The notes under the pieces are model-generated. The model had not been told where the DNA came from. It did not search any database and saw only the letters and a program-made list of their open reading frames with translations. Shown one piece after another: positions 1-53,993 of a stretch of 53,993 bases of DNA. The stretch is from Thermoprotei archaeon. GTDB taxonomy: Archaea > Thermoproteota > Thermoprotei > Thermofilales > B69-G16. The first letter of the stretch is position 1. Every line of letters begins with the position of its first letter. The DNA lies in contig QMRG01000001.1 in assembly GCA_003649235.1 (NCBI GenBank), positions 1-53,993 on the forward strand, written 5' to 3'. Both the position numbers and the translations under genes were made by a program.

Positions 1-1038
1 GTCAACGGCAAGAAGTACATGCATCTGGCGAAGACTTTCAACGTTAAAGGCGGTGCACCTGTCGGCAGCATCGTCACGATCACCTTCCACACCGTCAACT
101 GGTACATTGACAAGAAAAAAGGCCTTCAGTGGATTCGCGCTTACGAGCCGAAGTTCATCGAGAGGCGACCTCAACAGAAGCAGCCTGACAGTGCCAAGGA
201 CGTCATCGAGATCGCCCACAAGTTGGAGCTGCTACAGATCAAACGCCTTGAGGAGCTCCACTTGGCCTCCTTCAAGGCTTTCATGGACGACAAGCCACAC
301 GCCGCCGTCATGCAGAACCACTACCGAGGACGCTCCGTTCACCTGGATTTCAGAATTGCTGACGCCAAGAAAACCTACCTTCTTGGACTCACCGTCATGC
401 ATGAACGTCCAGGCCGCATCAAAGACGACGTCGACTCACTCAAGGAAGCGAAGCGCATCGAGAAGAACTGGGAGTATTACTTCAAGATGACAAACAAGCC
501 GCAGACCTACATTGCATCGCCGAGACGCAAACTGTGGGTCGAGTGGAAGGCTCCCGAGCCAATCGAATGGCTGACTGTCGAAGGCGTAGTTCCACCCGGC
601 AAAGTCGGCGCAACAAAGCGTGAGGCAGGTGTCTTCAGCATCGTTGATCGTCCTACCGTCTACATTGGCACTGTCAAACCGGACTTCGTTGAATTCTTCC
701 TCTATGGAAAGCGCTTCACCGGCCGATGGGTTGTGAGGCTGCTACCCAACCCGTGGATCGACGAGATGCCACGCGAGAAGTTCGTCTGGCTCATGTGGAA
801 GCCTGAGAACCAGATGCCGTATGTTCTGTCCAAACGCGCCGTCGAAAAGCAATGGATGCCTCCGGCCGGCATCAGTGCTCTGCCACCCGAAATTCGCCAG
901 CAGATACCCGAGGAGTACCAGTACTGGAAGGCGAAAACACCTAAGGAGCGCCGCGAGATCCGTGATGCACTTGTCGAAGCCATCCGCAAGGGCAAAGTGA
1001 AGATCAAGCCTGTCGAGGTGGTCAGACGTGTCAAGTGA
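1..1038 (+). CDS. DNA ligase C-terminal (OB/motif VI-like) region fused to a LigD-type 3'-phosphoesterase domain; 5' end cut by window edge
   Basis: The frame is open from nt 1 (VNGKKYMHLAK..). GSIVTITFH..WIRAYEPKFIERRPQQKQPD resembles the end of ATP-dependent ligase OB domains. AVMQNHYRGRSVHLDFRI (H-x6-H-x-D), VEGVVPPGKVGA and FFLYGKRFTGRWVVRL match the three conserved LigD phosphoesterase blocks. Confidence 0.45.
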   Translation, partial: VNGKKYMHLAKTFNVKGGAPVGSIVTITFHTVNWYIDKKKGLQWIRAYEPKFIERRPQQKQPDSAKDVIEIAHKLELLQIKRLEELHLASFKAFMDDKPHAAVMQNHYRGRSVHLDFRIADAKKTYLLGLTVMHERPGRIKDDVDSLKEAKRIEKNWEYYFKMTNKPQTYIASPRRKLWVEWKAPEPIEWLTVEGVVPPGKVGATKREAGVFSIVDRPTVYIGTVKPDFVEFFLYGKRFTGRWVVRLLPNPWIDEMPREKFVWLMWKPENQMPYVLSKRAVEKQWMPPAGISALPPEIRQQIPEEYQYWKAKTPKERREIRDALVEAIRKGKVKIKPVEVVRRVK

Positions 1039-1471
1039 CGGGCCAGCTACACGAGCGGATAGTGTAGTCACAGAAGCAGAACCTAAAGTAGTCGTTGCCA
1101 CTATTCGCGTCTTCCACAGACTCGACTACGTGTACCTTGCACCTCACATTATCCTGAAAGGTACCATCAACATTCCACATACACGTCGAGGACCCTACAT
1201 CATCCTCAACGGCTGGCAACGCTACAAGCAACTACGCGAACGGTATCCACAACTTCACCATCCCAATTTCTCGCTCATCGATCGGTTAGCCGTCCTAAAG
1301 CACAACTTGACATCCCGTCAGATGCTGTCTCATCCTGAAGCTGCCGATCTCCTACTCGAGCTCGTAGAACGAAACCGCAGAACACCACATCAGACACTTC
1401 TCGAGTTCCTTGTTCGCGGCGAAATGTTCCGCCAAGCAAGACTTATCAAGATGATGTCGGATAGAAGGTGA
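1028..1471 (+). CDS. hypothetical protein (weak ParB/Srx-like block)
   Basis: 147-aa ORF that overlaps the upstream stop; the start (GTG 1028) is uncertain. PYIILNGWQRYKQLRE only loosely resembles the ParB-N core. Confidence 0.35.
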   Translation: MSSDGPATRADSVVTEAEPKVVVATIRVFHRLDYVYLAPHIILKGTINIPHTRRGPYIILNGWQRYKQLRERYPQLHHPNFSLIDRLAVLKHNLTSRQMLSHPEAADLLLELVERNRRTPHQTLLEFLVRGEMFRQARLIKMMSDRR

Positions 1472-2049
1472 TAGAAGTGGAATACGAATACGTCGTAAGG
1501 CTCGGCAATGAACTGACAGTGATGCGGCTGCCCGAGTCAACAAGCTACCTGGACGTCCACGAAGTGTGGCTCGCAGATGAGCCACCGATAATTGAGCAGC
1601 CCGTCACTGTGAAGGGCATCTACCAGCACCAATGGTGGAAAGGACGCAAGCTGATAAGGGTCGGTCCCAGCGAGGAATACTGGATAATCAAGATCGACTG
1701 GAAGCCTAACAAACCGCTGATGGCGTTCGTATGCCGCGACGACCTCCGTGCCGCTGACTCAACAAGTGCAATCTTCGAATGGGCCGACCGATCATGGTGG
1801 AACAAAGGAGTGAAAGGTCCAGAGTATCTGCCGCCTGGAGGTCCAGGCAATCCGACGAAGAACACGCCTGCATGGATCGAACGGATCGACTCGGGTACAG
1901 TTCGCATCTATTCGATGAGTGACATGTTCGGGAAGTTTGACATACGGTTCAAGAAGTTGAAAGGTCACTTCGTGGCAATACGGCGAGATGAGAGATTGAA
2001 CCTATGGACAATCCGAAGAGAGGAATCGGGTCCTGAGGTGAGAGGATGA
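1468..2049 (+). CDS. hypothetical protein, possibly a degenerate LigD-PE-like beta-barrel paralogue
   Basis: Start overlaps the upstream stop and follows GAAGGTGA. The C-terminal half (YLPPGGPGNPTKN..IDSGTVRIY..FGKFDIRFKKLKGHFVAIRRDE) parallels the FEGxIP..GxkLxGxfxLxR blocks of ORF 1, but the H-x-H-x-D metal site is absent. Confidence 0.45.
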   Translation: MIEVEYEYVVRLGNELTVMRLPESTSYLDVHEVWLADEPPIIEQPVTVKGIYQHQWWKGRKLIRVGPSEEYWIIKIDWKPNKPLMAFVCRDDLRAADSTSAIFEWADRSWWNKGVKGPEYLPPGGPGNPTKNTPAWIERIDSGTVRIYSMSDMFGKFDIRFKKLKGHFVAIRRDERLNLWTIRREESGPEVRG

Positions 2050-3347
2050 AAACTCGGACACAAGATGCAACGGAGGAAGTGAATGAGGTCAAGAATACGG
2101 TAAGCAAACAGATCTCGCTAAGTGGCTTCGAATGGCAACGAATCGGCAACGTGCTCAAGATCAAGGGCACGTTGCTTGAGACAGGAGTATGGACCGGACT
2201 CGACGGAATACCGACTTACTTCCCGTTGGATGTCATACATGAAAAGTCCCATACAATGGTCGGAAAGCGCATAAAGCGCAGGCACCAAGACACGGATGAG
2301 TCCGTAATCGGATTCGTAACAGCCGTCCGCAACACGCCCAAAGGAGCCGAATTCGAAGGAATCATCTTTGATCAGCAGGCCATAGATGAAATCGAGCTCG
2401 GAATCGCAAATGGCCTCAGCATCGAGGCCGATGTCATCTGCGATGAAGCTCAAGGTCAAGCCATCGTGAAGGACCTCACGTTCACAGCTGTTGCCGTGGT
2501 CGAAAATCCGGCATGCCCGACGTGCCGGATCGAAGCCGCGAGACCTATAAAGATGGAGGTGAAGAAAACGTCTGAGCTGGCTGACAAGCCAACGAGAACA
2601 GAGTTCTTCGACTGGCTCAAGGAACAGCTCAAGAATGCCGGCATACCCGACGAGTACATCAGCAAAGTCATCGACGTGTTAAAGAAGGCCATAAAGACAC
2701 CGTATCCGTACCCGTATCCTTCTCCGGAGGCCTATCCCGGCCCGGAGAAGAAGGAGGCTGAACTGGAAAAGCCAACAAGAGCACAGTTCCTGCGGTGGCT
2801 CAGAAATCAACTGAAGAAGGCCGGCATCAGTGCGGACGACGTGAAGAAGGTAATGGACATCCTGAAGAAAGCAATTAAGACTCCGTATCCGTATCCCTAT
2901 CCGTCTCCTAAAAAGATGGAGGAGGGTGAAATGTCCGAGTTAGAGAAAGAGCTTGAAGAGAAAGAGAGTGAGCTAGAGGCTGCCAAGAGCGAGCTTGAGC
3001 AGGCCAAGGCCAGAATCAGCGAGTTAGAGTCAAAGATCAAGGAGTACGAGGCCAAGCTCAACGACTACGAGGAGAAGATCAAGGCGATAAAGCTAGCAGA
3101 GATCAAAGCGCTTGTCGAGGAGATCAAGAAGATCGATGAATCATTTGACGCCGAGAAGTTCCTTGAGGGTGTTGAGGACCTCGACATGCGCAAGAAGCTC
3201 CTGAAGAACTACCTCGAGAACATCAAGAAGTTTGCAGACATGACGGTGAAGTTGTCAGTGGACGAAGGAGAGTCCGTTGAGGCAAAGGTACAGAAAGTCC
3301 TCTCAGAGATGGGTATCTCAGATGTAAAAGCACTCATAGAGGGGTGA
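2046..3347 (+). CDS. prohead protease - scaffold fusion protein
   Basis: SD GAGGTGAGAGG precedes the ATG. The N-terminal ~170 aa look like an HK97-family prohead protease (..KRRHQD.., ..IANGLSIEADV.., ..AVAVVENPACP). The centre is duplicated and the C-terminus is a long E/K-rich coiled coil (ELEKELEEKESELEAAKSELEQAKARISELESKIKEYEAKL). It lies just upstream of the decoration and capsid genes. Confidence 0.6.
   Translation: MKTRTQDATEEVNEVKNTVSKQISLSGFEWQRIGNVLKIKGTLLETGVWTGLDGIPTYFPLDVIHEKSHTMVGKRIKRRHQDTDESVIGFVTAVRNTPKGAEFEGIIFDQQAIDEIELGIANGLSIEADVICDEAQGQAIVKDLTFTAVAVVENPACPTCRIEAARPIKMEVKKTSELADKPTRTEFFDWLKEQLKNAGIPDEYISKVIDVLKKAIKTPYPYPYPSPEAYPGPEKKEAELEKPTRAQFLRWLRNQLKKAGISADDVKKVMDILKKAIKTPYPYPYPSPKKMEEGEMSELEKELEEKESELEAAKSELEQAKARISELESKIKEYEAKLNDYEEKIKAIKLAEIKALVEEIKKIDESFDAEKFLEGVEDLDMRKKLLKNYLENIKKFADMTVKLSVDEGESVEAKVQKVLSEMGISDVKALIEG
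2574..2913 (+). repeat. in-frame tandem duplication (about 155 nt x2) inside the scaffold region
   Basis: The unit 2574..2729 encodes ELADKPTRTEFFDWLKEQLKNAGIPDEYISKVIDVLKKAIKTPYPYPYPSPE. The unit 2760..2913 encodes ELEKPTRAQFLRWLRNQLKKAGISADDVKKVMDILKKAIKTPYPYPYPSPK. Confidence 0.85.
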
Positions 3348-3355
3348 GGTGAGAA

Positions 3356-3787
3356 ATGGCACTCGTACAACATGAGGAAAGCGTCTATGTGACCTGCAGT
3401 GATGCACTAGACGACTACGGCTACGTCCTCTCCCTACAGTCTTCAGGCAACGCCCACAAGTGCACGAACACTGAGCTACCAATAGGCATCGCGCTGACCA
3501 GTACGAAGGATCCAATAACTGGAACTGCCCAGTCCGATCAGAAGGTGGCCATAGTACGCAGAGGCGTTGCCTACGTTAAGCTCGACGACGCAAACAGCTC
3601 AATAAGTCCTGGGGACCTCGTCGGCGTATCTTCGACAGCTGGATACGTCGACAAACTAACAGTGGACACAACTGATGCAGAAAGTCTCTGGTCAAGCCTA
3701 CGAAAAGCAGTTGGCATCGCGCTAGAAAGCAAGTCAGCGAACGCGGGCGGAAAGATAAAAGTCCTGCTACTATTAGGAGGTGTGTAA
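3356..3787 (+). CDS. head decoration protein (DUF2190-like)
   Basis: SD GGTGAGGTGAGAA precedes the ATG. The 143-aa beta-rich protein sits directly before the capsid gene. PIGIALTS.., ISPGDLVGV and AVGIALES..GGKIKVLL resemble the DUF2190 decoration family. Confidence 0.5.
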   Translation: MALVQHEESVYVTCSDALDDYGYVLSLQSSGNAHKCTNTELPIGIALTSTKDPITGTAQSDQKVAIVRRGVAYVKLDDANSSISPGDLVGVSSTAGYVDKLTVDTTDAESLWSSLRKAVGIALESKSANAGGKIKVLLLLGGV

Positions 3788-3790
3788 GCC

Positions 3791-4693
3791 ATGGCAGACG
3801 AATACACGAAGATGTTAGCTGAAGGAATCAAGAAGCTTCAGGCGACGACTACGGACGACGCCATCAAACGTGAGATCGTCAAGCAGCTCATCTACAAGAG
3901 AGCCGACTTCATCAGTGCAGGAGTCAAGGTAGTCGGCGTACAGCAATTCGACAACCTTGACATCAAATACGCAATGCCCAGTGAGGCTTCCGTTGAGTAT
4001 CCAGTACCAGAAGGTGCAGGCGCCTCACTAAGCCTGATCGACTGGACCGAATTCACCTTCAGCATGCAGAAAGCCGAAGGCCGCTTCATGATCACTGATG
4101 AGGCCAGAATACGGGGCGTCGACAACGTCCAGTGGCAAATCTCAATACGACGCCTCGGTGAGTCTCTGGCCTACGAGAAGGACAAGAACATCCTGGACAC
4201 ACTAATAAACGGTGCAGGGAATACGTTCTCGGCATCAGCAACATGGGACACTGCAACGGCCTCCCAGATAACTGCCGACATCGCCAAAGGACTCAATTAT
4301 GTGATGTCGGCAAAGGGCGTCGTTGACTCCGACATAAACAGAGTCGCACTTGTCCTGCCAATGAAGGCATGGACAGGGCTTCTCAGAGTCGTCGAGATAG
4401 GCAACATCAACAGAAGCATCCGTGACTTCATCGAGGACGGATACGGCATACAGATCCTACCGAGCAAGTACCTAACAACTGACGCGATAATGCTCGTGAA
4501 AGGTGCTGAGACAGCAATCCATGCAGTGCTCCGGCCACCTGCAGGCATACCTCTCGTCGAACAGAAGAGACACGAAGGCGTCGGCACAGAGTACATCGTC
4601 AGGCAGTTCTTCAACACGAAGGTCATACCTGAGAGCTCCTCACAGACCAGTTCGACCAACAGAATCTGCGTAATCGAGGACGTAGCCAGCTAA
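3791..4693 (+). CDS. major capsid protein (HK97 fold)
   Basis: SD AGGAGGTG lies 10 nt upstream. The 300-aa protein follows protease/scaffold and decoration genes and is followed by an oligo-T terminator. Sequence character (..FTFSMQKAEGRFMITDEARIR..) is typical of HK97-like capsid proteins. Confidence 0.7.
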   Translation: MADEYTKMLAEGIKKLQATTTDDAIKREIVKQLIYKRADFISAGVKVVGVQQFDNLDIKYAMPSEASVEYPVPEGAGASLSLIDWTEFTFSMQKAEGRFMITDEARIRGVDNVQWQISIRRLGESLAYEKDKNILDTLINGAGNTFSASATWDTATASQITADIAKGLNYVMSAKGVVDSDINRVALVLPMKAWTGLLRVVEIGNINRSIRDFIEDGYGIQILPSKYLTTDAIMLVKGAETAIHAVLRPPAGIPLVEQKRHEGVGTEYIVRQFFNTKVIPESSSQTSSTNRICVIEDVAS

Positions 4694-4735
4694 GCGAGCT
4701 GACCGATCAGTGACGCCTTCCCCTAAGTTCCCCGA

Positions 4736-4744
4736 TTTTTTTTT
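4736..4744 (+). terminator. oligo-T (T9) archaeal-type transcription terminator after the capsid gene
   Basis: CCCCGATTTTTTTTTG lies 43 nt after the capsid stop, in the 87-nt gap (4694..4780) that precedes the next gene. Confidence 0.55.
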
Positions 4745-4780
4745 GTGCTCGTTTAGTCTCCTGTTAGTGAGGTGTCCTCT

Positions 4781-5158
4781 ATGAGTGAGTTCCGCCCGGT
4801 TGAGGCCACATTCATTTACACACCGCAAAACGAAGTTACTCTCACCGAAAGCGGCGGCGCTAATCCCACTCACACAAGTCAGGCATTTGATTGTGAGCGT
4901 GCACGTACAATCGTCTTGCAAGTCATCCACAACTACGATGAAAGCGAAAGTACCGACCTGGACGTCCTTGTCTATACAAGCATCGACGGCGTCACATTCG
5001 ACACCGAGCCCTACACAGGTCTTAACATTGGCAGTGACACCGTCAAATCGATTCCCATCTCACCGGGCTTTCGGTACGCAAAGATCTTCGTACGCAACAA
5101 CGACGCCTCACATTCTACGAAAGTCACAACTAAGCTGTGCGTGGTGACCAGCAAGTGA
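4781..5158 (+). CDS. hypothetical virion protein (beta-rich)
   Basis: SD GTGAGGTG is followed after 6 nt by ATG 4781; the track start at 4772 lies inside the SD. The gene is in the structural module. Confidence 0.5.
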   Translation: MSEFRPVEATFIYTPQNEVTLTESGGANPTHTSQAFDCERARTIVLQVIHNYDESESTDLDVLVYTSIDGVTFDTEPYTGLNIGSDTVKSIPISPGFRYAKIFVRNNDASHSTKVTTKLCVVTSK

Positions 5159-5691
5159 GACGTCCACTTCTCCAGCCATACGAACTCCTTTATGTCTCAC
5201 GTTGCGATCACGACTCCTATGTCTTCGTGCCGTATGACGCCACCGAAACCTGTACTCCCGAAGATTACGATCTTACAGGCATCCACAACATTTACTGCTT
5301 TTTCAGTTCCGACTTCGTCGAATTTCTATTCCTGTCACGTCCACCTTTCGACTGGTCATACGAGTCGTCAAATGGCAAGATTTCTCGCGCAATATTCGAC
5401 CTTCGTGCTGGCACACAAGTCTTTGGCGGCTCGCTCTACTTCGACACCAGCAAACTCGAAGACGGAACTCCACGGTTCCTCAACATGATTGTTTCGCTTC
5501 TCAAACCGTTCATTTACGAGCTCAGTCTCACAGTCACAGTAGGCGAAACATCTGTAGGTTCAGGTTTCGTCACACGTGGCAAACCGTTCCAGATTTACAT
5601 AGGTGATGTTTCCGTCGGTCAAGGCATCTTCCCGGTCACGAAGTCATTCGACGTGATGATTGGTGATACACAGGTCGGGGAGGGATCGTGA
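5155..5691 (+). CDS. hypothetical virion protein with three (I/V)G(D/E)xxVGxG repeats at the C-terminus
   Basis: GTG 5155 forms a GTGA overlap with the upstream stop. The C-terminus reads VGETSVGSG..IGDVSVGQG..IGDTQVGEG. Confidence 0.45.
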   Translation: MRRPLLQPYELLYVSRCDHDSYVFVPYDATETCTPEDYDLTGIHNIYCFFSSDFVEFLFLSRPPFDWSYESSNGKISRAIFDLRAGTQVFGGSLYFDTSKLEDGTPRFLNMIVSLLKPFIYELSLTVTVGETSVGSGFVTRGKPFQIYIGDVSVGQGIFPVTKSFDVMIGDTQVGEGS

Positions 5692-6191
5692 TGAGCATCA
5701 CACTTCGAAGTGAGCACTTTAAACGTGACTTCGACTACTTGATCTACAAGGATGGAGACTACTACAAAATCCTTAACGGTGACTCGTTGGCCATAGACTA
5801 TAAGGATGAGGACGCCGCGACTGCCATTGCAAAAGCGATAGAGTATTCGGAAGGTGGAAAGATTTTTCTTAAGAACGCCGAGTACCCTCTTTCTTCTGTA
5901 GTCAGCCTAAAGAGTAATATCTTATTAGAATCAGAGGGAAACGCTATTTTAAGAGCTAATAACGACGATGGAGCTTTGAAAGCAGAGGGAGCAGAAAACA
6001 TCCTCATTAGAAATCTCAAGATAGTCGGCTATGACTATACAAAAGGTATAGGATTGCACCTTAAAGACTGCAATAGATGTCGAATTGAAAATGTCTATTT
6101 TGAGGAGTTCAACGATATATGCTATTTGCAAAACACGAATCAGAGCATTGTACAGAATTGTAGTTTAGACGGGCCGGTGGAACCGCTCTGA
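5688..6191 (+). CDS. right-handed parallel beta-helix repeat protein, N-terminal fragment (frameshifted gene)
   Basis: ATGA overlap with the upstream stop. Beta-helix rungs are visible (NILIRNLKIVGYD..GIGLHLKDCNRCRIENVYFEEF). The ORF ends at TGA 6189..6191 while the -1 frame is open from 6164. Confidence 0.55.
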   Translation: MMSITLRSEHFKRDFDYLIYKDGDYYKILNGDSLAIDYKDEDAATAIAKAIEYSEGGKIFLKNAEYPLSSVVSLKSNILLESEGNAILRANNDDGALKAEGAENILIRNLKIVGYDYTKGIGLHLKDCNRCRIENVYFEEFNDICYLQNTNQSIVQNCSLDGPVEPL

Positions 6192-6214
6192 ATGTCGTCG
6201 GAGATTATAATAAG

Positions 6215-7054
6215 GTGGTTGCAAACCATCTGATTGACGGTATTTACTTTGGAATAAATATTCTCGGCAACTACGCAACAATCTCAAACAACTCGATTCA
6301 CTTCGCAGTATACGATGGCATCAGGCTCTGTGAAGTCTACTATGCCACTATTATCGGCAATGTGATCCGGGACGCCTGGTGTCCAATAACTCCACGCCGT
6401 TCACATCATGTCTCAATAATAGGTAATGTAGTCGAATATGCGAGACAACACGGAGCTATCTACCTCGAATATGGTGGCAGTCATATCGAAATAATTGGTA
6501 ATGATCTATGCAACTGTTATGGTCCAGGAATCCAGGCAGAAGCTTCCTATGAACAACTCACAGATGTCATCATAAAAGGAAATGCTATTATTGGCAACAA
6601 CACTGAAAATGTAGCTGAAAAAGGCGGTATCTGGATACATGGAAGTAATGAAAAGCACCACATCATGATAGTCGGCAACATCATTAGAGACAATAAACAG
6701 CAAGACATCATAGTCGATTCTAATTCTTATGGAACAGTCATCATGTTTAATGACTTTCGGAATTCAACAGCTCCTAAAATTATCACAGACAATGGAATTG
6801 GAACAATAATCAAGGGTAATCTAGGCTTTGTAACTGAGAACGACGGTGAAGCAACGATCGCGGCAGGTTCAACCTACGTCGACGTCGAACACGGACTCGA
6901 CATCACTCCAGACGAAAACCGAATACGCATAACACCAAAGGACAACCTCAACGGCAGAAATTGGTGGATTAGCGACGTCAACGATACCACCTTCCGCATA
7001 AATATCAGCTCAAGTGACACCGTAGATCACGTTTTCGGATGGTCATATGCGTAG
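6215..7054 (+). CDS. right-handed parallel beta-helix repeat protein, C-terminal fragment (frameshifted gene)
   Basis: Repeated rungs: ISNNSIHFAVYDGIRL, IIGNVIRDA, IIGNVVEYARQHGAIYL, IIGNDLCNCYGPGIQ, IKGNAIIGNN, IVGNIIRDNKQQDIIV. The frame is open upstream to 6164 (FRRAGGTALNVVGDYNK..) and no SD precedes GTG 6215. Confidence 0.55.
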   Translation: MVANHLIDGIYFGINILGNYATISNNSIHFAVYDGIRLCEVYYATIIGNVIRDAWCPITPRRSHHVSIIGNVVEYARQHGAIYLEYGGSHIEIIGNDLCNCYGPGIQAEASYEQLTDVIIKGNAIIGNNTENVAEKGGIWIHGSNEKHHIMIVGNIIRDNKQQDIIVDSNSYGTVIMFNDFRNSTAPKIITDNGIGTIIKGNLGFVTENDGEATIAAGSTYVDVEHGLDITPDENRIRITPKDNLNGRNWWISDVNDTTFRINISSSDTVDHVFGWSYA

Positions 7055-7064
7055 GTGATGCTCC

Positions 7065-7355
7065 ATGACGAAACGCCCTACGCTTCGTGAACGTGTTGCC
7101 GCATTGGAAGTCGCAGTCGCCGATCTCAAATCATCTGTCGACGACCTCCGACAAAGCTTCCGTCAGAACTCACGAACCATCTACGCCAAACTCGACAACC
7201 TAGAATCTCATGTCAACCAAATCCTCGGAGCCCTTGACGGCTTCAATCCTGGTCTCCATCGCAAGGAAAAAGCCGCCATTACTGTTGCCGTCATCACTGG
7301 CCTCTCCAGTATCATCGCCACACTCCTCCAAGTTCTTCCAGCGATTCTCCACTAA
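7065..7355 (+). CDS. small coiled-coil protein with C-terminal transmembrane helix
   Basis: SD TAGGTGA precedes the ATG. The N-terminus is heptad-like and the C-terminus (AAITVAVITGLSSIIATLLQVLPAIL) is hydrophobic. Confidence 0.5.
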   Translation: MTKRPTLRERVAALEVAVADLKSSVDDLRQSFRQNSRTIYAKLDNLESHVNQILGALDGFNPGLHRKEKAAITVAVITGLSSIIATLLQVLPAILH

Positions 7356-7394
7356 ACTTATCAAATTGCTCTCAACATAATTTTGTGACCAAAA

Positions 7395-7766
7395 TTGAAT
7401 GACTGCGAGCTAGGTTACATCGCTGCACTCATCGATCTGCACGGCTACGTCGGCGTCCTGTTCGATCGCCAGACTGGACACTACAATCCCTATTTGCGTA
7501 TCGTCGGCAAGCGGTCTCACCTACTGCGCATCTCGCAACGACTCCGCGTATTTAGCGGACCCTACGACATCAACGATCGATGGGCCTACCTCACCATACG
7601 AAGGGTCAACCTTCTCCGCGAGGTGCTCACAGCCATCTCGCCACACCTAATCCTGAAAGCCGAAAACGTGCAGAAAGTTTTGCCATTCGTCAACTACAGA
7701 GCCGACAACCTTTACACGCGCAACAAACTTGCAGAATTGCAGCTGCTCCGTGAGGTGATTGGATGA
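7395..7766 (+). CDS. LAGLIDADG-like protein (single motif, probably degenerate homing endonuclease)
   Basis: LGYIAALIDLHGYVGV matches the LAGLIDADG helix, but the catalytic acidic residue is His (..LIDLHG). TTG start. The 123-aa ORF is free-standing between structural genes. Confidence 0.45.
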   Translation: MNDCELGYIAALIDLHGYVGVLFDRQTGHYNPYLRIVGKRSHLLRISQRLRVFSGPYDINDRWAYLTIRRVNLLREVLTAISPHLILKAENVQKVLPFVNYRADNLYTRNKLAELQLLREVIG

Positions 7767-8158
7767 CGGTCACAGTTTCCGACGTTCGCGAACTTCTCAA
7801 AGACTTACCGTCCGAATACGTCTCTGACGACGTCATCCAGAAACAAATCGAGGTCGCACAGTTCATCGTGAACAAGGAGAAGTCAAGTCAGGCCTCGGAC
7901 AGTGACGTTGATCAGGCCGTACTGCTCAATGCAGCGTTCTTGACACTTACAGCCTACGCAAGTGAAGTCGAACGAAGCCTCGGAGTTGTGTCGCCGTCAT
8001 TGAATACTCTGATAGAGCGGTATAAAGTCATGGCAGACCTAGCACTCAAATACGTGAAGAGGGGTTCGGACGCACCTTATCCACATGCGCGTCTCGGCGA
8101 TAGCCTCTGGGACTACGTTAAGACGCAATATGGCTACTATGCGAGGGCTCAGGCATGA
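7763..8158 (+). CDS. head-tail connector/adaptor protein (gp6-like)
   Basis: SD GTGAGGTGA precedes the ATG. The N-terminus MTVTVSDVRELLKDLPSEYVSDDVIQKQIEVAQ is typical of gp6-like adaptors, and the position fits the head-tail joining block. Confidence 0.5.
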   Translation: MTVTVSDVRELLKDLPSEYVSDDVIQKQIEVAQFIVNKEKSSQASDSDVDQAVLLNAAFLTLTAYASEVERSLGVVSPSLNTLIERYKVMADLALKYVKRGSDAPYPHARLGDSLWDYVKTQYGYYARAQA

Positions 8159-8586
8159 GTTGGCGCGAAGTGTTCCTGGATATCATTGACCAGTTGAAGA
8201 CGGACTTGCAGAATCTTACGGATGGCAACGGCAACAACGTCTTTGCAGCCGTATACGTCGGCAGGAAATCAAAGCCGATACACTTTCCGTGTGCGTTTAT
8301 CTTTCCGGGCAGGGTACGACTCACGCCATCAACGGTTACGAAGTCCACGTATGAAATGAACGTCACGATACGAGTTGTGTCAAAGATTGCGGCAGGTGAG
8401 AGCGGCTTGAAGGACGTCCTGACACGTCTCGGCTACGTAGAAGACATGTTGAAGTCAGACCGCACATTTCACGGTTATGTCGATAACTTGGAGGTGGACA
8501 CAATAGAGACGGAGGTGTTTAGGCCTATGGTTAGGGAAAGGCACGAGGCAGAGCTCACTGTGAGGTTCATACGCTTCACAATGTAA
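8155..8586 (+). CDS. head-tail joining / tail completion protein
   Basis: ATGA overlap with the upstream gene. The call for this 143-aa ORF rests on position and size only. Confidence 0.4.
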   Translation: MSWREVFLDIIDQLKTDLQNLTDGNGNNVFAAVYVGRKSKPIHFPCAFIFPGRVRLTPSTVTKSTYEMNVTIRVVSKIAAGESGLKDVLTRLGYVEDMLKSDRTFHGYVDNLEVDTIETEVFRPMVRERHEAELTVRFIRFTM

Positions 8587-8604
8587 TGGAGGTGAGAGGT
8601 GAAC

Positions 8605-9570
8605 ATGGCAAGGTTTATCGGGCTGGCTGAAGAGTCGTCCTATGGCAATGCAGCCACGATCGATCACTGGATCGACGTCGTCAGTGAATCCATAACGTCA
8701 GACCAGCAAATGATCGACGTTGAGACTGCAGGACTCCGGGCAAGGCGCTACAGAGTCCCAGGACCATACAGAGTCGGAGGCAGCTTTGACATGGTAGTCG
8801 CGCCTGACAATATAACGCTGATACTCAAGGCAGCACTCGGTTCAGCAACGACAACTGACAGTGGCGGAGGCGCCTACAAGCACGAATTCACGCCGGCAGA
8901 CACGCTACCTAGCCTAACACTTGAAATCTGCCCAGATGTCGGCAGCCTCTCCAGACAGGTAGTCGGAGTCGGCATCACTTCGTTGGGCTTCGAGGCAACT
9001 GCCAGAGAGGTTTTAACGGCGTCAGTCGACGTCATTGGCCAGAAGGAGTCCCTTGTATCGCCATCCAGTCCAACGCTGCCCAGCTTGAGACCGTTTATCT
9101 TCTACGAAGGCGCACTTTCGCTCGGCGGCAGCGACGTTGCCAATGTCGAAGCCTTCCGCTTTACGATAGAGAATGACATACCTGATGATGCCTATGTACT
9201 CGGTAGCCGATTCCTACCAGGACTCAGAGTGCAGGGCCTAACAGTAAGCGGCGACATGGACGTAGCGTTCCTAAGCTGGGATCTCTACAAACGATTCTTC
9301 GGAAGTGCAACAGCAACGGAGCCACAAACGTCACTGGAGAGCGTCTCACTGACGTTGACGTTCACCGGAGAATCGACAGGAGACTCAACGTCTGGATACG
9401 AGAACTACAAGCTCATCGCAGAATTCCCGAAGGTGTACTTCGACACGTCAGAGGCGAACTTTGACAGACGTGACCGAATCGTGCAGTCGCTGGGCTGGAC
9501 GGCGATCTACGATTCGTCTAGTGGCTACATCTGCAAGATAACGGTCATAAACACGAGCTCAACGCCGTGA
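8605..9570 (+). CDS. major tail (tube) protein
   Basis: SD GGAGGTGAG (8588..8596) is followed after 8 nt by ATG 8605. The 321-aa beta-rich protein lies between head-tail joining genes and the chaperone/tape-measure genes. Confidence 0.5.
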   Translation: MARFIGLAEESSYGNAATIDHWIDVVSESITSDQQMIDVETAGLRARRYRVPGPYRVGGSFDMVVAPDNITLILKAALGSATTTDSGGGAYKHEFTPADTLPSLTLEICPDVGSLSRQVVGVGITSLGFEATAREVLTASVDVIGQKESLVSPSSPTLPSLRPFIFYEGALSLGGSDVANVEAFRFTIENDIPDDAYVLGSRFLPGLRVQGLTVSGDMDVAFLSWDLYKRFFGSATATEPQTSLESVSLTLTFTGESTGDSTSGYENYKLIAEFPKVYFDTSEANFDRRDRIVQSLGWTAIYDSSSGYICKITVINTSSTP

Positions 9571-10019
9571 TAGAGATGCCCTACCGAATAGAGATCATCG
9601 ACAATTACGATGAGTTCGAGCGTGAAGTCGAAGAGAAGATCGAGGGAATGGAAGAGCAGTTACAGTACTCGCAGGAAGAGCTCTGGCAAATGGCAGTCGA
9701 ACATCTTAGAGAAGAGGCACCGGTACGCACTGGTGAGTTTAGAGAGAGTCTCGTTGCGGAGGCGCTGGGAGCCATGGAGTGGTGGTTGCATTCCGAACAT
9801 CCGAAGGCACGAATGATCATTGAAGGCACAAGGGCATCGCCAGGACTGTACATCAAGAAGGAAAAGAAGAACGTTGGCAAGCGATTGACGTGGCGTTCAG
9901 GCCGCAGAGACATAGGCATGCATCCAGGAACACCCCCACATCCTGTTTTTCGGCGCACATTTAACTGGCTACTCCAGGTTATAAGGCGTCTTTTGGATCG
10001 AATCGCAAGATGGAGGTGA
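9567..10019 (+). CDS. HK97 gp10-like tail-component protein
   Basis: EEAPVRTGEFRESL matches the 'P.dTG.Lr.S' signature of the HK97 gp10 family. The start overlaps the upstream stop. Confidence 0.45.
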   Translation: MIEMPYRIEIIDNYDEFEREVEEKIEGMEEQLQYSQEELWQMAVEHLREEAPVRTGEFRESLVAEALGAMEWWLHSEHPKARMIIEGTRASPGLYIKKEKKNVGKRLTWRSGRRDIGMHPGTPPHPVFRRTFNWLLQVIRRLLDRIARWR

Positions 10020-10023
10020 GAAC

Positions 10024-10416
10024 ATGGCAGAGGAGTATCGTAGAATGAAGACGAAGGAGGTCGTCACATCGTCAGGAGCCCGATTTGTCATTCGGAAGAT
10101 GCCGCTCTCGGCCTTCCTGCAGATGATACAGATTTATGATAAGGTGCCACCAACAGAGGAAGGAGCGCGACAGATACTGCCAGACATCGTCAGGGTGATC
10201 CTACCAGCGTGTGTCGTCGAGCCACCTATCGGCGAAGGCCCTGATAAAATTTCAGTCGATGAACTCGATGCTGCCGATGCCTTTGAACTGATTGCAGCCA
10301 TTAACGAGTTCAGCGGCTTGACTGAAGCTGCAGAACGTCAGCGTCGGTCATTTCGCACGCAGCAAAGTAGGAAGGCTCGTAGGGCTGCTATGTCAACTAC
10401 CGCGACGCCCAAGTGA
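10024..10416 (+). CDS. tail assembly chaperone (gpG-like)
   Basis: SD GGAGGTGAG precedes the ATG. The 130-aa acidic protein lies immediately upstream of the tape-measure gene. Confidence 0.5.
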   Translation: MAEEYRRMKTKEVVTSSGARFVIRKMPLSAFLQMIQIYDKVPPTEEGARQILPDIVRVILPACVVEPPIGEGPDKISVDELDAADAFELIAAINEFSGLTEAAERQRRSFRTQQSRKARRAAMSTTATPK

Positions 10417-10426
10417 GGTGGTTCAG

Positions 10427-10552
10427 TTGGAGGGCTCCGACCTCGAAAAGTTCCTCTTTGATATTGCGATTTTGGGTGAAAGTCTATCCGTGCCAAAGCT
10501 ATCTACCAAGGAGAAAGTCCTTGCCAAACGTAGAATGCTAGGCCTGCGGTGA
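10427..10552 (+). CDS. small ORF between chaperone and tape measure (possible gpT-like extension or independent 41-aa protein)
   Basis: The +1 frame is open 10370..10552. GAGGTGG (10415..10421) is followed after 5 nt by TTG 10427. The product MEGSDLEKFLFDIAILGESLSVPKLSTKEKVLAKRRMLGLR looks protein-like, and the stop overlaps the tape-measure GTG. Confidence 0.35.
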   Translation: MEGSDLEKFLFDIAILGESLSVPKLSTKEKVLAKRRMLGLR

Positions 10553-13242
10553 TAAGTGTGTCGACGTCGACAGCCATCCTAGACATTATCATACGCTGGA
10601 TTCAAATTGGAGGTGAAATACCTAAGTTACTCGCAAAAGATCTTGCCATTTTACGGGGTCGTATCGAGGCAACAGACGCACAGGTCATTGAAGCTGCACG
10701 TAACCTAGGTCAGTTCGCTGCCCGACAATTGATCTTGCGCGACCTTGCCAAGGCTAGTGGTAAGTCGTTCCAAGATCTGTCGCGAAACATTTGGGATTTG
10801 TATGCGATTGCAGAAGAACTTGGCCGAAGACTTGGTGTACCTTTTGAAGACATGTACGATGCCATCCGCATGGCTCTTCCGAAGATGGGTGCCCAGCTCG
10901 ACTATTTGAGACAGCAAGTAACTGAAGGTGCCAAAGACCAAACGCGCGCAATGCGAGGCATTGGCATTATTGCTGATGCAATTGCCGAACAGATCAAAGG
11001 AGTATCTGCGCCGAAGATCACTATGGCACTTCAGCGTATGCGGCAAGTGTTCGGCTTGACACGTGACGACATCATAGATGCATTTTGGGTTGCGGCAAAG
11101 GCTCAGGCGCGAACGGCAGACATGATGACTGGGCGCGTTACTGAATTGGCGAAAGCTATTCGATCACGTACTGGTGAGATCGATGCTGCTTTTCGGACAC
11201 GTTTAGCAAACCTTAGGGATCAGATGACTCGTGATCTGTCGCATTTGAAAGAAGACACAGAGAACATTATTTCGGAGCAGGAATGGCTAAGGGATGCTGC
11301 GATACGAGCATGGGAGTCAGTAGCCCGGGCAACAGAGAAAGTTCAGAAGCCCATCACTGACGTGACACAGATGACCGATGAGATGAAGCAGCAATACAGA
11401 GAATGGATGGAGCAACAACTGCAGGCACAGAAGGCTACACAACAAACAGGTCAATCGATAGAGCAGAACGTTGTGAGGCTTTTCAAGAAGGGTGCAGACG
11501 AATCCGACAAGATCGCTGATGCAATAGCCAATATCGATTGGGAGGCGTTTCGGAGTGCTCTCGAGAAGAACAAGCCTGCATTGCAGAAGATGGTTGCAGG
11601 TCAGGAGCTGACACGAGAGGAAGCACTGAAGTTCTTAGCGGCATTAGAACAAGCCATACCCGGCATCTGGGACTTAATGAGAACGTTGGGCGTTCACTTT
11701 GAGAAGATGCGGTTCTTAGGCAAGACCTACGATGAGACAACGGCTCTCTGGAGAGATTTGTCGAGCGCATGGGAGAAAGGAGCAGACGCAGCGGCCAGAT
11801 CGATATACGATCTTGCAAGCGAGTATGCAACGGCCGACAAATACATTGAGCAGGTCGCACGTCGACTTGTTCAAACGGGTGGCGAGCTTGACGACTGGAG
11901 CAAGAAGGCACTGAAGTCCGCTGCTGAGACGCTGGGCTGGCGTGAGGCTTCCGATCGACTAGCCCGGTCAATTGTCAGATTTAGGCGCGAATCCGGTCGA
12001 ACATCGCGTGAAACAAATCGATTTACGATTTCACTGTATCGTGCAGGATGGCGTGTCGGCTTCTTCGGCTGGATTCTCAGTTATTCAGGGCGCTCGGTAA
12101 TACGGTGGGGTCAGCAACTCACAGGCACCTTCAGGAGGATACTGGACACCATCGGCAACCTAGAACGGAATGTTGATACGCTTGCAACAGCAATAGGACT
12201 GCTCGGTGCAACTGGACTCGGAACAGCTGAAGAAATAGGCAAGCTTCGCGAAACCCTTGGACAGATGCCCGACATTGCCATGTTTGCACAAGCAATGTTG
12301 TCAGGGCTTCAAGGAGCATTCCTCGCGCTCTTGACGAATGTCATAGGTCCACTACGTCCACAGCTCGAGGAACTCTTTCGTGCCATCTTCGCACTCCTCA
12401 CCGATCCGCAGCTCATCCAGGCCATTCAAAACTTGGCTAGCACCTTCATCGACGTGTTGCTACCAATCTTCCCAGACATCAAAGCTGCCGTCCTTGACGT
12501 TATCGGCCTCGTTCAGCAACTCCTACCACTGATTGCACCGATCATTCCACTACTGATCCGCATTGCACCTCTGCTCGTCGGCATAGGCTCAGCTGCATGG
12601 GCCTTAGGCCCAGCATTCACAGCAGCAGGTAGCGCCGTAAAACTGTTTTCGACACTCATGAACAACAAAGTAAGAATCATCGCGGCTTTCGGGAAAACCA
12701 TAGGTGGACTGTCGGCTGCTCTGACATTTCTCGCACATCATCCGCTAGTTGCCGCAGCAGCCGTCGTAGCCCTAATCGGAGTGCTCTGGCACCTCTACAA
12801 TACGAATAAGGATGTGCGGAATGCAATCGACGGGCTCATCGATACGCTGAAAGAGCTGCTGCGTACACTGAGCCCGCTAAAGGATGCGATTCAGGGCGCA
12901 GTGAATGCACTTGGCAGCTTCGGTCAAGCAGTAGGCAGTGCGCTTGGTTCGGCATTAAACTTTATACGAAACATTTGCATTGCACATACGATGCAGGACA
13001 TTGCAGAACGAACGGCCGAAGCAACTTCCATGTTACAGTCGTTCCGAAGTGAGCTCAATCGTACAGGCTCAGCAATAGAGAGTGTGACGGGTCCAGGCGC
13101 CACCTTTGGCTCACCTGCACAAGTCGTGTATATTTACCCATCGATAACAATCGGAACCGTGAGTTCATCCGTCGACCTCGAAGAAGTTCAAGACACAGTT
13201 AACCGAGGAATAGCCGAAGCAATAAGGAGTAGATTGCCATGA
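10549..13242 (+). CDS. tail tape measure protein
   Basis: 897 aa, largely helical, with a hydrophobic G/A/L/I-rich block near the C-terminus (..LLPLIAPIIPLLIRIAPLLVGIGSAAWALGPAF..). Canonical position after the chaperone. Confidence 0.75.
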   Translation: MISVSTSTAILDIIIRWIQIGGEIPKLLAKDLAILRGRIEATDAQVIEAARNLGQFAARQLILRDLAKASGKSFQDLSRNIWDLYAIAEELGRRLGVPFEDMYDAIRMALPKMGAQLDYLRQQVTEGAKDQTRAMRGIGIIADAIAEQIKGVSAPKITMALQRMRQVFGLTRDDIIDAFWVAAKAQARTADMMTGRVTELAKAIRSRTGEIDAAFRTRLANLRDQMTRDLSHLKEDTENIISEQEWLRDAAIRAWESVARATEKVQKPITDVTQMTDEMKQQYREWMEQQLQAQKATQQTGQSIEQNVVRLFKKGADESDKIADAIANIDWEAFRSALEKNKPALQKMVAGQELTREEALKFLAALEQAIPGIWDLMRTLGVHFEKMRFLGKTYDETTALWRDLSSAWEKGADAAARSIYDLASEYATADKYIEQVARRLVQTGGELDDWSKKALKSAAETLGWREASDRLARSIVRFRRESGRTSRETNRFTISLYRAGWRVGFFGWILSYSGRSVIRWGQQLTGTFRRILDTIGNLERNVDTLATAIGLLGATGLGTAEEIGKLRETLGQMPDIAMFAQAMLSGLQGAFLALLTNVIGPLRPQLEELFRAIFALLTDPQLIQAIQNLASTFIDVLLPIFPDIKAAVLDVIGLVQQLLPLIAPIIPLLIRIAPLLVGIGSAAWALGPAFTAAGSAVKLFSTLMNNKVRIIAAFGKTIGGLSAALTFLAHHPLVAAAAVVALIGVLWHLYNTNKDVRNAIDGLIDTLKELLRTLSPLKDAIQGAVNALGSFGQAVGSALGSALNFIRNICIAHTMQDIAERTAEATSMLQSFRSELNRTGSAIESVTGPGATFGSPAQVVYIYPSITIGTVSSSVDLEEVQDTVNRGIAEAIRSRLP

Positions 13243-13586
13243 GTTGGCAAATTGAGTCCGTAACACTTCCACTTCCGCCGAGAACTGTTACGGTGAAGTA
13301 CGCGGCAGCAGTGAAATCTGTCAACATGCCAGGCTCACTACCCTACATTATGAGTTTTGGAAAGCAAGCCGTTACGATGACATGGGAAGGCTACCTGACA
13401 GACAAGTCACTCGTTGACGATTTAGCCGATCTCGTCTACAAGCAGGTTACCGTTGCGACTCCGGATACAAACTACAACGGCGAGTGGATTCTCGCAAGTT
13501 TCACGTGGCGAGAGAGAGGCGGACGCGTCAACGATGTGGAATACCGCCTCGAGTTCATAAAGGGAAGTGACTACACGGTGATGTAG
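13239..13586 (+). CDS. small distal-tail/baseplate protein
   Basis: ATGA overlap with the tape-measure stop. The function of this 115-aa ORF is inferred from position only. Confidence 0.4.
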   Translation: MSWQIESVTLPLPPRTVTVKYAAAVKSVNMPGSLPYIMSFGKQAVTMTWEGYLTDKSLVDDLADLVYKQVTVATPDTNYNGEWILASFTWRERGGRVNDVEYRLEFIKGSDYTVM

Positions 13587-13587
13587 C

Positions 13588-16500
13588 ATGCCTGGCTGGA
13601 AAATCGAATATTACGACGACGCATCCTGGCAACCGTTAGCCGGCATCATCGAACATATAGTCGAGGAGCTTAACGGTCACAAAGAGGCGGTCTTCAGGCT
13701 ACCAAATACATCGGCAAACAGATCACTTGTCGTATCTGATCGTCGTGTTCGCATAAGCTTCAATGGCACCGTTCTCTTCCAAGGCATTCTTTCAGCCGTA
13801 AAATACTCACAGGACTACCTGCAATGCAAGGCCTACGACGAGTGCATCGTGCGGATGCAATCGAAAGTCTTCACGGGCACCTACGACAGTACACCTGCGA
13901 ATACGATTCTGCAAGCCATTTGTGACGAAGCTGGCGTCACTGCAGGTAGCTGTCCGACAACGTCAGTATCTGTGCGTTTCGACTACACAATTTGCTTCGA
14001 TGCAGCTACCTTTCTCGCTGATGTACTGAATTCCGACTGGTGGACTGACTACGACGAATACGGTAATCCACGATTCAATATCGGAGCGAGAGGCTCAGAC
14101 AAGGGCACACTGTCTTACATTTCTATTTCGAGACGCGGTATCGACCGGTCCAAGAAGCGTACGAAGGTCATCATCCGTGGAGTGGACAAGGACGGTAACA
14201 CCATTTATGGAGTCGCAGGCTCAGGCGACAGCGTTGCCGTGTTTACCGAGAAGAAGGCGTCTGACGTTGCCACATTGAATTCACTTGCCGCGAAGAAGCT
14301 CGCCGAACTGAACAAAGAATCGAGCGGCGTATCTGTTACCGTAAAGATCACAGATGGTTACGATCTCTATCCTGGCGATACTGTAACGATCTCAAACGAG
14401 CACTTGAACCTGTCGGGCAGCTACCGCATCTGGAAGATCACCAAGAAGTTAGCTGTATGTGCAGTTGAAGTTGACAGAGCAGAAGCCGTTCTTGAGAAGT
14501 ACATCAAGGAGACTCGACAGTACGAAGATCTGGGAATTTATCCGGTGGCATCCTCGCAGCTCGACAATCCTCCAGGTCCACCTTCCGCTCCAACTGGTTT
14601 AACTGCAACATCCGAACCAGGCGCCATTCGTCTGCAATGGAATGCGAATACTGAAGCCGATTTAGATGGCTACATCATCTACAGGGATACGTCGTCTCCT
14701 GCAAGCACGGAATACGTTAAGACCAGTAGTACGGTCTTCGTTGACACGAATGTTGAAGTTGGCACAACGTACTACTACCGCATCAAGGCATATGACAGAG
14801 CAGGCAACCTTTCAGACTTTTCATCCGAGGTGTCCGCCTCTCCACAACCTCTTAGTGAAGGTTTAGACTATCCTGAAGGTCCACCAGCAACTCCAACAGG
14901 ACTCATTGCAACTCCAAGCATTAAGGGTATTATCCTTGAGTGGGATCCGAATACCGAGGCAGATCTCGATCACTACGTTATCTACAGAGGAACGTCGTCA
15001 TCACCTACTACAGAATATGCGAGAACCGCATCGACAATCTTCGTAGACAATAAGGTCGACTATGGAACCACGTATTACTACCGCATTAAAGCCGTAGATA
15101 GAGTAGGCAATGCCTCAGACTATTCGGATGAAGTGTCGGCATCTCCAGTGAAAGTTGACTCACTGGACATTGCGCCAGATGCCGTCGAGTCTGAGCATAT
15201 TCTTGAGGAGGCCGTCAAGGAGGCTCACTTACAAGATGGTGCAGTTACACCACGAAAACTTCTCGTGTCAGCGATCTTCCTGGATGGAATTGCGTTCACT
15301 GATAACAGTCCAAGTTCGGGATACGTTAGCTGGACATCAGGCACACTTTACTACGAAGGTGTGGCATACTCTATCAACTCCGGTTACACAAACAAGAAGT
15401 ACATCTACTGGGAGAAGCCGAATACGTCGTTCTCGGTGTCGGACACGAAGCCATCATGGGCGCCTGACAGATTCTTGATTGCTGTTAACGAGGACGGAAC
15501 ACATACACTCGTCTGGAATGCAACGCTTATTCATGGCGGATCGATAATCACTGGCACGATAACTGCGCAGGAGATAAAGTCACGAAGCATTACGGCAGAC
15601 AGGATTGCAACGAACACGATAACGTCGAATGAAGTCCTGAACATTTCGTCGGACAAAATCGTCATAAGTGGTTCGGTGTACCTATCGGACTGGAGACATC
15701 CTTCCGATGTGACCAAGATTGACGGTGGACAGATCTATACGAGTTCAATCACGGCCGATAAGCTGTCCTTCCCTGCGTTTGACAAGAGCTCAGATACACT
15801 GGACGACATTGCAGATGGCTCCACGTACAGGAGAGTGAAAAGTGCAGCACTCAGTGCAGATGGCTTTGTGTTGCTCGATGAGACGATAGACGGCACGTAT
15901 GGAAAGGTTCTTGCATCGGACATACAAGCAGGACACATAAAGCTCAGTACAACAGTCAAGGACGGACGGTGGTACGACGAGAGTGGAGTCATCATCGACG
16001 CTGATGAGGGAATCCAGATCTATGGCGGAGCAGGTGTCATGGGGCTCACTACACGGAGTTCGAAGGACGGCGACATACAGTGTTATGTAGGAACCGACGG
16101 AAAGTTCTATGCTGGAGGCGGCGACGTTGTACTTGACACGAATGGCATAACCATCTACGGTGAAAGGATTCAGTTCAGAGACGCGTCATCCCTCGAACTG
16201 TCAGGGCAAATCTACGGCTCCGGGCCTGCACTCGTCATTACGACAGGTTCCGGCGGCAACCTTGTCCTGAATCCGTCAGGCGACGTAATGGTTGACGGCG
16301 ATCTCGAACCAATGGGCACGTATAACATTGGGTCACCGAGCAACAAGTGGAATGAGATCTATGCGGTGTCACTGGTCGTCGATGGACAAACGATTGGTGG
16401 TGACCTGGGTGTTTCAGGCACGCTCAGCGTCGACGAAATCAAGGAGTACACATCAGGCGCGAATGTTACGTTTTTGAACAGTGTACTGCCAGGAGGCAAT

Positions 16501-17874
16501 GCAACACTCGACCTTGGTAGCAGCAGTGCAAAGTGGAAGAATCTCTACGTAGCAGGCTTCGGAGACTTAGGCTCACTGAAAATCGGAGAGACCGAAGTCA
16601 TTACAAGTGGAAGGGTATTGCAGAATTTCGCTTCGATAGCTCAGACCCTGCTTCCAAGCTCAGATAGTGCCTATGATTTAGGTAGCTCAAGCTATAAATG
16701 GAGAAATGGTTACATAATCACTAACGTAATCGGTTCTGGAGTGTCGCTTCCGAATGGCATTTCTGGAGAATTGCATGTTGGCTGGAGAAAATATACTTCG
16801 TCTGGTGACTACGAGATCAGCAGAATAGCAATACAACCACCGTTTCATACGGGAGGACCGTTCAGAGTGTTTGCGAGAGACGACCCATCTAATGCACATC
16901 TCGCTTTGAAATATGGCACTAACAAAATTTTCGAAATACGTCATAACGGCTTGTTGTGGCTTTTCAATACTGCCTATCTAAGAACAATTCTTCCATATTC
17001 CGATAATTCCCATGATCTTGGTTCTTCAAGTTATAGATGGCGTAACCTTGAACTTTCAGGTTACGGCAACCTCGGAAGCTTGAGGATTAGCGGGACTGAA
17101 GTCATCACAAGCAGTAGAGTTCTTCAGAATGTCTCTGCTGACGCTGGCATAATTACGAGCGGAGTTTTCGATGTAGCTAGGATTCCAAACCTAGATGCTT
17201 CCAAGATCACTTCAGGAGTCTTCGATTTGGCTAGAATTCCTTCAATTGACTGGTCCAGAATGCCATTTGACACCTGGAGCGAACTCCTCGACGAAATCGG
17301 CAACTCTGTAGGCGACTACCTCAACTTGACCTATCTGCAAATCGGCGGCTCAACCGTCATCACCAGTGGACGCTCCATCAAGAACATTTCGTCTGTTGCT
17401 CAGGCATGGATTCCGGACGGCAACAGTACAAGAGACCTTGGCTCATCGAGTTACCAGTGGCACAATTTGTATCTGGGCGGATCGCTTATCATAGGTGGCG
17501 ACACAAATCTTTATAGATCCGGCTCGAACATACTGAAGACGGACGATCACTTCGATGCGCTATCCCTGAAAGTCGGAGGAACCGAGGTTGTCTCAAGTAG
17601 CAGAGTCCTCCGTAACATTAGTTATGTTGATCAGACGCTGTTGCCGCTTACAGGCGGCTACTACAACTTAGGTTCGTCGGACCTCAAGTGGAATAAAGTC
17701 TATGCCAATCACTTCTATGGGACTGCTCACTATGCCGACATTTGCTTCCAGGATCTCGAATGTCCGATATGTCACCGTAAGTTCGAAGTCGGTGATCAGC
17801 TCGTGTTAACGGTTCTCGAGGTCACAGACAAAGAGATCAGGTGTCAGCCAGCTCACTTGGAGTGTGCATCCTGA
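13588..17874 (+). CDS. tail fibre / receptor-binding protein with hub-like N-terminus, two FN3 domains and fibre repeats
   Basis: 1428 aa. It has two tandem FN3-like modules, six copies of the (L/I)GSxSxKWxxxY fibre motif, and the C-terminal motif DLECPICHRKF..CQPAHLEC. Confidence 0.75.
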   Translation: MPGWKIEYYDDASWQPLAGIIEHIVEELNGHKEAVFRLPNTSANRSLVVSDRRVRISFNGTVLFQGILSAVKYSQDYLQCKAYDECIVRMQSKVFTGTYDSTPANTILQAICDEAGVTAGSCPTTSVSVRFDYTICFDAATFLADVLNSDWWTDYDEYGNPRFNIGARGSDKGTLSYISISRRGIDRSKKRTKVIIRGVDKDGNTIYGVAGSGDSVAVFTEKKASDVATLNSLAAKKLAELNKESSGVSVTVKITDGYDLYPGDTVTISNEHLNLSGSYRIWKITKKLAVCAVEVDRAEAVLEKYIKETRQYEDLGIYPVASSQLDNPPGPPSAPTGLTATSEPGAIRLQWNANTEADLDGYIIYRDTSSPASTEYVKTSSTVFVDTNVEVGTTYYYRIKAYDRAGNLSDFSSEVSASPQPLSEGLDYPEGPPATPTGLIATPSIKGIILEWDPNTEADLDHYVIYRGTSSSPTTEYARTASTIFVDNKVDYGTTYYYRIKAVDRVGNASDYSDEVSASPVKVDSLDIAPDAVESEHILEEAVKEAHLQDGAVTPRKLLVSAIFLDGIAFTDNSPSSGYVSWTSGTLYYEGVAYSINSGYTNKKYIYWEKPNTSFSVSDTKPSWAPDRFLIAVNEDGTHTLVWNATLIHGGSIITGTITAQEIKSRSITADRIATNTITSNEVLNISSDKIVISGSVYLSDWRHPSDVTKIDGGQIYTSSITADKLSFPAFDKSSDTLDDIADGSTYRRVKSAALSADGFVLLDETIDGTYGKVLASDIQAGHIKLSTTVKDGRWYDESGVIIDADEGIQIYGGAGVMGLTTRSSKDGDIQCYVGTDGKFYAGGGDVVLDTNGITIYGERIQFRDASSLELSGQIYGSGPALVITTGSGGNLVLNPSGDVMVDGDLEPMGTYNIGSPSNKWNEIYAVSLVVDGQTIGGDLGVSGTLSVDEIKEYTSGANVTFLNSVLPGGNATLDLGSSSAKWKNLYVAGFGDLGSLKIGETEVITSGRVLQNFASIAQTLLPSSDSAYDLGSSSYKWRNGYIITNVIGSGVSLPNGISGELHVGWRKYTSSGDYEISRIAIQPPFHTGGPFRVFARDDPSNAHLALKYGTNKIFEIRHNGLLWLFNTAYLRTILPYSDNSHDLGSSSYRWRNLELSGYGNLGSLRISGTEVITSSRVLQNVSADAGIITSGVFDVARIPNLDASKITSGVFDLARIPSIDWSRMPFDTWSELLDEIGNSVGDYLNLTYLQIGGSTVITSGRSIKNISSVAQAWIPDGNSTRDLGSSSYQWHNLYLGGSLIIGGDTNLYRSGSNILKTDDHFDALSLKVGGTEVVSSSRVLRNISYVDQTLLPLTGGYYNLGSSDLKWNKVYANHFYGTAHYADICFQDLECPICHRKFEVGDQLVLTVLEVTDKEIRCQPAHLECAS
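14568..15150 (+). repeat. tandem FN3-domain duplication inside the fibre gene
   Basis: The first copy reads PPGPPSAPTGLTATSEPGAIRLQWNANTEADLDGYIIYRDTSSPASTEYVKTSSTVFVDTNVEVGTTYYYRIKAYDRAGNLSDFSSEVSASP. The second reads PEGPPATPTGLIATPSIKGIILEWDPNTEADLDHYVIYRGTSSSPTTEYARTASTIFVDNKVDYGTTYYYRIKAVDRVGNASDYSDEVSASP. Confidence 0.85.
16326..17706 (+). repeat. six dispersed fibre repeats (L/I)GSxSxKWxxxY
   Basis: The six copies are IGSPSNKWNEIYA, LGSSSAKWKNLYV, LGSSSYKWRNGYI, LGSSSYRWRNLEL, LGSSSYQWHNLYL and LGSSDLKWNKVYA. Most are followed by G(D/N)LGSL(K/R)I(G/S)xTEVITS-type segments. Confidence 0.8.
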
Positions 17875-18602
17875 TGGGCTTCACGTGGAGCAGAGAGATA
17901 ACGTCAGGCACTGACATACGAGCCGACGACGTCAACGAAATTAAGAATAACATTGACACGATCTACTCGGAACTAGGCATCAACTATCCGGGATGCACAG
18001 GTGCAGGCTGGATTGAACTGCCGGTGTCGTCCGGTGATCCGATAGAGTCTGCAGACTTCCAGGAGCTGCGAGACCGACTCGACTACGGATGGGATCACCG
18101 GTGTCCGAGTCACGACTCTGCAGATAATTCGACGTATAATGATGCCGTACAGACCGCAGACCATGATGACCACGACAGCACGCACTACAATGATGACAAC
18201 AATGACCATAACGGTCAGAATTTTGACACACACTACAACGACGAAAATACAGGGCACTTGGGTTCATATGACAGTTCGGATGACAGTGGAGAGCACACTT
18301 CTGACTGGTTAGCAGATTACACGATCCACTATGATGGTGTTAGAGAATCGGAAAACGTGAGCAACTATTCGGGTGACAGAGACTATCACTATCCAGGCTA
18401 CGATAGCGAATACTACTATGGAGTCAAGACGGGAAACGAAACGGGTTATCATCCAGGTGCAGATACGGGTTACAATTCGGGTGATGAGACTGCCGAAAAG
18501 TACTCCGATTATACGTCGTATTGTGGAACTCATGAAGATGGTGTGGACTCTTACTATTACAACAGCCACAATGAACTACATGACATGGACTACTGGTGGT
18601 AG
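17874..18602 (+). CDS. fibre-associated protein A: conserved N-terminal module + Asp/Tyr/His/Ser/Gly/Asn-rich low-complexity tail
   Basis: TGATG overlap with the fibre stop. The N-terminus is MGFTWSREITSGTDIRADDVNEIKNNIDTIY, with a second copy PIESADFQELRDRLDY. After the CPSHDS junction, about 165 aa contain repeats such as STHYND, DTHYND, TIHYDG and YHYPGYDSEYYYG. Confidence 0.6.
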   Translation: MGFTWSREITSGTDIRADDVNEIKNNIDTIYSELGINYPGCTGAGWIELPVSSGDPIESADFQELRDRLDYGWDHRCPSHDSADNSTYNDAVQTADHDDHDSTHYNDDNNDHNGQNFDTHYNDENTGHLGSYDSSDDSGEHTSDWLADYTIHYDGVRESENVSNYSGDRDYHYPGYDSEYYYGVKTGNETGYHPGADTGYNSGDETAEKYSDYTSYCGTHEDGVDSYYYNSHNELHDMDYWW

Positions 18603-18604
18603 GT

Positions 18605-19192
18605 ATGGGCTTTACGTGGACACAAGACATCTCGGTTGGAGTATCAATTGATGCGGCCGACATAAATGAGATCCGGGACAAGACGGATACGCTGTACGAC
18701 AACATGTGTGCATCGCACGACTCTTCGTATCACAGTACGCACTACCCATCGAATTTGGGTACGGACAGATCTCCTGTGAACAGTGGAGCGGAGACCGGCG
18801 TCGACAATGGCTACTACCTCGAAGACTGGCCTGAGTACTGGACAGGAGTTGATACCGAGCATAACCCGGGGGATGACGGCTCGTACTACATCGAAGCGAA
18901 GACAGATCACTTTACAGGCGACAAAGGGCTCTATTATGCATCGTATGTCTCAGGAGCTAATCCTTCTGATTACGGAGCTGACTACACTACACATTACCCG
19001 AACGAGCATAACATCTACAATTCAGGTGTCGATTCCGGCGTATACTCTGATCATGATGTCTCAGAGGATGTAGGTTACGACTCAGGTGCCGTATCTACGA
19101 ACTATAGTGGAGACAAAGGAATGCACTACGGAACGTATTATGACGACTATCATGGTACGTACCGCGACTATGACGATGTGACGGTGTTCTAA
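18605..19192 (+). CDS. fibre-associated protein B (paralogue of A)
   Basis: GGTGGTAGG precedes the ATG. The N-terminus is MGFTWTQDISVGVSIDAADINEIRDKTDTLY, followed by a CASHDS junction and a D/Y/H/S/G-rich tail (STHYPS, TTHYPN, GMHYGTYYDDYHGTYRDYDD). Confidence 0.6.
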   Translation: MGFTWTQDISVGVSIDAADINEIRDKTDTLYDNMCASHDSSYHSTHYPSNLGTDRSPVNSGAETGVDNGYYLEDWPEYWTGVDTEHNPGDDGSYYIEAKTDHFTGDKGLYYASYVSGANPSDYGADYTTHYPNEHNIYNSGVDSGVYSDHDVSEDVGYDSGAVSTNYSGDKGMHYGTYYDDYHGTYRDYDDVTVF

Positions 19193-20461
19193 ATGGAATC
19201 GCTTGAAATCTTAACCACGGCTTGGTGTCCATTCAACTGCAAGTATTGCTATATACCGAAGACGCCGATGACGGTGAGAATGCACAAGGAGCTAGAGGGA
19301 AAGCTCTCATCGTTGATCAGGGATGCTGCGAAGCTGCGAATAAAGCACATAGGCTTCTGGGGTACAGAGCCGACGCTGACGCTAAGCAAGATAGACGTGC
19401 AGGAGCTCCTCAGCAATCCGTCGTTGGAGACAATTTCGTTCTCGACATCAATGATGTACAAGCCTGAGGTCATCAGAGAGTTCATCATGAGGGTTGCGCC
19501 GCATAAGGTCAATGTGAGAGTACAGGTGTCGCTGGATGGGCCGGCATTCATAACGGACAGGAACAGAATGGAAGGTGCAGCCGAACGAATTCCGCAAAAT
19601 TTGAAGCAGTTGGTGTGCAGTCTGCAGGGCGTGAATCTCGGCGAGACAACCGTTGAGTTCCGCTTCAAGGCAACGCTCACCATCGACAATCTGAAAGAGA
19701 TGGTAAGAGAGCCGAAACTGATCGATGAGTACAAGGCATACTTTGAAGGAATAGAGCGTGAGCTGATCAAGGCGAACACCAATAGGAATGTGCGGATAGC
19801 ACGTGGAACGTACTGCCCGACGATGATGGTTCCAGGGAAGTACACTTCCGAGGACGGCAAGATCTTTTGCAGTTTTGTCAAGGAGTGTTACGCACACGAC
19901 CTGAAGACTGCATATCACTACCGTCTAAGGAGAATCTACGACTATGCTTACGAGCTCCACAAAAAGAGAATGTTCACGTGTTCGGGAGGCGACAGCAACT
20001 TCGGTTATGACGGCAGCTTTCACATCTGTCACAGGAGCTTCTATTTGAACCGCGACGACTACGTGCAGTCAGTACTGCAGACGGACATCGACAACTGGGA
20101 CGTCTCACTGTTCAAGCTAGGGCACATCCAGCACGTCAGACGGTACATAACGCGTGACTTGGTGCGTCTGCAGTATGTCTTGCGCGGACACCACGACTTC
20201 TGGAAGTTTGACGTCTCGTCAGTAGTTGCACGACTTCAAGAGCTAGCCGCCTGTGGACAGGTCAGCGAATTGTATCGGGATGACCACTGGGCGGTAAAGT
20301 TTGCAATATTCTCACAGGCAGGACTCGACTGTCCGATGGAGAACCTGTTGAATACGGGTTCGATTCACATTGTGCCTGTGTCACTCATAAGACTGTTTTG
20401 TAATGGAGCGTTTGAGGAGATTGACAGGAGGGTGAGAAGTGAGATATCAGGACGAAAATGA
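19193..20461 (+). CDS. radical SAM enzyme with partial SPASM/twitch-like C-terminal domain
   Basis: TAAATG junction with the upstream gene. It has CPFNCKYC (Cx3Cx2C), GFWGTEPTL and SLDG blocks, plus a later FTCSGGDSNFGYDGSFHICHRSF segment of the auxiliary-cluster type. Confidence 0.7.
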   Translation: MESLEILTTAWCPFNCKYCYIPKTPMTVRMHKELEGKLSSLIRDAAKLRIKHIGFWGTEPTLTLSKIDVQELLSNPSLETISFSTSMMYKPEVIREFIMRVAPHKVNVRVQVSLDGPAFITDRNRMEGAAERIPQNLKQLVCSLQGVNLGETTVEFRFKATLTIDNLKEMVREPKLIDEYKAYFEGIERELIKANTNRNVRIARGTYCPTMMVPGKYTSEDGKIFCSFVKECYAHDLKTAYHYRLRRIYDYAYELHKKRMFTCSGGDSNFGYDGSFHICHRSFYLNRDDYVQSVLQTDIDNWDVSLFKLGHIQHVRRYITRDLVRLQYVLRGHHDFWKFDVSSVVARLQELAACGQVSELYRDDHWAVKFAIFSQAGLDCPMENLLNTGSIHIVPVSLIRLFCNGAFEEIDRRVRSEISGRK

Positions 20462-21713
20462 CAAGTGGCTTCAAACGTTCCTGAGACGGACATTCTACAA
20501 GGGATTCAAGCAGCCAGACAGATATCCTAACTGGTCGAGAGTGGAGCTGTTCGTTACGGCAAACTGTAACCAGCAATGCAAGTATTGCTACTTGGCACGC
20601 TACGGGCACTTGCTGTATCCGGAGTACGATCCGGACACCGTAGTGCAAAATGCACGGAGACTTCTCGACTGGCTCAAAGTGAATGGCTTCAGGCCAAACC
20701 TTGAGCTGTTCTCCGGTGAACCACTCGTGCAGCAGGTAGGCTTCAAAGTCATCGATGCGGTGCTAAAGCGACGATTCCCGTCGTTGGTCATACCGACAAA
20801 CTTCAGCTTTATGTTAAGTGACAAGCTGGTTGAAAAGGTAGAGCGACGGATCCGTACGGCACGGAAGCATGGCATCAGGCTGTTCTTGAGTGCGTCCATC
20901 GACGGAAAGTATTGTGAGGCGAACAGACCACTGAAGGGTTACGATGTGGATCCGCGCGACGACGCCTTCTACGACAAGGTCTTCGCGTTCTGCAGTAAGC
21001 ACGGCTTCGGTTTTCACCCGATGGTCTACTCGGAGCTGATCGAATACTGGCCCGAGAACTTCCTGTGGTTCCAGGCAATGTTCAAAAAGCACAAAATACC
21101 ATGGTGGAACCTGTACCTGCTAGAGGTACGCAATCCGGAATGGACGCCACGACAAATCCAACACCTAGGAAACTTCATCAAATTTTTGGTCAGGTGGACA
21201 TACAGCAAAACAGGAAAACACAAATTCATCGACTTCATCTTCAAACAAAAAGGCTTCAACATACTAAGCAACCCACTAACAAGAGTAGGACGAGGACTAG
21301 GCTGCTCAATACAATCGGTAATGTCTGTACGACTGCAAGACCTGGCGATATTCCCGTGTCACAGAACAGCATATCCACAGTTCAAAGTGGCACAGTTTGA
21401 CGAGCGCATGCAAATCAGGGCAGTCAATCCGGACCTCTGGATGACAGTGCTAACGTTTGATGCGAATACACTGCCCTACTGCGAGACGTGTCCCGTGAAG
21501 TATCTCTGTGGAAAGGGATGTCTCGGTGCACAGTTTGAAACGACTGGTGACCTGTTTACTCCGATACCAACAGTCTGTCAGATGGAGCACTGGAAGCTGT
21601 ATAGCTATGTAGAGGCTCTGAAGGAGATAGGTATGCTGGATGTCATAAAAGAGATTGTCGAGCCTGACAAACGCTACAGTATAGAGTGGCTGGAGGGTGA
21701 GCTGAAACGATAG
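20439..21713 (+). CDS. radical SAM / SPASM-domain enzyme (anSME-like maturase family)
   Basis: It overlaps the upstream gene. It has CNQQCKYC (Cx3Cx2C), FSGEPLV and SIDG blocks, GCSIQSVMSVRLQDLAIFPCHR, and a full SPASM motif YCETCPVKYLCGKGCLG (Cx2Cx5Cx3C). Confidence 0.7.
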   Translation: MRYQDENDKWLQTFLRRTFYKGFKQPDRYPNWSRVELFVTANCNQQCKYCYLARYGHLLYPEYDPDTVVQNARRLLDWLKVNGFRPNLELFSGEPLVQQVGFKVIDAVLKRRFPSLVIPTNFSFMLSDKLVEKVERRIRTARKHGIRLFLSASIDGKYCEANRPLKGYDVDPRDDAFYDKVFAFCSKHGFGFHPMVYSELIEYWPENFLWFQAMFKKHKIPWWNLYLLEVRNPEWTPRQIQHLGNFIKFLVRWTYSKTGKHKFIDFIFKQKGFNILSNPLTRVGRGLGCSIQSVMSVRLQDLAIFPCHRTAYPQFKVAQFDERMQIRAVNPDLWMTVLTFDANTLPYCETCPVKYLCGKGCLGAQFETTGDLFTPIPTVCQMEHWKLYSYVEALKEIGMLDVIKEIVEPDKRYSIEWLEGELKR

Positions 21714-22651
21714 TGTATTTTAACTTGAACGTTGGCGGCGGCATCGAGCGGACAGGACGTGTCGTGGAGACTATGTTGCCAGATGCGCATGTCTATCGAC
21801 AGCAGAATCCCGGATGCATCATCGCTGAAGAGCTAGCCAGATTGCAGCCAGATGTCATCGTCATGAACGAGCAGTTCCCAAGGGTCATGGAAGCCGTCTA
21901 CTACTATAGGCTGACGCACAAATGCAACGTGATACTGCTCAATCATTGCTATGACTGCATCAACGGGCGGCGAGTCGATGATCCTGACAGACGACTTCTC
22001 GTAAGGCGATTCCTGAGACAAATAGACACGATTCTCAATTTGAATTATGTGCCAGAGAATGCGAAGCTGCTGCGAAACGTCATACGGATGTATCATCCTT
22101 GTAATCCGAAGTTCAGGCTGAAGATTCCATGGGACGAACGACCCAAGAAGTGCCTATACTGGGGCAATCTGGCGCCGCACAAGTTCAACGTGAAGTTCCT
22201 AGAGCTATACGATGACATAGACGTTTACGGACGCATACGTTGCGACGGCGAATACAAAGATAGACTGCTGGAAAGCGGATGCTATAGAGGCTATCTGCCT
22301 GAAGAGCGTCTCGTCGACACTATCAACGAGTATAAGTATTTCGTGGTGCCGCATGATGGCTACGAGCCGTTCATGTTGACGTTGCAAGAGGCAATGCAAT
22401 GCGGAACGATTCCGTTGGTTACGAACAGCAGAGACTATCCGAAGAGTTACTGGATCGACTGGGCGAAAGGACTCTACATTGAGTTTCGTGATGTATGGCA
22501 GCTAAGCAGATGGTTGAGGCGGGACCGTGATCTGACTCAGATGTCGTATGGGATAGCTCGCGAGATAAGAAGAAGACACAGCTACGACAGGTTCAAAAAG
22601 GTATTATGGTCACTTATCAAAAGAAAGCTGAGCTGGGAGGTGATGGTATGA
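21713..22651 (+). CDS. GT-B fold glycosyltransferase (GT4-like)
   Basis: GTG start at the upstream stop. YEPFMLTLQEAMQCGTIPLVT contains the E-x7-E motif typical of GT4 retaining glycosyltransferases. Confidence 0.55.
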   Translation: MYFNLNVGGGIERTGRVVETMLPDAHVYRQQNPGCIIAEELARLQPDVIVMNEQFPRVMEAVYYYRLTHKCNVILLNHCYDCINGRRVDDPDRRLLVRRFLRQIDTILNLNYVPENAKLLRNVIRMYHPCNPKFRLKIPWDERPKKCLYWGNLAPHKFNVKFLELYDDIDVYGRIRCDGEYKDRLLESGCYRGYLPEERLVDTINEYKYFVVPHDGYEPFMLTLQEAMQCGTIPLVTNSRDYPKSYWIDWAKGLYIEFRDVWQLSRWLRRDRDLTQMSYGIAREIRRRHSYDRFKKVLWSLIKRKLSWEVMV

Positions 22652-23166
22652 GCGTAAACGCGTTCTACAGGTGTGCGGATAGAGTGCGATATCTAATGCG
22701 CTTCAGGAACTTCGAACGACTATTCGGAGGGTATTCAACGGAAGCACGCCGCACCATTGAAAGGTGCATCGACGATATGGTCAGAATGGCAAATGGCACC
22801 AGAATGGTCGGTGACGTTGCAGCAGTTAACAAGGTGGCCGACGTGTTGCTCGACAGGGTGACCAGGATGCCGATAACGCCTTACATGAAGGACTTCTCTG
22901 AGCAGTGCTGCTTGTTGCTCTATAACTGGAACCAATCCATCGAGAATACTGATGCGGCGTTGACGTCGAAGCTCCGTGCTATTGATCGGCTAGTGAAGGC
23001 GCACTATACGATAATGGATGCGATAAATGTGCTTCGGAGACTAGTGAGAGGACCCTACGTGCCTGCTGCATATGAATTAAGTAGACACTACCTGGAGGTG
23101 ATGCGTGATGAAGGAGAAAGAGCTGGCCAAACTTGTCCTGAAAAAGGAAGCACGCGAAAATCCTGA
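22648..23166 (+). CDS. hypothetical helical protein
   Basis: GGGAGGTGATGGT precedes ATG 22648, which forms an ATGA overlap with the glycosyltransferase stop. Confidence 0.45.
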   Translation: MSVNAFYRCADRVRYLMRFRNFERLFGGYSTEARRTIERCIDDMVRMANGTRMVGDVAAVNKVADVLLDRVTRMPITPYMKDFSEQCCLLLYNWNQSIENTDAALTSKLRAIDRLVKAHYTIMDAINVLRRLVRGPYVPAAYELSRHYLEVMRDEGERAGQTCPEKGSTRKS

Positions 23167-23341
23167 AGGGAAAGTGATCATCGGCAACAGAGTGTTGACG
23201 TACAGGGAGCTCGAACAGCTCATAGACAGCGACAAGGACGTCGAAAAGCACCTCGTGAAGCCTTTCACAAAGTTGCTCAGGGAGTCGAAGTCATTTCTCA
23301 GAGAGGTGATGCGATATGCGAATACAGGTAGTAGCTCCTGA
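23108..23341 (+). CDS. hypothetical protein
   Basis: GGAGGTG (23093..23099) is followed after 8 nt by ATG 23108. The ORF overlaps the end of the previous one in another frame. Confidence 0.4.
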   Translation: MKEKELAKLVLKKEARENPEGKVIIGNRVLTYRELEQLIDSDKDVEKHLVKPFTKLLRESKSFLREVMRYANTGSSS

Positions 23342-24005
23342 GTTTGATGTAGTGACAAGTTACAGCGTCAGATGGGCAGAGGAGGCCATCGAGAAGCTAC
23401 GCGAAAAGTACGTCGTTAGGGCGATGACAGGCAGACCCTACACGAGACAAGAAGTCGAAAGGGTCTTCGAGCGTGCCTTCGAAATGTTCGTCTTCTACGA
23501 TCACGGCAACGAAGATGCACTTTACGGCGACGAAAACGAAAAGGTCATCGACCTGGACAACGTCGAGCTACTACGAGACAAGATCGTTTACACGATGGCC
23601 TGCCTCTCAGCGAAGAAGCTGGGAGTCGAGGCATGGCGAAGAGGCTGCAGGGTCTACTGGGGCTATTACGAGCCATTCTGCTTTACGCTAGCAGAAGAAC
23701 ACTACTTCAAGAGGTTTGCCAATTATGGACTGATGCTACTGGCAGATGGAGTTCCACCTGCAGAAGCAAAACGGAGGACGTTACAGCTGGGCCAGCAACT
23801 AATCGAGGAGCTACAAAAACGGGGGAGGTATATTGCGGCTGCAGTGCTGAAGCAGGACATGGAAGCACTTCGGTGCTACAACGGTGAAATTCCGCCGTCG
23901 ACGTGTCCGTTCCGCAGACTGGCCTTGCTGCTGTTCGGCAGACATGGCTGGCACTTGCGAAAGCTACTTCGAAGCCTCCTGAGACGACTTCTGCCGTTCC
24001 TCTAA
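23316..24005 (+). CDS. putative clan CD (caspase/gingipain-fold) cysteine peptidase-like protein with Arg/Leu-rich C-terminal helix
   Basis: AGAGGTGA is followed after 6 nt by the ATG. Hydrophobic strand + HG (MFVFYDHGNED) and hydrophobic strand + AC (KIVYTMACLSAK) fit the His/Cys dyad layout of clan CD. The C-terminus is FRRLALLLFGRHGWHLRKLLRSLLRRLLPFL. This is the last gene of the + operon. Confidence 0.35.
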   Translation: MRIQVVAPEFDVVTSYSVRWAEEAIEKLREKYVVRAMTGRPYTRQEVERVFERAFEMFVFYDHGNEDALYGDENEKVIDLDNVELLRDKIVYTMACLSAKKLGVEAWRRGCRVYWGYYEPFCFTLAEEHYFKRFANYGLMLLADGVPPAEAKRRTLQLGQQLIEELQKRGRYIAAAVLKQDMEALRCYNGEIPPSTCPFRRLALLLFGRHGWHLRKLLRSLLRRLLPFL

Positions 24006-24128
24006 GAGCCTATCCACTGCCATCATGTAACTGTTTACCGCCTCAATGAAGTCCTGCAGCGCAATGTTAAACGCTATGATTCGCGTCCGGAGCCTGTCTC
24101 TGAGCCTCCTAACCTCTGTTTCTGACAT
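23964..24128 (-). CDS. small ORF (54 aa, below ORF-track cutoff), last gene of a - strand operon
   Basis: TAGGAGGTGACGTC precedes ATG 24128, and the SD contains the upstream stop. The product is MSETEVRRLRDRLRTRIIAFNIALQDFIEAVNSYMMAVDRLLEERQKSSQEASK. Its 3' end overlaps the converging + gene by 42 nt. Confidence 0.45.
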   Translation of the reverse strand: MSETEVRRLRDRLRTRIIAFNIALQDFIEAVNSYMMAVDRLLEERQKSSQEASK

Positions 24129-24139
24129 GACGTCACCTC

Positions 24140-24415
24140 CTATGGATCCTTAACCAGTGTTCGTATCGCCACAACGACCTCCCAGACTTGCTCCACTAGC
24201 TTTATGAGCTCCTCCTTCTTGAACTTTTTGAGGTTCTTCAGTGAACCGTCCTCGTCGACGAACTCACTGTAGACATCCTCTAGCTCATCTAACACTTTGC
24301 AGACTAGCCTGTACTTCTTTGCCCCTTTGCGCCAGAGCACTGACGCTATGTACGCTACTGCCGCGACTGTTGTGCCTGCCACGATCAGATATGAGGCCAC
24401 CATTCCTATGTCCAT
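24140..24415 (-). CDS. membrane-anchored small protein
   Basis: AGGAGGTGA is followed after 5 nt by ATG 24415. The N-terminal TM helix is MDIGMVASYLIVAGTTVAAVAYIASVLW. Confidence 0.5.
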   Translation of the reverse strand: MDIGMVASYLIVAGTTVAAVAYIASVLWRKGAKKYRLVCKVLDELEDVYSEFVDEDGSLKNLKKFKKEELIKLVEQVWEVVVAIRTLVKDP

Positions 24416-24420
24416 ACACA

Positions 24421-24636
24421 TCACCTCCTTTTAGGCGCTTTCATGCGGCGCCTGACCATGACATTATACAGGCACGTTGTCAAATCAACTCCTACGGCAT
24501 TCGCAAGCCGAACGAGCTCCTCGACAACCTCGGCAAACGCCTCACAGGAAGGGAATTCTCCAAGCACATCGACAGCGCTCACCAGCCTCTCGTAATGCTT
24601 CCAAGCAGTCTCCTCAGCCGCTAACCTTTCCTGCAT
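24421..24636 (-). CDS. hypothetical protein
   Basis: ORF-track ORF. The likely start is ATG 24636 (MQERLAAEETAWKHY..) because the 5' extension is Ser-rich and overlaps the upstream gene. The start remains uncertain. Confidence 0.4.
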   Translation of the reverse strand: MQERLAAEETAWKHYERLVSAVDVLGEFPSCEAFAEVVEELVRLANAVGVDLTTCLYNVMVRRRMKAPKRR

Positions 24637-24713
24637 ATTTCTCAAGTTCAGATGTCCACACCTCCTATGGGTTGATGATGATGAAGAAGACAGTATATGT
24701 GGAGTTCCATAAG

Positions 24714-25745
24714 CTACCAGCTCCAAGCTAACTTTACCTTATTTCCCGAATGCTCCAAGGCACCCATCCTCATGAGATCCGCGATCAACGGGCTTGACTG
24801 CGACCAATCCAGCGAATACCACGTCAACCTATCGCGCAACTCCCGTGGTGTAGCCTCTCCTCCCAGATCCTTCAGCGCCACGAATACCTGCAAATATGCG
24901 GCTCCCCGTTGCACTTTACGTCTGTCGGCCACCGCCCTCTCAATGATGCGCAACAACTCATCGTCAACTGTTACCCTTAACACCCTGTCGACTCGTCCTC
25001 TCATCACAGTATACCCTATTGCCAACCTCTCCCAGAGCTCCTCCTCGAAATGCAGTATCCTGAACTGATCCGTCTTCCGGTCAAAGAACCTGTATAGCCG
25101 TTCGTCTATTTCGACATCCTGCACCTTGTCCAGCTTCCGTATGATGTCCCGTATTCCCATCCGTATTCGATCCACTCTTAGAGGGTTCAGCCTCTTTCCA
25201 GTCGCAGCTCTTCGTGCCCATTTCAACGTCTCGAAGTCTCTCTCCGAGGGTATGAACACAATAAACAGGAATCGTCTACCGAGACCTCCTGACATGTCGT
25301 ATCGTGCAGGCTGCACACCACATTGTAGCGTCACATGCGTCACATAGCGAATCTCTCCTGATGCCAGCGACTTTTCGACTCGCCCACTATCCAACGCGGT
25401 CAGCAACGCATTCTCGAGTTGGCGTCCGTGCTCCGTCTGAAACGCATTCGTCAGATCACTGAACTCTTCGACGCCTAGTATGGCATTCTTGTAGATCTCT
25501 GCAAGCCCTGGCTCGTAAACTCTGCCTCCATTCACGAATCGTGTCGTACCTACAAATCCTGCAGCTGTCGTCTGCTGTATGTAGCCAACCTCTATTCCAC
25601 TGTCCCGTAATATGGCATGATCACCCTGTATAAACTGCTCTAACCAGAAGCTCTTGCTAGCACCTGGCGGTGCTACCATTAACACATGCAATCTCGTGTC
25701 AGGTACGCCTCCTGCACGTATCCACACGTATCGTCTCTTATTCAT
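24714..25745 (-). CDS. MCM-related AAA+ ATPase (core only) with C-terminal winged-helix-like region
   Basis: Walker A is VLMVAPPGASKS and Walker B is ILGVEEFSDL. ALLTALDSGRV and GLGRRFLFIVFI parallel the MCM EAMEQQ and SRFDL blocks. The probable start is ATG 25745 (MNKRRYVWIRAGG). Confidence 0.55.
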   Translation of the reverse strand: MNKRRYVWIRAGGVPDTRLHVLMVAPPGASKSFWLEQFIQGDHAILRDSGIEVGYIQQTTAAGFVGTTRFVNGGRVYEPGLAEIYKNAILGVEEFSDLTNAFQTEHGRQLENALLTALDSGRVEKSLASGEIRYVTHVTLQCGVQPARYDMSGGLGRRFLFIVFIPSERDFETLKWARRAATGKRLNPLRVDRIRMGIRDIIRKLDKVQDVEIDERLYRFFDRKTDQFRILHFEEELWERLAIGYTVMRGRVDRVLRVTVDDELLRIIERAVADRRKVQRGAAYLQVFVALKDLGGEATPRELRDRLTWYSLDWSQSSPLIADLMRMGALEHSGNKVKLAWSW

Positions 25746-25857
25746 CAGATTGAAACAAATGAGCACCTGCACTACAGATGAAATACGGTGCGTGCTCATG
25801 CACGAACGCACATCCTCTTTCAGTCAGCTCATCGAGGATGAGTCTGTAGACGTCCAC
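25738..25857 (-). CDS. possible 39-aa ORF translationally coupled to the MCM-like gene
   Basis: GAGGAGGTGAGA precedes GTG 25857. The product is VDVYRLILDELTERGCAFVHEHAPYFICSAGAHLFQSDE. Its TAA lies inside GATGAATAAG, which also contains the downstream ATG. Confidence 0.3.
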   Translation of the reverse strand: MDVYRLILDELTERGCAFVHEHAPYFICSAGAHLFQSDE

Positions 25858-25935
25858 TCTCTCACCTCCTCGGACTTCTCTTCATCTTCCTCGTCCAGTA
25901 TCAACCAGAACAAAAGAATGTGAGGTCGTCGTCGG

Positions 25936-26127
25936 TCATGCTAGACACCTGTCCGTTCTCACATCGACAATCTTCGTTGACACACATCGGTCTCTGTAAG
26001 GACAGTAGTCGCAATTCGTAAGGTCCTTGTAGACGCACTCCGTGACATTCGGCACTATCGCATTTATGTCATCGAACATTCCGATCACCATTTCGGTTGG
26101 ACTTTCCATTCGATAGGCTTTGACCAT
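25936..26127 (-). CDS. small Cys-containing protein
   Basis: ORF-track ORF (..CVYKDLTNCDYCPYRDRC..). The start is uncertain, and a 41-aa ORF with a GGTGAGTGA SD precedes and overlaps it. Confidence 0.4.
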   Translation of the reverse strand: MVKAYRMESPTEMVIGMFDDINAIVPNVTECVYKDLTNCDYCPYRDRCVSTKIVDVRTDRCLA

Positions 26128-26214
26128 TCGTCGGCAAGATGTCTGTCGATATCACGAACCCGTTTCGAACATTTGAAAGCCTTCGACGCGTCGATAACGC
26201 CTTTGCACATCTTA

Positions 26215-26886
26215 TCACTCACCAATGAGCGCTTTAATGCGACTAAGAACAACGGGTCCTACGCCTTTCACAGTCATGAGTTCCTGATCCGACGCAAGCA
26301 ATATCCGCCTCAAGCCACCAAACTTCTGAACGAGCCTCGCTGCAAGCTTCGGTGAGACACCGAGTACATTTGCGACTCGTATCACCTTCGGATCTGTATG
26401 CACCTTTCGTATCGACTGCCTGTGAGGCACATTTAGCTTTCCCTCTGCAACCTTCTCAGCTATCTTATACATGACAAATATGGCCTCGTCCTCGCCTCTG
26501 AGGTTCCAGATGACATTGATGTCATACCGAACTATCACGCTGGCTATTGCACCGAACACTGCATTGACGTTGAGGTTGCCGTACTGCTTGACTGCCTCCT
26601 TGTATTCGCCGAAGTCTCCAATTATGACCAAGAACGGTATTCTGTCCGTTCTCTGCGCGAACCTGATGAGCTTGTGCGCCTGATCAAACAAACGGCCTCC
26701 GACTCTTCCGTAGTTGCCTCGCATTGACTGGACGAAGTCCGCTACCGTCTTTCGCTCGAAGACCGTATGCTTCGTTGCGAAGTCGCCTGCCTCAAGTGCC
26801 TCGATTCGCACATCACAGCCTAGCTTCCGCAGCTTGCTCGCCCAGACCAGCTTCCACTTTTCGCGGCTGTCCACGATGAACTCCAA
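26215..26886 (-). CDS. XPF/ERCC4-family structure-specific nuclease with C-terminal (HhH)2
   Basis: It has VDSRE, then EAGDFATKHTVFERKTVADF (GDx..ERKxxxD), and a C-terminal LGVSPKLAARLVQKFGGLRRILLASDQELMTVKGVGPVVLSRI. GAGGTGA is followed after 5 nt by TTG 26886. Confidence 0.7.
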   Translation of the reverse strand: MEFIVDSREKWKLVWASKLRKLGCDVRIEALEAGDFATKHTVFERKTVADFVQSMRGNYGRVGGRLFDQAHKLIRFAQRTDRIPFLVIIGDFGEYKEAVKQYGNLNVNAVFGAIASVIVRYDINVIWNLRGEDEAIFVMYKIAEKVAEGKLNVPHRQSIRKVHTDPKVIRVANVLGVSPKLAARLVQKFGGLRRILLASDQELMTVKGVGPVVLSRIKALIGE

Positions 26887-26896
26887 TCCGCTCACC

Positions 26897-27229
26897 TCAG
26901 ATTTGCTTTCTACCGTGTCGATATGGCCTATTCCGATTCTTCCGTCGTTTCTCTTCGATTCGTTGCCCTATCGGAATGTCCAGCAGCCCCACGATATGCA
27001 TTAACCTGATAAACGAATCGGCGATCTCCTCCTCGAACGCATCTCTGTCGTCGTTTCTCCATGCCTCCATTGCCTCTGACAGCTCAGTGACCACATACAT
27101 CAGCAGCTTCGGTGCGTCCTTCCATGGCTGCTCGAAGACGAATCCGTTCTGTGTGGCCTCATCAGTTACAGCTCTCGCGATGGCCCTGAGCAGCACATCT
27201 AGCCGCTCGGGCTCCTGCAAACACTTCAA
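26897..27229 (-). CDS. MazG-like nucleotide pyrophosphohydrolase
   Basis: LMYVVTELSEAMEAWRNDDRDAFEEEIADSFIRLMHI carries the MazG E-x2-E..E-x2-D helices. TTG 27229 forms a TTGA overlap with the queC stop, so the longer track ORF would overlap queC by 127 nt. Confidence 0.55.
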   Translation of the reverse strand: MKCLQEPERLDVLLRAIARAVTDEATQNGFVFEQPWKDAPKLLMYVVTELSEAMEAWRNDDRDAFEEEIADSFIRLMHIVGLLDIPIGQRIEEKRRKNRNRPYRHGRKQI

Positions 27230-27906
27230 ATGATAGGTTCGGTCTCGTATTCCGTTGGATCCTCGACACCTGCCTCTACGAACGCTCTGTGTCTTTCCTT
27301 GCAGCTCGAGCACCTCCCACAGTGCTTTCGTCCTCCGCAATAACAACTCCACGTGAGCTCAAACGGCACACCTAGCAGCTTTCCGAGACGCACAATTTCA
27401 GCTTTCTTCATGTGAACGAACGGTGCAATGACTTTGAATGAGCTATCGTCTAGCGACACTTGTAGTGCCTTTTCGAGTGCCTGGACGAACTCAGGACGGC
27501 AGTCAGGATATACTGCATAGTCGGATGCATGGGCAGCATATGCTACAGCATGTGCACCGATCGAATAGGCGTATCCTGCAGCTATCGACAGCATGATCAT
27601 GTTGCGGTTCGGCACTACCGTCGACTGCAGAGACTGCGCGTATGCATCTGGTGTTTCTGCGGTAGGACTCGGAACTTCTGCATGACCCGTTAACGCTGAG
27701 TGAAGTACACTCTTCAGGTCCCAGAGGTCGACGAGTACATGATTGACTCCTGCTCGCTCAGCGATTCGCTTTGCGGCAGACGCCTCTCTGGAATGTCTCT
27801 GACCGTAAAGGATGGTCAGTGCGTAGACCTCGTAGCCATCGTCCAACAAATGATACAGTAGCGTGGTGCTATCCAGTCCTCCTGACAGAAGTGTCACTAC
27901 TTGCAT
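27226..27906 (-). CDS. queC: 7-cyano-7-deazaguanine (preQ0) synthase
   Basis: GGAGGTGAG is followed after 4 nt by ATG 27906. It has VVTLLSGGLDSTT (PP-loop SGGxDS), YGQRHSRE, and the C-terminal Zn site CYCGGRKHCGRCSSCKER. Confidence 0.85.
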   Translation of the reverse strand: MQVVTLLSGGLDSTTLLYHLLDDGYEVYALTILYGQRHSREASAAKRIAERAGVNHVLVDLWDLKSVLHSALTGHAEVPSPTAETPDAYAQSLQSTVVPNRNMIMLSIAAGYAYSIGAHAVAYAAHASDYAVYPDCRPEFVQALEKALQVSLDDSSFKVIAPFVHMKKAEIVRLGKLLGVPFELTWSCYCGGRKHCGRCSSCKERHRAFVEAGVEDPTEYETEPII

Positions 27907-28213
27907 GCCGCTCACCTCCGAGAAGCTTAGCCAGACGTGTCACAGGGTATTTCTGTGGTAGCAGCAACACAGGCTTTTTGACGTTGACCTCTACGGTAAC
28001 ATACTCACCTGGCAGTTTCGCTAGTTCCTGTGCGATCAGCGTAACTGCCTTGTGTTTCGTCTGCTCAACGGCCTGCTGCTTGACGCGCTGCTCAACTTCG
28101 GCTTGATTGTCAGCTCTTGGCACCACAAAGGTAGTCTCGACATGAAAGACGGCTGCACCGACAGCTACCTTCTGCGGATCGTTCAGGATCTTAGTCTCCT
28201 TAATCTCGATCAC
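27869..28213 (-). CDS. hypothetical protein embedded between folE and queC
   Basis: GGAGG (28226..28222) is followed after 8 nt by GTG 28213. The product begins MIEIKETKILNDPQKVAVGAAVFHVETTFVVP.. and matches no motif I recognise. It overlaps the queC start by 38 nt. Confidence 0.45.
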   Translation of the reverse strand: MIEIKETKILNDPQKVAVGAAVFHVETTFVVPRADNQAEVEQRVKQQAVEQTKHKAVTLIAQELAKLPGEYVTVEVNVKKPVLLLPQKYPVTRLAKLLGGERHASSDTSVRRTG

Positions 28214-28218
28214 ACCTA

Positions 28219-28797
28219 TCACCTCCTATGTGCAAGTCTCAACTTGAGGAACTCGTCTCGGGGTGCAGTGTTCCAGAGGAAGACTCCACGGCATGCGCTG
28301 CAGGTGTACGTTGACGGCTGAAAGCCCTCGAGTAGCTTGCAGGTGTGGATTGCTTCAGTTACGACGATGACACCGTTCGGTTGCAGTGTCTTCCAGAGCT
28401 CGTCCGCAATCTGCGAAGTAAACCGCTCCTGGATTTGCGGTCGTAGCGCATACTTCTCCACGAGTTGATCGAGCTTCGACATGCCCGTCACTTGATTCCG
28501 CGGAATATAACCAATATCGACGGTTCCATAGAACACCGCCAAGTGATGCTCGCATATGCTCACAAACGGTATGCCGAACGACGCAACGAGATCGGACCTC
28601 TCTGTGTACGTGCGTGTCAGTGTCACTTCACGGTTGTAGCCCTCAGTCATCCGTAGCAGCACGGAAGCTACACGGATCGGTGTTCGTTTGAAGGCCTCAC
28701 TGTTAGGATCAAGTCCGAGCTCTTCGAGGATGGCCTTAACATGTCTCGCTATGACTTTTGCCTTCGGATGGCTTTCAAACGGGACTAATGCCGACAC
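28219..28797 (-). CDS. folE: GTP cyclohydrolase I
   Basis: GAGGAGGAGGTGAAA precedes the GTG. It has FVSICEHHLAVFYGTVDIGYIP, GMSKLDQLVEKYALRPQIQERFTSQIA and VVTEAIHTC, which are the classic FolE blocks. Confidence 0.85.
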   Translation of the reverse strand: MSALVPFESHPKAKVIARHVKAILEELGLDPNSEAFKRTPIRVASVLLRMTEGYNREVTLTRTYTERSDLVASFGIPFVSICEHHLAVFYGTVDIGYIPRNQVTGMSKLDQLVEKYALRPQIQERFTSQIADELWKTLQPNGVIVVTEAIHTCKLLEGFQPSTYTCSACRGVFLWNTAPRDEFLKLRLAHRR

Positions 28798-28801
28798 ACT
28801 T

Positions 28802-29464
28802 TCACCTCCTCCTCACTTTACCCCAGATGAGGACATGTAGCTGAGGCAGCAGCCTCACATTGGGTCTGCGAATCTTCTGAACGACTTCAGCGAGCTCACC
28901 GAGCTTCTTGACATAGTCGGCTCTCCAAGTTTGCCCTTTGAACAGCGCATTGTTCGGCTGGAATACAATTGGAACTCTGGCCGGTACTCCTGCACGCTCA
29001 CAGAACCGCATTGCTTCGAGAATGTCCTTCTCATCGTTCACGACGAACTTTAGTTGCACGTTGCGCTTTTCTCGTGCAAAGCGACCTACAATGTCAGGTC
29101 GCGCATGCTGAAGCTGTCCCGAATTCGACAGCTTCGGACTCACTGTCCAGAGGTCTACGTCATAGTCTGCCCAGATCGTTCCGTTTGTCTCAATTGTCAC
29201 ACGCCTATGGCGCAACCGATCAAGTAGCTCCGTGAGGTCTTGCAGCAGCGGCTCACCACCCGTAATACAGATGTTGCGGCAACCGAGCTTGTACACCTCA
29301 CTGGCAACCTCCTCTGGTGTCATCTCCTTGAACTCTGTCCAGGCATATTTCGTGTCACAGAACGTGCACTTGAGGTTGCAGCCGGACAGCCTCACGAATG
29401 TTGTCGGTCTCCCTATGTCGAGCCCTTCACCTTGGATTGACCGATAGATTTCACACACTTTCAC
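28802..29464 (-). CDS. queE: 7-carboxy-7-deazaguanine synthase (radical SAM)
   Basis: AGGAGGTGGTGAATC precedes the GTG. The N-terminus is IYRSIQGEGLDIGRPTTFVRLSGCNLKCTFCDTKYAW, followed by ITGGEPLL. Confidence 0.8.
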   Translation of the reverse strand: MKVCEIYRSIQGEGLDIGRPTTFVRLSGCNLKCTFCDTKYAWTEFKEMTPEEVASEVYKLGCRNICITGGEPLLQDLTELLDRLRHRRVTIETNGTIWADYDVDLWTVSPKLSNSGQLQHARPDIVGRFAREKRNVQLKFVVNDEKDILEAMRFCERAGVPARVPIVFQPNNALFKGQTWRADYVKKLGELAEVVQKIRRPNVRLLPQLHVLIWGKVRRR

Positions 29465-29802
29465 GATTCACCACCTCCTGTAGGGTTAGTTTGCGTGACC
29501 TCGACGCCGAATTCAGGCGTCTCAAACAAACGCACAGTTATCTCGTTTGCCTTTGGAAAGACTGTCCAGAGCTTGCGCAGGATACACAACGCGAGTTGCT
29601 CGCACGTCATGTTGCCGAGATCTTCATGATCATACCACTTTACTACCTCCCATGTCAACATCTTGACGTCGTGGAAGTCGATCCATCCGTCGATGTCGAT
29701 GACGACCTCTAGGTGATACGTATGTCCATGAGTCCGTCCACATTTCGGATGTCCCTCGATTCGATGCGCAGCGTGGAAGTATGTCTTGTAGATCCTCTTC
29801 AC
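29461..29802 (-). CDS. queD: 6-carboxy-5,6,7,8-tetrahydropterin synthase
   Basis: AAGGAGGTGATAGTCC precedes the GTG. FHAAHRIEGHPKCGRTHGHTYHLEV carries the PTPS/QueD His triad and Cys. 113 aa. Confidence 0.8.
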   Translation of the reverse strand: MKRIYKTYFHAAHRIEGHPKCGRTHGHTYHLEVVIDIDGWIDFHDVKMLTWEVVKWYDHEDLGNMTCEQLALCILRKLWTVFPKANEITVRLFETPEFGVEVTQTNPTGGGES

Positions 29803-30053
29803 GGACTATCACCTCCTTGGTTCGGTATCACCGACATACCCAACTCAAGCTCGATCTGAGGCGGATGCCCTGCTTCCAGGCTTATCGCAAAGCGTAGTCG
29901 GTTTACATGTGGCAAGCGTTTTCCGTCGAACTCGATATAGCTTTCCTGCCACTGACTCAGTACCAGCTTCACCTTGTGAATCTGCCCTGTCGACAAATCA
30001 CGGAATGTCAGTATCATGCTGCCTCGACTATCCGTTAATTCGAGGGCTGTCAC
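29799..30053 (-). CDS. hypothetical protein adjacent to queD
   Basis: AGGAGGTGGACAC precedes the GTG. 84 aa, no motif recognised. Confidence 0.45.
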   Translation of the reverse strand: MTALELTDSRGSMILTFRDLSTGQIHKVKLVLSQWQESYIEFDGKRLPHVNRLRFAISLEAGHPPQIELELGMSVIPNQGGDSP

Positions 30054-30186
30054 GTGTCCACCTCCTAGCTTACATACGCATACGCAAACCTATTCGTCAG
30101 ACGGACTTTGAAATGAAAGCCACAGCCTGAGGAACTCGGCTGCCTCTTCAGGCGTTCCATCCGCCTCAATTATCATGGTCTGCCCA

Positions 30187-30942
30187 TCAGGCATGGGTAT
30201 CTTCAGTGTCACCTTCATTCTGCTCACCTCCTACAACAGGACAGATGTGCTTTACGGGACACCAAGTACAGTGAAGTCCGGGCTTCGCCTCGAACTCATC
30301 TCGTTCGAGGGCTCTCCAAAACTGTCTTATGCGGCGTCTCGTTGCACGGACGAGCTGATCCGTGAACTTCTTCACGTAGAACTTGTTCTCTGTCGGATTG
30401 TAGATGGCAAGCCAGTTAATTGGCGACTTGTACACTTGTGCATTCTCGAGTAGTATTTTGTAAAATGCAAGCTCTCGTTGCACCGAGCGAATCTGCGGTC
30501 GACCGGTCTTATACTCGACAATGCACAGTGAGCCGTCCTCCATACGGTCAATCCTGTCAATTGTGCCTGCCATGAGACTTTGTGGATCTGACACCGTCAG
30601 CTCTCGTGCTATCGGCATGTAGAGATCCAGCCGTCCTCGCTTCCGCAACGTCCAGTAACGCAACGCCTCGAATGACGTAAAGTTCACGCACAGCTTCCGT
30701 AGCACCTTCGGGAACTCCGGGAGCACCAGCCTCCTGAAGACCTGCTTGACTTCGTCCAGTGTCTGACACTTCCTCGCAGTCTTCAGATCCACATAGTCAA
30801 AGAAGTCCTTTGCAAACTCGTGGAACATTGACCCTAGCTGCATTTCATACGTTACCTCGCGTGGCTGTCCTTCGGTAAACAGCAACTTGAATTGCAGTGG
30901 GCACTGAATCCATACTTGTAGCATACTCTTATGCAGGAACAT
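30187..30942 (-). CDS. Cas4/RecB-like PD-(D/E)XK exonuclease with 4-Cys cluster
   Basis: There is an N-terminal Cys (WIQCPLQFKL), the nuclease core GTIDRIDRMEDGSLCIVEYKTGR, and a C-terminal CTWCPVKHIC. Confidence 0.7.
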   Translation of the reverse strand: MFLHKSMLQVWIQCPLQFKLLFTEGQPREVTYEMQLGSMFHEFAKDFFDYVDLKTARKCQTLDEVKQVFRRLVLPEFPKVLRKLCVNFTSFEALRYWTLRKRGRLDLYMPIARELTVSDPQSLMAGTIDRIDRMEDGSLCIVEYKTGRPQIRSVQRELAFYKILLENAQVYKSPINWLAIYNPTENKFYVKKFTDQLVRATRRRIRQFWRALERDEFEAKPGLHCTWCPVKHICPVVGGEQNEGDTEDTHA

Positions 30943-33312
30943 CTACCAGACCTCGAGTGTTGTCTGTCGCGTTCCCGTAATTACAGTATTCCAATCGAGT
31001 CCCAATGCGGCTAGTAATCCCTCGAACTTCTTCCGTAGCGTTACCTCCTTCATGCGTTTCCAATCCACCACGACACTTCTGGGTAACCGTTCAACATCCT
31101 CTGTGATACATATCGACTTGCACGGACGACTTCCTACACGAATCGTATACACGAGTTTGGGCTTCCTATCCTCACGGAAGTGCCAACCGAACTCCTTTTC
31201 GGCGACTCGCATGCCTTCAAGCCAAGGATTTCTCGCCTTGTACTCTCGGTGCAAGTCCACACCTTTCGGTATTGCAATGTCCTGCACAGGAAGCTTCTCA
31301 AACTGCTGGTAGGCCTCTCTAATGACTCCCACGGCACCTTTGAGGTCGTTCTCTGCAAGCAACTTCATGAAAAAGCGCTTCATCGTTCGTCGCGTAATCT
31401 CTGCCGTGTCGCCTCGCCTCGGCTCAAACCCGATGATGTACAGTTGACCTGTATCCGTGATACCTGCGTAACGCTTCTTCACTGCACCCTTCTCACCTGG
31501 CTTGAAGAATATCCTCACGAAGAGCCTTTCGAACTTGATCTCCGGCGGTCTCTTTGCGCCGTAAGTCCTCGCGAACTTATACAGCTCCTCGTTCAGCATA
31601 TGTTCGATCACATGTACCATTCGCTTACTCTCAGACGGAATTTGCACGTAGACACTGTCGGTATCCGTGTACACGAGCGTATAACCTATCTTCTCAAGTG
31701 CCTTACGCAAACGCGTAATACATTGACGTCCAACCCACGTAATTGACGCCGTACAGTCCGGATCATACAATATGAACGACTCGTGTCCAGTCGCGCCGTA
31801 TACACTACAGGCCAAAAACTTATACAGCGTCTCAAGCTGCCGTACGCGCTTGTATTCCTCTGAACCTTCGGGCAGCTGCTTACGCAAAGCCCTGTAATGT
31901 TCACGTTGCTCCGTGAAGCGACGGACGACACGCGGAATCAAACCTTCCGGTTGCCGCTTAAACCGTGCGATGCCGGCATAGATTTCACCGTTCGGATCCT
32001 TCGTTTCAGGCGAGACGTTAAAGTTGCAGATAATCGTCGGATACAGCGACTTCAAGTCGTAAGCCGCAACGTTCTCATAGATGCCTGGTCTAGGCGGCGA
32101 AATCACCAGTGCGCCCTGAATATCCGCCTTCTCATGCTGTGACCGTGTGGGCAGCGGCCTCTCACGGATTCGCAGTAACTCCACCTCAATGAGGCGTTTG
32201 TTACTGAACGCCCACTTTAACGGTGCACCTACGATCCGTCTCAACTGATCAAAGTAGTTGACCAGTCCACAGTACCGGTCGAGCAACTTCAGCGCATAAG
32301 CGTCCTTTGCAGCATACTCAATCAGCACATCCGTACCTGCAATATCCTCGATTCTGTCGCCGTAGTCCGTATACTCGAAGCCTGTCTCAGTCTGGACGAC
32401 AACCTTAAAGTCGTAAGTCACCCCGAAAGGCCTATCCGTCTGAACACCCTGTCTGCCTGACGTCCACTTCTGATAAGCGCGATACAAATCGAACACTTCA
32501 CGGCCTTTCACGCTTACGTCAAATCTGAACTTACCGTGAAGACTCCTTTCGACGCGTACATAACCTAACGGAGAGATCTCACTCAGAGGCACACCTAACC
32601 TCTTACACCTCATATACAGGTACGGAAAGTCGAAATTCTCGATGTTGTAGCCTGCCAATATGTCAGGATCCTCACGAACGATAAACTGAATCACGCTCAT
32701 CAGCATGTCAATCTCACTATCAAAGAAATGCACTCGGGCAACAATTTGGTCTGTGCCCTCATTGTGCTTGCACGGATACACATACACAGGCTTCTCCGAG
32801 TAGTGAGACTCTCCTGGCGTATAGACGAACACCTCGACAGTCTGCGAATGACTGGAGGCGAACTGCATAGACACAATGGGCCATCTCGCATCTTCAGGAC
32901 GCGGTAGGATCTCCTTCGGAGACAACACTTCGATGTCGAAATAGAGCACCTTCGGAGGTGTACCTAGCGGCTCTGCAGGACGGACTTCATTGTCGACTTC
33001 GAATCCGCAGCGTATTCCCTTGTCGATCAGGTAGCGCAACGCAAATGGAATGTTGGCCTCACAGTGGTACTCGTATCGTTCACGCAAACGCCTCACTTCG
33101 CTGGGATGATTCGCGTAAATCTTCCGGATCGGTCTGCCGAAGATGTCGGTCTCAGGACCGTGTGGGTCGGCAGCCCAGAAGTATGGCCTAAATGTGTCGT
33201 CTTCGACACGGACTCTGTTGCCGTGCTTGTCGCGACCAAACAGTACTACGACTGCCTTGCCATCCGCATTTGTGTAGTAGTCTGCCACCATCAAGTCAGC
33301 ACGAACTGGCAA
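30943..33312 (-). CDS. polB: family B DNA polymerase
   Basis: Exo I is LYFDIEV, Exo II is YNIENFDFPYL and Exo III is YAAKDAYAL. Pol A is AYDLKSLYPTII, Pol B is KFLACSVYGATG and Pol C is VYTDTDSVYV. Confidence 0.9.
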   Translation of the reverse strand: MPVRADLMVADYYTNADGKAVVVLFGRDKHGNRVRVEDDTFRPYFWAADPHGPETDIFGRPIRKIYANHPSEVRRLRERYEYHCEANIPFALRYLIDKGIRCGFEVDNEVRPAEPLGTPPKVLYFDIEVLSPKEILPRPEDARWPIVSMQFASSHSQTVEVFVYTPGESHYSEKPVYVYPCKHNEGTDQIVARVHFFDSEIDMLMSVIQFIVREDPDILAGYNIENFDFPYLYMRCKRLGVPLSEISPLGYVRVERSLHGKFRFDVSVKGREVFDLYRAYQKWTSGRQGVQTDRPFGVTYDFKVVVQTETGFEYTDYGDRIEDIAGTDVLIEYAAKDAYALKLLDRYCGLVNYFDQLRRIVGAPLKWAFSNKRLIEVELLRIRERPLPTRSQHEKADIQGALVISPPRPGIYENVAAYDLKSLYPTIICNFNVSPETKDPNGEIYAGIARFKRQPEGLIPRVVRRFTEQREHYRALRKQLPEGSEEYKRVRQLETLYKFLACSVYGATGHESFILYDPDCTASITWVGRQCITRLRKALEKIGYTLVYTDTDSVYVQIPSESKRMVHVIEHMLNEELYKFARTYGAKRPPEIKFERLFVRIFFKPGEKGAVKKRYAGITDTGQLYIIGFEPRRGDTAEITRRTMKRFFMKLLAENDLKGAVGVIREAYQQFEKLPVQDIAIPKGVDLHREYKARNPWLEGMRVAEKEFGWHFREDRKPKLVYTIRVGSRPCKSICITEDVERLPRSVVVDWKRMKEVTLRKKFEGLLAALGLDWNTVITGTRQTTLEVW

Positions 33313-34000
33313 TCTGCAGCAACCTCCCTGTTAGCCGTCTCGCAAGGAAGTGCTGGAAGCCGTCGAACCGTGCGTTGACTGGGACTCTTGACAGCCCGTC
33401 AACAGGCCGCTCCACTTTGTGGTAGGCAAGCGTCAACGGCAAACTCGTATCCACCGAGCGTATCGCACCTTTTGGGTACTGCTTCAGCTCGTTGAAGTCG
33501 TCAAGTCCCAACAAGTGATGTGCAACATCTCGGCGCAACAAGTTCTTCTTGCGTAGCTTACTGAATACTGCAAACCGTGCACCAAACTTCTTCTGCAACC
33601 ATATGGGCAGTCCTATCGTGTCCACATCGAGCTTGGCTACCTTTCCGTAATACTCAATGAACTCTTCAGGATTGCGTCCTTGTGGCACGGCACAGACGCG
33701 GCACCACGAAGGCTTATACGACTCCAGAAAGTGCTTGGTCAGTTCTAGGGAGCGCTCACCATCCATCAAGACGTCCGGTGCAACCATCTCATCTGCGTCT
33801 ATCTGCGCCGCTAGGTACACGAACTCCTCATCAGGTAGCGGCCGACCGAGCTCATACGCTCCATTATCAATCATCTTGAACTTGTCGGATGCCGTGTAGT
33901 AGTCATATAGCAACTCATTGTCGGGCACCACAAAGTGCATGGTGCCCATCTCAGCGTACTCCAGCAGGAATATCGACCGCGGTATGATTGCCACCCACAT
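33296..34000 (-). CDS. dpdA: DpdA-like DNA guanine transglycosylase (TGT superfamily)
   Basis: TAATG overlap at 34000. TGT-barrel blocks appear in order: KMIDNGAYE (cf. DSGGFQ), DEMVAPDVL, CAVPQGRN, VDTIGLP, HLLGLDD and RSVDTSLPLTLAYH. No Zn CxCxxC site is present. It is adjacent to the preQ0 genes. Confidence 0.6.
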   Translation of the reverse strand: MWVAIIPRSIFLLEYAEMGTMHFVVPDNELLYDYYTASDKFKMIDNGAYELGRPLPDEEFVYLAAQIDADEMVAPDVLMDGERSLELTKHFLESYKPSWCRVCAVPQGRNPEEFIEYYGKVAKLDVDTIGLPIWLQKKFGARFAVFSKLRKKNLLRRDVAHHLLGLDDFNELKQYPKGAIRSVDTSLPLTLAYHKVERPVDGLSRVPVNARFDGFQHFLARRLTGRLLQIASSC

Positions 34001-34290
34001 TACTTCTTCCCTCTCATTCTTGCCTCTTCGTAGAGTTTTACGAGTGCCATCACGCACAGATTCACTATATGTATGTGCTCCTGTATTATCTTATCCAGAT
34101 ACTTCGACGGTATCCTCATGAGCCGCTTTGCTCGATATGCAATCACGCCGTCTAATGTTCGCCATTCCATGTCGTACCATGCATCCTGATACAACTTGCG
34201 TTTCTCTCTGACGATCTGCAGACACTTGTCGAAGAGCTCCTTGAGCACTGAAGTGTATTTTGATTCTACGATCTCGGCTCTGTCGCTCAC
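34000..34290 (-). CDS. DUF1599/MazG-related helical protein
   Basis: GTGA overlap with the upstream stop. KLYQDAWYDMEWRTLDGVIAYRAKRLMRI resembles the DUF1599 signature (YG.aWr.....l.d.i.iK..Ri). Confidence 0.4.
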   Translation of the reverse strand: MSDRAEIVESKYTSVLKELFDKCLQIVREKRKLYQDAWYDMEWRTLDGVIAYRAKRLMRIPSKYLDKIIQEHIHIVNLCVMALVKLYEEARMRGKK

Positions 34291-35141
34291 TTAATCACCA
34301 CTCCAAGCTGTTCTCTCAGTAACTTTACGAGCTTGTCATAGGTGACATCTTCGATTTCAACCTCGAAGCCTCTCTGAAACCTGCATTTTTGAAGCGTCGA
34401 CACATACTTCCATCGCTTGGCAACCGGATCGAATTCCTTTCGCGCGTAGAGAACCACGTCGACCATATGCGCTGTATCCTTCTGAGCTCGCGGCACATAC
34501 AGACCCGTTGGATTGCCTTGCGAGTCATACTTCTCAGTCGTCTTTGCAGTCAACACCACGTTTATCGGTTGTGCCAGCAACCTCAAGATGAGCTTCCGAT
34601 ATCGCATATTTGCCTTGCCGTACTCAAACCGATACGGCTGTCCGCTCGCCGTCTTCTTACTTGCAACTACCTCCAGCCATGCCTGCATCCATGACCAGAC
34701 ATCACTCACCGAGTCGATGACCACTGTGCCTTTCTGAAGCGTCCTCAGTGCCGTCAACGCCTTCTCTAACGCCTCAATACTCTGTATCGGATCGACCTCG
34801 ACCGTTTTGGTGTCCAGTACGCATGCCTCGAAGACTCGTATGTCCTTGTTCTTGAAGGGCTCTTTCTGTAGCAACGGTGCCACGCCAAACTCTGTGTCGA
34901 CGACGTAAAGTGGCTCTGGAAACGTCAGGGCAAAGTGGGTTCTCGGGGTCTGCCAGGCAAACAAATAGTTGGGCGTACCTTAGCCAGGGTTGTCTAGGGC
35001 CTGGCAGACGTTCCCGACCTCTGGTTCTCCATACATCAACACCTTCAGCCCTGACTTCTGCACGATCTCTTCAGGCTTATGCCAGTAGTCCTCGGCCTTT
35101 AACTCTTCGGCTTCCTCTTGCTTCAGGATGTTCCAGCCCAC
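34287..35141 (-). CDS. Sak4/AAA_24-like RecA-superfamily ATPase, interrupted by a 69-nt BHB-type intron (exons 35141..35011 and 34941..34287)
   Basis: GGAGGTGA is followed after 4 nt by GTG 35141. The spliced product reads ..GLKVLMYGEPEVGKTHFALTFPEPLYVVDTEFG.. (Walker A) and ..GTVVIDSVSDVW (Walker B). The unspliced frame hits TAA at 34982..34980, and the track ORF (TTG 34964) lacks both an SD and a P-loop. Confidence 0.6.
34942..35010 (-). other. putative archaeal bulge-helix-bulge (hBHBh') intron inside a protein-coding gene
   Basis: The fold is helix GGU/ACC, bulge AGA (34943..34941), 4-bp helix CGGG/CCCG, bulge AAC (35012..35010), then an 11-bp helix GUCUGCCAGGC/GCCUGGCAGAC. All pairs are Watson-Crick. 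Cutting after nt 2 of each bulge removes 69 nt. Confidence 0.6.
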
Positions 35142-35145
35142 ACTC

Positions 35146-35409
35146 TCACCTCCTCACTTTAATCTTTCGGCCTTTCAAATGCATGAAGGCTTTCGCTTTC
35201 TTCTTGTCCGCCTCTTGTTGCTTTTTCAACTTCTCGAGGAATTGGACTCGCTCTTCGGCTTTACTCTTCAGAAACGCATCAAGCTCAGTCTCCGACAATC
35301 TCTCAAACTCGTCAAGAGGAACTGACACTCCGAAGCTGTCATTCTTACTGCTCAGCACTACCAGTACGGTTTCACCTTCAACTCTTATTTCGGTAATCTC
35401 ATACTCCAT
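35146..35409 (-). CDS. hypothetical protein
   Basis: GTGAGGTGATGAT precedes the ATG. 87 aa with a Lys-rich C-terminus. Confidence 0.5.
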   Translation of the reverse strand: MEYEITEIRVEGETVLVVLSSKNDSFGVSVPLDEFERLSETELDAFLKSKAEERVQFLEKLKKQQEADKKKAKAFMHLKGRKIKVRR

Positions 35410-35445
35410 ATCATCACCTCACAAAAATAGGGAGGCCGTGGGATG

Positions 35446-36489
35446 CTACTGCTCAAACACTGTTTGCTCATCGATAGGCACCTTGAACTTCGGATCGGCG
35501 AAGACACCGAACGCATTGATGCCTATCCTTGTCACATTCGGATCGATCTGCCGCGTCTCTCTGTTCCATCCAGGCATCTGCACTGTTCGACCAACGACGT
35601 AGACCTCACTGCCTACACCAAAGTCAATCATATGAGCGATGTCCTGATGGATCCAAACCGTGACTCCTTCGGCCTCTAAGTCTAGTAGTGTCTCGTCCTC
35701 AATTACTAGCAAACGATTGCCGACCGCTGTCGGTTCTGTCCTCATGAAGACTACTGCACCTTTCAAGACGCAGATTCTCTCGGCATCTGCCTGATGCTGC
35801 TGATGCCACTGCTCGATCGTGGCACATGTCACCTTCAACGGATCAGGAGTTGCCTCGAGTAGCTCGATGACTGACTGCTTGAAGTCAGGCACATCAATCG
35901 GCGTGAATTTCGTAGCGGCAACCGCAGTCGTCGAATAACGGAATTCTGTCTCAGCTCTCTTGTTCGCAGACCACCTTACTGGCTTGCCCAGAGGCGGCAA
36001 ATTGTTGACCTGGTCACGTCTGTGTATTTGCACTACGAGCTTTGTGAGTCCTCCACTTGCAGGTCTCGCTATGGCAATTGTCTGTCTGAGCATGACTGGC
36101 TGCGATATGTCTATGATTTGCCCTGATGGCATCCTGAATATAGGCTTGCCATTCACGTCACAGAGGCCTTCCTGGATTGCCTTACCGGGATCCTGTTGCC
36201 ACATTTGAAGTGCCTGCTCACGACGCCGTGCGAATACGTCCATTGCAGGTCCGATGCCTATGAATACACCGTCAAACGTCATCAGGTTTGGATATCTCAT
36301 CAGTGACTTGAGTTCTCTGTAGACCATGAAGCGTGCTTTTCGCTCTAGCTGATCCGGCGTCGCATTAGGCAACACCGTCTTCAGCTGCTCGATGTTCTGC
36401 TGTAGCTTTCCCATGAGCTCATCAAACGGCCTCCCGGTCTTCTGAGACCACTCACGTAGGAGTTGTTCCGTCTTCGCACGTTCGCTCAT
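35446..36489 (-). CDS. putative OB-fold ssDNA-binding protein
   Basis: GGGAGGTGGATGT precedes the ATG. ICVLKGAVVFMRTEPTAVGNRLLVIEDETLLDLEAEGVTVWIHQDIAHMIDFGVGSEVYVVGR looks like an RPA-type OB fold. It sits at the head of the replication module. The call is weak. Confidence 0.35.
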   Translation of the reverse strand: MSERAKTEQLLREWSQKTGRPFDELMGKLQQNIEQLKTVLPNATPDQLERKARFMVYRELKSLMRYPNLMTFDGVFIGIGPAMDVFARRREQALQMWQQDPGKAIQEGLCDVNGKPIFRMPSGQIIDISQPVMLRQTIAIARPASGGLTKLVVQIHRRDQVNNLPPLGKPVRWSANKRAETEFRYSTTAVAATKFTPIDVPDFKQSVIELLEATPDPLKVTCATIEQWHQQHQADAERICVLKGAVVFMRTEPTAVGNRLLVIEDETLLDLEAEGVTVWIHQDIAHMIDFGVGSEVYVVGRTVQMPGWNRETRQIDPNVTRIGINAFGVFADPKFKVPIDEQTVFEQ

Positions 36490-36709
36490 ACATCCACCTC
36501 CCGCAGCTTTACCGGCTTAGCCGGCTTCTGACACGGAGAGTCATACTCAACCGTGTCAGCCGGCACCTTCAGCGACCGGTACCTTCCTCATCGTGTCAGA
36601 TAGTCTAGCACTCATCATCAGGTCTCCGTATGGCAGGTCGTCCGCTCATCATATTCCGCAGACCCATGCCCGCCATACGGACTCCTCAAACGAGGAGCGT
36701 GATCTCGTA
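36490..36709 (-). promoter_or_regulatory. 220-nt hairpin- and repeat-rich intergenic region upstream of the replication module
   Basis: Perfect stems: CTGACACGG/CCGTGTCAG (36529..36559), CCGTATGGC/GCCATACGG (36627..36680), CTCCTC/GAGGAG (36682..36697) and CCGGC/GCCGG (36512..36524). There is a third CGTGTCAG copy at 36591 and two copies of CTCATCAT. Confidence 0.4.
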
Positions 36710-36931
36710 TCAGGAAAGCCTATTGGCGCTTCGAGCACGTGTACGCCTCCCACGAGGTGACAACGCGTAGAACTTTACACGTCCTTTCTGACGCTCTTCA
36801 AGGATGCCACATGCAATGGCGCGATAGATGTAACGGCGAGCTGTCACGACCTTAACACCGAGAAGTAAGGCAATTTCTTTGGCTGTATAGGCAAGATTCG
36901 GATCAAGGAGTTTCGACCACTCGACCTTCAT
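36710..36931 (-). CDS. winged helix-turn-helix DNA-binding protein
   Basis: ATGA overlap with the upstream stop. YTAKEIALLLGVKVVTARRYIYRAIACGILEE is HTH-like. Confidence 0.55.
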   Translation of the reverse strand: MKVEWSKLLDPNLAYTAKEIALLLGVKVVTARRYIYRAIACGILEERQKGRVKFYALSPRGRRTRARSANRLS

Positions 36932-37236
36932 GGCAGTTTCAAAACCCGTAAGCGTGATTCGAGGTTTTCGACAATGTAGAACGTAGGAAATCGGACTTTG
37001 CCGTCGTCATCCACGTAGTATCTGCGACGCATAATATGAGCGGTAACAATTGCGGCAAGGACCGGATTTGACAGAAAAAGAAAGAGGGGATGTGAGGCTT
37101 GCGCTGCAACGGCATGTGCCTGTTCGTAGTAACGCTTGGGATCGTTGTCGAGCTGGTAAACTACGAAATCGTCAAATGTCTCTTCGAGACGCCCCTTGAA
37201 TTGTTCGTAGCAGTCGGTGACAATGATCGCCTTCAC
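36928..37236 (-). CDS. hypothetical protein
   Basis: GAGGGT is followed after 6 nt by GTG 37236. 102 aa. Confidence 0.45.
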   Translation of the reverse strand: MKAIIVTDCYEQFKGRLEETFDDFVVYQLDNDPKRYYEQAHAVAAQASHPLFLFLSNPVLAAIVTAHIMRRRYYVDDDGKVRFPTFYIVENLESRLRVLKLP

Positions 37237-37250
37237 AGGCTAACCCTCGC

Positions 37251-37511
37251 TTAGAAGTTGGACTCTTGGGCAGTCTGAGCAGCTGCCCAGTAGGCCTTGG
37301 CTCCGTCGTATCTGACTACGACTAATCCCTTGTCGAGTAGCTGCTTGAGTCTCCTGTATGCAGAGCCAGTCTTCACTCCGAGAAAAGCGGCAACCTCAGC
37401 AGTTGTCATTGCGTGCTGAGAAAGCTCAGCTAGAAGCTCCTCGTTGGAAACTCTGCTTCCGACAGCCTTCTCGGCAGGAAGCTTGTTAAACTCATCCAAA
37501 CTGATTGGCAT
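37251..37511 (-). CDS. winged helix-turn-helix (MarR/ArsR-like) protein
   Basis: GGAGGTG is followed after 9 nt by ATG 37511. MTTAEVAAFLGVKTGSAYRRLKQLLDKGLVVVRYDG is wHTH-like. Confidence 0.55.
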   Translation of the reverse strand: MPISLDEFNKLPAEKAVGSRVSNEELLAELSQHAMTTAEVAAFLGVKTGSAYRRLKQLLDKGLVVVRYDGAKAYWAAAQTAQESNF

Positions 37512-37519
37512 CCCACCAT

Positions 37520-37597
37520 TCACCTCCCATGCGCTTTGTCATGGGTACCTCCAACCCATGACCGTGAGATACTCAAACCGAAGTCAAAAGTTCTCAT
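37520..37597 (-). CDS. possible 25-aa leader ORF
   Basis: AGGAGGT is followed after 7 nt by ATG 37597. Its stop TGA lies inside the SD of the next gene. It begins about 20 nt after the predicted transcription start. Confidence 0.25.
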   Translation of the reverse strand: MRTFDFGLSISRSWVGGTHDKAHGR

Positions 37598-37620
37598 CCT
37601 CTTGACCTCCTAGTTCCACA

Positions 37621-37658
37621 CTATTTAATCTTCTCCAAGATTTATAAATGTTTTGGAG
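37621..37658 (-). promoter_or_regulatory. archaeal promoter: BRE-like CCAAAACA + TATA box TTTATAAA, flanked by inverted repeat CTCCAA/TTGGAG, second AT box GATTAAAT
   Basis: The - strand reads CTCCAAAACATTTATAAATCTTGGAGAAGATTAAATAG, with an SD about 30 nt downstream of the TATA box. The composite CAAAACATTTA-N15-ATTAAAT recurs at 43942..43975. Confidence 0.55.
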
Positions 37659-37659
37659 C

Positions 37660-37893
37660 TCAGCGAATGTAGGCTAGGGTTCTGTGATCTCGGTTATCGG
37701 ATGGCTCGACATGTAGAAGGTAGTCCTTGGCAATTTCGAGAGTGCCTATAGCCATGGGTTTGCAATCGTCTAGGAGATTGAGGATGACATATACACGAGC
37801 AGGTAGCTGTTCGTCAGGAGGAACGCTTTGAATGCGCTTTCGGAGCTCAACAATCAACGGGTCTAGAAGACGTTCGATGTCAACTTTGGCCAT
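37660..37893 (-). CDS. hypothetical protein
   Basis: GAGGAGGTGAAGTC precedes the ATG. 77 aa. Confidence 0.5.
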   Translation of the reverse strand: MAKVDIERLLDPLIVELRKRIQSVPPDEQLPARVYVILNLLDDCKPMAIGTLEIAKDYLLHVEPSDNRDHRTLAYIR

Positions 37894-38393
37894 GACTTCA
37901 CCTCCTCGGAGAGAGCTTTCACGATTCGGTCGAGTTGCTCTTTTGACTTGAGTCCGAATATCGAAATGTATCTCGGAAAAACGAGCACATTGTGTCCAGC
38001 GACAGTGACCGTTGCACAGTTCGTATATTCGGGTGTGTAGATGGCGCCATGCTCTGCAAGAGCCTCAATGTCGATGGGCTCGTCGACGTAGACCCCTGCA
38101 GACAGCAGCGTAACGCGCGTCTTCGGCTCTGGCAGCTTGCCAACGTACTTCTCGAGCTCCTTAGTAGCTTCTCGTACGACATCACCATAGTTGAGTGTCT
38201 TCAGTCCGTGAAGTATCACCTTACCTGTCCTGTAGATCTGCATGTAGTACTTCCAGTAGTACTTCACCGCCGGAAACGTCCACGGATCATACTCCGCCAG
38301 ACCTTCCGGTAGCTGCTCGTAGATGTACTCGAGGTCGAATATCACATCAGGATACTCGACCAGCACGTTCACATTGTTGATGACCACTTTCAC
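37863..38393 (-). CDS. TATA-binding protein (TBP)-like two-repeat protein
   Basis: AGGAGGT is followed after 7 nt by the GTG. Repeat 1 is INNVNVLVEYPDVIFDLEYIYEQLPEGLAEYDPWTFPAV..IYRTGKVILHGLKTLNYGDVVREATKELEKY. Repeat 2 is VTLLSAGVYVDEPIDIEALAEHGAIYTPEYTNCATV..VLVFPRYISIFGLKSKEQLDRIVKAL. Both parallel the archaeal TBP repeat pattern (I.N.v......dLe.......Y.Pe.FPg......i..sGK....G.ks.e....a...l). Confidence 0.5.
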   Translation of the reverse strand: MKVVINNVNVLVEYPDVIFDLEYIYEQLPEGLAEYDPWTFPAVKYYWKYYMQIYRTGKVILHGLKTLNYGDVVREATKELEKYVGKLPEPKTRVTLLSAGVYVDEPIDIEALAEHGAIYTPEYTNCATVTVAGHNVLVFPRYISIFGLKSKEQLDRIVKALSEEVKSWPKLTSNVF

Positions 38394-38608
38394 CGTTTCG
38401 ACCTCCTGATTCTATCTAGTTGACGTAACAACAACACTCTCTCGGGCGCTTGTAAGTGTAGCCCGCACGCGCACACAGCAATCCAATAGTTGACCCGTTT
38501 CCTCTTGAATATCGTGAGCCGTCGACCGCAGTTTGGGCATCGACACCGATGTGCCTCTTCTACTTCTCGCTTAAAGGTATTTGCACCGAACCCCATTTTC
38601 CTCGACAT
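38390..38608 (-). CDS. zinc-ribbon protein
   Basis: GGAGAGG is followed after 10 nt by ATG 38608. The Cys motif is CRCPNCGRRL..VCACG. Confidence 0.45.
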   Translation of the reverse strand: MSRKMGFGANTFKREVEEAHRCRCPNCGRRLTIFKRKRVNYWIAVCACGLHLQAPERVLLLRQLDRIRRSKR

Positions 38609-38766
38609 AGCAGAAAACCTCTCCGTCGTAACCACTTCCGTCCGCAGACACAGCGAATTTCTCGGGTCTCCTTGCTACAGACGAGACGTCGTCCGCATAT
38701 ACACTGGAACGCAAACGGAAAGTGCGTCTCTTCGAGCTGTCTAAATCGCTCAATCGAGATCGGCAT
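38560..38766 (-). CDS. zinc-ribbon protein
   Basis: AGAGGTGAGG is followed after 4 nt by the ATG. The Cys motif is CICGRRL..CVCGRKW. Confidence 0.45.
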   Translation of the reverse strand: MPISIERFRQLEETHFPFAFQCICGRRLVCSKETREIRCVCGRKWLRRRGFLLCRGKWGSVQIPLSEK

Positions 38767-38971
38767 CGGACCTCACCTCTGTTCCGCCTTCTAACGTAAC
38801 CTTTACGGAGTACTTGTCAGAACTTCCGGATACTTTGCGTAACACGCGAAGTGCCTCCAGGAATTCTTCTGGAATTTCCACTTGATGATAAACGATAGCG
38901 GTTTTGGTTTCGAGCGGCTCATTGAAACGCTTCAACTCAATCTTGAGTTGCAACATCACGTTTTTCTTCAC
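38750..38971 (-). CDS. hypothetical protein
   Basis: AGGAGGTGA is followed after 5 nt by GTG 38971. Confidence 0.45.
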   Translation of the reverse strand: MKKNVMLQLKIELKRFNEPLETKTAIVYHQVEIPEEFLEALRVLRKVSGSSDKYSVKVTLEGGTEVRSDADLD

Positions 38972-39479
38972 TCTTTTCACCTCCTAATCGGATTACAGTA
39001 TCGGGAATCAGTCCGAGTATATTTTCGAACTGCCTTATGATGAAGGCTCTGAACTCGGGATTCGTGCTTCGCACACCATCTGCGACGAGAGGCAGTGGCT
39101 CGCAGTAGAAGACAATCTTCGTGCCCTTCATGGACTTGTAGATGCTCCACGCGTCGAAGATCAACTCCTCGAATTGCCTGTCGGAGAGGCGTCCAACACT
39201 GTACAGATACGTCGTATAAGGTATTGTGTCCAATGAGCATCTATCCATGACGACAATCTGGGCATTGTAGTCTCGCAATACGTCATTGGCACGATAATAA
39301 TTCAGAATCCATCGCTGTGTCATGTAGCCTCCCTGTTCATTTAACGGATACGGGCACTGTCGGGCACCTTCAGGGCGCAAGGCGACTTCGAAGCCTGCCG
39401 CCTTTAGCACTCTGTAGACGAGTGTTGCACGAGTCGTCTTTCCACTACAGTGTGGCCCCATAAAGATCAGACGCTTCAT
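38937..39479 (-). CDS. P-loop deoxynucleoside/nucleotide kinase-like protein
   Basis: GGAGAGTGAG is followed after 4 nt by ATG 39479. Walker A is FMGPHCSGKTT, followed by a VVMDRCSLD (DR) block typical of the dNK/dNMP kinase fold. Confidence 0.5.
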   Translation of the reverse strand: MKRLIFMGPHCSGKTTRATLVYRVLKAAGFEVALRPEGARQCPYPLNEQGGYMTQRWILNYYRANDVLRDYNAQIVVMDRCSLDTIPYTTYLYSVGRLSDRQFEELIFDAWSIYKSMKGTKIVFYCEPLPLVADGVRSTNPEFRAFIIRQFENILGLIPDTVIRLGGEKSEEKRDVATQD

Positions 39480-39484
39480 ACTTC

Positions 39485-39832
39485 TCACTCTCCAACAGCA
39501 ACAACTTCAGGTGTACCTTCGTGAAGGTAAACGTCACATCCGGAAATCGTAAAGATCCGTCTGAAGAGATGCCATTTCAGTGCTCGACAAACTCTTCGTT
39601 CACGCTCTTCGCGCTCTCTTTCGTCAGAGCTCAACGCCTGCAAGTGCTGTCGATACAAGTAATGCCAGTCCACGAGCAGCCACCTCGGCGTTATGTTGCG
39701 TTCATGTAGCTTCATCAAGGCTCGTAACAGTCTTCGCTTTAACTGTGGCGTCAGCTTCACTTCGACGTAGTTGTTGCCTTCAAGCATCACCAGTATGGTT
39801 TCCTCGTCAAGCCTGTTCACATTAGACTTCAT
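39485..39832 (-). CDS. hypothetical protein
   Basis: GAGGAG is followed after 7 nt by ATG 39832. Confidence 0.45.
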   Translation of the reverse strand: MKSNVNRLDEETILVMLEGNNYVEVKLTPQLKRRLLRALMKLHERNITPRWLLVDWHYLYRQHLQALSSDEREREERERRVCRALKWHLFRRIFTISGCDVYLHEGTPEVVAVGE

Positions 39833-40112
39833 CGTCAAGCTCCTCTTTCATCAACTCATTTATGCAGTCGACGCAGTAGCCCTTGTTTATCGCCCAATCC
39901 CAGTAACTCAGCATCTTTCCACACCTCTTGCACGGACGAGGTGGCAAGTCCAGCTCCTGTATCTTCTGCTTAATCGGATCCCACAGGGAGTCCGCCTCAT
40001 TAATGTTACAGGCAACGTCCAATGCCTCCATCAGCAATTCTGCTAGTCGCTCAGCCTGCTCCCTGTACCACTCTTCGTAGTCGAACTCATCTGCTTGCTT
40101 CATGGAACTCAT
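39822..40112 (-). CDS. acidic protein with C-terminal CxxC..CxxC zinc motif
   Basis: The start is at ATG 40112 (AAATGA overlap) or 40103. The Cys motif is CKRCGKML..CVDCINEL. Confidence 0.45.
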   Translation of the reverse strand: MSSMKQADEFDYEEWYREQAERLAELLMEALDVACNINEADSLWDPIKQKIQELDLPPRPCKRCGKMLSYWDWAINKGYCVDCINELMKEELDDEV

Positions 40113-40363
40113 TTCTCCTCGCAGCGCCAAATCCAATACAGTGCTCGTAACACTGCAAATACGCATGCAGCAACCTGCATAACTTTGGCAGGGATCTCAC
40201 CAAAAGCGACACCTAAAGCCCAGCTTCCTAACTTCCCAACTATGCATATGACGATGACTTCTTCCAGAGCTCGCCCAATACAACTCTTGAGTATCTTACG
40301 TCCTTCCCTTACCAACGTCTTCGCCAAGATCTTCAGAAACTGTCTGAACGTACGGTCACTCAA
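40109..40363 (-). CDS. small membrane protein
   Basis: AAGGAGGGAGAGGC precedes the TTG. There are two hydrophobic helices. Confidence 0.45.
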   Translation of the reverse strand: MSDRTFRQFLKILAKTLVREGRKILKSCIGRALEEVIVICIVGKLGSWALGVAFGEIPAKVMQVAACVFAVLRALYWIWRCEEK

Positions 40364-40586
40364 GCCTCTCCCTCCTTTTCATCTCTCGATACGCACACCA
40401 CGCAGTGAACAGCAGCCATCCGAACAGTACGACTACTGCGGCATACGGATTGACTTCTGCAACTAGCAGTGCAAGTGTCATACCAATGAGGTTCGCTCCG
40501 AAGAACTCTACTTGTGGCAGTAGACCTTTGTCTTCGCGAATTTCCTTGACGATTTCTCGTAGCCAGGCTACGACCTTCCTGATCAC
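40356..40586 (-). CDS. small membrane protein
   Basis: AAGGAGG is followed after 8 nt by the GTG. The TM segments are ANLIGMTLALLVAEV and AAVVVLFGWLLFTAW. Confidence 0.45.
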   Translation of the reverse strand: MIRKVVAWLREIVKEIREDKGLLPQVEFFGANLIGMTLALLVAEVNPYAAVVVLFGWLLFTAWCAYREMKRRERLE

Positions 40587-40834
40587 AAGTCCAGCCTCCT
40601 TGCGACGAGCCTCGCAGCCAATTTCAGCTCTCTGATGGCTTCCGCGTCAGTCTCGTCCACCTCAGCAAGACGTCTGATGATTTCCATGGCGAGCTCTCTC
40701 ACACTGGGTACTCTAGCCTCACTCTTATCCTTGAAGTGCGGACACTTGTCCTTCCGAGGATTGTACTCACCTGTGAAGGCACAGACCCATCCGACGCGTG
40801 AATGCGAGTAGTAGTAACACTTCTCACAGAGCAT
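40583..40834 (-). CDS. Cys-rich small protein
   Basis: The Cys motif is MLCEKCYYYSH..VCAF..KCPHF. The stop overlaps the start of its neighbour. Confidence 0.45.
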   Translation of the reverse strand: MLCEKCYYYSHSRVGWVCAFTGEYNPRKDKCPHFKDKSEARVPSVRELAMEIIRRLAEVDETDAEAIRELKLAARLVARRLDL

Positions 40835-41126
40835 TCCAGAACTCCCTCCACGGTACGTTGTCGTCCAACTTACTGACTAACCAGTTGCGACCTTCCGCGT
40901 ACACGATCTGTAGGCATCCGCTTCTCTCTAGCTTTCTGGCCACCCTGAAGGCAAATACTTCAGGATGGTAGTGCCATCGCTTGAGGTATTTGTAATACCG
41001 ATACGACGACCGCTTTTTGTTGTCGCTTACGCCGCCGAACAGGTCCACGATTCTGATGCGCTTGCTATGGCGTCGCCTCAGTTTCGAGAGGATCTTCCGT
41101 ATCAGTCTCATCTCGTCCACTACCAT
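40824..41126 (-). CDS. hypothetical basic protein
   Basis: ORF-track ORF packed between overlapping neighbours. Confidence 0.4.
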   Translation of the reverse strand: MVVDEMRLIRKILSKLRRRHSKRIRIVDLFGGVSDNKKRSSYRYYKYLKRWHYHPEVFAFRVARKLERSGCLQIVYAEGRNWLVSKLDDNVPWREFWNAL

Positions 41127-41335
41127 CCCTCCAGATTAGGCATACGTAAACGTATCCACTCATGGGCATCCGGGGCAGTTATTATTAGAGCGCCTCTTAC
41201 AAACATGGCGATCGACGCATACTTCCAGTCGTTGCGCCTGAAGAAATCAATTACAGTCTCACGGTCCCGCTGAGTCTTCGCAATGACGGCTTCCGTTCTG
41301 CCTCGTTTCCAGCCGACGATTACCCAGACTAACAA
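41120..41335 (-). CDS. hypothetical protein
   Basis: TTG start after GGAGTGGAAGG. It overlaps the upstream ORF by 77 nt, so its reality is uncertain. Confidence 0.3.
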   Translation of the reverse strand: MLVWVIVGWKRGRTEAVIAKTQRDRETVIDFFRRNDWKYASIAMFVRGALIITAPDAHEWIRLRMPNLEGW

Positions 41336-41474
41336 CCTTCCACTCCCCCTTTACGCGTAGTCCACATTTCGGACAGACATACTCATTCACCAGGACAGTG
41401 TTACCCCAACCTCTTGCTTCGACGTCTTTCCGCACACAGACCATTTCAGATCCGCAAAACGGGCACCATGGCAT
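41259..41474 (-). CDS. zinc-ribbon protein
   Basis: GGTGAGGGTG precedes ATG 41474. The Cys motif is MPWCPFCGSEM..VCPKCG. Confidence 0.45.
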   Translation of the reverse strand: MPWCPFCGSEMVCVRKDVEARGWGNTVLVNEYVCPKCGLRVKGEWKVVSLGNRRLETRQNGSRHCEDSAGP

Positions 41475-41479
41475 CACCC

Positions 41480-41887
41480 TCACCACGTAGGCATGCCTTT
41501 CTGTCGCATCCACTCTTCGCTAACGCGTCTGATGACTTCGTTCTCGGGTAGCCGCTCAGCATTTTCAATGAGTGCTCTACGAATTGCCTCCTTCAGGGTC
41601 GTCGACGTCATGACTATCGAATGATAGTCTATTTCGGTCTCCTCCTTCTTCAGTGCTCTCTGAACGTGATGCTCGCAGACGTTACGTCCGGCAATGAAAT
41701 ACTTGGCCTTACGGTCGCAGAACTCACATTTGAGAGTTTCGGGTACTCTTACGGGTCTGATCTCCTCGACGTCGAGCTTCTGTGGTTGCTTGTCCTTTGT
41801 AAAGTAGCGTTTGCATCTCGGACAGCTAACCGGCTCATCGACGCGAGGCGTCCATTCGTGGCCGCAGAAAGGACACTTATACTTCAC
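41480..41887 (-). CDS. double zinc-ribbon protein
   Basis: GGGGAGTGAGATC precedes the GTG. The Cys motifs are KCPFCGHEW..SCPRCKRYF and KCEFCDRKA..VCEHH. Confidence 0.5.
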   Translation of the reverse strand: MKYKCPFCGHEWTPRVDEPVSCPRCKRYFTKDKQPQKLDVEEIRPVRVPETLKCEFCDRKAKYFIAGRNVCEHHVQRALKKEETEIDYHSIVMTSTTLKEAIRRALIENAERLPENEVIRRVSEEWMRQKGMPTW

Positions 41888-41891
41888 GATC

Positions 41892-42071
41892 TCACTCCCC
41901 TAGAATCTGGCCGAGAAGGTTGGCCAATTCGACTTTCCCGGACTGAACGTACTGTTCGCGCAGCTCACGGATACGTGCCTTCCACTGTTTGAAGGCGAGG
42001 CAGTAGCCACGCCAGTCGAAGGACTCGCGAAAGAACTCTGCATCAGTCGGATGCGGTACTCTCAGACTCAT
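41892..42071 (-). CDS. 59-aa ORF missed by the track
   Basis: GAGAGGTG is followed after 7 nt by ATG 42071. The product is MSLRVPHPTDAEFFRESFDWRGYCLAFKQWKARIRELREQYVQSGKVELANLLGQILGE. It fills an otherwise unexplained 155-nt gap. Confidence 0.5.
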   Translation of the reverse strand: MSLRVPHPTDAEFFRESFDWRGYCLAFKQWKARIRELREQYVQSGKVELANLLGQILGE

Positions 42072-42219
42072 CAGATGACACCTCTCGAACTACACGGGGC
42101 ATAGCTTGAATGGACGAAACGATGATGCTTGCCGCAATGTAAAGAGCAAAGCCGAATAGTGACAGGGCAACCTTGACCTTTTTGAGCGTAAGCTTCACTT
42201 CTCCGAAAGCCTTTCGCAT
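42043..42219 (-). CDS. small membrane protein
   Basis: AGGAGGTGGA is followed after 4 nt by ATG 42219. The TM helix is VALSLFGFALYIAASIIVSSI. Confidence 0.45.
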   Translation of the reverse strand: MRKAFGEVKLTLKKVKVALSLFGFALYIAASIIVSSIQAMPRVVREVSSDESESTASD

Positions 42220-42231
42220 ACTATCCACCTC

Positions 42232-42429
42232 CTATAGCCACCATGTAAGCAGCATCCACACTAGCACTGCTCCTTGAATGATTGCCGCAAGGAGACTCGT
42301 CACAGCTTCCTCCTTCCAGGACTTTCTCAGGTCTCTCTCAGTCACGATTCTGAACAGAGTATTTGTAACGTTCAGGCTGACACCTGCAATAAACCAGCCT
42401 GTGAGGAAGATTTCCAAAGGCGACACCAT
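42232..42429 (-). CDS. two-TM small membrane protein, paralogue 1 (ends ..TWWL)
   Basis: GGAGGTGAG precedes the ATG. The product runs MVSPLEIFLTGWFIAG.. to ..AAIIQGAVLVWMLLTWWL and is similar end to end to 42708..42899. Confidence 0.5.
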   Translation of the reverse strand: MVSPLEIFLTGWFIAGVSLNVTNTLFRIVTERDLRKSWKEEAVTSLLAAIIQGAVLVWMLLTWWL

Positions 42430-42430
42430 C

Positions 42431-42613
42431 TCACCTCCATCTAAATGTTATTCGTTCAAGCTTCTCATAGAAGTTCTGAGCTTCTCGGAGTGCAGCCTGA
42501 TTACCTTGTTGACGTAGAGCACGCAAGGCTATGCCCAGCAGCAGAACCAGCTGCAGACTTTCTTCGCCTTCGAATGTCACGTGCAGGTTTCGTCCGTCAG
42601 AGTAACCTCGCAT
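42431..42613 (-). CDS. hypothetical protein
   Basis: AAGGTGAG is followed after 5 nt by ATG 42613. Confidence 0.4.
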   Translation of the reverse strand: MRGYSDGRNLHVTFEGEESLQLVLLLGIALRALRQQGNQAALREAQNFYEKLERITFRWR

Positions 42614-42711
42614 GTACACTCACCTTCGAACGGACATACATATGGACAGTGTCTACAAGCCTCAGGATGCACGAAGCACTTCAGAGCAGGACACCACTTT
42701 ACGGACATCAT
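42577..42711 (-). CDS. 44-aa Cys-rich protein (9 Cys)
   Basis: TTATGATG overlap with the upstream stop. The product is MMSVKWCPALKCFVHPEACRHCPYVCPFEGECTCEVTLTDETCT. Confidence 0.4.
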   Translation of the reverse strand: MMSVKWCPALKCFVHPEACRHCPYVCPFEGECTCEVTLTDETCT

Positions 42712-42899
42712 AACCACCATGTAACGACGATCCATGCGAGGATGATGCCGTGGAATACGGCTGACACGAGATCGTAAAGGAAGTCTGACCTCCATGAGGG
42801 GTCGAAGTCTCTTTTGGTGAACTTTTGAAGTGCGGATACTGCGTGAAGTGCAGTGGCGCTTGCAAACCAGCCTGTGAGAAACGGCTCAAGGAGAAGCAT
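42708..42899 (-). CDS. two-TM small membrane protein, paralogue 2 (ends ..TWWL)
   Basis: AGGAGGTGA is followed after 5 nt by ATG 42899. The product runs MLLLEPFLTGWFASA.. to ..SAVFHGIILAWIVVTWWL. Confidence 0.5.
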   Translation of the reverse strand: MLLLEPFLTGWFASATALHAVSALQKFTKRDFDPSWRSDFLYDLVSAVFHGIILAWIVVTWWL

Positions 42900-43101
42900 C
42901 GCGTTCACCTCCTACAACACGTGCCTTGTAGGGATCGATTCCTGCGTCACGGAGAGCTTCGACAACTGCACAGTAAATGCAGTCGCCTGCATTACGCCAT
43001 TCGATGACTGGCCTCTCAGACCAGCTAGACGGACGCCTTTCGATGGCGTCACGCAGAATCATCCTCCAGTCAAGCCGAGCTAACAATTCTATCAGGCGCA
43101 T
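42886..43101 (-). CDS. hypothetical protein
   Basis: GAGGTG is followed after 5 nt by ATG 43101. Confidence 0.45.
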   Translation of the reverse strand: MRLIELLARLDWRMILRDAIERRPSSWSERPVIEWRNAGDCIYCAVVEALRDAGIDPYKARVVGGERDASP

Positions 43102-43874
43102 TCAAACACCTCGGAGAGGAGTCTCATAACACCGTCTTTTACGGAAGTTGACCAGGAGAATGATGGCTTAGGAGTCGTCACGCTATACTCAAAACGAGAC
43201 AGATGATACTTATATTTCAGGTCAAGATTCGGATGACGCAGACAAAAATTGCGGAAGATGTTCAGGATGTCGTTAACCGACGTTTGAACTCCTGTGCAGA
43301 TGAAGGCTTCTTGAAGGTCGGACTGCGCGAACCGAATGATGTTCCTGCAGGCGTCATCTACATGAATGAAATCTCTTGTTTGGTTACCGTTACCGTAGAC
43401 GTGTAGGACACCGCCTCGCTTGAGTGTCTTGACCCAACGTGCGATTAGATCGTCCTTCAGACGAAGGTAGTTGCTGCCGCCGTAGACGTGTGACAGGTAG
43501 AAGACGCGACCGTTGAGTTGTTTCACGACACGTGATGCGGCTCTTTTCAGGCAGCCGAAGAGGGTGGAGGGTGGATCGAACGAACTGGCAAACAGCAAAT
43601 CGATGCCGTGGACGTTGCAGATCTCTGCGATCTGAGCTGTAGCATAAAGGTTGGTGCGTAAAGAGGTTTCGATTTGCGCACAAGTGTCAGATGCGGAGAC
43701 AGCTGCAAGATGAATGACCATGTCGACGTTGGAGATGGCCTGCTCGATGCTGTCGAAGTCGGTGATGTCGTGGCCAGATTTGATGTCGTAGCTGATGAAC
43801 TCCCAAGAAGCAGGGAAGAAGCGTCTGAGGTTGCTGCCGATGTAGCCTTCGCCACCTGTAACAAGGACCCTCAT
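43092..43874 (-). CDS. NAD(P)-dependent epimerase/dehydratase-like (extended SDR) protein with atypical active site
   Basis: The Rossmann motif is MRVLVTGGEGYIGSNL, followed by VIHLAAV and GNGNQTRDFIHVDD. Where SDRs carry YxxxK, this protein has FGCLK. Confidence 0.55.
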   Translation of the reverse strand: MRVLVTGGEGYIGSNLRRFFPASWEFISYDIKSGHDITDFDSIEQAISNVDMVIHLAAVSASDTCAQIETSLRTNLYATAQIAEICNVHGIDLLFASSFDPPSTLFGCLKRAASRVVKQLNGRVFYLSHVYGGSNYLRLKDDLIARWVKTLKRGGVLHVYGNGNQTRDFIHVDDACRNIIRFAQSDLQEAFICTGVQTSVNDILNIFRNFCLRHPNLDLKYKYHLSRFEYSVTTPKPSFSWSTSVKDGVMRLLSEVFECA

Positions 43875-43941
43875 GTTCTGGTACCTCGGAACTTAGGGTT
43901 CTACAAGAATACTGTCTTCATCATCATCAACTGTTCGGTTA

Positions 43942-43975
43942 ATTTAATCTCCGAACATCTATTTAAATGTTTTGC
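43942..43975 (-). promoter_or_regulatory. archaeal promoter (GCAAAACA + TATA box TTTAAATA + downstream GGAGATTAAAT hairpin)
   Basis: The - strand reads GCAAAACATTTAAATAGATGTTCGGAGATTAAATTAACCGAAC, with a GTTCGG/CCGAAC stem. It lies about 85 nt upstream of the SDR ATG and shares CAAAACATTTA-N15-ATTAAAT with the promoter at 37621..37658. Confidence 0.5.
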
Positions 43976-44168
43976 TCTTGGAGCGCTTCACATAGCACAG
44001 CTCAAGGTAGACGCAGATGCCCTGCTCAACGAGGTGTATCTGATCACTGCCGACCTCACGCTGAATTTCGCAGCTAGCTGCCACCTCGACATCGTCGATC
44101 GTGAAGCCGAGAGTCTTCGCATAGCGTGCCAACATGTTCAGTTTGCGTTCCACTTCCCTGAAGCTCAA
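43959..44168 (-). CDS. hypothetical protein
   Basis: AGGAGGTGA is followed after 5 nt by TTG 44168. Confidence 0.4.
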   Translation of the reverse strand: MSFREVERKLNMLARYAKTLGFTIDDVEVAASCEIQREVGSDQIHLVEQGICVYLELCYVKRSKSKTFK

Positions 44169-44180
44169 ACCGCTCACCTC

Positions 44181-44507
44181 CTAGCTTACGACAGTGAAGC
44201 CGTGCTTGTTAGCCTCATGCACGAGAGCTTCAAGTGCAGCAGCCCTAAAACCAGCATCTTCGAGATACTGATGAATCTGCTCGATTGCGGCATGCAACGC
44301 CACGTAAAGCGTTCCCACAGTCACATGCTTCTGATTTTTCACCTTAGACAATATCGGTACGGGTATGTATGCGAAAGCCACTACGCTGGCCAGAAGCCTA
44401 CCATGTGCCTTCTTGATGTCCTCGTCATACTTCTCTGCTTCCTTCAGCACCTTCTTGACCTCTTCCTGTTGCCTCATTACAGCCTTAAACCACTCCTTAG
44501 GATCCAT
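44181..44507 (-). CDS. hypothetical protein
   Basis: GGAGGTGA is followed after 5 nt by ATG 44507. Confidence 0.45.
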   Translation of the reverse strand: MDPKEWFKAVMRQQEEVKKVLKEAEKYDEDIKKAHGRLLASVVAFAYIPVPILSKVKNQKHVTVGTLYVALHAAIEQIHQYLEDAGFRAAALEALVHEANKHGFTVVS

Positions 44508-45045
44508 CCACGTCACCTCCAAATAACTGTCGGACGGCTTCTTCGTTGTCCCAGACGTCATGCACGAGAATCAACGTTCGCTTCTCATTTACAACCTTGA
44601 TGGCTCGCACGACATCCGTCGTATCAACGGTCCATACGAGTAGCCCACTCTGGAATCCTTTGAAGCCACTCTCGACATCGAACTCGTATTCGACCTTCGG
44701 AACGTTGCCGTCCTGATCCATGTAGACCGTTGTCTTGATCTTTTCGAGGCAGACATCGAGCTCAAATTCCTCGACTCGAACGAGATCATGCCATGGCTTA
44801 CTACGATACATGCGGAGGAACTTCCGTGCTAGGTGTCGTGACGAGAACGCACCGACAATGTGGTAGTCTGAGTAGACGCCTTCTGTCACCAGCACGACGA
44901 AGGGACGGCTTCCATCGACGAACCATGCATTGCATTCCTCGCAGTGGTAGTGCCCACTCAACAACTTCTTGGCCTTCGCTCCGCAGTACGGACAGTGAAC
45001 GTCTTGGACTCCGTCTGGATTGTATCGACCCGTGATTACCTTCAT
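44497..45045 (-). CDS. protein with N-terminal zinc ribbon
   Basis: AGGAGGTGA is followed after 4 nt by ATG 45045. The Cys motif is HCPYCGAKA..HCEECNAW. Confidence 0.5.
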   Translation of the reverse strand: MKVITGRYNPDGVQDVHCPYCGAKAKKLLSGHYHCEECNAWFVDGSRPFVVLVTEGVYSDYHIVGAFSSRHLARKFLRMYRSKPWHDLVRVEEFELDVCLEKIKTTVYMDQDGNVPKVEYEFDVESGFKGFQSGLLVWTVDTTDVVRAIKVVNEKRTLILVHDVWDNEEAVRQLFGGDVDGS

Positions 45046-45049
45046 TGCG

Positions 45050-45676
45050 TCACCTCCTAGGCTCATACCTTGGACATTTTGCTGACCTTGCTAGCCTCTT
45101 CGGAATCCACTTCTGCCACTTCCCGCCATAGAAACAGCCAATGTGCGGTCCTCGCCTTTGACTCCAACGACACGTCAGGCAGCATTCCGCCGTCATTGCT
45201 AGACCTGTCGATAGTGGACGCCTATACGACGCATAGACGGGCTCTTGTCCGTGCGCTTCGCACCACATTTCGTATGCCTTACGCGACAACGAATCGGCAA
45301 GCTCATTCCGCTCACGCGGAATCCACGTCCACGTGATGTTCTCGAACTCTTGCGCTAGTGCAGCAGCTCTCTCGTACATCGAATAGTACAGCCCGCTACG
45401 TGCTTGCCATCGACCAGACATTATGTTGACCAGTAGCTGACTGTCACTGTAGACGACGATCTCAGTTCGTTGCAGCCCTAGTCCTCGTAGCAGCTCGAGT
45501 GCCTTGACTGCCGCTGCAAACTCCGCAACATTATTGCTCATGTCCTTACCCGAGCCGACAACACCATATGATGTCATTATCTGCTTGCCGTCCTGGAAGA
45601 TAGCAACACCAAAACAAGCAGTTCCACCAGGATTGATAGGTTCACATAATCCATCGACATAAACCTCGATTTTCAC
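45050..45676 (-). CDS. rnhA: RNase HI with C-terminal Cys-rich extension
   Basis: GTGA overlap start after GGAGGGAGAGAC. The DEDD residues sit in VYVDG, NNVAEFAA, VYSDSQL and ERNELADSL. The extra C-terminus is ..CCLTCRWSQRRGPHIGC..KCPRYE. Confidence 0.7.
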   Translation of the reverse strand: MKIEVYVDGLCEPINPGGTACFGVAIFQDGKQIMTSYGVVGSGKDMSNNVAEFAAAVKALELLRGLGLQRTEIVVYSDSQLLVNIMSGRWQARSGLYYSMYERAAALAQEFENITWTWIPRERNELADSLSRKAYEMWCEAHGQEPVYASYRRPLSTGLAMTAECCLTCRWSQRRGPHIGCFYGGKWQKWIPKRLARSAKCPRYEPRR

Positions 45677-45834
45677 GTCTCTCCCTCCATAATGACTATC
45701 AGAGCCGACCTTCCACATTTGTTACAGTAAACGTCTGCAACACGTCGCCTGATCAGCTTGTCGTAGTATACGTGATAGGTTAGCTCTTCGTCAGGTGCTC
45801 CACAGAATGGACAGTACAGTCTAGTCATCGTCAT
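45673..45834 (-). CDS. zinc-ribbon protein
   Basis: AAGGAGGT precedes ATG 45834/45828. The Cys motif is YCPFCGAP..YCNKCG. The long 5' extension in the track is Cys/Arg-rich and lacks an SD. Confidence 0.45.
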   Translation of the reverse strand: MTMTRLYCPFCGAPDEELTYHVYYDKLIRRRVADVYCNKCGRSALIVIMEGET

Positions 45835-45952
45835 ACCTCCTTGTCTGTGCAGAAGGTGAAGTCGAACGCCCACCGAATGTGCTTGCAGCACAATACTGGG
45901 CATCGTAGCCGACGTTTCCGTTTGACATCTGGACCTGCAACATACACATCCC

Positions 45953-46300
45953 TCAATACGTGCAGTAGCCGTCATCATAATGAGGACATGTCTCGCACCG
46001 ACTACTGTCGACAAAGCCGCCAACTATCGGACACCACCTCAGCTCTGAGAAGCCGTGCACCTCATAAGTGGTGCCTGGTTGCTGCCAGCTATAGATCACC
46101 TGTCGAGCTGCTTTCTGCCGCTTCGCTTTCTGTAGTTCTCGATATGCGTCGATTAATTTGCTAAGCTCGACAAGCTCACCGTCGACCTCTACGAGCACAG
46201 AACTGGGCTTGGTACGCAATCCGTCCTTTGCATCGAAGTAAATCTCTGTGTGAGTTGCACGAATGATGATGTCTAAAGGTGCAACGTCACTCAGACCCAT
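45953..46300 (-). CDS. hypothetical protein with C-terminal Cys/His motif
   Basis: GTGGAGGAAGAG precedes the ATG. The C-terminus is ..WCPIVGGFVDSSRCETCPHYDDGYC. Confidence 0.45.
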   Translation of the reverse strand: MGLSDVAPLDIIIRATHTEIYFDAKDGLRTKPSSVLVEVDGELVELSKLIDAYRELQKAKRQKAARQVIYSWQQPGTTYEVHGFSELRWCPIVGGFVDSSRCETCPHYDDGYCTY

Positions 46301-46496
46301 TTGTCTCTTCCTCCACTATTCGTAATCGGCCGGAGCGGTAAAGGCTCCAAAGCTCTGCTTGTATCTCGTCGTTCACTCTGACTTCCAGACGCTTCAGTGC
46401 CCGCTCGATAGGATAACACCCGATAGGGTCGTCTGCGATTAACAGCTTTATCTCGTCAATCTTCTCCTTAATTTGCTCAAGTTGCTTCAGGTTCAT
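46287..46496 (-). CDS. hypothetical protein
   Basis: GGAGGTGAG is followed after 4 nt by ATG 46496. Confidence 0.45.
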   Translation of the reverse strand: MNLKQLEQIKEKIDEIKLLIADDPIGCYPIERALKRLEVRVNDEIQAELWSLYRSGRLRIVEEETNGSE

Positions 46497-46518
46497 GCAT
46501 CTCACCTCCAGTTTCGGG

Positions 46519-46612
46519 GCCGATGAGTCCTATCCTCCTGCCCGTCTGCCAGGAGGAAGAGCGGTTTAGCTGCAAAGTGACGGGTCGCTGTGCTCTTCTC
46601 GGACTCATCGGC
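46519..46612 (-). ncRNA. structured three-way-junction element (strand inferred from context)
   Basis: P1 is a 12-bp stem GCCGATGAGTCC/GGACTCATCGGC (46519..46530 with 46601..46612). It encloses the hairpins CCTCCTG/CAGGAGG (46534..46556) and GAAGAGC/GCTCTTC (46556..46598). All pairs are Watson-Crick. It lies between two co-directional genes. Confidence 0.35.
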
Positions 46613-46775
46613 TCTCCCGCTTACCATTCAAAAGTGCATTCGCACTTAGAAACTTACGACTTAGAGTAGCGATCACTTCTCCGCCGTAGACCAAGACAAC
46701 CTTATTGACGCCTGTCTTAAAGCACTCTTCTACGTCGAGTACGATTCGATCAGGCATTCTCTTAACAATCTCCAC
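46605..46775 (-). CDS. 56-aa ORF missed by the track
   Basis: AAGGGGTGAG is followed by GTG 46781 or 46775. The product is MEIVKRMPDRIVLDVEECFKTGVNKVVLVYGGEVIATLSRKFLSANALLNGKRESR. Its stop lies inside stem P1 of the structured element. Confidence 0.4.
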   Translation of the reverse strand: MEIVKRMPDRIVLDVEECFKTGVNKVVLVYGGEVIATLSRKFLSANALLNGKRESR

Positions 46776-46788
46776 GGTCACTCACCCC

Positions 46789-47025
46789 TTACCATCCACT
46801 CCAACCACAATTCGGGCAGACAAGATAGACACCGCCTAACGGGTCCTCTTTGAGCGTGCTACCGCAGATGGGACACAGCTCACCGCTGTGTTCGGGCCAC
46901 TCGTCGAGAGGCATCATTTCCAGCAACCGTCTTATGTTCTCGTTCATCTTACGCCTCCTCCACGCCCTATACAGCCAATCAACAAGTGTGAACAGTGCAA
47001 AGTTAACGATGACGGCTACTAGCAC
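46789..47025 (-). CDS. membrane-anchored zinc-ribbon protein
   Basis: The N-terminal TM helix is LVAVIVNFALFTLV. The Cys motif is CPICGSTL..VCPNCG. Confidence 0.45.
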   Translation of the reverse strand: MLVAVIVNFALFTLVDWLYRAWRRRKMNENIRRLLEMMPLDEWPEHSGELCPICGSTLKEDPLGGVYLVCPNCGWSGW

Positions 47026-47282
47026 TTGAACTCGACCCGCTCGACTTGCTTTCGTATCAGCTCTTTGAGCTGCTCGATGCCTTCGATGTCTGTCGAGTCA
47101 CACTTTGCACAACGTATCTCGTCATAGACGACTTTGCTATAGACACCTCCTGGATCGACATCGTCGAAATCCATTTCGGCATCTCCGTCTTTCACGTATA
47201 TGATATCATTCACGCAAAAGTCTTGATAGACGGTTCCACTGAGAATGAAGCTACGACTTCCGCACTTTCTGCATCGAATCAC
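47019..47282 (-). CDS. zinc-ribbon protein, paralogue of 48076..48324
   Basis: CAAGGAGGTGGACGAGT precedes the GTG. The product runs MIRCRKCGS.. to ..IRCAKCDSTDIEGIEQLKELIRKQ. Confidence 0.5.
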   Translation of the reverse strand: MIRCRKCGSRSFILSGTVYQDFCVNDIIYVKDGDAEMDFDDVDPGGVYSKVVYDEIRCAKCDSTDIEGIEQLKELIRKQVERVEFKC

Positions 47283-47397
47283 ACTCGTCCACCTCCTTGA
47301 GCTGCAATCTCACATACGGCTCGCCTGCCAGCTTCGACAGAAAGATAATGTAGCGTCCTTTCTTGATGATGATTCCACCACCGAAGATACGTTGCAC
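47251..47397 (-). CDS. 48-aa ORF (alternative to track ORF 47279..47461)
   Basis: CGAGGTGA is followed after 5 nt by GTG 47397. The product is MQRIFGGGIIIKKGRYIIFLSKLAGEPYVRLQLKEVDECDSMQKVRKS. Confidence 0.35.
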   Translation of the reverse strand: MQRIFGGGIIIKKGRYIIFLSKLAGEPYVRLQLKEVDECDSMQKVRKS

Positions 47398-47402
47398 AGC
47401 TG

Positions 47403-47549
47403 TCACCTCGGAAATAGAAGCACGGCTTCTCCTGCGTAGTCTCTGTAGATAAACTTACCATGAAAAGGGCATCTCCAAACTTCTTCGTAGGGTTGTCCTC
47501 CGAGACGCTTCACCAGCTTGAGTTGCCTGCCACATAACGGGCAGAACAC
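47403..47549 (-). CDS. zinc-ribbon protein
   Basis: GGAGGTG is followed after 6 nt by GTG 47549. The Cys motif is MFCPLCGRQL..RCPFHG. Confidence 0.45.
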   Translation of the reverse strand: MFCPLCGRQLKLVKRLGGQPYEEVWRCPFHGKFIYRDYAGEAVLLFPR

Positions 47550-47550
47550 G

Positions 47551-47838
47551 TCAGACACCTCCCGTGATCTTCTTGCGGATGTACTCGAGACGACACTTCT
47601 GACTGCAGAACGCGTGGTTCTGCGTGAACACGCTAGGTGGCTCAACAAGTGGCTTGCCGCAGTTCCCACACCGGTGCATGTGAAGTGCACGCATGTAGGC
47701 CTCGCACTGCGTAACAGGCGGCCTAATACGTCGATTTCTATGTGCCAGACAATGCTCGGTTACTCGAATGACTTTGCCGTAGCGATTCGTCTCGTAGACG
47801 CGATAGCAGTAAATGCACGACGGACACAGATGCGTCAT
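47551..47838 (-). CDS. Cys-rich protein with FCS/TRASH-like zinc finger
   Basis: ATGA overlap after GGAGGAG. The Cys motifs are CPSCIYC and RCGNCGKPL..AFCSQKCRLEY. Confidence 0.45.
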   Translation of the reverse strand: MTHLCPSCIYCYRVYETNRYGKVIRVTEHCLAHRNRRIRPPVTQCEAYMRALHMHRCGNCGKPLVEPPSVFTQNHAFCSQKCRLEYIRKKITGGV

Positions 47839-48083
47839 TTCTTCTCCTCCACAAGGTACTCCTCGAGACCGAGCTCCTTGATGACCTCGACGATTTCGCT
47901 TTCGGAGATTTCACCGAGCTGAAGTACATCTCCTGCAAAGTCGCAGGCTTTCTCCGCTGCCCTCTTTATCTGCTTTGGATCGAAGACTATTTCGGGCTCA
48001 CCTGAGACAATTTTGGACGTAAGTGCGAGTGTTGATGCACACGCACCCAAAACAAATGCAATTTTCAGTTTTCGCTCACTCAC
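47835..48083 (-). CDS. putative lipoprotein-like small protein
   Basis: GGAGGTGGAG is followed after 4 nt by GTG 48083. MSERKLKIAFVLGACAST looks like a signal peptide with an LGAC lipobox. Confidence 0.4.
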   Translation of the reverse strand: MSERKLKIAFVLGACASTLALTSKIVSGEPEIVFDPKQIKRAAEKACDFAGDVLQLGEISESEIVEVIKELGLEEYLVEEKK

Positions 48084-48324
48084 GGAACTCCACCTCCACG
48101 TTAAACCAGTTACGAAGGTACTCCTTAAGCTGTTCGAGATCCTCGATGTCGCTGCTACCGCACTTAGCACAGACAATTCTGTCGTAGACGAGCTTACACT
48201 TGCACTTATCGGTGAACGAACCCAAGTAGATGTGTTCATCGAACTCGTCGACTACTGGCGACTCTGCGATGTACCGTCCGAATAGTTTCAGGGTCGTGCA
48301 ACCACACTTTCGACAACGGATCAT
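48076..48324 (-). CDS. zinc-ribbon protein, paralogue of 47019..47282
   Basis: GGAGGAG is followed after 8 nt by the ATG. The product runs MIRCRKCGC.. to ..IVCAKCGSSDIEDLEQLKEYLRNW. Confidence 0.5.
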   Translation of the reverse strand: MIRCRKCGCTTLKLFGRYIAESPVVDEFDEHIYLGSFTDKCKCKLVYDRIVCAKCGSSDIEDLEQLKEYLRNWFNVEVEFRE

Positions 48325-48350
48325 GTGTCCGACTCCTCCACGAGCGCTTT

Positions 48351-48713
48351 CTAAAAGCAGACCTCTTTCGGCTTCGACCAGCCGCTGTCTCGGTAAAATA
48401 TGCGCGACATGAGATAGCCTGAGTCAGCCTGCAATATTAGTTTCGCCCACTGCTCTTTGTGCTTGCCACAGTTGCACATAACGACTCCGTCAGGAGGAAT
48501 CTCCAATATCACACACGGATAGTTATCATGGTCATGACATGGTCTACGAATCCTGTAGTGGAGCTCGATGCGCAGTGTGCCGTCACGCTTCTTGAATATC
48601 GTGATGCCATAGTCGTCATGCGCTAAAGATAAGACGCCTCCAGTCTCGGTAATGGTACCGAACTCTGTATCGACTTTATCGATTACGCATCTTACCTTGA
48701 CTGTAGTTTTCAC
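48351..48713 (-). CDS. hypothetical protein
   Basis: GGAGGTGGA is followed after 4 nt by the GTG. 120 aa. Confidence 0.45.
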   Translation of the reverse strand: MKTTVKVRCVIDKVDTEFGTITETGGVLSLAHDDYGITIFKKRDGTLRIELHYRIRRPCHDHDNYPCVILEIPPDGVVMCNCGKHKEQWAKLILQADSGYLMSRIFYRDSGWSKPKEVCF

Positions 48714-48831
48714 TCAGTCCACCTCCATGTCGCCTTCTAAAGGCTCTTACGATCTTCCGTATCTCGTCGACGTCCTGTTGAAGCTCCTCCATACCGAAGT
48801 CGTCTACATCAATCAGAGGTTTTCGCATCAT
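48676..48831 (-). CDS. 51-aa ORF missed by the track
   Basis: GGGAGGTGGA precedes ATG 48831 (ATGA overlap). The product begins MMRKPLIDVDDFGMEELQQDVDEIRKIVRAFRRRHGGG... Confidence 0.35.
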   Translation of the reverse strand: MMRKPLIDVDDFGMEELQQDVDEIRKIVRAFRRRHGGGLSENYSQGKMRNR

Positions 48832-49049
48832 TCCACCTCCCAGAGGTCTGCAAAGAAGCGTAGCAGTGCTGCAGGATCAAGTCTGTCCTCTGAGACGACG
48901 TAATACTCGGTTAGTATTCGTACGGCCTTAAAGATGGCATCGTCGAGCTCTTGATAGCTTGCCTCGTCATGTCGCTCTTTAACCTTCAGTGCAGCCTTCT
49001 CAACTGCACGGACAGCCTCGATCACATCCTCGATGTTACGATAGTACAT
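48828..49049 (-). CDS. hypothetical protein
   Basis: GGAGG is followed after 8 nt by the ATG. 73 aa. Confidence 0.45.
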   Translation of the reverse strand: MYYRNIEDVIEAVRAVEKAALKVKERHDEASYQELDDAIFKAVRILTEYYVVSEDRLDPAALLRFFADLWEVE

Positions 49050-49050
49050 T

Positions 49051-49320
49051 TCACTTGCCTCCGAAGAGTGCCTCTATCGGAATCATGTGCAGGACTTCTG
49101 CAAGTCTAGCCCTAATAGCATTCACGAAAGACTCATCGTCATCATTCTTGGGTAGCCTCATTGAGCAGCCCTGGATGTACTCCTCGCCCTTGTAGTTAAC
49201 CTCATAGAAAATGAAGATCAGTGCTCGGCGTGCCTTGAATGCTCGCTTCAGATGCCAGTCTAGCACTGCCTGAGAGTCGCCTTTTATCTGTTCGGGTAAC
49301 TTCTCAAAAGTCAGAGACAA
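49051..49320 (-). CDS. hypothetical protein
   Basis: AGGAGGTG is followed after 6 nt by TTG 49320. The upstream part of the track ORF is occupied by a 5'-UTR hairpin, GTGAGAGAG-CAAAC-CTCTCTCAC. Confidence 0.4.
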   Translation of the reverse strand: MSLTFEKLPEQIKGDSQAVLDWHLKRAFKARRALIFIFYEVNYKGEEYIQGCSMRLPKNDDDESFVNAIRARLAEVLHMIPIEALFGGK

Positions 49321-49414
49321 GGCTACCACCTCCTGACTGCCGGTGAGAGAGGTTTGCTCTCTCACTCGGCCAGAAAGGCTCCCTTGAAGTGTTTACCCCC
49401 GAAAAGATTACGGT

Positions 49415-49432
49415 GTTTGCGTATTTAAAGTT
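49415..49432 (-). promoter_or_regulatory. archaeal TATA-box promoter (GCAAAC TTTAAATA)
   Basis: The - strand reads CCGCAAACTTTAAATACGC. It lies about 60 nt upstream of a 9-bp 5'-UTR hairpin (49343..49365) and the SD of gene 49051..49320. Confidence 0.4.
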
Positions 49433-49763
49433 TGCGGATGATGCCGCAATTTGGGCATTTGTAGTAGCGGCGGCCGAGGCAGATCATGGGCACTTTGCAT
49501 CTCGGGCAGAGGTGCTCGGAGAAGTAACCTCTGACTTCTGTTGGAAGGTGCGGCTTTTGGATCTCGCTCGGATAGATGAAGTGTCGTCCGAGGAATCTCT
49601 GTAGGCTGCGACGGCGAATCTGGATGATGCAGCCGTCTTCGGTTTGGTAGACGAAGACGCCTTGGTGTTCGCCAAGGAACTTCGAAATACGGACGCTATA
49701 CAACGGGCAGCCGTCGAACCATCTAACGGTGATAGATCTTGGAAAGTTCTGCGGGTTCTTCAA
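49425..49763 (-). CDS. protein with C-terminal zinc ribbon
   Basis: GAGGTG is followed after 7 nt by the TTG. The Cys motif is LCPRCKVPM..KCPNCG. Confidence 0.45.
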   Translation of the reverse strand: MKNPQNFPRSITVRWFDGCPLYSVRISKFLGEHQGVFVYQTEDGCIIQIRRRSLQRFLGRHFIYPSEIQKPHLPTEVRGYFSEHLCPRCKVPMICLGRRYYKCPNCGIIRKL

Positions 49764-49884
49764 TACGTAGCACCTCAGGGTGTAGACGCATGTATTCGAG
49801 GATAGCGTCGATGAGCTTGTGACGTGCGCAGACGAAATTGACGGTGCGAAAGCCGCCGTTAGTGAGACGGATCTTCACTTTCAT
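49723..49884 (-). CDS. 53-aa ORF missed by the track
   Basis: AGAGGTGGAGTCTCC precedes ATG 49884 (ATGA overlap). The product is MKVKIRLTNGGFRTVNFVCARHKLIDAILEYMRLHPEVLRIEEPAELSKIYHR. Confidence 0.4.
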   Translation of the reverse strand: MKVKIRLTNGGFRTVNFVCARHKLIDAILEYMRLHPEVLRIEEPAELSKIYHR

Positions 49885-50258
49885 GGAGACTCCACCTCTG
49901 CGACTGGAACCAGCGAGACAAATCGGCCTTCGAGGAAGCCTTCCTGTAGCAGGATTCGCAGTGCGCGCTTAAGTCTTTTCTGCCACCACTGATAGTAGAG
50001 CTTGTCACGCTCTTCAGGCGGTAAACCACGTATCTTGCGCAGGAGATAAGCTTCTCGAACATTCCTACCCAGCAGGTAGGCTTTGCGGCTTCTGTGTTCA
50101 GGTTGCTCTATCGTATAGACGACGGTGCCATCAAACGCCTGAACGAGTAGCTTGTTGCGCAGGTAACCGTGCACTATGCAGCACGTCTTCACTTTGCACT
50201 TCGAGGCTATCCTCTCGAAGTCTTCCCAATGTTCAAGGCGGACTTCTGGCACGAACAC
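49881..50258 (-). CDS. hypothetical protein
   Basis: GAGGAGGTGACAGACC precedes the GTG. Confidence 0.45.
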   Translation of the reverse strand: MFVPEVRLEHWEDFERIASKCKVKTCCIVHGYLRNKLLVQAFDGTVVYTIEQPEHRSRKAYLLGRNVREAYLLRKIRGLPPEERDKLYYQWWQKRLKRALRILLQEGFLEGRFVSLVPVAEVESP

Positions 50259-50264
50259 GGTCTG

Positions 50265-50555
50265 TCACCTCCTCATGATGAGTGCTACAACTCTATCCTT
50301 TTCGAGAGCACGCGCTACGAACTCATCGAAGCTCGAGTACACCATCGAATCAGTCGATCCTTGCTGCACCTTCCAGTCTGCAAAGGCCTTCCTGTCAACT
50401 AGCGTTAGCTCATCATCTACCCGTACGAGTGCTGCTATGACTTCCTGTAGCCGTCCAAGCAACTGCCGCTTTGTCTCTGCATCGAACGTATCGGTCCACG
50501 GAAAGATCACTTCAACGTCATCATAGAAGTCAGTCCCACAGTTCACAAACTTCAT
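50265..50555 (-). CDS. hypothetical protein
   Basis: GAGGAGGGAAAACC precedes the ATG. Confidence 0.45.
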   Translation of the reverse strand: MKFVNCGTDFYDDVEVIFPWTDTFDAETKRQLLGRLQEVIAALVRVDDELTLVDRKAFADWKVQQGSTDSMVYSSFDEFVARALEKDRVVALIMRR

Positions 50556-50908
50556 GGTTTTCCCTCCTCAAACAGCTCCTCCGCCATTTCATGTAAGTCC
50601 TGTAACAGGTTAATCCAGTAGATCTTGAAGTCCGGCAAGAGTGCCTGCAAATCAAAGCATCCATTCATCACGTCGATTGCACGCTTCGACTTGAAGTCGA
50701 CGATCACACAGTTCCAGTAGTCGACACGTATGACGTCCTCTTCGAGCTCATAGTCCGTCTCAACACCCCGTCTTTTCGCATCTTCAATCACTTCACGGAT
50801 GCAGTCGACGGACTGCTCTCTCAGCACCTGCATGATCGCCGAATAGTGCGCATATATCCCGTAGATCTTCCCATTGGGCAGTCTCACTGTCGCCGTCATA
50901 TATGTCAT
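50552..50908 (-). CDS. hypothetical protein
   Basis: GAGGAGGACGATGCG precedes the ATG. Confidence 0.45.
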   Translation of the reverse strand: MTYMTATVRLPNGKIYGIYAHYSAIMQVLREQSVDCIREVIEDAKRRGVETDYELEEDVIRVDYWNCVIVDFKSKRAIDVMNGCFDLQALLPDFKIYWINLLQDLHEMAEELFEEGKP

Positions 50909-51099
50909 CGCATCGTCCTCCTCATCGCATCAAGTAGGCGCTTCGCATCCGCCTTTCCGACAAGCTTCTCCTGACGCGCCCGCAACTTCAGCGACTGTGT
51001 CACCGTCGGAAACTGTATCGTTGGCTTCACTTTCATCTGTCTCATTTTCCGTCTCCATCTTTCCTCTACACGTTGCCATTCATACTTCAAACACATCAC
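50905..51099 (-). CDS. hypothetical basic protein
   Basis: ORF-track ORF. Its SD and start lie inside the hairpin at 51099..51136, and the exact start is uncertain. Confidence 0.4.
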   Translation of the reverse strand: MMCLKYEWQRVEERWRRKMRQMKVKPTIQFPTVTQSLKLRARQEKLVGKADAKRLLDAMRRTMR

Positions 51100-51154
51100 C
51101 TCGGGAGGCGACCGTCTTGATCGCCTCTATCCGAGGCAGAAAAGTAGAGGGAGA

Positions 51155-51406
51155 TTAGGCGTCATTCTTTGCCTTCCAGCGTTTCTTGAGCACCTTCTGA
51201 ATGATCGTCCAGATTCCGTACCACGATGTGTGCTCAATCAGTGCCTCGATATTCGTCTTGGCATCCTCTAGAATCTCGTCCAGTATCTTCGGATCAACTT
51301 GCTTCGCCAATTGCACCTTGCTTTCAAGCGAGAGATGCTTGTGTATTTCAGTCGTAATCTCACACATCGTATCGATGACATCCTCATCCAACGGATTAAT
51401 CGGCAT
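51155..51406 (-). CDS. hypothetical protein
   Basis: GGAGGTGAG is followed after 4 nt by ATG 51406. Confidence 0.45.
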   Translation of the reverse strand: MPINPLDEDVIDTMCEITTEIHKHLSLESKVQLAKQVDPKILDEILEDAKTNIEALIEHTSWYGIWTIIQKVLKKRWKAKNDA

Positions 51407-51797
51407 CCGACTCACCTCCACAGACGATTTCGTAGTATGTCTCGGTCACAGTTCGAGTCTTAGGCACAAGCTTACATCCAGGTAGCTGCTTGATGCCGTA
51501 AATCTCAATCTCGATGCCATTATACTGTCCAGTGTATGTGGCACCGTACGAATCCGTGTCCTTCCAAAAGATTATGCCGAGCTTACGCGACAATTCGTGC
51601 GCAACGCGGAAGTCAAACGTCCGAATGTAAACCTTCGTGCTTCCGAATATCGCTTCGACGGGCCGTTCGAGTATCTGGAGAATCTTGAGCTTCAGTTCAT
51701 AGGCTCTCAGTATTCGACGACGCTGCTCTTGCAGAAGCCTGATGTCACCTTCGAATTCACGATTGATTTCCTTCTTGAGCGCACGCTTCCAGTTCAT
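51396..51797 (-). CDS. hypothetical protein
   Basis: GAGGAGGTGGAAGA precedes the ATG. Confidence 0.45.
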   Translation of the reverse strand: MNWKRALKKEINREFEGDIRLLQEQRRRILRAYELKLKILQILERPVEAIFGSTKVYIRTFDFRVAHELSRKLGIIFWKDTDSYGATYTGQYNGIEIEIYGIKQLPGCKLVPKTRTVTETYYEIVCGGESDAD

Positions 51798-52045
51798 TCT
51801 TCCACCTCCTCAACTGAGGCTTTATCTGGATGCTTCAACCCAAAGTACACTCCAAGTGAGAACGTGTAGATGACAAGGTTGGATAGGAACTCTGCCATCG
51901 CTTTGCACCTTTCCCAGTCGCCGTCACACAGCACAGTTACTGCTTGCGAAAGGTGCTTTGCATGACTCTCCATGCTGTCACCAGTCTCCTCGAGAGCCTG
52001 CTTGAGCGCATTGTAGAAGCCACCCTTATAGCGTATTCCCTTCAT
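51794..52045 (-). CDS. hypothetical protein
   Basis: GGGAGGTGAGAGA precedes the ATG. Confidence 0.45.
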   Translation of the reverse strand: MKGIRYKGGFYNALKQALEETGDSMESHAKHLSQAVTVLCDGDWERCKAMAEFLSNLVIYTFSLGVYFGLKHPDKASVEEVEE

Positions 52046-52560
52046 TCTCTCACCTCCCGGTCTTCGAGCTTCGTCGACAGCACTTCAGCGAGGCGTCCCT
52101 GGAACCAGTCGACGAGATGCTGATCGGCTATGCAGTCCTGCAGTGGTCTGTAAGCCTCTTTGCGGCCAGTAACATACACGTACCATGTCTGCAAATCGTT
52201 GAGTGGCGTCTCAGCAACATCCGACGAAATCACGAGCACACAACGCGGTCTGAATCCACCTTTCGGTCCGACACGAAGCGTAAAGAATCTCTGTCTAATT
52301 GACAGCTTGAGGAAGTTCTCATCGACATATTTCGTCCGCGCAACGATCAGCAGCGCAGTCGGCCAGTCGAACGCACTGAAGCAAATCGCAGCATACCTAT
52401 CAGGAGACGTTTCCAACACGTAGATGTTTGACAGCTTGTAGGCCTCGCTGACTTTCTGCAGCTCGTTCGAAATATTCGTTAGTTTCTGCTCGTCGAAGTC
52501 CCATATGAGTATGTGCTTGTCTCCATCCACTTCCGATGATACTCCATACGTTAGCTCCAA
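52042..52560 (-). CDS. hypothetical protein
   Basis: AGGAGGTGA is followed after 5 nt by TTG 52560. It contains a HILIWDFDEQ block. Confidence 0.45.
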   Translation of the reverse strand: MELTYGVSSEVDGDKHILIWDFDEQKLTNISNELQKVSEAYKLSNIYVLETSPDRYAAICFSAFDWPTALLIVARTKYVDENFLKLSIRQRFFTLRVGPKGGFRPRCVLVISSDVAETPLNDLQTWYVYVTGRKEAYRPLQDCIADQHLVDWFQGRLAEVLSTKLEDREVRE

Positions 52561-52620
52561 AACGGTCACCTCCTGAAGACAATCAGACGACCCAGCCACC
52601 CGAGGAGATGGTTTGCCCTC

Positions 52621-52824
52621 CTATGAAAGGGCATCTCTAAGCAACCCCAGTAAGTGATATGCTTCACGAATTAGTTGCGTAACACCGCACGCTGAACAGT
52701 AGCGGTATGTTACGTTTCGCTTGTCTACTCTTCGCAGTTCGCAGAATAGATAATCGCCTTCAGGTATGATGCAACCACATAAGGAACATTTGGTGTCACA
52801 TACAGCTCGTTCTTTCCAGAACAC
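52621..52824 (-). CDS. zinc-ribbon protein
   Basis: GAGGAGGT is followed after 7 nt by the GTG. The Cys motif is CSLCGCII..YCSACG. Confidence 0.45.
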   Translation of the reverse strand: MFWKERAVCDTKCSLCGCIIPEGDYLFCELRRVDKRNVTYRYCSACGVTQLIREAYHLLGLLRDALS

Positions 52825-52829
52825 TCCGA

Positions 52830-53021
52830 TTACCTCCTCGGAGGCTTAGTACTCTCACAACTTTCTATTAGCCAGTCAACAATTCGTTTAGGTGCTATCA
52901 CCTCAAAGGAATCTACGACTTCCTGTGTCGGACTACTCGGCACTTTTGTTGTCAGGTAGAACACCGGAGAAAATCGTGCTTCAGTATCCTCGACTATGTA
53001 GAGTCGCATGCGCTCCGTCAA
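52830..53021 (-). CDS. hypothetical protein
   Basis: AAGGTGGA is followed after 4 nt by TTG 53021 (TTGA overlap). Confidence 0.4.
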   Translation of the reverse strand: MTERMRLYIVEDTEARFSPVFYLTTKVPSSPTQEVVDSFEVIAPKRIVDWLIESCESTKPPRR

Positions 53022-53374
53022 ATCTGTCCACCTTCGAATTTCGATTTCGCCATCTCGCGTATCACCTTATTGCGCTCAAGAATGTCCTTGGCCAGATCAT
53101 CGGATTCGTCCGCATAGTCGCCCCAATCTTGCTCGTAGACGTAGCACGCCAACCACTTAAACAGAGTGTCCTTCGACACGAAGATGCAAACTTCGTCGTC
53201 CTTGCCGAGGAACTTATCGACAAGTGTTGCTATCTCACGCTTGAGACGCTCTAGCTGCTGAGCAATCAGCGCAAAGAATTCGTCCAGCGGCATTTCACGA
53301 GTCTTACCATTAACCGACATAACGATTCGCACCTCGGAGAGAGGCATCTCAATCCATTCATCGGATTCGGGCAC
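53018..53374 (-). CDS. hypothetical acidic protein
   Basis: AGGAGGTGA is followed after 5 nt by GTG 53374. Confidence 0.45.
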   Translation of the reverse strand: MPESDEWIEMPLSEVRIVMSVNGKTREMPLDEFFALIAQQLERLKREIATLVDKFLGKDDEVCIFVSKDTLFKWLACYVYEQDWGDYADESDDLAKDILERNKVIREMAKSKFEGGQI

Positions 53375-53379
53375 TCTGA

Positions 53380-53745
53380 TCACCTCCTACGAGCTCGCAG
53401 AAGCCTCATGATGAGTTTACGCTCTTCACGCGTGAATCCGCGATGACGCAGAAACGTCGAAACACTACGCAGATTCCGTACGCGAATTCGCCTTGCCAAC
53501 CACTCCACGAATCGTTTACGGTCGACGTAGTAGAAGTAGCGTGTGCCTTTTCTTGTTCCGAACCACTTCGTTTGACGAAGTCGCCTTGAACGAAATGTTA
53601 CGTCAAAACGCTTCACGGCATCACCCATCTCATGGATGACTTTCGAGACATGTGTTGCATCGACTCCAAGTGCTTCTGCAATCTCGTAATTCGTTGCGCC
53701 ACCGGCCGTCTCCAGATACTTGAGAATCTGCTTCCTGAGGCTCAT
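53380..53745 (-). CDS. winged helix-turn-helix protein with basic C-terminus
   Basis: TAATG overlap with the upstream stop. ILKYLETAGGATNYEIAEALGVDATHVSKVIHEM is HTH-like. Confidence 0.55.
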   Translation of the reverse strand: MSLRKQILKYLETAGGATNYEIAEALGVDATHVSKVIHEMGDAVKRFDVTFRSRRLRQTKWFGTRKGTRYFYYVDRKRFVEWLARRIRVRNLRSVSTFLRHRGFTREERKLIMRLLRARRR

Positions 53746-53993
53746 TACAGCTCGCCTGTGAAGACACGTAGCATGGCCATGAAGTTGTCGGTCAGGTCGA
53801 ACTCTATGCCGTACTCCTTACGTAGCTCGTCGTGATACTCATCGATGACCTTTGCGCGCTCCCTAGGTGTCTTTGCTTCTAGGTATCTGTCCTCATACTT
53901 GGCAGCGACGCGGATGCCGGTGACCATCTTTTCGGCCTCTTTCTTGATTTTTTCCACCGTCCACTTCTTGCCTGTCGGTGTAACAACAGTCCA
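53745..53993 (-). CDS. hypothetical protein, possibly 5'-truncated by window edge
   Basis: The frame stays open from GTG 53957 upstream to the window end (..WTVVTPTGKKWTVEKIKKEAE..). Confidence 0.4.
   Translation of the reverse strand, partial: WTVVTPTGKKWTVEKIKKEAEKMVTGIRVAAKYEDRYLEAKTPRERAKVIDEYHDELRKEYGIEFDLTDNFMAMLRVFTGEL

Follow-up and report, generated by a model that had tools for sequence, protein, structure and literature searches.

A radical-SAM gene set following a viral tail-fibre gene and its putative role in maturing two repeat proteins

Since two genes for Asp/Tyr/His-rich repeat proteins and two for radical-SAM (rSAM) enzymes directly follow the tail-fibre gene of a tailed virus from a hydrothermal metagenome, the question arises whether these enzymes modify the repeat proteins. 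An earlier note on this DNA, made from the sequence alone, proposed that the virus cross-links, oxidises and/or glycosylates the low-complexity tails of its own receptor-binding accessories or, alternatively, that the rSAM enzymes tailor a sugar for a neighbouring glycosyltransferase (GT). We analyzed the whole stretch of 53,993 nucleotides (the window; contig QMRG01000001.1, assembly GCA_003649235.1) and compared the gene set with homologous loci. The features are collected in Table 1.

Table 1. Positions of the genes and sequence features in the window (forward strand)
Feature	Position	Length	Internal features
Central tail-fibre gene	13588-17874	1428 aa	stop TGA at 17872-17874 overlaps the ATG of A (TGATG)
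Fibre C-terminal domain	17512-17871		last fibre repeat plus Zn-ribbon-like CPIC...C..H..C, aa 1392-1426 (17761-17865)
Repeat protein A	17874-18602	242 aa	head module 1, aa 1-31 (17874-17966); head module 2, aa 50-77 (18021-18104), ends in Cys77; tail 18105-18599 (20 octads)
Repeat protein B	18605-19192	195 aa	single head module 18605-18709, ends in Cys35; tail 18710-19189 (19 octads)
rSAM1	19193-20461	422 aa	CX3CX2C, CPFNCKYC at aa 12-19 (19226-19249); auxiliary-cluster Cys triad C263 (19979-81), C279 (20027-29), C380 (20330-32)
rSAM2 (SPASM)	20439-21713	424 aa	CX3CX2C, CNQQCKYC at aa 43-50 (20565-20588); CETCPVKYLCGKGC at aa 348-361; seven SPASM Cys (21303-21578)
GT4-type glycosyltransferase	21713-22651	312 aa	E-x7-E, EPFMLTLQE at aa 218-226 (22364-22390)
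X, all-helical protein	22648-23166	172 aa	ATG overlaps the GT stop (ATGA)

The observation of the earlier note was confirmed, as all open reading frames and motifs were found where it had placed them. A and B were paralogues (BLASTP E 6e-12), and A carried the head module twice. The fibre protein had two fn3 domains and matched the PHROG family 'central tail fiber J' and other tail-fibre families. The score of rSAM1 on PF04055 was 43.3 bits against a cut-off of 29.5, that of rSAM2 on the SPASM model TIGR04085 was 28.4 against 27, and that of the GT on PF00534 was 34.5 against 26.4. The description of a partial auxiliary-cluster domain in rSAM1 was also correct, since in an alignment of 51 homologues only three further Cys were invariant, compared to seven in rSAM2; in total, ten Cys of rSAM2 were invariant in 38 homologues. 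Although these domain models were matched, none of the proteins met any curated family threshold, A and B had no Pfam, NCBIfam or PHROG family, and no publication describing the module was found.

However, the description needed four corrections. The note had described the tails as made almost only of D, Y, H, S, G, N and T, whereas these residues made up 76% of the A tail and 71% of the B tail, with L+I+V+M at 6% and 11%, respectively. The tails were not amorphous but formed an almost indel-free tetrad/octad repeat, [S/T][S/T/G][V/Y/H][D/N]. Class autocorrelation gave z = +24 at lag 4, +34 at lag 8 and -20 at lag 2, and the octads of each protein lay in a single register. Furthermore, a sixth gene, X, which the note had missed, and the C-terminal Zn-ribbon domain of the fibre belong to the unit. 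Finally, the GT, which the note had included in the cassette, is not part of the conserved core.

To determine how widely the gene set is conserved, loci were first picked by rSAM2. Among 43 loci with a distinct rSAM2 and enough flank, 41 carried rSAM1, 40 carried the repeat proteins (homologues of A lying in the same position), 39 carried two such paralogues, one long and one short, 38 carried X and 11 carried the GT. The gene order varied, with arrangements AB-AB-rSAM1-rSAM2-X, rSAM1-X-AB-AB-rSAM2-X and rSAM1-rSAM2-X-AB-AB-GT, pointing to selection for co-inheritance rather than frozen synteny. X appeared twice where the two rSAM genes were separated. Loci were then picked by the repeat-protein head alone. 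All 24 metagenome loci with at least 1.8 kb downstream carried rSAM1, and rSAM2 where the contig was long enough, and all 5 IMG/VR loci found this way were already known from rSAM2. The arrangement, which recurs in about 40 distinct loci, is thus far beyond chance. The rSAM2 family comprised at least 673 clusters at 90% identity and the X family 465 representatives at 50% identity. The conserved core, consisting of the two repeat proteins, rSAM1, rSAM2 and X, recurred with or without a GT, so that the rSAM enzymes are tied to the two repeat proteins and not to the GT. Although the GT was present in only about a quarter of the loci, rSAM1-GT fusion proteins in four loci (L009, L081, L097 and L124; L numbers denote the individual loci compared) tie it to the module.

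The best profile matches of both rSAM enzymes were peptide/protein maturases (PapB, nif11, SCIFF, QhpD, HxsB and cyclophane formers) and none was a sugar-modifying rSAM; the best PDB sequence match of rSAM2 was CteB (5wgg). The conservation of the neighbourhood and the absence of the rSAMs from cofactor or sugar clades, both of which had been named beforehand as points on which the hypothesis could fail, therefore came out in its favour. In four CPR-bacterial loci (L020, L026, L030 and L080), the trio of rSAM1, rSAM2 and X directly followed a signal-anchored, HxsA-type His-Xaa-Ser repeat protein. The protein in L026 scored 101 bits on HxsA4 against a cut-off of 55, and the loci lay inside genuine Hxs systems with HxsB (476 and 507 bits against 370), HxsD and HxsD_rel. 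HxsA has been shown experimentally to be matured by the two rSAM enzymes HxsB and HxsC with the small protein HxsD (PMC13128918). These comparisons support the reading that the tails are substrates of the rSAM enzymes.

The sequences of the tails were examined for motifs that might be modified. Across 69 tails, H-x-[ST] occurred 185 times against 93 expected (z = 11) and [HY]-x-[ST] occurred 481 times against 269 (z = 16). In contrast, H-x-[ST] was not enriched in the A tail of the window (3 against 2.5 expected) and only modestly in that of B. The junction C-x-x-H-(D/N)-(S/T) was the best-conserved tail element, but its Cys was absent in about a quarter of the homologues, so a Cys thioether cannot be the universal reaction. 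Position 3 of the tetrad was often Val, which cannot form a cyclophane. Between close relatives the heads were 83-91% identical and the tails 49-73%, while tail length and register were preserved and no tandem repeats were present at the DNA level.

Several lines of evidence linked the module to the fibre or an exposed surface. The genes from the fibre to X were tightly coupled translationally through the overlaps TGATG, TAGTG and ATGA. A jackhmmer search found the fibre C-terminal domain upstream of the repeat proteins in 17 loci, although it was detected in only 10 of the 43 loci above. It was fused in viruses but was a stand-alone protein of 94-122 aa beside A/B in CPR loci (L006, L014, L015, L013 and L081), a split/fused pattern which suggests that it contacts A/B. 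Upstream genes in other viral loci hit tail-fibre and tail-spike PHROGs, and some A-type homologues carried LamG/ConA-like inserts. The tail of one homologue (L059:4710-5882) scored above the Pfam gathering cut-offs for both T4 gp5C and VgrG DUF2345, whereas A and B of the window did not hit these models, and AF2 could not fold B (pLDDT 38). The AF2 model of X was a 6-helix bundle (pLDDT 82.8) with no PDB or BFVD fold match and no Pfam family. Neither rSAM had an RRE domain, and X was not RRE-like or HxsD-like.

Taken together, we propose, with moderate confidence, that the genes form a self-contained protein-maturation module attached to the tail fibre. The interpretation of the earlier note is partly supported. 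In this view, the conserved head of about 35 residues (MxFxW...I.A.D.NEI(R/K).N.D...DNxC) would act as a retained recognition and docking element. rSAM1, with one auxiliary Fe-S cluster, and rSAM2, with SPASM and two auxiliary clusters, would work with X, which would be analogous to HxsD, to install radical-mediated side-chain modifications on the C-terminal arrays of about 20 octads, [S/T][S/T/G][V/Y/H][D/N][S/A/G][G/T/S][H/D/Y][N/D/Y]. The most likely are cross-links at His/Tyr-x-Ser/Thr triads and/or at the conserved Cys-X3-Asp/Asn junction (C-P-S-H-D-S and C-A-S-H-D-S). In this virus clade the GT4 enzyme would additionally glycosylate the Ser/Thr/Asn-rich tails. The matured pair would then sit on the fibre's C-terminal Zn-ribbon domain as a stiff, regular, possibly gp5/VgrG-like beta-helical receptor-binding tip. 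While gene content, family assignments, repeat register, co-occurrence in both directions, the Hxs linkage and the gene fusions were established here, there is no direct evidence of any modification, and the substrate relationship, the chemistry, the role of X and the glycosylation of the tails are inferred. The virion location, which the note had assumed in calling A and B virion proteins, is likewise inferred from gene position and domain fusion only.

The module is a relative of the recently characterised His-Xaa-Ser (HXS) system, which comprises the repeat effector HxsA, the rSAM enzymes HxsB and HxsC, and HxsD, which binds HxsC (NCBIfam TIGR03976-03979; Li et al. 2026, PMC13128918). Both have a repeat protein, two different rSAM enzymes and a small partner protein, and in both a whole protein rather than a short peptide would be matured. 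Besides the genomic linkage to HxsA3/4-type proteins in the four CPR loci and the enrichment of His-x-Ser/Thr triads, S-H-D-S follows the junction Cys in both A and B. However, rSAM1 and rSAM2 scored only 25-28 bits on HxsB (cut-off 370) and 17 bits on HxsC (cut-off 268), X was unrelated to HxsD (hhalign probability 0.2%), and none of 34 head-bearing repeat proteins, A and B included, hit an HxsA model. The putative substrates have an MxFxW head, no signal peptide or peptidoglycan-binding domain, acidic rather than basic repeats and a period of 4/8 rather than 3, and they lie in a viral tail-fibre operon, not a defence island.

Other systems were compared in turn. PapB, a SPASM maturase forming thioethers at Cys-X3-Asp in ranthipeptides (PMC10739248, PMC9413430), was the top NCBIfam hit for both rSAMs, and A and B each carry one Cys-X3-Asp (CPSHD and CASHD) at the head-tail junction. 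QhpD, which cross-links the QhpC protein subunit, is a precedent for rSAM cross-linking of a protein subunit. Nevertheless, the scores were 37-46 bits against a cut-off of 340, and there is only one Cys per protein. Three-residue cyclophane (triceptide) maturases (YhhB, GrrM/OscB, AmcB and WgkB) are SPASM rSAM enzymes acting iteratively on repeated aromatic-X-X motifs, in agreement with the enrichment of [HY]-x-[ST], but these hits were weak (21-33 bits, cut-offs 310-650), the putative substrates here are proteins of 100-500 aa with a folded head, and Val often replaces the aromatic residue. The C-terminal part of T4 gp5 and VgrG (DUF2345) is reported to form a triple-stranded beta-helix built from octapeptide repeats (Kanamaru et al. 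2002). The eight-residue period and the inferred position at the distal end of a central fibre fit, but the tails of A and B are polar and aromatic in composition, not Val/Gly-based. GT-B enzymes glycosylate repeat proteins of virions or adhesins, as in mycobacteriophage virion glycosylation and GtfA/GtfB acting on serine-rich repeat adhesins. A GT4-type enzyme is likewise encoded here next to Ser/Thr-rich, putatively structural or adhesin proteins, although no rSAM partners are known in those systems and the GT is optional in the module.

A possible but less likely reading keeps the same maturation logic but takes the product as an HXS-like conflict effector carried next to the fibre gene, acting in superinfection exclusion, counter-defence or control of DNA entry, like the HxsA effector that blocks phage DNA entry. 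HXS is an antiphage system (PMC13128918), the trio is embedded in Hxs systems in the four CPR loci, and accessory genes often sit at the end of tail operons. The module also occurs in cellular CPR contexts without other virion genes, beside TatA/TatC and a twin-arginine protein, or with substrates carrying a signal anchor. However, A and B have no signal peptide or membrane anchor and are translationally coupled to the fibre, the fibre's C-terminal domain travels with A/B even in cells, some A-type proteins carry lectin-like inserts and one a gp5C/VgrG-like repeat, and most module-bearing contigs are viral, with fibre or spike genes upstream.

It is more doubtful that the rSAM enzymes act on another target, such as the fibre's Zn-ribbon domain, another virion protein or a host surface component, with A/B merely co-assembled fibre parts. 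The substrate relationship is inferred only from co-occurrence, and the A tail of the window shows no clear enrichment of H-x-S. Yet the trio keeps company with A/B-type or HxsA-type repeat proteins in every context, whereas the fibre domain was seen in only 10 of 43 loci and the other neighbours varied, and in cellular loci no other conserved candidate substrate was present.

That the rSAMs tailor a sugar, the alternative raised in the earlier note, or make a cofactor, which the GT then uses, is disfavoured and appears very unlikely. A GT4 gene does lie between rSAM2 and X, rSAM1-GT fusions exist, rSAM1 has a single auxiliary cluster as do sugar-modifying twitch enzymes such as BtrN, and a nucleotide-sugar epimerase-like gene is encoded elsewhere in the window. 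However, the GT was absent from 32 of 43 loci that keep both rSAMs, X and the repeat proteins, no sugar- or cofactor-type rSAM family ranked above the peptide maturases (MoaA, NirJ and PqqE hits scored 17-22 bits), and no other sugar-pathway genes lie in the module. Equally unlikely is that A and B are multi-core precursors cut into many small modified peptides, for although short repeats processed iteratively by rSAM enzymes are known, such as the TVGG repeats of TvgA (PMC9062424), and the head resembles a leader, the module contained no protease or transporter, and the tails, which reach 300-450 aa in some homologues, had no recurring cleavage sites and kept their register and a fixed length, as a folded scaffold would.

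The contig encodes a tailed-virus genome with a tape-measure protein, a central fibre of 1428 aa, weak major-head-protein matches and a family-B DNA polymerase. It looks like a complete viral genome, although its proteins are deposited as "MAG: Thermoprotei archaeon DRJ38". From the fibre onwards, seven genes are packed head to tail with overlapping stops and starts (TGATG, TAGTG, ATGA), namely the fibre, the repeat proteins A and B, two radical-SAM enzymes (rSAM1 and rSAM2), a glycosyltransferase (GT) and a protein of 172 aa designated X. All the motifs that the earlier note had described in these genes were found in the sequence; its observation was confirmed and extended. A and B are paralogues (E 6e-12) and A contains the head module twice, while rSAM1 and rSAM2 resemble each other only at the cluster motif.

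Coordinates of the features discussed, in the window and in related loci (L numbers)
Location	Strand	Feature
window 10549-13242		tape-measure protein
window 13588-17874		central fibre
window 17874-18602		repeat protein A
window 18605-19192		repeat protein B
window 17973-18910	both	several 85-95-aa ORFs in other frames and on the opposite strand
window 19193-20461		rSAM1
window 20439-21713		rSAM2
window 21713-22651		GT
window 22648-23166		X
window 23316-24005	+	229-aa ORF after X
window 43092-43874	-	ORF matching the PHROG "nucleotide-sugar epimerase" (E 1e-32)
L006:3051-4780		TatC, TatA, twin-arginine protein and stand-alone fibre C-terminal domain
L081:4614-6306		TatC, TatA, twin-arginine protein and stand-alone fibre C-terminal domain
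L009:2466-4877		rSAM1-GT fusion
L081:7488-9980		rSAM1-GT fusion
L097:6369-8816		rSAM1-GT fusion
L124:6758-9316		rSAM1-GT fusion
L026:9799-14892		five further HxsC4-like rSAM genes
L032:2517-4193		A-type homologue with LamG/ConA-like domain
L043:3986-5191		A-type homologue with LamG/ConA-like domain
L058:2507-4033		repeat protein with basic tail
L062:6389-8206		rSAM2 with intein-like insert

The family assignments of the enzymes were examined with profile searches and alignments. rSAM1 belongs to the radical SAM superfamily, since CPFNCKYC (aa 12-19) is invariant in 51 homologues and PF04055 scored 43.3 bits against a gathering score of 29.5. The position of the CX3CX2C motif at residue 12 leaves no room for an N-terminal recognition domain. 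rSAM1 lacks the seven-Cys pattern of two auxiliary clusters; only three further Cys (C263, C279 and C380) are invariant, from which a single, twitch-like auxiliary cluster is inferred. For rSAM2, CNQQCKYC is invariant in 38 homologues, while PF04055 scored 25.2 bits for the window protein against the same cut-off of 29.5 and many homologues carry a precomputed PF04055 hit. rSAM2 is a member of the SPASM subfamily, as TIGR04085 scored 28.4 bits against 27 and C289, C307, C348, C351, C357, C361 and C380 are invariant in the canonical spacing, C-x(9-15)-G-x4-C ... CX2CX5CX3C ... C. Its best solved relative is the thioether synthase CteB. The GT is of the GT4 type, with 34.5 bits on PF00534 against 26.4 and the E-x7-E motif EPFMLTLQE at aa 218-226.

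Both rSAM enzymes matched peptide or protein maturases best (PapB, nif11, SCIFF, QhpD, HxsB and cyclophane formers), but all scores were 20-46 bits against cut-offs of 300-850; they belong to no curated family. On the PapB/ranthipeptide model NF047865 (cut-off 340) they scored 36.7 and 46 bits, and A and B contain one Cys-X3-Asp per protein, which is not universal among homologues, rather than multiple Cys-X3-Asp/Glu motifs. The three-residue cyclophane (triceptide) models YhhB, GrrM, AmcB and WgkB gave 21-33 bits against cut-offs of 310-650. rSAM2 scored 25 bits on the anaerobic sulfatase-maturing enzyme model TIGR03942 (cut-off 349), and CPSHD and CASHD lack the P/A-x-R of the (C/S)-x-(P/A)-x-R substrate motif. 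The module does not fit a classical RiPP, in which a protease removes a leader and a small product is released or exported, since no protease or exporter lies in it and the precursors are proteins of 100-500 aa. Searches with Pfam, NCBIfam, PHROGs and PADLOC gave nothing usable for A, B and X, and PADLOC gave only weak viperin-core hits for the rSAMs.

rSAM2 belongs to a large and well-conserved family; at least 673 clusters matched, of which the top 120 are 44-76% identical over their full length. A homologue search with A, in contrast, found only one relative because of its composition. Using an alignment of 38 rSAM2 members, we retrieved 25 loci from GTDB genomes and 47 from IMG/VR, and a few more were obtained by exact-protein look-ups. 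ORF maps annotated with jackhmmer showed the same genes repeatedly. Among 43 loci with a distinct rSAM2 and enough flanking sequence, 41 have rSAM1, 40 have head-bearing repeat proteins (39 have two), 38 have X, 11 have the GT and 10 have the fibre C-terminal domain. The gene order is shuffled in some lineages, with rSAM1-X-AB-AB-rSAM2-X or rSAM1-rSAM2-X-AB-AB-GT, and where the two rSAM genes are separated each is followed by its own X. The 229-aa ORF after X has no homologue in any of the roughly 80 related loci and no family hit, and marks the end of the conserved module just before the switch to the minus-strand replication genes.

To sample the association from the other side, loci were picked only by narrow alignments of the conserved head of the repeat proteins. 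All 24 metagenome loci with at least 1.8 kb downstream carry rSAM1, and rSAM2 where the contig is long enough. Of the 19 shorter loci, 13 still show the start of rSAM1, and the 6 loci without an rSAM hit have less than 700 nt downstream. All 5 IMG/VR loci found by the head were already known from rSAM2. The core is therefore two repeat proteins, rSAM1, rSAM2 and X, which differs from the cassette of repeat proteins, rSAMs and glycosyltransferase proposed in the earlier note. The GT is an add-on, but it is functionally tied to the module because single ORFs of 800-850 aa fuse rSAM1 (N-terminal) to the GT (C-terminal) in four loci, a Rosetta-stone link between the two activities. The epimerase-like ORF on the minus strand is a second sugar-related gene in the genome that may supply the GT.

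The tails of A and B are a regular repeat rather than low-complexity filler. Across 69 tails, the residue classes correlated strongly at lags 4, 8, 12 and 16 (z = +24 to +38) and anti-correlated at lag 2 (z = -20). An EM-derived register gave the octad [S/T][T/S/G][V/Y/H][D/N/Y][S/A/G][G/T/S][H/D/Y][N/D/Y], and 196 of 216 adjacent 24-residue blocks keep the phase modulo 4. The tail of A is 20 octads and that of B is 19, each in one unbroken register. Tandem Repeats Finder detected no DNA repeats in the tail-coding DNA, and between close relatives the heads are 83-91% identical whereas the tails are only 49-73% identical yet keep their length, indicating that the pattern is maintained by selection on the protein. 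The additional small ORFs across the tail-coding DNA are most likely a by-product of its biased, stop-poor composition and not genes. In some viral lineages (L058, L067, L072) the tails are Tyr/His/Ser/Thr/Asn-rich but basic instead of acidic (e.g. ...HYSGRNATYYATHYTTRNTT...), so the register of the repeat is conserved but its charge is not.

The head ends in ...D-(D/N)-N-x-C, followed by x-(S/T)-H-(D/N)-(S/T)-(S/T). This junction is the best-conserved part of the tail and reads CPSHDS in A and CASHDS in B. A universal Cys-thioether mechanism was considered and rejected, because about a quarter of homologues lack the junction Cys. One homologue with very regular VDSGDDVT-type octads (locus L059) scored above the Pfam cut-offs for the T4 gp5 C-terminal trimer and for VgrG DUF2345 (PF22178 and PF10106), both of which are beta-helices built from octapeptide repeats. 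A and B share the octad period but did not hit these models, and the AF2 monomer model of B was of low confidence (pLDDT 38), so a beta-helical fold remains only a lead. A profile search with the repeat-protein family against PDB sequences gave nothing significant.

X was predicted by AF2 to be a six-helix bundle with good confidence (pLDDT 82.8). The model had no fold match in PDB (best E 1.1) or BFVD (best E 0.085), indicating that X is not an RRE/PqqD-like or HxsD-like protein. X has no Pfam or NCBIfam hit, and a profile search of its family against PDB sequences gave nothing significant. The X family has 465 representatives at 50% identity, which are all small stand-alone proteins.

The few loci without head-bearing proteins have a different protein directly upstream of rSAM1, signal-anchored and with (S-H-G/S)n repeats (L020, L026) or with D/N/S/Y tails (L030, L080). 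NCBIfam assigns the L026 protein to HxsA4 (101 bits against a cut-off of 55), and its neighbours scored as HxsB (476 bits, and 507 bits in L080, against 370), HxsD (59 bits against 50), HxsD_rel (65 bits against 41) and an HxsC4-like rSAM below its cut-off. These four CPR-bacterial loci are "type 4" Hxs systems (HxsD, HxsD_rel, HxsB, HxsA3/4, HxsC4-like) that contain the extra rSAM1-rSAM2-X trio, and L026 also carries a run of five further HxsC4-like rSAM genes downstream. HXS was shown in 2026 to be an antiphage system in which HxsB and HxsC mature the HxsA repeat protein, with a +8 Da change on an SHRSS motif, and HxsD binds HxsC (PMC13128918). The trio is therefore found next to a known class of rSAM-matured repeat proteins, which is the strongest available argument that the tails of A and B are its substrates. 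A rough NJ tree, without support values, placed the Hxs-embedded trios inside the radiation associated with head-bearing proteins.

The window proteins share the architecture of an HXS system, a repeat protein encoded together with two distinct rSAM enzymes and a small partner, but they are not members of the Hxs families. On HxsB (TIGR03978, cut-off 370) rSAM1 scored 25.2 bits and rSAM2 27.9 bits, and on HxsC (TIGR03977, cut-off 267.9) rSAM2 scored 16.8 bits. No HxsA model was hit by A, B or 32 other head-bearing homologues; the tails have period 4/8 and not 3, and S-H-D-S is present once, after the junction Cys. hhalign of the X family against a genuine HxsD gave a probability of 0.2%. His-x-Ser/Thr triads are enriched twofold in the tails overall (z = 11) and [HY]-x-[ST] even more (z = 16), but in the window's own proteins the signal was weak, with none in A and z = 3.3 in B.

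Several lines of evidence point to a fibre-tip or exposed role of the product. The genes are translationally coupled to the fibre. The last repeat and Zn-ribbon of the fibre are fused to it in viruses, whereas in CPR genomes that lack other virion genes the same domain is a stand-alone protein of 94-122 aa directly upstream of A/B. Upstream genes in other viral loci match tail-fibre and tail-spike PHROGs. Some A-type homologues carry a LamG/ConA-like domain, inserted between the two head modules in L043 and fused in front of the head in L032; they match the Pappalysin-2 N-terminal region, an S-layer domain protein and an arabinanase in the PDB. In cellular loci (L006, L014, L081) the module is preceded by TatC, TatA, a protein of 76-94 aa with a twin-arginine signal (RRKFLKLL) and the stand-alone fibre domain, suggesting Tat-dependent export of a folded or modified complex, or else its substrates carry a signal anchor. 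Both point to surface display, but none of this proves that A and B are in virions.

The interpretation in the earlier note, radical-SAM, RiPP-like maturation of the virus's own fibre accessories with optional glycosylation, is partly supported and remains the best-supported reading. It rests on comparative genomics only: gene content, family assignments, repeat register and co-occurrence were established here, whereas modification of the tails, their glycosylation and the presence of A and B in virus particles are inferred. The main rival keeps the maturation but makes the product a non-virion, HXS-like conflict effector. Tailoring of a sugar or cofactor is unlikely, because most loci have no GT.

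Maturation of repeat proteins by rSAM enzymes is already known from HXS; the module described here differs in that its enzymes, X and repeat proteins lie outside the Hxs families. Literature searches found no description of it, viral rSAM genes being mentioned only as putative metabolic genes, and blastn and tblastn searches of 50,697 GenBank phage records with the region, rSAM1 and rSAM2 gave no match. It is possible, although we hold this only tentatively, that uncultivated tailed viruses, and CPR/DPANN cells that share the module, build their fibre-tip or surface adhesins from octad-repeat proteins that are covalently cross-linked by a dedicated pair of radical-SAM enzymes and in some lineages glycosylated. 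If so, this would be the first case of RiPP-type radical chemistry on a virus structural protein and an evolutionary bridge between phage receptor-binding tips and the antiphage HXS system. Radical-SAM maturases are known almost only from small peptides, a few enzyme subunits and, since 2026, the HXS defence effector. A conserved viral module that applies them to fibre-associated proteins would add a new kind of post-translational chemistry to virion assembly and host recognition, give the HXS family a second biological context on the virus side of the conflict, and provide hundreds of natural substrate/enzyme pairs for enzymology. The module appears to be shared between viruses and the ultra-small, surface-attached CPR and DPANN organisms, where its position beside Tat export genes hints at a role in cell-cell or virus-cell attachment in lineages that cannot yet be cultured.

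These SPASM genes are easily mis-annotated in viromes as "auxiliary metabolic genes" such as haem or cofactor synthases, and host labels for the module are unreliable as well. The idea that all CPR/DPANN-labelled loci are cellular was rejected, since several CPR- or Omnitrophota-labelled MAG contigs carrying the module are identical to IMG/VR viral contigs (L011 = L034, L025 = L046), while others (L006, L080, L081) have clearly cellular flanks. In L062-L065, the rSAM2 ORF (605 aa) carries an intein-like insert (CFPAGT...VLVHN, followed by C) that splits the CX3CX2C motif exactly, as CNLN-intein-CDYCY; inteins usually sit in essential active sites.

Follow-up and report, generated by a model that had tools for sequence, protein, structure and literature searches.

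A bulge-helix-bulge (BHB) intron in the pre-mRNA of cbf5 was reportedly described by Watanabe in 2002. The cbf5 intron is found in Desulfurococcales and Sulfolobales, and an ORF-bearing version of it was not found, a gap that was noted explicitly (Yokobori 2009, PMC2738675). In the literature searched, cbf5 was the sole protein-coding gene with a reported BHB intron, besides which there was one 5′UTR intron in Haloferax, and no viral protein-coding BHB intron was encountered; this agrees with the sequence-only reading from which the present analysis started, which had named cbf5 as the only case and no viral example. Here we examined a candidate of this kind in a window of 53,993 nucleotides (the whole stretch of DNA that was analyzed). 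The locus resembles cbf5 in that (i) a short (tens of nt) predicted BHB intron within a gene that encodes a protein interrupts a catalytically essential motif; and (ii) the cbf5 intron belongs to Thermoproteota, where binning also placed this contig. It is the tRNA splicing endonuclease that excises the cbf5 intron, and the same enzyme is proposed to act here. The two cases differ: cbf5 is one gene of cells, interrupted at one site, whereas the gene family here is viral and has six sites, with as many as three introns in a gene and with some of the introns bearing an ORF.

Crenarchaeal rRNA genes contain BHB introns with LAGLIDADG homing endonucleases (I-DmoI, I-PorI, I-ApeI, and the enzyme of PDB 3e54). 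The viral insertions share with these introns the BHB sites together with a LAGLIDADG ORF, a highly conserved target, and apparent ORF-less deletion derivatives, but the rRNA introns reside in cellular rRNA genes whereas the viral target is protein coding; because the introns lie in a protein-coding gene, exon joining must here also keep the reading frame. The group I introns of phages (T4 td, nrdB, and nrdD; DNA polymerase genes) are likewise mobile introns in conserved DNA-metabolism motifs of tailed viruses, and their removal at the RNA level makes the insertion phenotypically neutral; however, they are self-splicing ribozymes, whereas the viral insertions described here have no catalytic RNA and would need host protein enzymes. 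In HAC1/XBP1 splicing, too, a protein endonuclease excises part of an mRNA and a tRNA ligase joins the ends (IRE1 with tRNA ligase/RtcB), but the endonuclease is a different one, the recognition motif is twin stem-loops instead of a BHB, and the reaction belongs to a regulated eukaryotic stress response.

The ATPase gene and its 69-nt insertion

The genome appears to be that of an archaeal tailed virus, on a contig deposited and binned as 'Thermoprotei archaeon'. TBP and TFIIB-type zinc ribbons are encoded in the window, and TBP and Elf1 are encoded in related loci. From the metagenome binning together with TBP, we infer that the host is archaeal and would supply the splicing endonuclease EndA; no viral EndA or RtcB was present among the matches listed, which covered 25 of the 51 matched Pfam families. 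A search of genome contigs returned distant matches only, in bacterial bins, and these were uninformative about the host. The features of the ATPase gene and its insertion are as follows.

35153..35146, minus strand: Shine-Dalgarno GGAGGTGA of the ATPase gene, 4 nt upstream of GTG 35141 (direct reading)
35141..35011, minus strand: predicted exon 1 of the ATPase gene (Sak4-like, AAA_24), comprising 43 codons and the AA of a Lys codon
35019..35017, minus strand: outer helix h, 5′ strand GGU, pairing with ACC 34940..34938
35016..35013, minus strand: central 4-bp helix H, 5′ strand CGGG, exonic, pairing with CCCG 34947..34944
35012..35010, minus strand: 5′ bulge AAC, predicted cut 35011/35010
35010..34942, minus strand: putative BHB mini-intron, 69 nt, with in-frame TAA 34982..34980; absent from P0001/L001 and other intact homologues
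35009..34999, minus strand: inner helix h′, 5′ strand GUCUGCCAGGC, 11 bp, perfect Watson-Crick
34958..34948, minus strand: inner helix h′, 3′ strand GCCUGGCAGAC, pairing with 35009..34999
34947..34944, minus strand: central helix H, 3′ strand CCCG, intronic (direct reading and RNAfold)
34943..34941, minus strand: 3′ bulge AGA, predicted cut 34942/34941; A34941 completes the AAA Lys codon of GKT
34940..34938, minus strand: outer helix h, 3′ strand ACC (direct reading and window scan)
34941..34287, minus strand: predicted exon 2 of the ATPase, 218 codons plus stop, with the Walker B-like VVIDSVS inside

When read without splicing, the gene was found to be divided into an upstream ORF (35141..34980, minus strand), which ends in ...GLKVLMYGEPEVGNVCQALDNPG followed by TAA, and a downstream ORF (34964..34287, minus strand), which has a TTG start, begins MFAWQTPRTHFALTFP, and is without a P-loop. 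The TTG start of the latter and its lack of a P-loop had been described from the letters alone, and the Shine-Dalgarno sequence and GTG start at 35141 named there are both present. In-silico removal of 35010..34942 produced a 261-codon ORF that reads ...YGEPEVGKTHFALTFPEP..., and the Walker A motif GEPEVGKT, which fits GxxxxGK[ST], is present only in this spliced form. The spliced 261-aa product matched Pfam AAA_24 at E = 1.2e-22 (81.2 bits, cut-off 27) with a match that spans the junction, against E = 3.6e-15 when the unspliced downstream ORF of 225 aa was used, and the ATPase matched PHROG 124 'Sak4-like ssDNA annealing protein' at E = 1.9e-26; the earlier label of a Sak4-like ATPase is borne out by both profiles. 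Neither a spliced transcript nor the full-length spliced form of this ATPase was found in the protein collection, and the ATPase was deposited as a 225-aa fragment without the P-loop; an exact query with the 225-aa protein gave no record in the contig index. Gene callers split or truncate such intron-bearing genes, and a BHB-aware step would help the annotation of archaeal viruses.

The insertion was found to have two 3-nt bulges on opposite strands with exactly 4 bp between them, each bulge lying 3′ of its central-helix strand, and with helices flanking the bulges on either side (h′ of 11 bp and h of 3 bp). The register, CGGG[AAC]...CCCG[AGA], is that of tRNA 37/38 introns. On direct reading, the coordinates and bases given for this structure by the sequence-only reading were all matched, base for base. 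Its fold consisting entirely of Watson-Crick pairs was recovered in part: RNAfold (-38.5 kcal/mol, z = -2.6) returned the 11-bp helix, the 4-bp helix, and the 5′ bulge, while the 3-bp outer helix was not formed in the minimum free energy (MFE) structure, where U35017 is placed opposite A34943 and extends the central helix. Because the MFE fold prefers this U-A pair, the outer helix is the weakest and a marginal element. Group I and group II introns were rejected as candidates, since 69 nt is too small for either and no Rfam family reached its gathering score anywhere in the window.

Cleavage after bulge nucleotide 2, the rule adopted in the sequence-only reading, agrees with a crystal-structure description (PMC12397907) and, applied to the 13 introns considered below, yields the consensus peptide every time. 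When both strands are cut between bulge nucleotides 2 and 3, the AAA (Lys) codon is rebuilt and GEPEVGKT is obtained; the 69-nt excision, which had been expected to restore GxxxxGKT, yields GEPEVGKTHFAL, identical to the intron-less homologue P0001. Compared with the intron-less P0001 and L001, the spliced product showed 84% identity, with the same AAA codon and equal sequence across the junction. Intact relatives read GEPEVGKTHFALTFP uninterrupted over the predicted junction, without the 23 codons whose status as an insertion had been raised as a question.

Chance was evaluated by a BHB scan of the whole window (both strands, limited to Watson-Crick pairs and to introns of at most 1200 nt), an analysis that the sequence-only reading had proposed, and the scan recovered the ATPase motif plus two more strong BHBs. 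BHBs with at least 18 Watson-Crick pairs were found at 0.025 per Markov-shuffled window. When fake gaps were placed in intact homologous genes, 2 of the 381 trials gave an in-frame BHB of at least 16 pairs, and none exceeded 16. A chance origin of the BHB together with restoration of the AAA codon is thus excluded. The Watson-Crick-only scan was relied on because the permissive scan with G-U pairs was too noisy to nominate more introns in the window.

Based on the sequence, we consider it highly likely that 35010..34942 is a BHB mini-intron in the ATPase pre-mRNA, spliced by host EndA and RtcB. The transcript can form a 4-bp helix between two 3-nt bulges, with a further helix on either side; the host splicing endonuclease (EndA) would cut twice, between bulge nucleotides 2 and 3; and a host RtcB-type ligase would join the exons and circularize the intron, in the manner of tRNA, rRNA, and cbf5 introns. 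Such joining rebuilds the AAA lysine codon and with it the Walker A motif GEPEVGKT, in a protein of 261 aa that is no longer interrupted. The earlier intron reading is supported, as the sequence-level tests proposed with it were all in its favor.

BHB insertions in homologous genes

Homologous loci in IMG/VR were found by an alignment-based search; a single-protein query gave no match. The homologous ATPase genes of related archaeal viruses (window included) were found to contain 13 non-redundant BHB insertions distributed over six conserved motifs, at the following sites.

between EVG and KT: window, L037, L054
between PE and VGK: L004, L005
between DTE and FG: L017, L054
between FEAA and ILDP: L037, L054
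between RFE and Y/WGKA: L002, L007
between FEWG and KANM: L017, L048

Under one fixed cleavage rule, the frame and the consensus peptide were restored at 13/13 insertions. The helix positions were paired in register at 91% over the 13 introns, compared with 31-42% when the 3′ partner was slid by 1-3 nt, and bulge position 1 was A in 25/26 bulges while position 2 was A in 22/26. The introns of L037 and L054 were found in the same Lys codon as that of the window, with inner helices unrelated in sequence; because these three same-site introns have unrelated inner helices, the covariation is one of whole helices. Structure is thus conserved and sequence variable among the homologous introns. Relatives with the same codons, no stop, and unconserved helices were not seen; the relatives either lack the insertion or carry, at this site or at others, an equivalent BHB of different sequence. 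A second copy of the window's intron was found in none of the 113 loci. Several other candidates were rejected, including: (i) an exact 17-mer of the intron in IMG/VR contig L114, a chance match in unrelated context with no inverted partner; (ii) the apparent split of L055/L058, an in-frame protein insertion (zinc ribbon); and (iii) the apparent splits of L026-28, which are also in-frame protein insertions.

Up to three introns were found in one ATPase gene, and where a gene has more than one (L017, L037, and L054, with two or three each) the exons are free of other lesions. This last observation bears on whether the gene of the window is dead, with a palindromic MITE-like insertion having pseudogenized the ATPase and the BHB shape and in-frame deletion being coincidental. 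The insertion does have a stop codon, the annotation shows a truncated ORF of 225 aa, the contig is of metagenomic origin, and one relative (L113) has a genuinely defective polymerase gene, its split PolB being due to a deletion with frameshift and no BHB lying there. We nevertheless regard a dead gene as unlikely, as the exact BHB geometry with the AAA Lys codon is far beyond chance, in homologues 12 more insertions restore the consensus peptide when cut by the same rule, and multiple insertions in the three genes above are unaccompanied by other damage. Furthermore, exon 1, which is upstream of the insertion, is still under purifying selection (pN 0.14 and pS 0.97 relative to L001), as is exon 2 (omega = 0.04, likewise relative to L001), with the proviso that dN/dS integrates over long divergence and would miss an insertion that had inactivated the gene very recently in this genome alone.

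The intron lengths ranged from 50 to 507 nt, and since 9/13 are not multiples of 3, these nine cannot be translated through. The lengths count against ribosomal recoding (T4 gene 60-type bypassing or frameshifting) or an intein as the means by which the gap is bridged in place of RNA splicing. A stable hairpin and a stop codon soon after the Gly codon give the locus a superficial likeness to the gene 60 coding gap; however, no landing site gives Lys-Thr after Gly: downstream of the gap the genome has AGA ACC (Arg-Thr), from which bypassing would produce GRT in place of GKT. The in-frame TAA (34982..34980) and the length of only 23 codons exclude an intein, and we view this group of explanations as extremely improbable.

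We also considered whether the ATPase BHB is a cleavage-only site, at which EndA cuts the mRNA to lower or time ATPase expression with no productive exon ligation. Compatible with such a role are (i) a perfect BHB motif elsewhere in the window (33800..32973), whose excision would destroy two genes; (ii) BHBs in intergenic leaders; and (iii) EndA-dependent 5′UTR processing known in Haloferax (PMC7714728). Cleavage alone, however, would demand neither a restored frame with exact consensus residues at 13/13 sites nor a Lys codon assembled from two bulges, and this explanation appears very unlikely. In addition, BHB cleavage products are kept together by the flanking helices and are the usual substrate of RtcB, as in tRNA and cbf5 splicing, which argues against a cut without ligation.

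LAGLIDADG-bearing insertions and their probable mobility

LAGLIDADG homing endonucleases were found to be encoded in four long insertions at these sites (L002, L017, L048, and L099). Three of the four are counted in the 13; L099 was left out, as the 3′ splice site of its 619-nt intron was sought and not located. The L048 intron ORF matched Pfam LAGLIDADG_3 at E = 9.4e-12, and a profile of the L002, L017, and L099 ORFs matched both the I-CreI family (E = 2.5e-14) and PDB 3e54 'rRNA intron-encoded endonuclease' (E = 2.9e-9). The L037 mini-intron and the 619-nt L099 intron have identical 5′ ends, and the short insertions look like deletion derivatives of the long ones. Beyond what the sequence-only reading had described, the case is not isolated and belongs to a family of apparently mobile introns, some with LAGLIDADG genes.

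The 69-nt intron of the window has no LAGLIDADG ORF, nor any other ORF, and for this reason we infer its mobility and mini-intron status from the relatives. The element is probably the miniaturized descendant of a mobile BHB intron with a LAGLIDADG homing endonuclease gene, and homing would have carried it into highly conserved motifs of the ATPase gene. As similar insertions occupy six positions of this gene among the relatives, these viruses appear to harbor a population of mobile, protein-spliced introns in protein-coding genes. If true, (i) BHB splicing would be extended to viral protein-coding genes; (ii) the ORF-bearing protein-gene BHB introns missing for Yokobori et al. would be supplied and a homing origin supported; (iii) multi-intron protein genes would occur in an archaeal system; and (iv) archaeal viruses would depend on host EndA and RtcB, paralleling phage group I introns.

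A broader reading, which we find somewhat more persuasive than not, is that tailed viruses probably of Thermoproteota harbor mobile, protein-spliced BHB introns in coding genes and also use BHBs outside coding introns. These introns would comprise LAGLIDADG forms and miniatures, target the most conserved motifs, and depend fully on host EndA/RtcB; they would be an archaeal counterpart of phage group I introns, and the BHBs outside coding introns hint that processing or regulation of viral mRNA, or production of circular RNA, draws on the host's tRNA-splicing machinery.

Other BHB motifs in the window

The two further strong BHB motifs of the window were located at 46613..46513 and 33800..32973. 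The latter is a 22-bp long-range perfect BHB that brackets 828 nt over the junction of a 234-aa ORF and PolB. Long-range BHB-like matches in L002, L004, and L007, which run from the upstream gene into PolB, were at noise level and not homologous in position to this motif. The name 'DpdA-like' for the 234-aa ORF was rejected, as no Pfam, PHROG, or PDB match was obtained (DNA-guanine transglycosylase 7ui4, E = 0.49). The motif at 46613..46513 is in an mRNA leader, directly upstream of a Shine-Dalgarno sequence, and a BHB array in L002 is placed likewise; a 10-mer, CCTGGCAGAC, common to this motif and the ATPase intron was within chance. In Haloferax volcanii, HVO_1309 has a BHB intron in its 5′UTR that is excised by EndA (PMC7714728), and as a BHB in non-coding mRNA it resembles the leader motif and the L002 array just upstream of the Shine-Dalgarno sequence; because it is outside coding sequence, it bears on these side observations and not on the ATPase intron. 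Across all loci, the strongest BHBs were found on the coding strand.

An intron-like insertion in the ATPase gene

The minus strand from 35160 to 34930 was found to match exactly the sequence on which the sequence-only reading had built its case, including (i) an upstream frame that ends ...GLKVLMYGEPEVG and then runs through NVCQALDNPG into a TAA stop at 34982..34980; and (ii) a downstream ORF (34964..34287, TTG start) that lies in the same frame, continues as THFALTFPEPLYVVDTEFG... and carries no P-loop. The proposed all-Watson-Crick pairing was likewise confirmed, with three perfect helices and the bulges AAC and AGA between them:

35153..35146, minus strand: Shine-Dalgarno (SD) sequence GGAGGTGA, 5′ of the ATPase GTG start at 35141
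Minus strand: outer helix GGU/ACC, 3 bp, perfect Watson-Crick
Minus strand: central helix CGGG/CCCG, 4 bp, perfect Watson-Crick
Minus strand: inner helix GUCUGCCAGGC/GCCUGGCAGAC, 11 bp, perfect Watson-Crick

The 5′ strand runs in the order outer helix, 4-bp helix, bulge, and inner helix, and the 3′ strand in the order inner helix, 4-bp helix, bulge, and outer helix, an arrangement in the same register as canonical archaeal tRNA introns. The RNAfold minimum-energy structure (-38.5 kcal/mol, z = -2.6) contained the 11-bp and 4-bp helices and the 5′ bulge; it paired U35017 with A34943 in preference to forming the 3-bp outer helix, which is therefore the weakest element. Excision of 35010..34942 gave a 786-nt ORF encoding ...YGEPEVGKTHFALTFPEP..., whose product matched Pfam AAA_24 across the junction (E = 1.2e-22, 81 bits) and PHROG 124 'Sak4-like ssDNA annealing protein' (E = 1.9e-26). 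The unspliced 225-aa downstream ORF alone matched AAA_24 at E = 3.6e-15.

A search of a 5.8-billion-protein collection returned 41 relatives of the spliced protein. P0001 (260 aa, 84% identity; locus L001) is uninterrupted; at the predicted junction it, P0003, and P0014 all read straight through as GEPEVGKTHFALTFP. The L001 junction codon, AAA, is the codon that splicing would assemble in the window from AA of the 5′ bulge and A of the 3′ bulge. Because intact homologues are uninterrupted here, the alignment identifies the 69 nt as a precisely placed insertion relative to them. Ribosomal bypassing of the gap would give GRT and not GKT, since the genome after the gap reads AGA ACC. The element's in-frame stop codon and size, together with the Rfam result (no Rfam matches or tRNA genes were found in the window), exclude an intein or self-splicing intron.

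The window was also scanned for bulge-helix-bulge (BHB) motifs on both strands, using Watson-Crick pairs only and introns of up to 1200 nt, with 40 Markov shuffles as control. Motifs with at least 18 pairs occurred at 0.025 per shuffle versus three in the real window, namely the ATPase motif (18 pairs) and two others, motifs (b) and (c); all three lie on the minus strand, the coding strand of early/replication genes.

Recurrent probable introns and homing endonucleases in ATPase homologues

Several ATPase homologues are truncated in the database. Their contigs and roughly 100 additional loci drawn from IMG/VR and JGI metagenomes were screened with a family HMM for matches split across reading frames. 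Within each gap, a BHB was then sought at which canonical cleavage would reunite the pieces in frame; the L007 intron was assigned by eye and folding. Thirteen non-redundant BHB introns were identified at six positions of the gene across all loci screened (hyphens mark junctions):

EVG-KT: window 69 nt, L037 81 nt, L054 71 nt
PE-VGK: L004 269 nt, L005 68 nt
DTE-FG: L017 482 nt, L054 50 nt
FEAA-ILDP: L037 75 nt, L054 76 nt
RFE-Y/WGKA: L002 458 nt, L007 67 nt
FEWG-KANM: L017 68 nt, L048 507 nt

The family consensus is reproduced at all 13 junctions with no residues gained or lost, and all six sites fall within the most conserved motifs of the protein. Three genes carry more than one intron (two each in L017 and L037, three in L054). 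Pair scores are 16-28 in 10 of the 13; the central helix of each DTE-FG intron contains one A·G mismatch, and the L007 outer helix is weak. A 619-nt insertion at FEAA in L099, for which a 3′ site was sought and none assigned, stands outside this set.

When fake gaps were placed in intact homologous genes, the best in-frame BHB reached 16 in 2 of 381 trials and never more. Across the 13 introns, 91% of positions pair in register (Watson-Crick or G-U; 3 outer, 4 central, and 8 inner); sliding the 3′ partner by 1-3 nt lowers this to 31-42%. Of the 26 bulges, 25 have A at position 1 and 22 have A at position 2. The inner helices of the three EVG-KT introns are unrelated (GUCUGCCAGGC, GAGGUCAGCC, and GAGAUUAGAUUCGA). 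Within the 609 kb of fetched loci, the gene strand has four Watson-Crick-only BHBs with at least 19 pairs, and the opposite strand has none.

These data bear on whether a palindromic insertion simply pseudogenised the ATPase. Comparison with L001 gave an omega of 0.04 for exon 2, and a pN of 0.14 with a saturated pS of 0.97 for exon 1, values which show that both exons have evolved as coding sequence; they integrate a long divergence and would be compatible with a very recent inactivation. Decay is argued against because intact-exon intron alleles persist in lineages whose proteins are only 37-42% identical, and pseudogenisation leaves unexplained 13 independent insertions that share one cleavage rule and restore consensus residues in every case. 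Translation through nine of the 13 introns is impossible, since their lengths are not multiples of three. A BHB serving only for regulatory cleavage does not explain the restoration of frame.

Other interruptions were of a different kind. In-frame insertions of a ~33-aa CxxC...CxxC zinc ribbon (L055 1241..1341 and L058 1493..1593) and of ~59 aa (L026-L028, around 4291..4480) were rejected as introns, being protein insertions at other positions of the ATPase homologues. The family B DNA polymerase (PolB) gene of L113, closely related at 78% identity, is broken at 1530..1700, where a short deletion shifts the frame and no BHB was found. Either a genuine lesion or an error of assembly accounts for this break, which contrasts with the intron cases.

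ORFs were detected inside the long introns of the ATPase gene. That of the L048 intron encodes a LAGLIDADG protein with two copies of the motif (Pfam LAGLIDADG_3, E = 9.4e-12). The intron ORFs of L002, L017, and L099 occupy three different sites, yet are 29-38% identical to one another, and their profile matched I-CreI-family homing endonucleases (E = 2.5e-14) and, at full length, PDB 3e54 'rRNA intron-encoded endonuclease' (E = 2.9e-9). The 75-nt L037 and 619-nt L099 introns, at the same site, have identical first 14 nucleotides; the 68-nt L017 and 507-nt L048 introns have a common inner-helix start. Crenarchaeal rRNA introns similarly include homing-endonuclease-bearing BHB introns and ORF-less deletion derivatives. 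By this comparison, the 69-nt element of the window is best read as an ORF-less mini-intron, a deletion derivative of the endonuclease-bearing type, and the introns may have reached the ATPase gene by LAGLIDADG-mediated homing. Three relatives also have a PolB of 1120-1133 aa with a LAGLIDADG_3 domain inside the polymerase:

L002 12241..15603: LAGLIDADG_3-bearing PolB
L007 3302..6703: LAGLIDADG_3-bearing PolB
P0051: LAGLIDADG_3-bearing PolB, on a 76,879-nt contig that also holds L017

This domain is probably an intein, and homing elements would thus have invaded these viruses at the protein level as well as the RNA level.

Proposed processing pathway and precedent

The ligase RtcB joins exons and circularises introns. 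The BHB is recognised by the archaeal splicing endonuclease EndA, which cleaves each bulge between its second and third nucleotides and leaves 2′,3′-cyclic phosphate and 5′-OH ends (PMC12397907), and the EndA/RtcB pathway processes the cbf5 pre-mRNA of Crenarchaeota (PMC2738675) and a Haloferax 5′UTR (PMC7714728). For the viral gene, the fold, the cut-site arithmetic, the agreement of the spliced product with intron-less homologues, and the comparative conservation are established by sequence; host EndA would cut the ATPase transcript at both bulges, and host RtcB would join the exons and circularise the intron. Neither a tRNA-intron endonuclease nor RtcB is among the Pfam matches listed for the window.

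The splicing mechanism itself is the known one. As late as 2020, cbf5 was described as alone among mRNAs in having a BHB intron within its coding sequence (PMC7714728), in agreement with the sequence-only reading. A viral tRNA gene with a predicted intron is already in the literature, virus-encoded RNA ligases have been proposed for tRNA intron removal, and unproven 12-bp insertions in a rudivirus are cited by Yokobori et al. (PMC2738675). No report of viral protein-coding BHB introns was found in searchable full text, which takes in few subscription journals; the viral setting, the number of sites invaded, and the presence of ORF-bearing forms within a protein gene appear to be new.

Other BHB motifs and the viral genome

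Motifs (b) and (c) differ in setting:

46613..46513, minus strand: motif (b), 101 nt, 18 Watson-Crick pairs, reproduced by folding
32958..33820, minus strand: motif (c), perfect BHB, 22 Watson-Crick pairs, cleavage sites 33800/32973

Motif (b), agCGGG[aga]GCCGATGAGTCC...GGACTCATCGGCCCCG[aaa]ct, has the central helix CGGG/CCCG in common with the ATPase intron. It overlaps a 58-aa ORF (46781..46605) by that ORF's final 3 codons, and 2 nt separate its 3′ cut site from the downstream SD GGAGGTGA of the next gene (ATG 46496), a 5′UTR- or intergenic-like position comparable to that of the Haloferax HVO_1309 5′UTR intron. An intergenic tandem array in L002 (4875..5270; fold z = -3.45) consists of four hairpins, each flanked by GGCC[aNa] and forming a BHB with its neighbours (scan hits 4881..5034, 5035..5112, and 5189..5268); it ends just 5′ of the SD of gene 5280..5708, a placement like that of motif (b).

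The outer helix of motif (c) measures 14 bp and is followed by GCAG/CTGC and an inner helix of 4 bp, with ATA and AGA as the bulges. Both arms lie in coding sequence, bracketing 828 nt from inside a conserved 234-aa ORF to PolB codon 113, and excision would truncate or destroy both genes; neither the linear nor the circular product had a new long frame or an in-frame fusion. In L001, the closest relative to have both arms, 17 of the 22 pairs are retained and compensatory changes are absent. Motif (c) may serve EndA as a regulatory site, give rise to circular RNA, or be a repeat at the DNA level.

The contig was deposited inside a 'Thermoprotei archaeon' MAG, yet it carries the genes of a tailed virus:

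1 to ~24 kb, plus strand: scaffold, capsid, and tail-tube proteins
Minus strand: ERCC4 nuclease
Minus strand: QueC, FolE, QueE, and PTPS (7-deazaguanine synthesis)
Minus strand: Cas4-like PD-(D/E)XK nuclease
Minus strand: PolB
Minus strand: DUF1599; ATPase
Minus strand: RNase H; epimerase
37863..38393, minus strand: TATA-binding protein homologue (PF00352, E = 1.3e-8)

No terminal repeats were found on the contig. The window PolB has exactly the sequence of NCBI 'hypothetical protein DRJ38_00200 [Thermoprotei archaeon]', and the contig is therefore binned with a Thermoprotei MAG, which is weak but coherent evidence of the host. The TATA-binding protein also occurs in relatives L002 and L004, TFIIB-type zinc ribbons in two window ORFs, and an Elf1 zinc ribbon additionally in relatives; judged by these domains, the TATA-binding protein and TFIIB-type ribbons appear to mark an archaeal transcription system. 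The conserved 234-aa ORF beside DUF1599 had no detectable family; DNA-guanine transglycosylase 7ui4 scored only E = 0.49. The genes for QueC, GTP cyclohydrolase I, radical-SAM QueE, and PTPS, with DUF1599 ('nucleotide modification associated domain 1'), lie at 26897..29802 and 34000..34290 on the minus strand and are syntenic in all relatives, a gene set that suggests modified viral DNA.

Follow-up and report, generated by a model that had tools for sequence, protein, structure and literature searches.

A strongly diverged TATA-binding protein homologue within a conserved gene cassette of an archaeal tailed virus

In the window, the whole stretch of 53,993 nucleotides analysed here (contig QMRG01000001.1 of GCA_003649235.1, positions 1 to 53,993, forward strand), a gene for a TATA-binding protein (TBP) homologue lies within a group of small features, all on the minus strand, that keep the order ZnRA, ZnRB, TBP, p77, a BRE/TATA promoter-like element and then a winged-helix (wHTH) regulator. 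ZnRA (38560..38766, 68 aa, CxCGRRLV...CxCG) and ZnRB (38390..38608, 72 aa, CPxCGRRL...CxCG followed by a basic C-terminal helix) encode zinc ribbons, precede TBP in the direction of transcription and overlap each other by 49 nt. The TBP gene (37863..38393) encodes 176 aa from a GTG start at 38393, and the ZnRB stop overlaps this start in the tetranucleotide GTGA. A Shine-Dalgarno sequence, AGGAGGT, could be read directly at 38401-38407, 7 nt upstream of the GTG and within the 3' end of ZnRB, in agreement with the good ribosome-binding site ascribed to the gene in the earlier note. The p77 gene (37660..37893, 77 aa) starts 31 nt inside the 3' end of TBP with its own GAGGAGG Shine-Dalgarno sequence, and the wHTH regulator, TrmB/MarR-like, occupies 37251..37523 as the first gene after the BRE/TATA element.

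The wider gene content shows the window to be an archaeal tailed virus (Caudoviricetes) with archaeal-type replication genes and BRE/TATA promoter-like boxes, since an HK97-type capsid protein (Phage_capsid_4) and a tail tube protein (Phage_tube_2) occur together with archaeal information-processing genes and promoters. An ORF of tape-measure size and genes for PolB, an ERCC4 nuclease, a Cas4-like nuclease and RNase H are also present, and no tRNA genes were found in the window. The best matches of PolB in the phage collection were haloarchaeal tailed viruses at 24-26% identity, and no counterpart of the window at the DNA level or for the capsid was found in that collection. A TBP-pattern scan across GTDB genomes gave zero finds, and a scan of genomes for the wHTH gene had a single find, at 36% identity in a Haloarchaeobius genome. 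With a near-neutral pI (5.45) for the TBP and a GC content of 51%, the window does not look halophilic.

A/T runs of 8 nt or longer are rarer in the window than expected (25 observed against 96 expected). The element at 37621..37658 (minus strand) reads CCAAAAC-ATTTATAAAT, and lies just after p77 and upstream of the wHTH-replication operon. The inverted repeat CTCCAA/TTGGAG stands on either side of it, and another A/T box, ATTAAATA, follows some 20 nt downstream. A near-identical element, AAAACATTTAAATAG ... GGAGATTAAATTA, is found at 43939..43968 (minus strand); as no other A/T box and no gap of 150 nt or more occurs between it and TBP, it may be the promoter of a unit that runs through a small-ORF block, AAA_28, ZnRA, ZnRB, TBP and p77. 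The earlier note had described strongly conserved TATA-box promoters in this genome. In all seven loci compared an equivalent CCAAAA-n-TTTAAATA or TTTATAAA box stands beside the cassette, between p77 and wHTH and no more than about 130 nt upstream of the wHTH start. The block from ZnRA to p77 appears to come last in an early or middle transcription unit, immediately ahead of a putative promoter for the wHTH and replication genes. The viral promoters look canonical (BRE plus TTTAAATA), and host TBP and TFB could therefore suffice for their use; nothing in the window sequence demands a special initiation factor.

The earlier note had proposed a two-repeat TBP homologue at 37863..38393 from a motif pattern (I-x-N-V, DLE, Y-x-P-x-x-F/T, GK/FG and G-x-K-S/T) that agrees with the sequence, and this identification is borne out by profile and structure searches. 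The Pfam TBP family (PF00352) matched the viral protein in two stretches with 35 bits (E 1.3e-8), above the curated cut-off of 22.9 bits, and a phmmer search against the PDB aligned residues 7-167 with the TBP of M. jannaschii (2z8u, E 1.2e-5). A full-database HMMER search gave 111 matches, nearly all of TBP size, and PF00352 was present in every match that came with Pfam annotation, close homologues included. The AF2 model, built from a 4-sequence alignment, has a pLDDT of 86.1 and a pTM of 0.75 and shows two S-H-S-S-S-S-H repeats, that is, S1-H1-S2-S3-S4-S5-H2 twice, as in the TBP saddle. In a Foldseek search of the PDB with this model the best 44 of 44 matches were TBPs, aligned over the full length with E down to 4e-9 and TM of 0.55-0.70, and the ranks below them fell to E of about 1e-3 and TM of 0.36.

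The two lobes (N-lobe, about residues 1-88, 38130-38393; C-lobe, about residues 89-176, 37866-38129) were also compared with lobe-specific profiles of cellular TBPs. With the cellular N-lobe profile the viral N-lobe scored 33.2 bits, compared with 30.0 for the C-lobe profile, and the viral C-lobe scored 19.9 bits with the C-lobe profile and 11.6 with the N-lobe profile; the margins are small, and the preference runs in the same direction in four of five other lineages, the N-lobe scores being level in the lineage L004. The lobes are thus collinear with those of cellular TBP, as expected of descent from a two-lobe ancestor. A lobe swap or independent duplication had been prompted by HMMER, which paired the viral N-lobe with the C-lobe of P. 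woesei TBP, and was rejected because the lobe-specific profiles give the normal N-to-C order. Single-lobe TBP-like folds (the N-domains of RNase HIII or AlkA, and Rep_trans), the first two of which had been named as alternatives to be checked, cannot explain a collinear two-lobe protein above the Pfam TBP threshold. Values of pN of 0.15-0.19 against pS of 0.79-0.85 indicate purifying selection. From sequence and model together, the product of 37863..38393 belongs to the TBP family, from whose other members it has diverged strongly.

Compared with cellular archaeal TBPs (PF00352; M. jannaschii 2Z8U, P. woesei 1PCZ/1AIS and S. acidocaldarius 1MP9), the viral protein has the same two-lobe saddle, lobe order and length (176 aa), and its N-lobe keeps the groove Asn, the stirrup Phe, the second-site aromatic and the SGK/GxK lysines. 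However, it is only about 20-27% identical to them, and its gene is virus-borne, fast-evolving and placed in a virus-specific cassette. The residues N7, Y35, D36, W38, F40, G57, K58, Y119, P121 and S150 are invariant across the viral family, and K149 is nearly so. At the positions of the four intercalating Phe residues (yeast F99, F116, F190 and F207) the viral TBP has F40, Y54, T124 and F139, so that three of the four are aromatic and the full set of Phe is broken; in the canonical comparison set the invariance of these Phe is by construction, because the set was chosen by motif. The position of yeast F190 is T, I, S, H, V or S in the six lineages. Of the minor-groove Asn pair (yeast N69 and N159) the first is kept as the invariant N7 and the second is L96, and the Thr pair (yeast T124 and T215) is replaced by H62 and F146. 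The C-lobe equivalents of yeast N159, F190, R196, K211 and T215 are L96, T124, T130, Y142 and F146, respectively. In the C-terminal stirrup the TFB-contact pair (yeast E186/E188) has become T120/E122 in the clade of the window and D/S or E/S elsewhere, so one of the two glutamates is lost and one acidic residue is always left, whereas the N-lobe stirrup has gained the invariant W38. The viral TBP is asymmetrically degenerate, with N-lobe DNA-contact residues kept and the C-lobe stirrup Phe and groove Asn lost, and the map of residues shows that it is not a like-for-like TBP. In an ordinary TBP it is the C-lobe, here the degenerate one, that grips TFB and the upstream half-site of the TATA box. 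This bears on the earlier suggestion that a viral TBP could redirect host RNA polymerase or titrate host TFB.

The two zinc-ribbon genes, described in the earlier note as CxxC..CxC-type genes upstream of TBP, are tightly linked to it and were left uncalled by the gene callers behind the public records. They are kept in frame, with all Cys retained, in every related contig of sufficient length, and ZnRB is conserved in the lineages L001, L012, L004, L009 and L016. The pN/pS of the pair is about 0.3-0.45 and dN/dS, where dS could be computed, is 0.15-0.23 for ZnRB and 0.18-0.22 for ZnRA. They are real genes and paralogues of each other, and CxCGRRL(V/I)...CxCG is the signature specific to their family. 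A programmed frameshift fusing them was set aside and they were taken as separate genes, because the overlap is 49 nt in the clade of the window and 16 nt in L004 and each has its own start. The N-terminal peptide of ZnRA, MPISIERFRQL, is shared with the wHTH protein and is found in only these two of the 103 ORFs (0.004 matches expected).

The likeness of these proteins to the N-terminal ribbons of TFB/TFIIB, raised earlier as speculation, did not hold up. Like the TFB/TFIIB ribbon, each is a zinc ribbon with four Cys over about 30 residues, but neither gave a Pfam match to Zn_Ribbon_TF (PF08271) at E≤1, and at 68-72 aa they have no B-reader, B-linker or cyclin region. Their Pfam matches, both sub-threshold, were to Lar_restr_allev (E 0.007) and DUF1922 (E 0.004), the sole weak matches of ZnRA being to DUF1922/MTH1184, and the best profile matches in the PDB were generic and insignificant (glutaredoxin, the Rad50 hook, Rpo12 and MTH1184, E 0.01-0.5). 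No TFB homologue was found in the window, either by Pfam on its 103 ORFs (among the best 25 of 52 families) or among the zinc-ribbon candidates, and the TFIIB cyclin fold had no Pfam match in any scanned ORF of at least 150 aa. Generic Zn_Ribbon_TF matches at 46789-47025 and 41259-41513 reached 20 bits against a cut-off of 29. At least 11 small zinc-ribbon genes are present in the window, and many such genes are usual in archaeal viruses.

The p77 protein is predicted to consist of three helices and a disordered tail with a conserved terminal motif, L-x-Y-I-R/S. Its AF2 model is of moderate confidence (pLDDT 69) and gave no structural match at E<1 in a fold search. Among 5.8 billion proteins only seven homologues were found, all within this virus group, and p77 follows TBP directly in every lineage. 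The wHTH regulator has weak Pfam matches to TrmB, MarR_2 and HTH_20 and matches to PHROG transcription regulators, and, at 67-74% identity across lineages, no other small gene nearby is as well conserved.

The order of the cassette was found in at least six virus lineages, among which TBP identity is 27-73%. ZnRA, ZnRB, TBP and p77 form a vertically inherited, translationally coupled block in which all four genes are under purifying selection. This synteny and coupling are no proof of physical interaction. Between the window and L004 the normalised scores are 0.27 bits per residue for TBP and 0.32 for p77, as against 1.3 for wHTH, 1.0 for PolB and 0.8-0.9 for ZnRA/ZnRB; p77 and TBP thus co-evolve in rate. 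Two distant relatives, L019 and L020, share the replication operon and have no TBP within 10 kb, and the cassette is therefore dispensable for this type of virus. An IMG/VR scan with the viral TBP family's own motif gave no finds, and a metagenome scan for the family added only three short contigs. The fixed association of a TBP with two zinc ribbons and a helical protein suggests virus-specific steering of host transcription.

Annotations of TBP genes in viruses already exist, and it is the cassette of ZnRA, ZnRB, TBP, p77, BRE/TATA promoter and wHTH that is new here. The earlier note had missed the overlapping p77 gene, the wider cassette and these previous annotations. A tbp is annotated in ANMV-1 (Paul et al. 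2015, PMC4372165), and TBPs are annotated in two hafunaviruses, Halorubrum virus HRTV-9 (gp39, MZ334505) and Haloarcula virus HJTV-2 (gp41, MZ334513); all are TBP homologues of archaeal Caudoviricetes. We found no functional characterisation of these three proteins in the literature, and an ordinary TBP role is presumed for the hafunavirus genes. Unlike the TBP of the window, the hafunavirus proteins are near-canonical, scoring 99-133 bits against the cellular lobe profiles where cellular controls score 83-121 against their own lobe and the window lobes 33 and 20, and they sit in variable regions beside RNR and R-M genes, without ZnRA, ZnRB or p77. A tblastn search of the phage collection with the window TBP recovered neither of the hafunavirus TBPs, and TBP is unmentioned in the Bathyarchaeia, ANME-1, methanogen-virus, AVGD and Caudoviricetes papers.

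Further comparisons lie among eukaryotic viruses. The TBP-like proteins of giant viruses and poxviruses, which in many cases have a viral TFIIB as partner (Ravarani et al. 2020, PMC7221094), also have two lobes in which DNA-contact positions are better kept than TFIIB-contact stirrup positions, and the viral TBP matched them structurally in BFVD at TM 0.5-0.6 and 8-16% identity. Most of these viruses encode a TFIIB, and many an RNA polymerase as well, whereas no TFB was detected in the window. In beta- and gamma-herpesviruses, vTBP (ORF24/UL87) brings host polymerase to viral promoters together with several small viral proteins, of which some are Cys-rich. The likeness is one of functional analogy only, as there is no sequence relationship and the host domain and promoter type differ; the UL87 C-domain gave a marginal fold match (E 5.6e-3, TM 0.34). 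PMC10028899 is a reference on the herpesvirus vTBP pre-initiation complex. Archaeal viruses are thought to rely on host RNA polymerase (PMC5569661).

In light of these data, we tentatively consider it most likely that the viral TBP is a virus-specific initiation factor acting with co-encoded partners and not a plain copy of host TBP. It would sit on TATA-like DNA mainly by its N-lobe (Asn7, Phe40, Tyr54, Lys58 and Lys65), while the remodelled C-lobe and stirrups would no longer give the standard surface for TFB binding and DNA kinking and would instead engage virus-encoded partners, a modified host-TFB contact, or both. Candidate partners are p77, ZnRA and ZnRB. The outcome would be an initiation complex specific to the virus, by which host RNA polymerase is drawn away to viral promoters; in it the viral TBP would be a selective factor and would do more than add to the supply of host-type TBP. 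Such a complex would be comparable to the alternative TBP/TFB paralogues of haloarchaea and, more loosely, to the herpesvirus vTBP complex.

The same residue map could also be expected of a decoy or dominant-negative TBP, a reading that we regard as rather unlikely, in which the protein would occupy host TATA boxes or sequester host TFB or TBP, for instance as a heterodimer through the concave face, without productive initiation, so that host transcription falls and other factors favour the viral units. Residues of the N-lobe that contact DNA are kept, the DNA-kinking Phe and groove Asn of the C-lobe are lost and one of the two TFB-contact glutamates is left per lineage; the fast evolution is that expected of a host-interaction factor, and global transcription repressors are known in archaeal viruses, for example ATV RIP/ORF145 (PMC5123050). 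The viral promoters themselves, however, are canonical BRE/TATA and a general TATA blocker would therefore hit them too, and the invariant W38, like the stirrup residues that remain (Y119, P121 and one acidic residue), speaks for retained specific contacts and not for a dead surface.

It is less probable still that the protein is an ordinary functional TBP of host origin that raises the TBP supply or substitutes for host TBP together with host TFB. Lobe scores of 33 and 20 bits, against 83-121 for cellular controls and 99-133 for hafunavirus TBPs, speak against this, as do the replaced C-lobe DNA contacts (Phe, Asn, Arg, Lys and Thr), the broken TFB-contact glutamate pair and vertical inheritance with lineage-specific partners, which does not look like recent acquisition, although the TBP fold is present, the Pfam threshold is passed, the viral promoters are canonical and TBP genes are annotated in HRTV-9, HJTV-2 and ANMV-1 (PMC4372165). 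Least probable of all is that a DNA-bending protein derived from TBP has been put to use outside transcription, for instance in recombination, in packaging or in the remodelling of a replication origin. The gene does adjoin a replication module (wHTH, p347, AAA_24 and PolB), and archaeal viruses have recruited TBP-like folds for replication (Rep-Arvir, PMC13107129). However, Rep_trans and Rep-Arvir share only the fold, with about 300 aa and catalytic Tyr motifs, whereas the viral TBP, at 176 aa, is collinear with cellular TBP and scores above the TBP profile threshold, and no origin-like repeats were seen adjacent to its gene.

Returning to a virus-specific initiation factor, we also put forward, as a long shot, that the cassette encodes a minimal virus-specific pre-initiation complex, in which the TBP N-lobe would sit on TATA, the stirrups would bind p77 and the zinc ribbons, and these would contact host RNA polymerase directly, with TFB partly or wholly bypassed. 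If true, archaeal viruses would have their own equivalent of the herpesvirus vTBP complex, and this would be the first way of recruiting archaeal RNA polymerase that is independent of TFB. The general assumption is that archaeal viruses use host TBP, TFB and RNA polymerase unchanged and regulate only through small repressors and activators (PMC5569661). Were the viral TBP merely an extra TBP, the result would be a modest annotation. If three features hold, namely that one canonical DNA-binding lobe is kept, that half of the TFB interface is lost and that three lineage-specific small proteins stand alongside, then a universal initiation factor would have, in the viral TBP, a natural separation-of-function variant, which could reveal how TBP asymmetry and orientation work in archaea and how viruses reprogramme the archaeal, Pol II-like transcription apparatus.

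Our data show that the 176-aa ORF at 37863..38393 on the minus strand, whose GTG start codon has an AGGAGGT box 7 nt 5' of it, encodes a bona fide, highly diverged TBP that is co-inherited with three small partners, kept by purifying selection and conserved asymmetrically. The protein matches the Pfam TBP family in two stretches with 35 bits (curated threshold 22.9, E 1.3e-8) and M. jannaschii TBP (2z8u, E 1.2e-5) can be aligned with it from end to end. The AlphaFold2 model, for which the input alignment held four sequences only (pLDDT 86, pTM 0.75), displays a duplicated strand-helix-four-strand-helix order. The earlier note had proposed a two-repeat TBP homologue and a comparison of its predicted structure with TBP structures; when this was run, the best 44 PDB matches were all TBPs, aligned over the full length with E-values down to 4e-9 and TM of 0.55-0.70, after which the matches drop to E ~1e-3 and TM 0.36. 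The proposal is borne out by the Pfam score, the 2z8u alignment and the predicted fold, and the assignment is far beyond chance.

The role of specific residues was inspected in an alignment of six viral lineages with yeast TBP, P. woesei TBP and 28 canonical TBP-sized matches; the latter were picked by motif, so that their Phe invariance is by construction, and the near-universality of the canonical TBP residues, including Phe, was already established (PMC7221094). In the N-lobe (approximately residues 1-88), the groove Asn (N7) and the stirrup Phe (F40) are retained and invariant, the second intercalating position is still aromatic (Y54), and the phosphate-contact lysines (K58, K65) are kept; the N-terminal stirrup has an invariant Trp (W38) at its tip. 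The C-lobe is the degenerate half: yeast N159, V161, F190, R196, K211 and T215 correspond to L96, S98, T124, T130, Y142 and F146 in the window, respectively, and the F190 position is occupied by T/I/S/H/V/S in the six viral lineages. Each lineage is left with one acidic residue at the stirrup glutamates that contact TFB/TFIIB (E186, E188), the pairs being T/E, D/S or E/S. With lobe-specific profiles, the N-lobe reached 33 bits and the C-lobe 20 bits; own-lobe scores were 83-121 bits for cellular controls and 99-133 bits for the hafunavirus TBPs, those annotated in the haloarchaeal tailed viruses HRTV-9 and HJTV-2. A lobe swap, an idea that came from the PDB sequence search, was rejected, as the same profiles show the lobes in their normal order.

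Close homologues of the viral TBP are scarce, with three at ~72% identity, and an exhaustive HMMER search of 1.8 billion representatives returned one more at 1e-32, the next at 1e-13 and then a tail of ordinary TBP-sized proteins. The contigs encoding TBP homologues were searched with the proteins of the window, and the order ZnRA, ZnRB, TBP, p77, a BRE/TATA box, a winged-helix regulator (wHTH), p102, p73, p347, AAA_24, p253, PolB, PD-(D/E)XK nuclease and, further on, ERCC4 is constant in six lineages (the window with contigs L002 and L003; L001; L012, L013 and L007; L008; L004, L005, L006, L016 and L017; L009), whose TBPs are 27-73% identical to that of the window. Two features were noted among these relatives (listed at L016 13052-13540 and L004 10014-10861): intein/LAGLIDADG domains in the gene after ERCC4 and, in L004 and L016, an AAA_24 homologue divided between two ORFs. 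The cassette genes are translationally coupled: the stop codon of ZnRB (38390..38608) overlaps the TBP start as GTGA, TBP and p77 (37660..37893) overlap by 31 nt, and ZnRA (38560..38766) and ZnRB overlap out of frame by a conserved 49 nt in the window clade (38560-38608 in the window) and in L001 (9792-9840) and by 16 nt in L004; no in-frame ZnRB start exists 3' of the ZnRA stop. Purifying selection acts on all four genes, with synonymous sites saturated; for TBP, pN is 0.15-0.19 vs a pS of 0.79-0.85, and dN/dS is 0.15-0.23 for ZnRA and ZnRB and ~0.27 for p77. When the window is compared with L004, the genes of the block that evolve fastest are TBP and p77 (0.27 and 0.32 bits per residue); wHTH, PolB and ZnRA/ZnRB score 1.3, 1.0 and 0.8-0.9 bits per residue, respectively.

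The paralogues ZnRA (68 aa) and ZnRB (72 aa) have the common signature CxCGRRL(V/I)...CxCG. Their suggested likeness to TFB/TFIIB ribbons did not hold, since a TFIIB zinc-ribbon profile gave no match to either protein even at E<=1 and PDB profile searches returned insignificant generic ribbons only. At least 11 small zinc-ribbon or zinc-finger proteins are dispersed over the early region 39822-52824 on the minus strand, for example at 41259-41513, 41480-41887, 46789-47025 and 49425-49763, which have generic ribbon matches only. Sub-threshold, non-specific matches to Zn_Ribbon_TF were obtained for two zinc-ribbon proteins other than ZnRA and ZnRB, and no TFB homologue appeared among the large ORFs scanned or among the Pfam families listed (25 of 52) for 103 ORFs. 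The 77-aa p77 has only 7 homologues among 5.8 billion proteins, all of them in this virus group; it is predicted to form three helices, with a disordered tail behind them that ends in a conserved L-x-Y-I-R/S, and its model gave no structural match. In every lineage, ZnRA and the wHTH regulator (37251-37523) have in common an N-terminal peptide, MPIS(I/L)(E/D)xF(K/R/N)xL; of 103 ORFs, these two alone contain the pattern MPIS(I/L)(E/D)xFxxL, vs 0.004 matches expected, and may be a common docking motif.

The window has four-fold fewer A/T runs of at least 8 nt than expected (25 observed vs 96 expected), and three strong BRE/TATA-like boxes are found on the minus strand, at ~49422 (about 49410-49430), 43960 (43939-43968) and 37640 (37621-37658). 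The boxes at 43960 and 37640 have in common an extended bipartite motif, AAAACATTTAWAWA...GGAGA..ATTAAAT, which is flanked by the inverted repeat CTCCAA...TTGGAG. The intergenic gaps of the structural module on the plus strand showed no box of this kind. All 7 loci have an equivalent box, CCAAAA-n-TTTAAATA or TTTATAAA, between p77 and wHTH. Because there are no gaps of 150 nt or more and no A/T boxes between 43960 and TBP, the transcription unit most likely starts at 43960, with TBP as its penultimate gene. The promoters look canonical, an argument for continued use of host-type TFB-BRE recognition.

One reading, which we favour tentatively and at slightly less than an even chance, is that the viral TBP would bind TATA-like DNA chiefly via its N-lobe, that the remodelled C-lobe and stirrups would make virus-specific contacts, with p77, with the zinc ribbons or in an altered form with TFB, and that host RNAP would be biased towards viral promoters. 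A decoy or dominant-negative TBP that serves host shut-off appears unlikely, and a plain extra TBP is more doubtful still. A DNA-bending role outside transcription is very improbable.

We concluded that the window derives from a tailed virus of an archaeon on the basis of its structural genes, its replication and accessory genes and its PolB, for which the closest relatives in the phage collection are haloarchaeal tailed viruses (24-26% identity). The plus-strand half encodes an HK97-type capsid protein (3791-4693), a tail tube protein (8599-9570), a tape-measure-sized protein of 897 aa and a fibre-like protein of 1428 aa, and at the end of the structural module (19193-22651) come a group-1 glycosyltransferase and two large proteins of the radical-SAM type (422 and 424 aa); together with an NAD-dependent epimerase/dehydratase on the minus strand (43092-43874), these last may have a role in virion or host glycan modification. 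Directly 3' of the major capsid gene, a T9 run (4735-4744, plus strand) looks like an archaeal oligo-T terminator behind a highly expressed gene. The minus-strand half encodes a family-B DNA polymerase, a Cas4-like nuclease, an ERCC4/Hef-like nuclease, AAA_24, RNase H and a complete preQ0 (7-deazaguanine) pathway (27226-29802), consisting of QueC (27226-27915, also found in L004), FolE (28219-28797), a radical-SAM QueE-like protein (28802-29464) and QueD/PTPS (29461-29802), which suggests that the viral DNA is modified. Searches of the phage collection gave no DNA or capsid match to a deposited phage or archaeal virus, and the window showed no terminal repeats, direct or inverted, of at least 12 nt. 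Proteins of the window already occur in NCBI nr, which implies an earlier deposit of the genome.

A virus-encoded archaeal TBP as such is not new. Eukaryotic giant viruses and poxviruses have TBP-like proteins, usually alongside a viral TFIIB (PMC7221094), and BFVD structural matches of the viral TBP are consistent with these. Archaeal viruses were assumed to use host TBP and TFB in a 2017 review (PMC5569661), TFB homologues have been reported in rudiviruses and Asgard wyrdviruses, and a tbp gene was annotated in 2015 in the metagenomic tailed virus ANMV-1 (PMC4372165). TATA-box-binding proteins are also annotated in GenBank for the isolates HRTV-9 and HJTV-2, with no discussion in the paper describing them; a motif scan of IMG/VR identified 13 contigs with canonical-stirrup TBPs, and automatic pipelines already label members of the divergent family as TBP. 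In the literature, we found no description of a divergent, asymmetrically degenerate TBP family or of its zinc-ribbon/p77 cassette. A 27.7 kb contig (L010, ENA ERZ26858887), which has the look of a polinton-like or viral element of eukaryotes and is unrelated to the archaeal cassette, encodes a 172-aa TBP-like protein along with a protein-primed PolB, an adenain-like protease, BIR/RING proteins and an rve integrase with a chromodomain.

In two more distant IMG/VR relatives, L019 (IMGVR_UViG_3300032163_000010) and L020 (IMGVR_UViG_3300030329_003381), the wHTH-p347-AAA_24-p253-PolB order is kept and no TBP, zinc-ribbon or p77 gene is found within 10 kb. The cassette thus belongs to one sub-lineage as an accessory module, and these two relatives provide natural 'minus-TBP' comparators.
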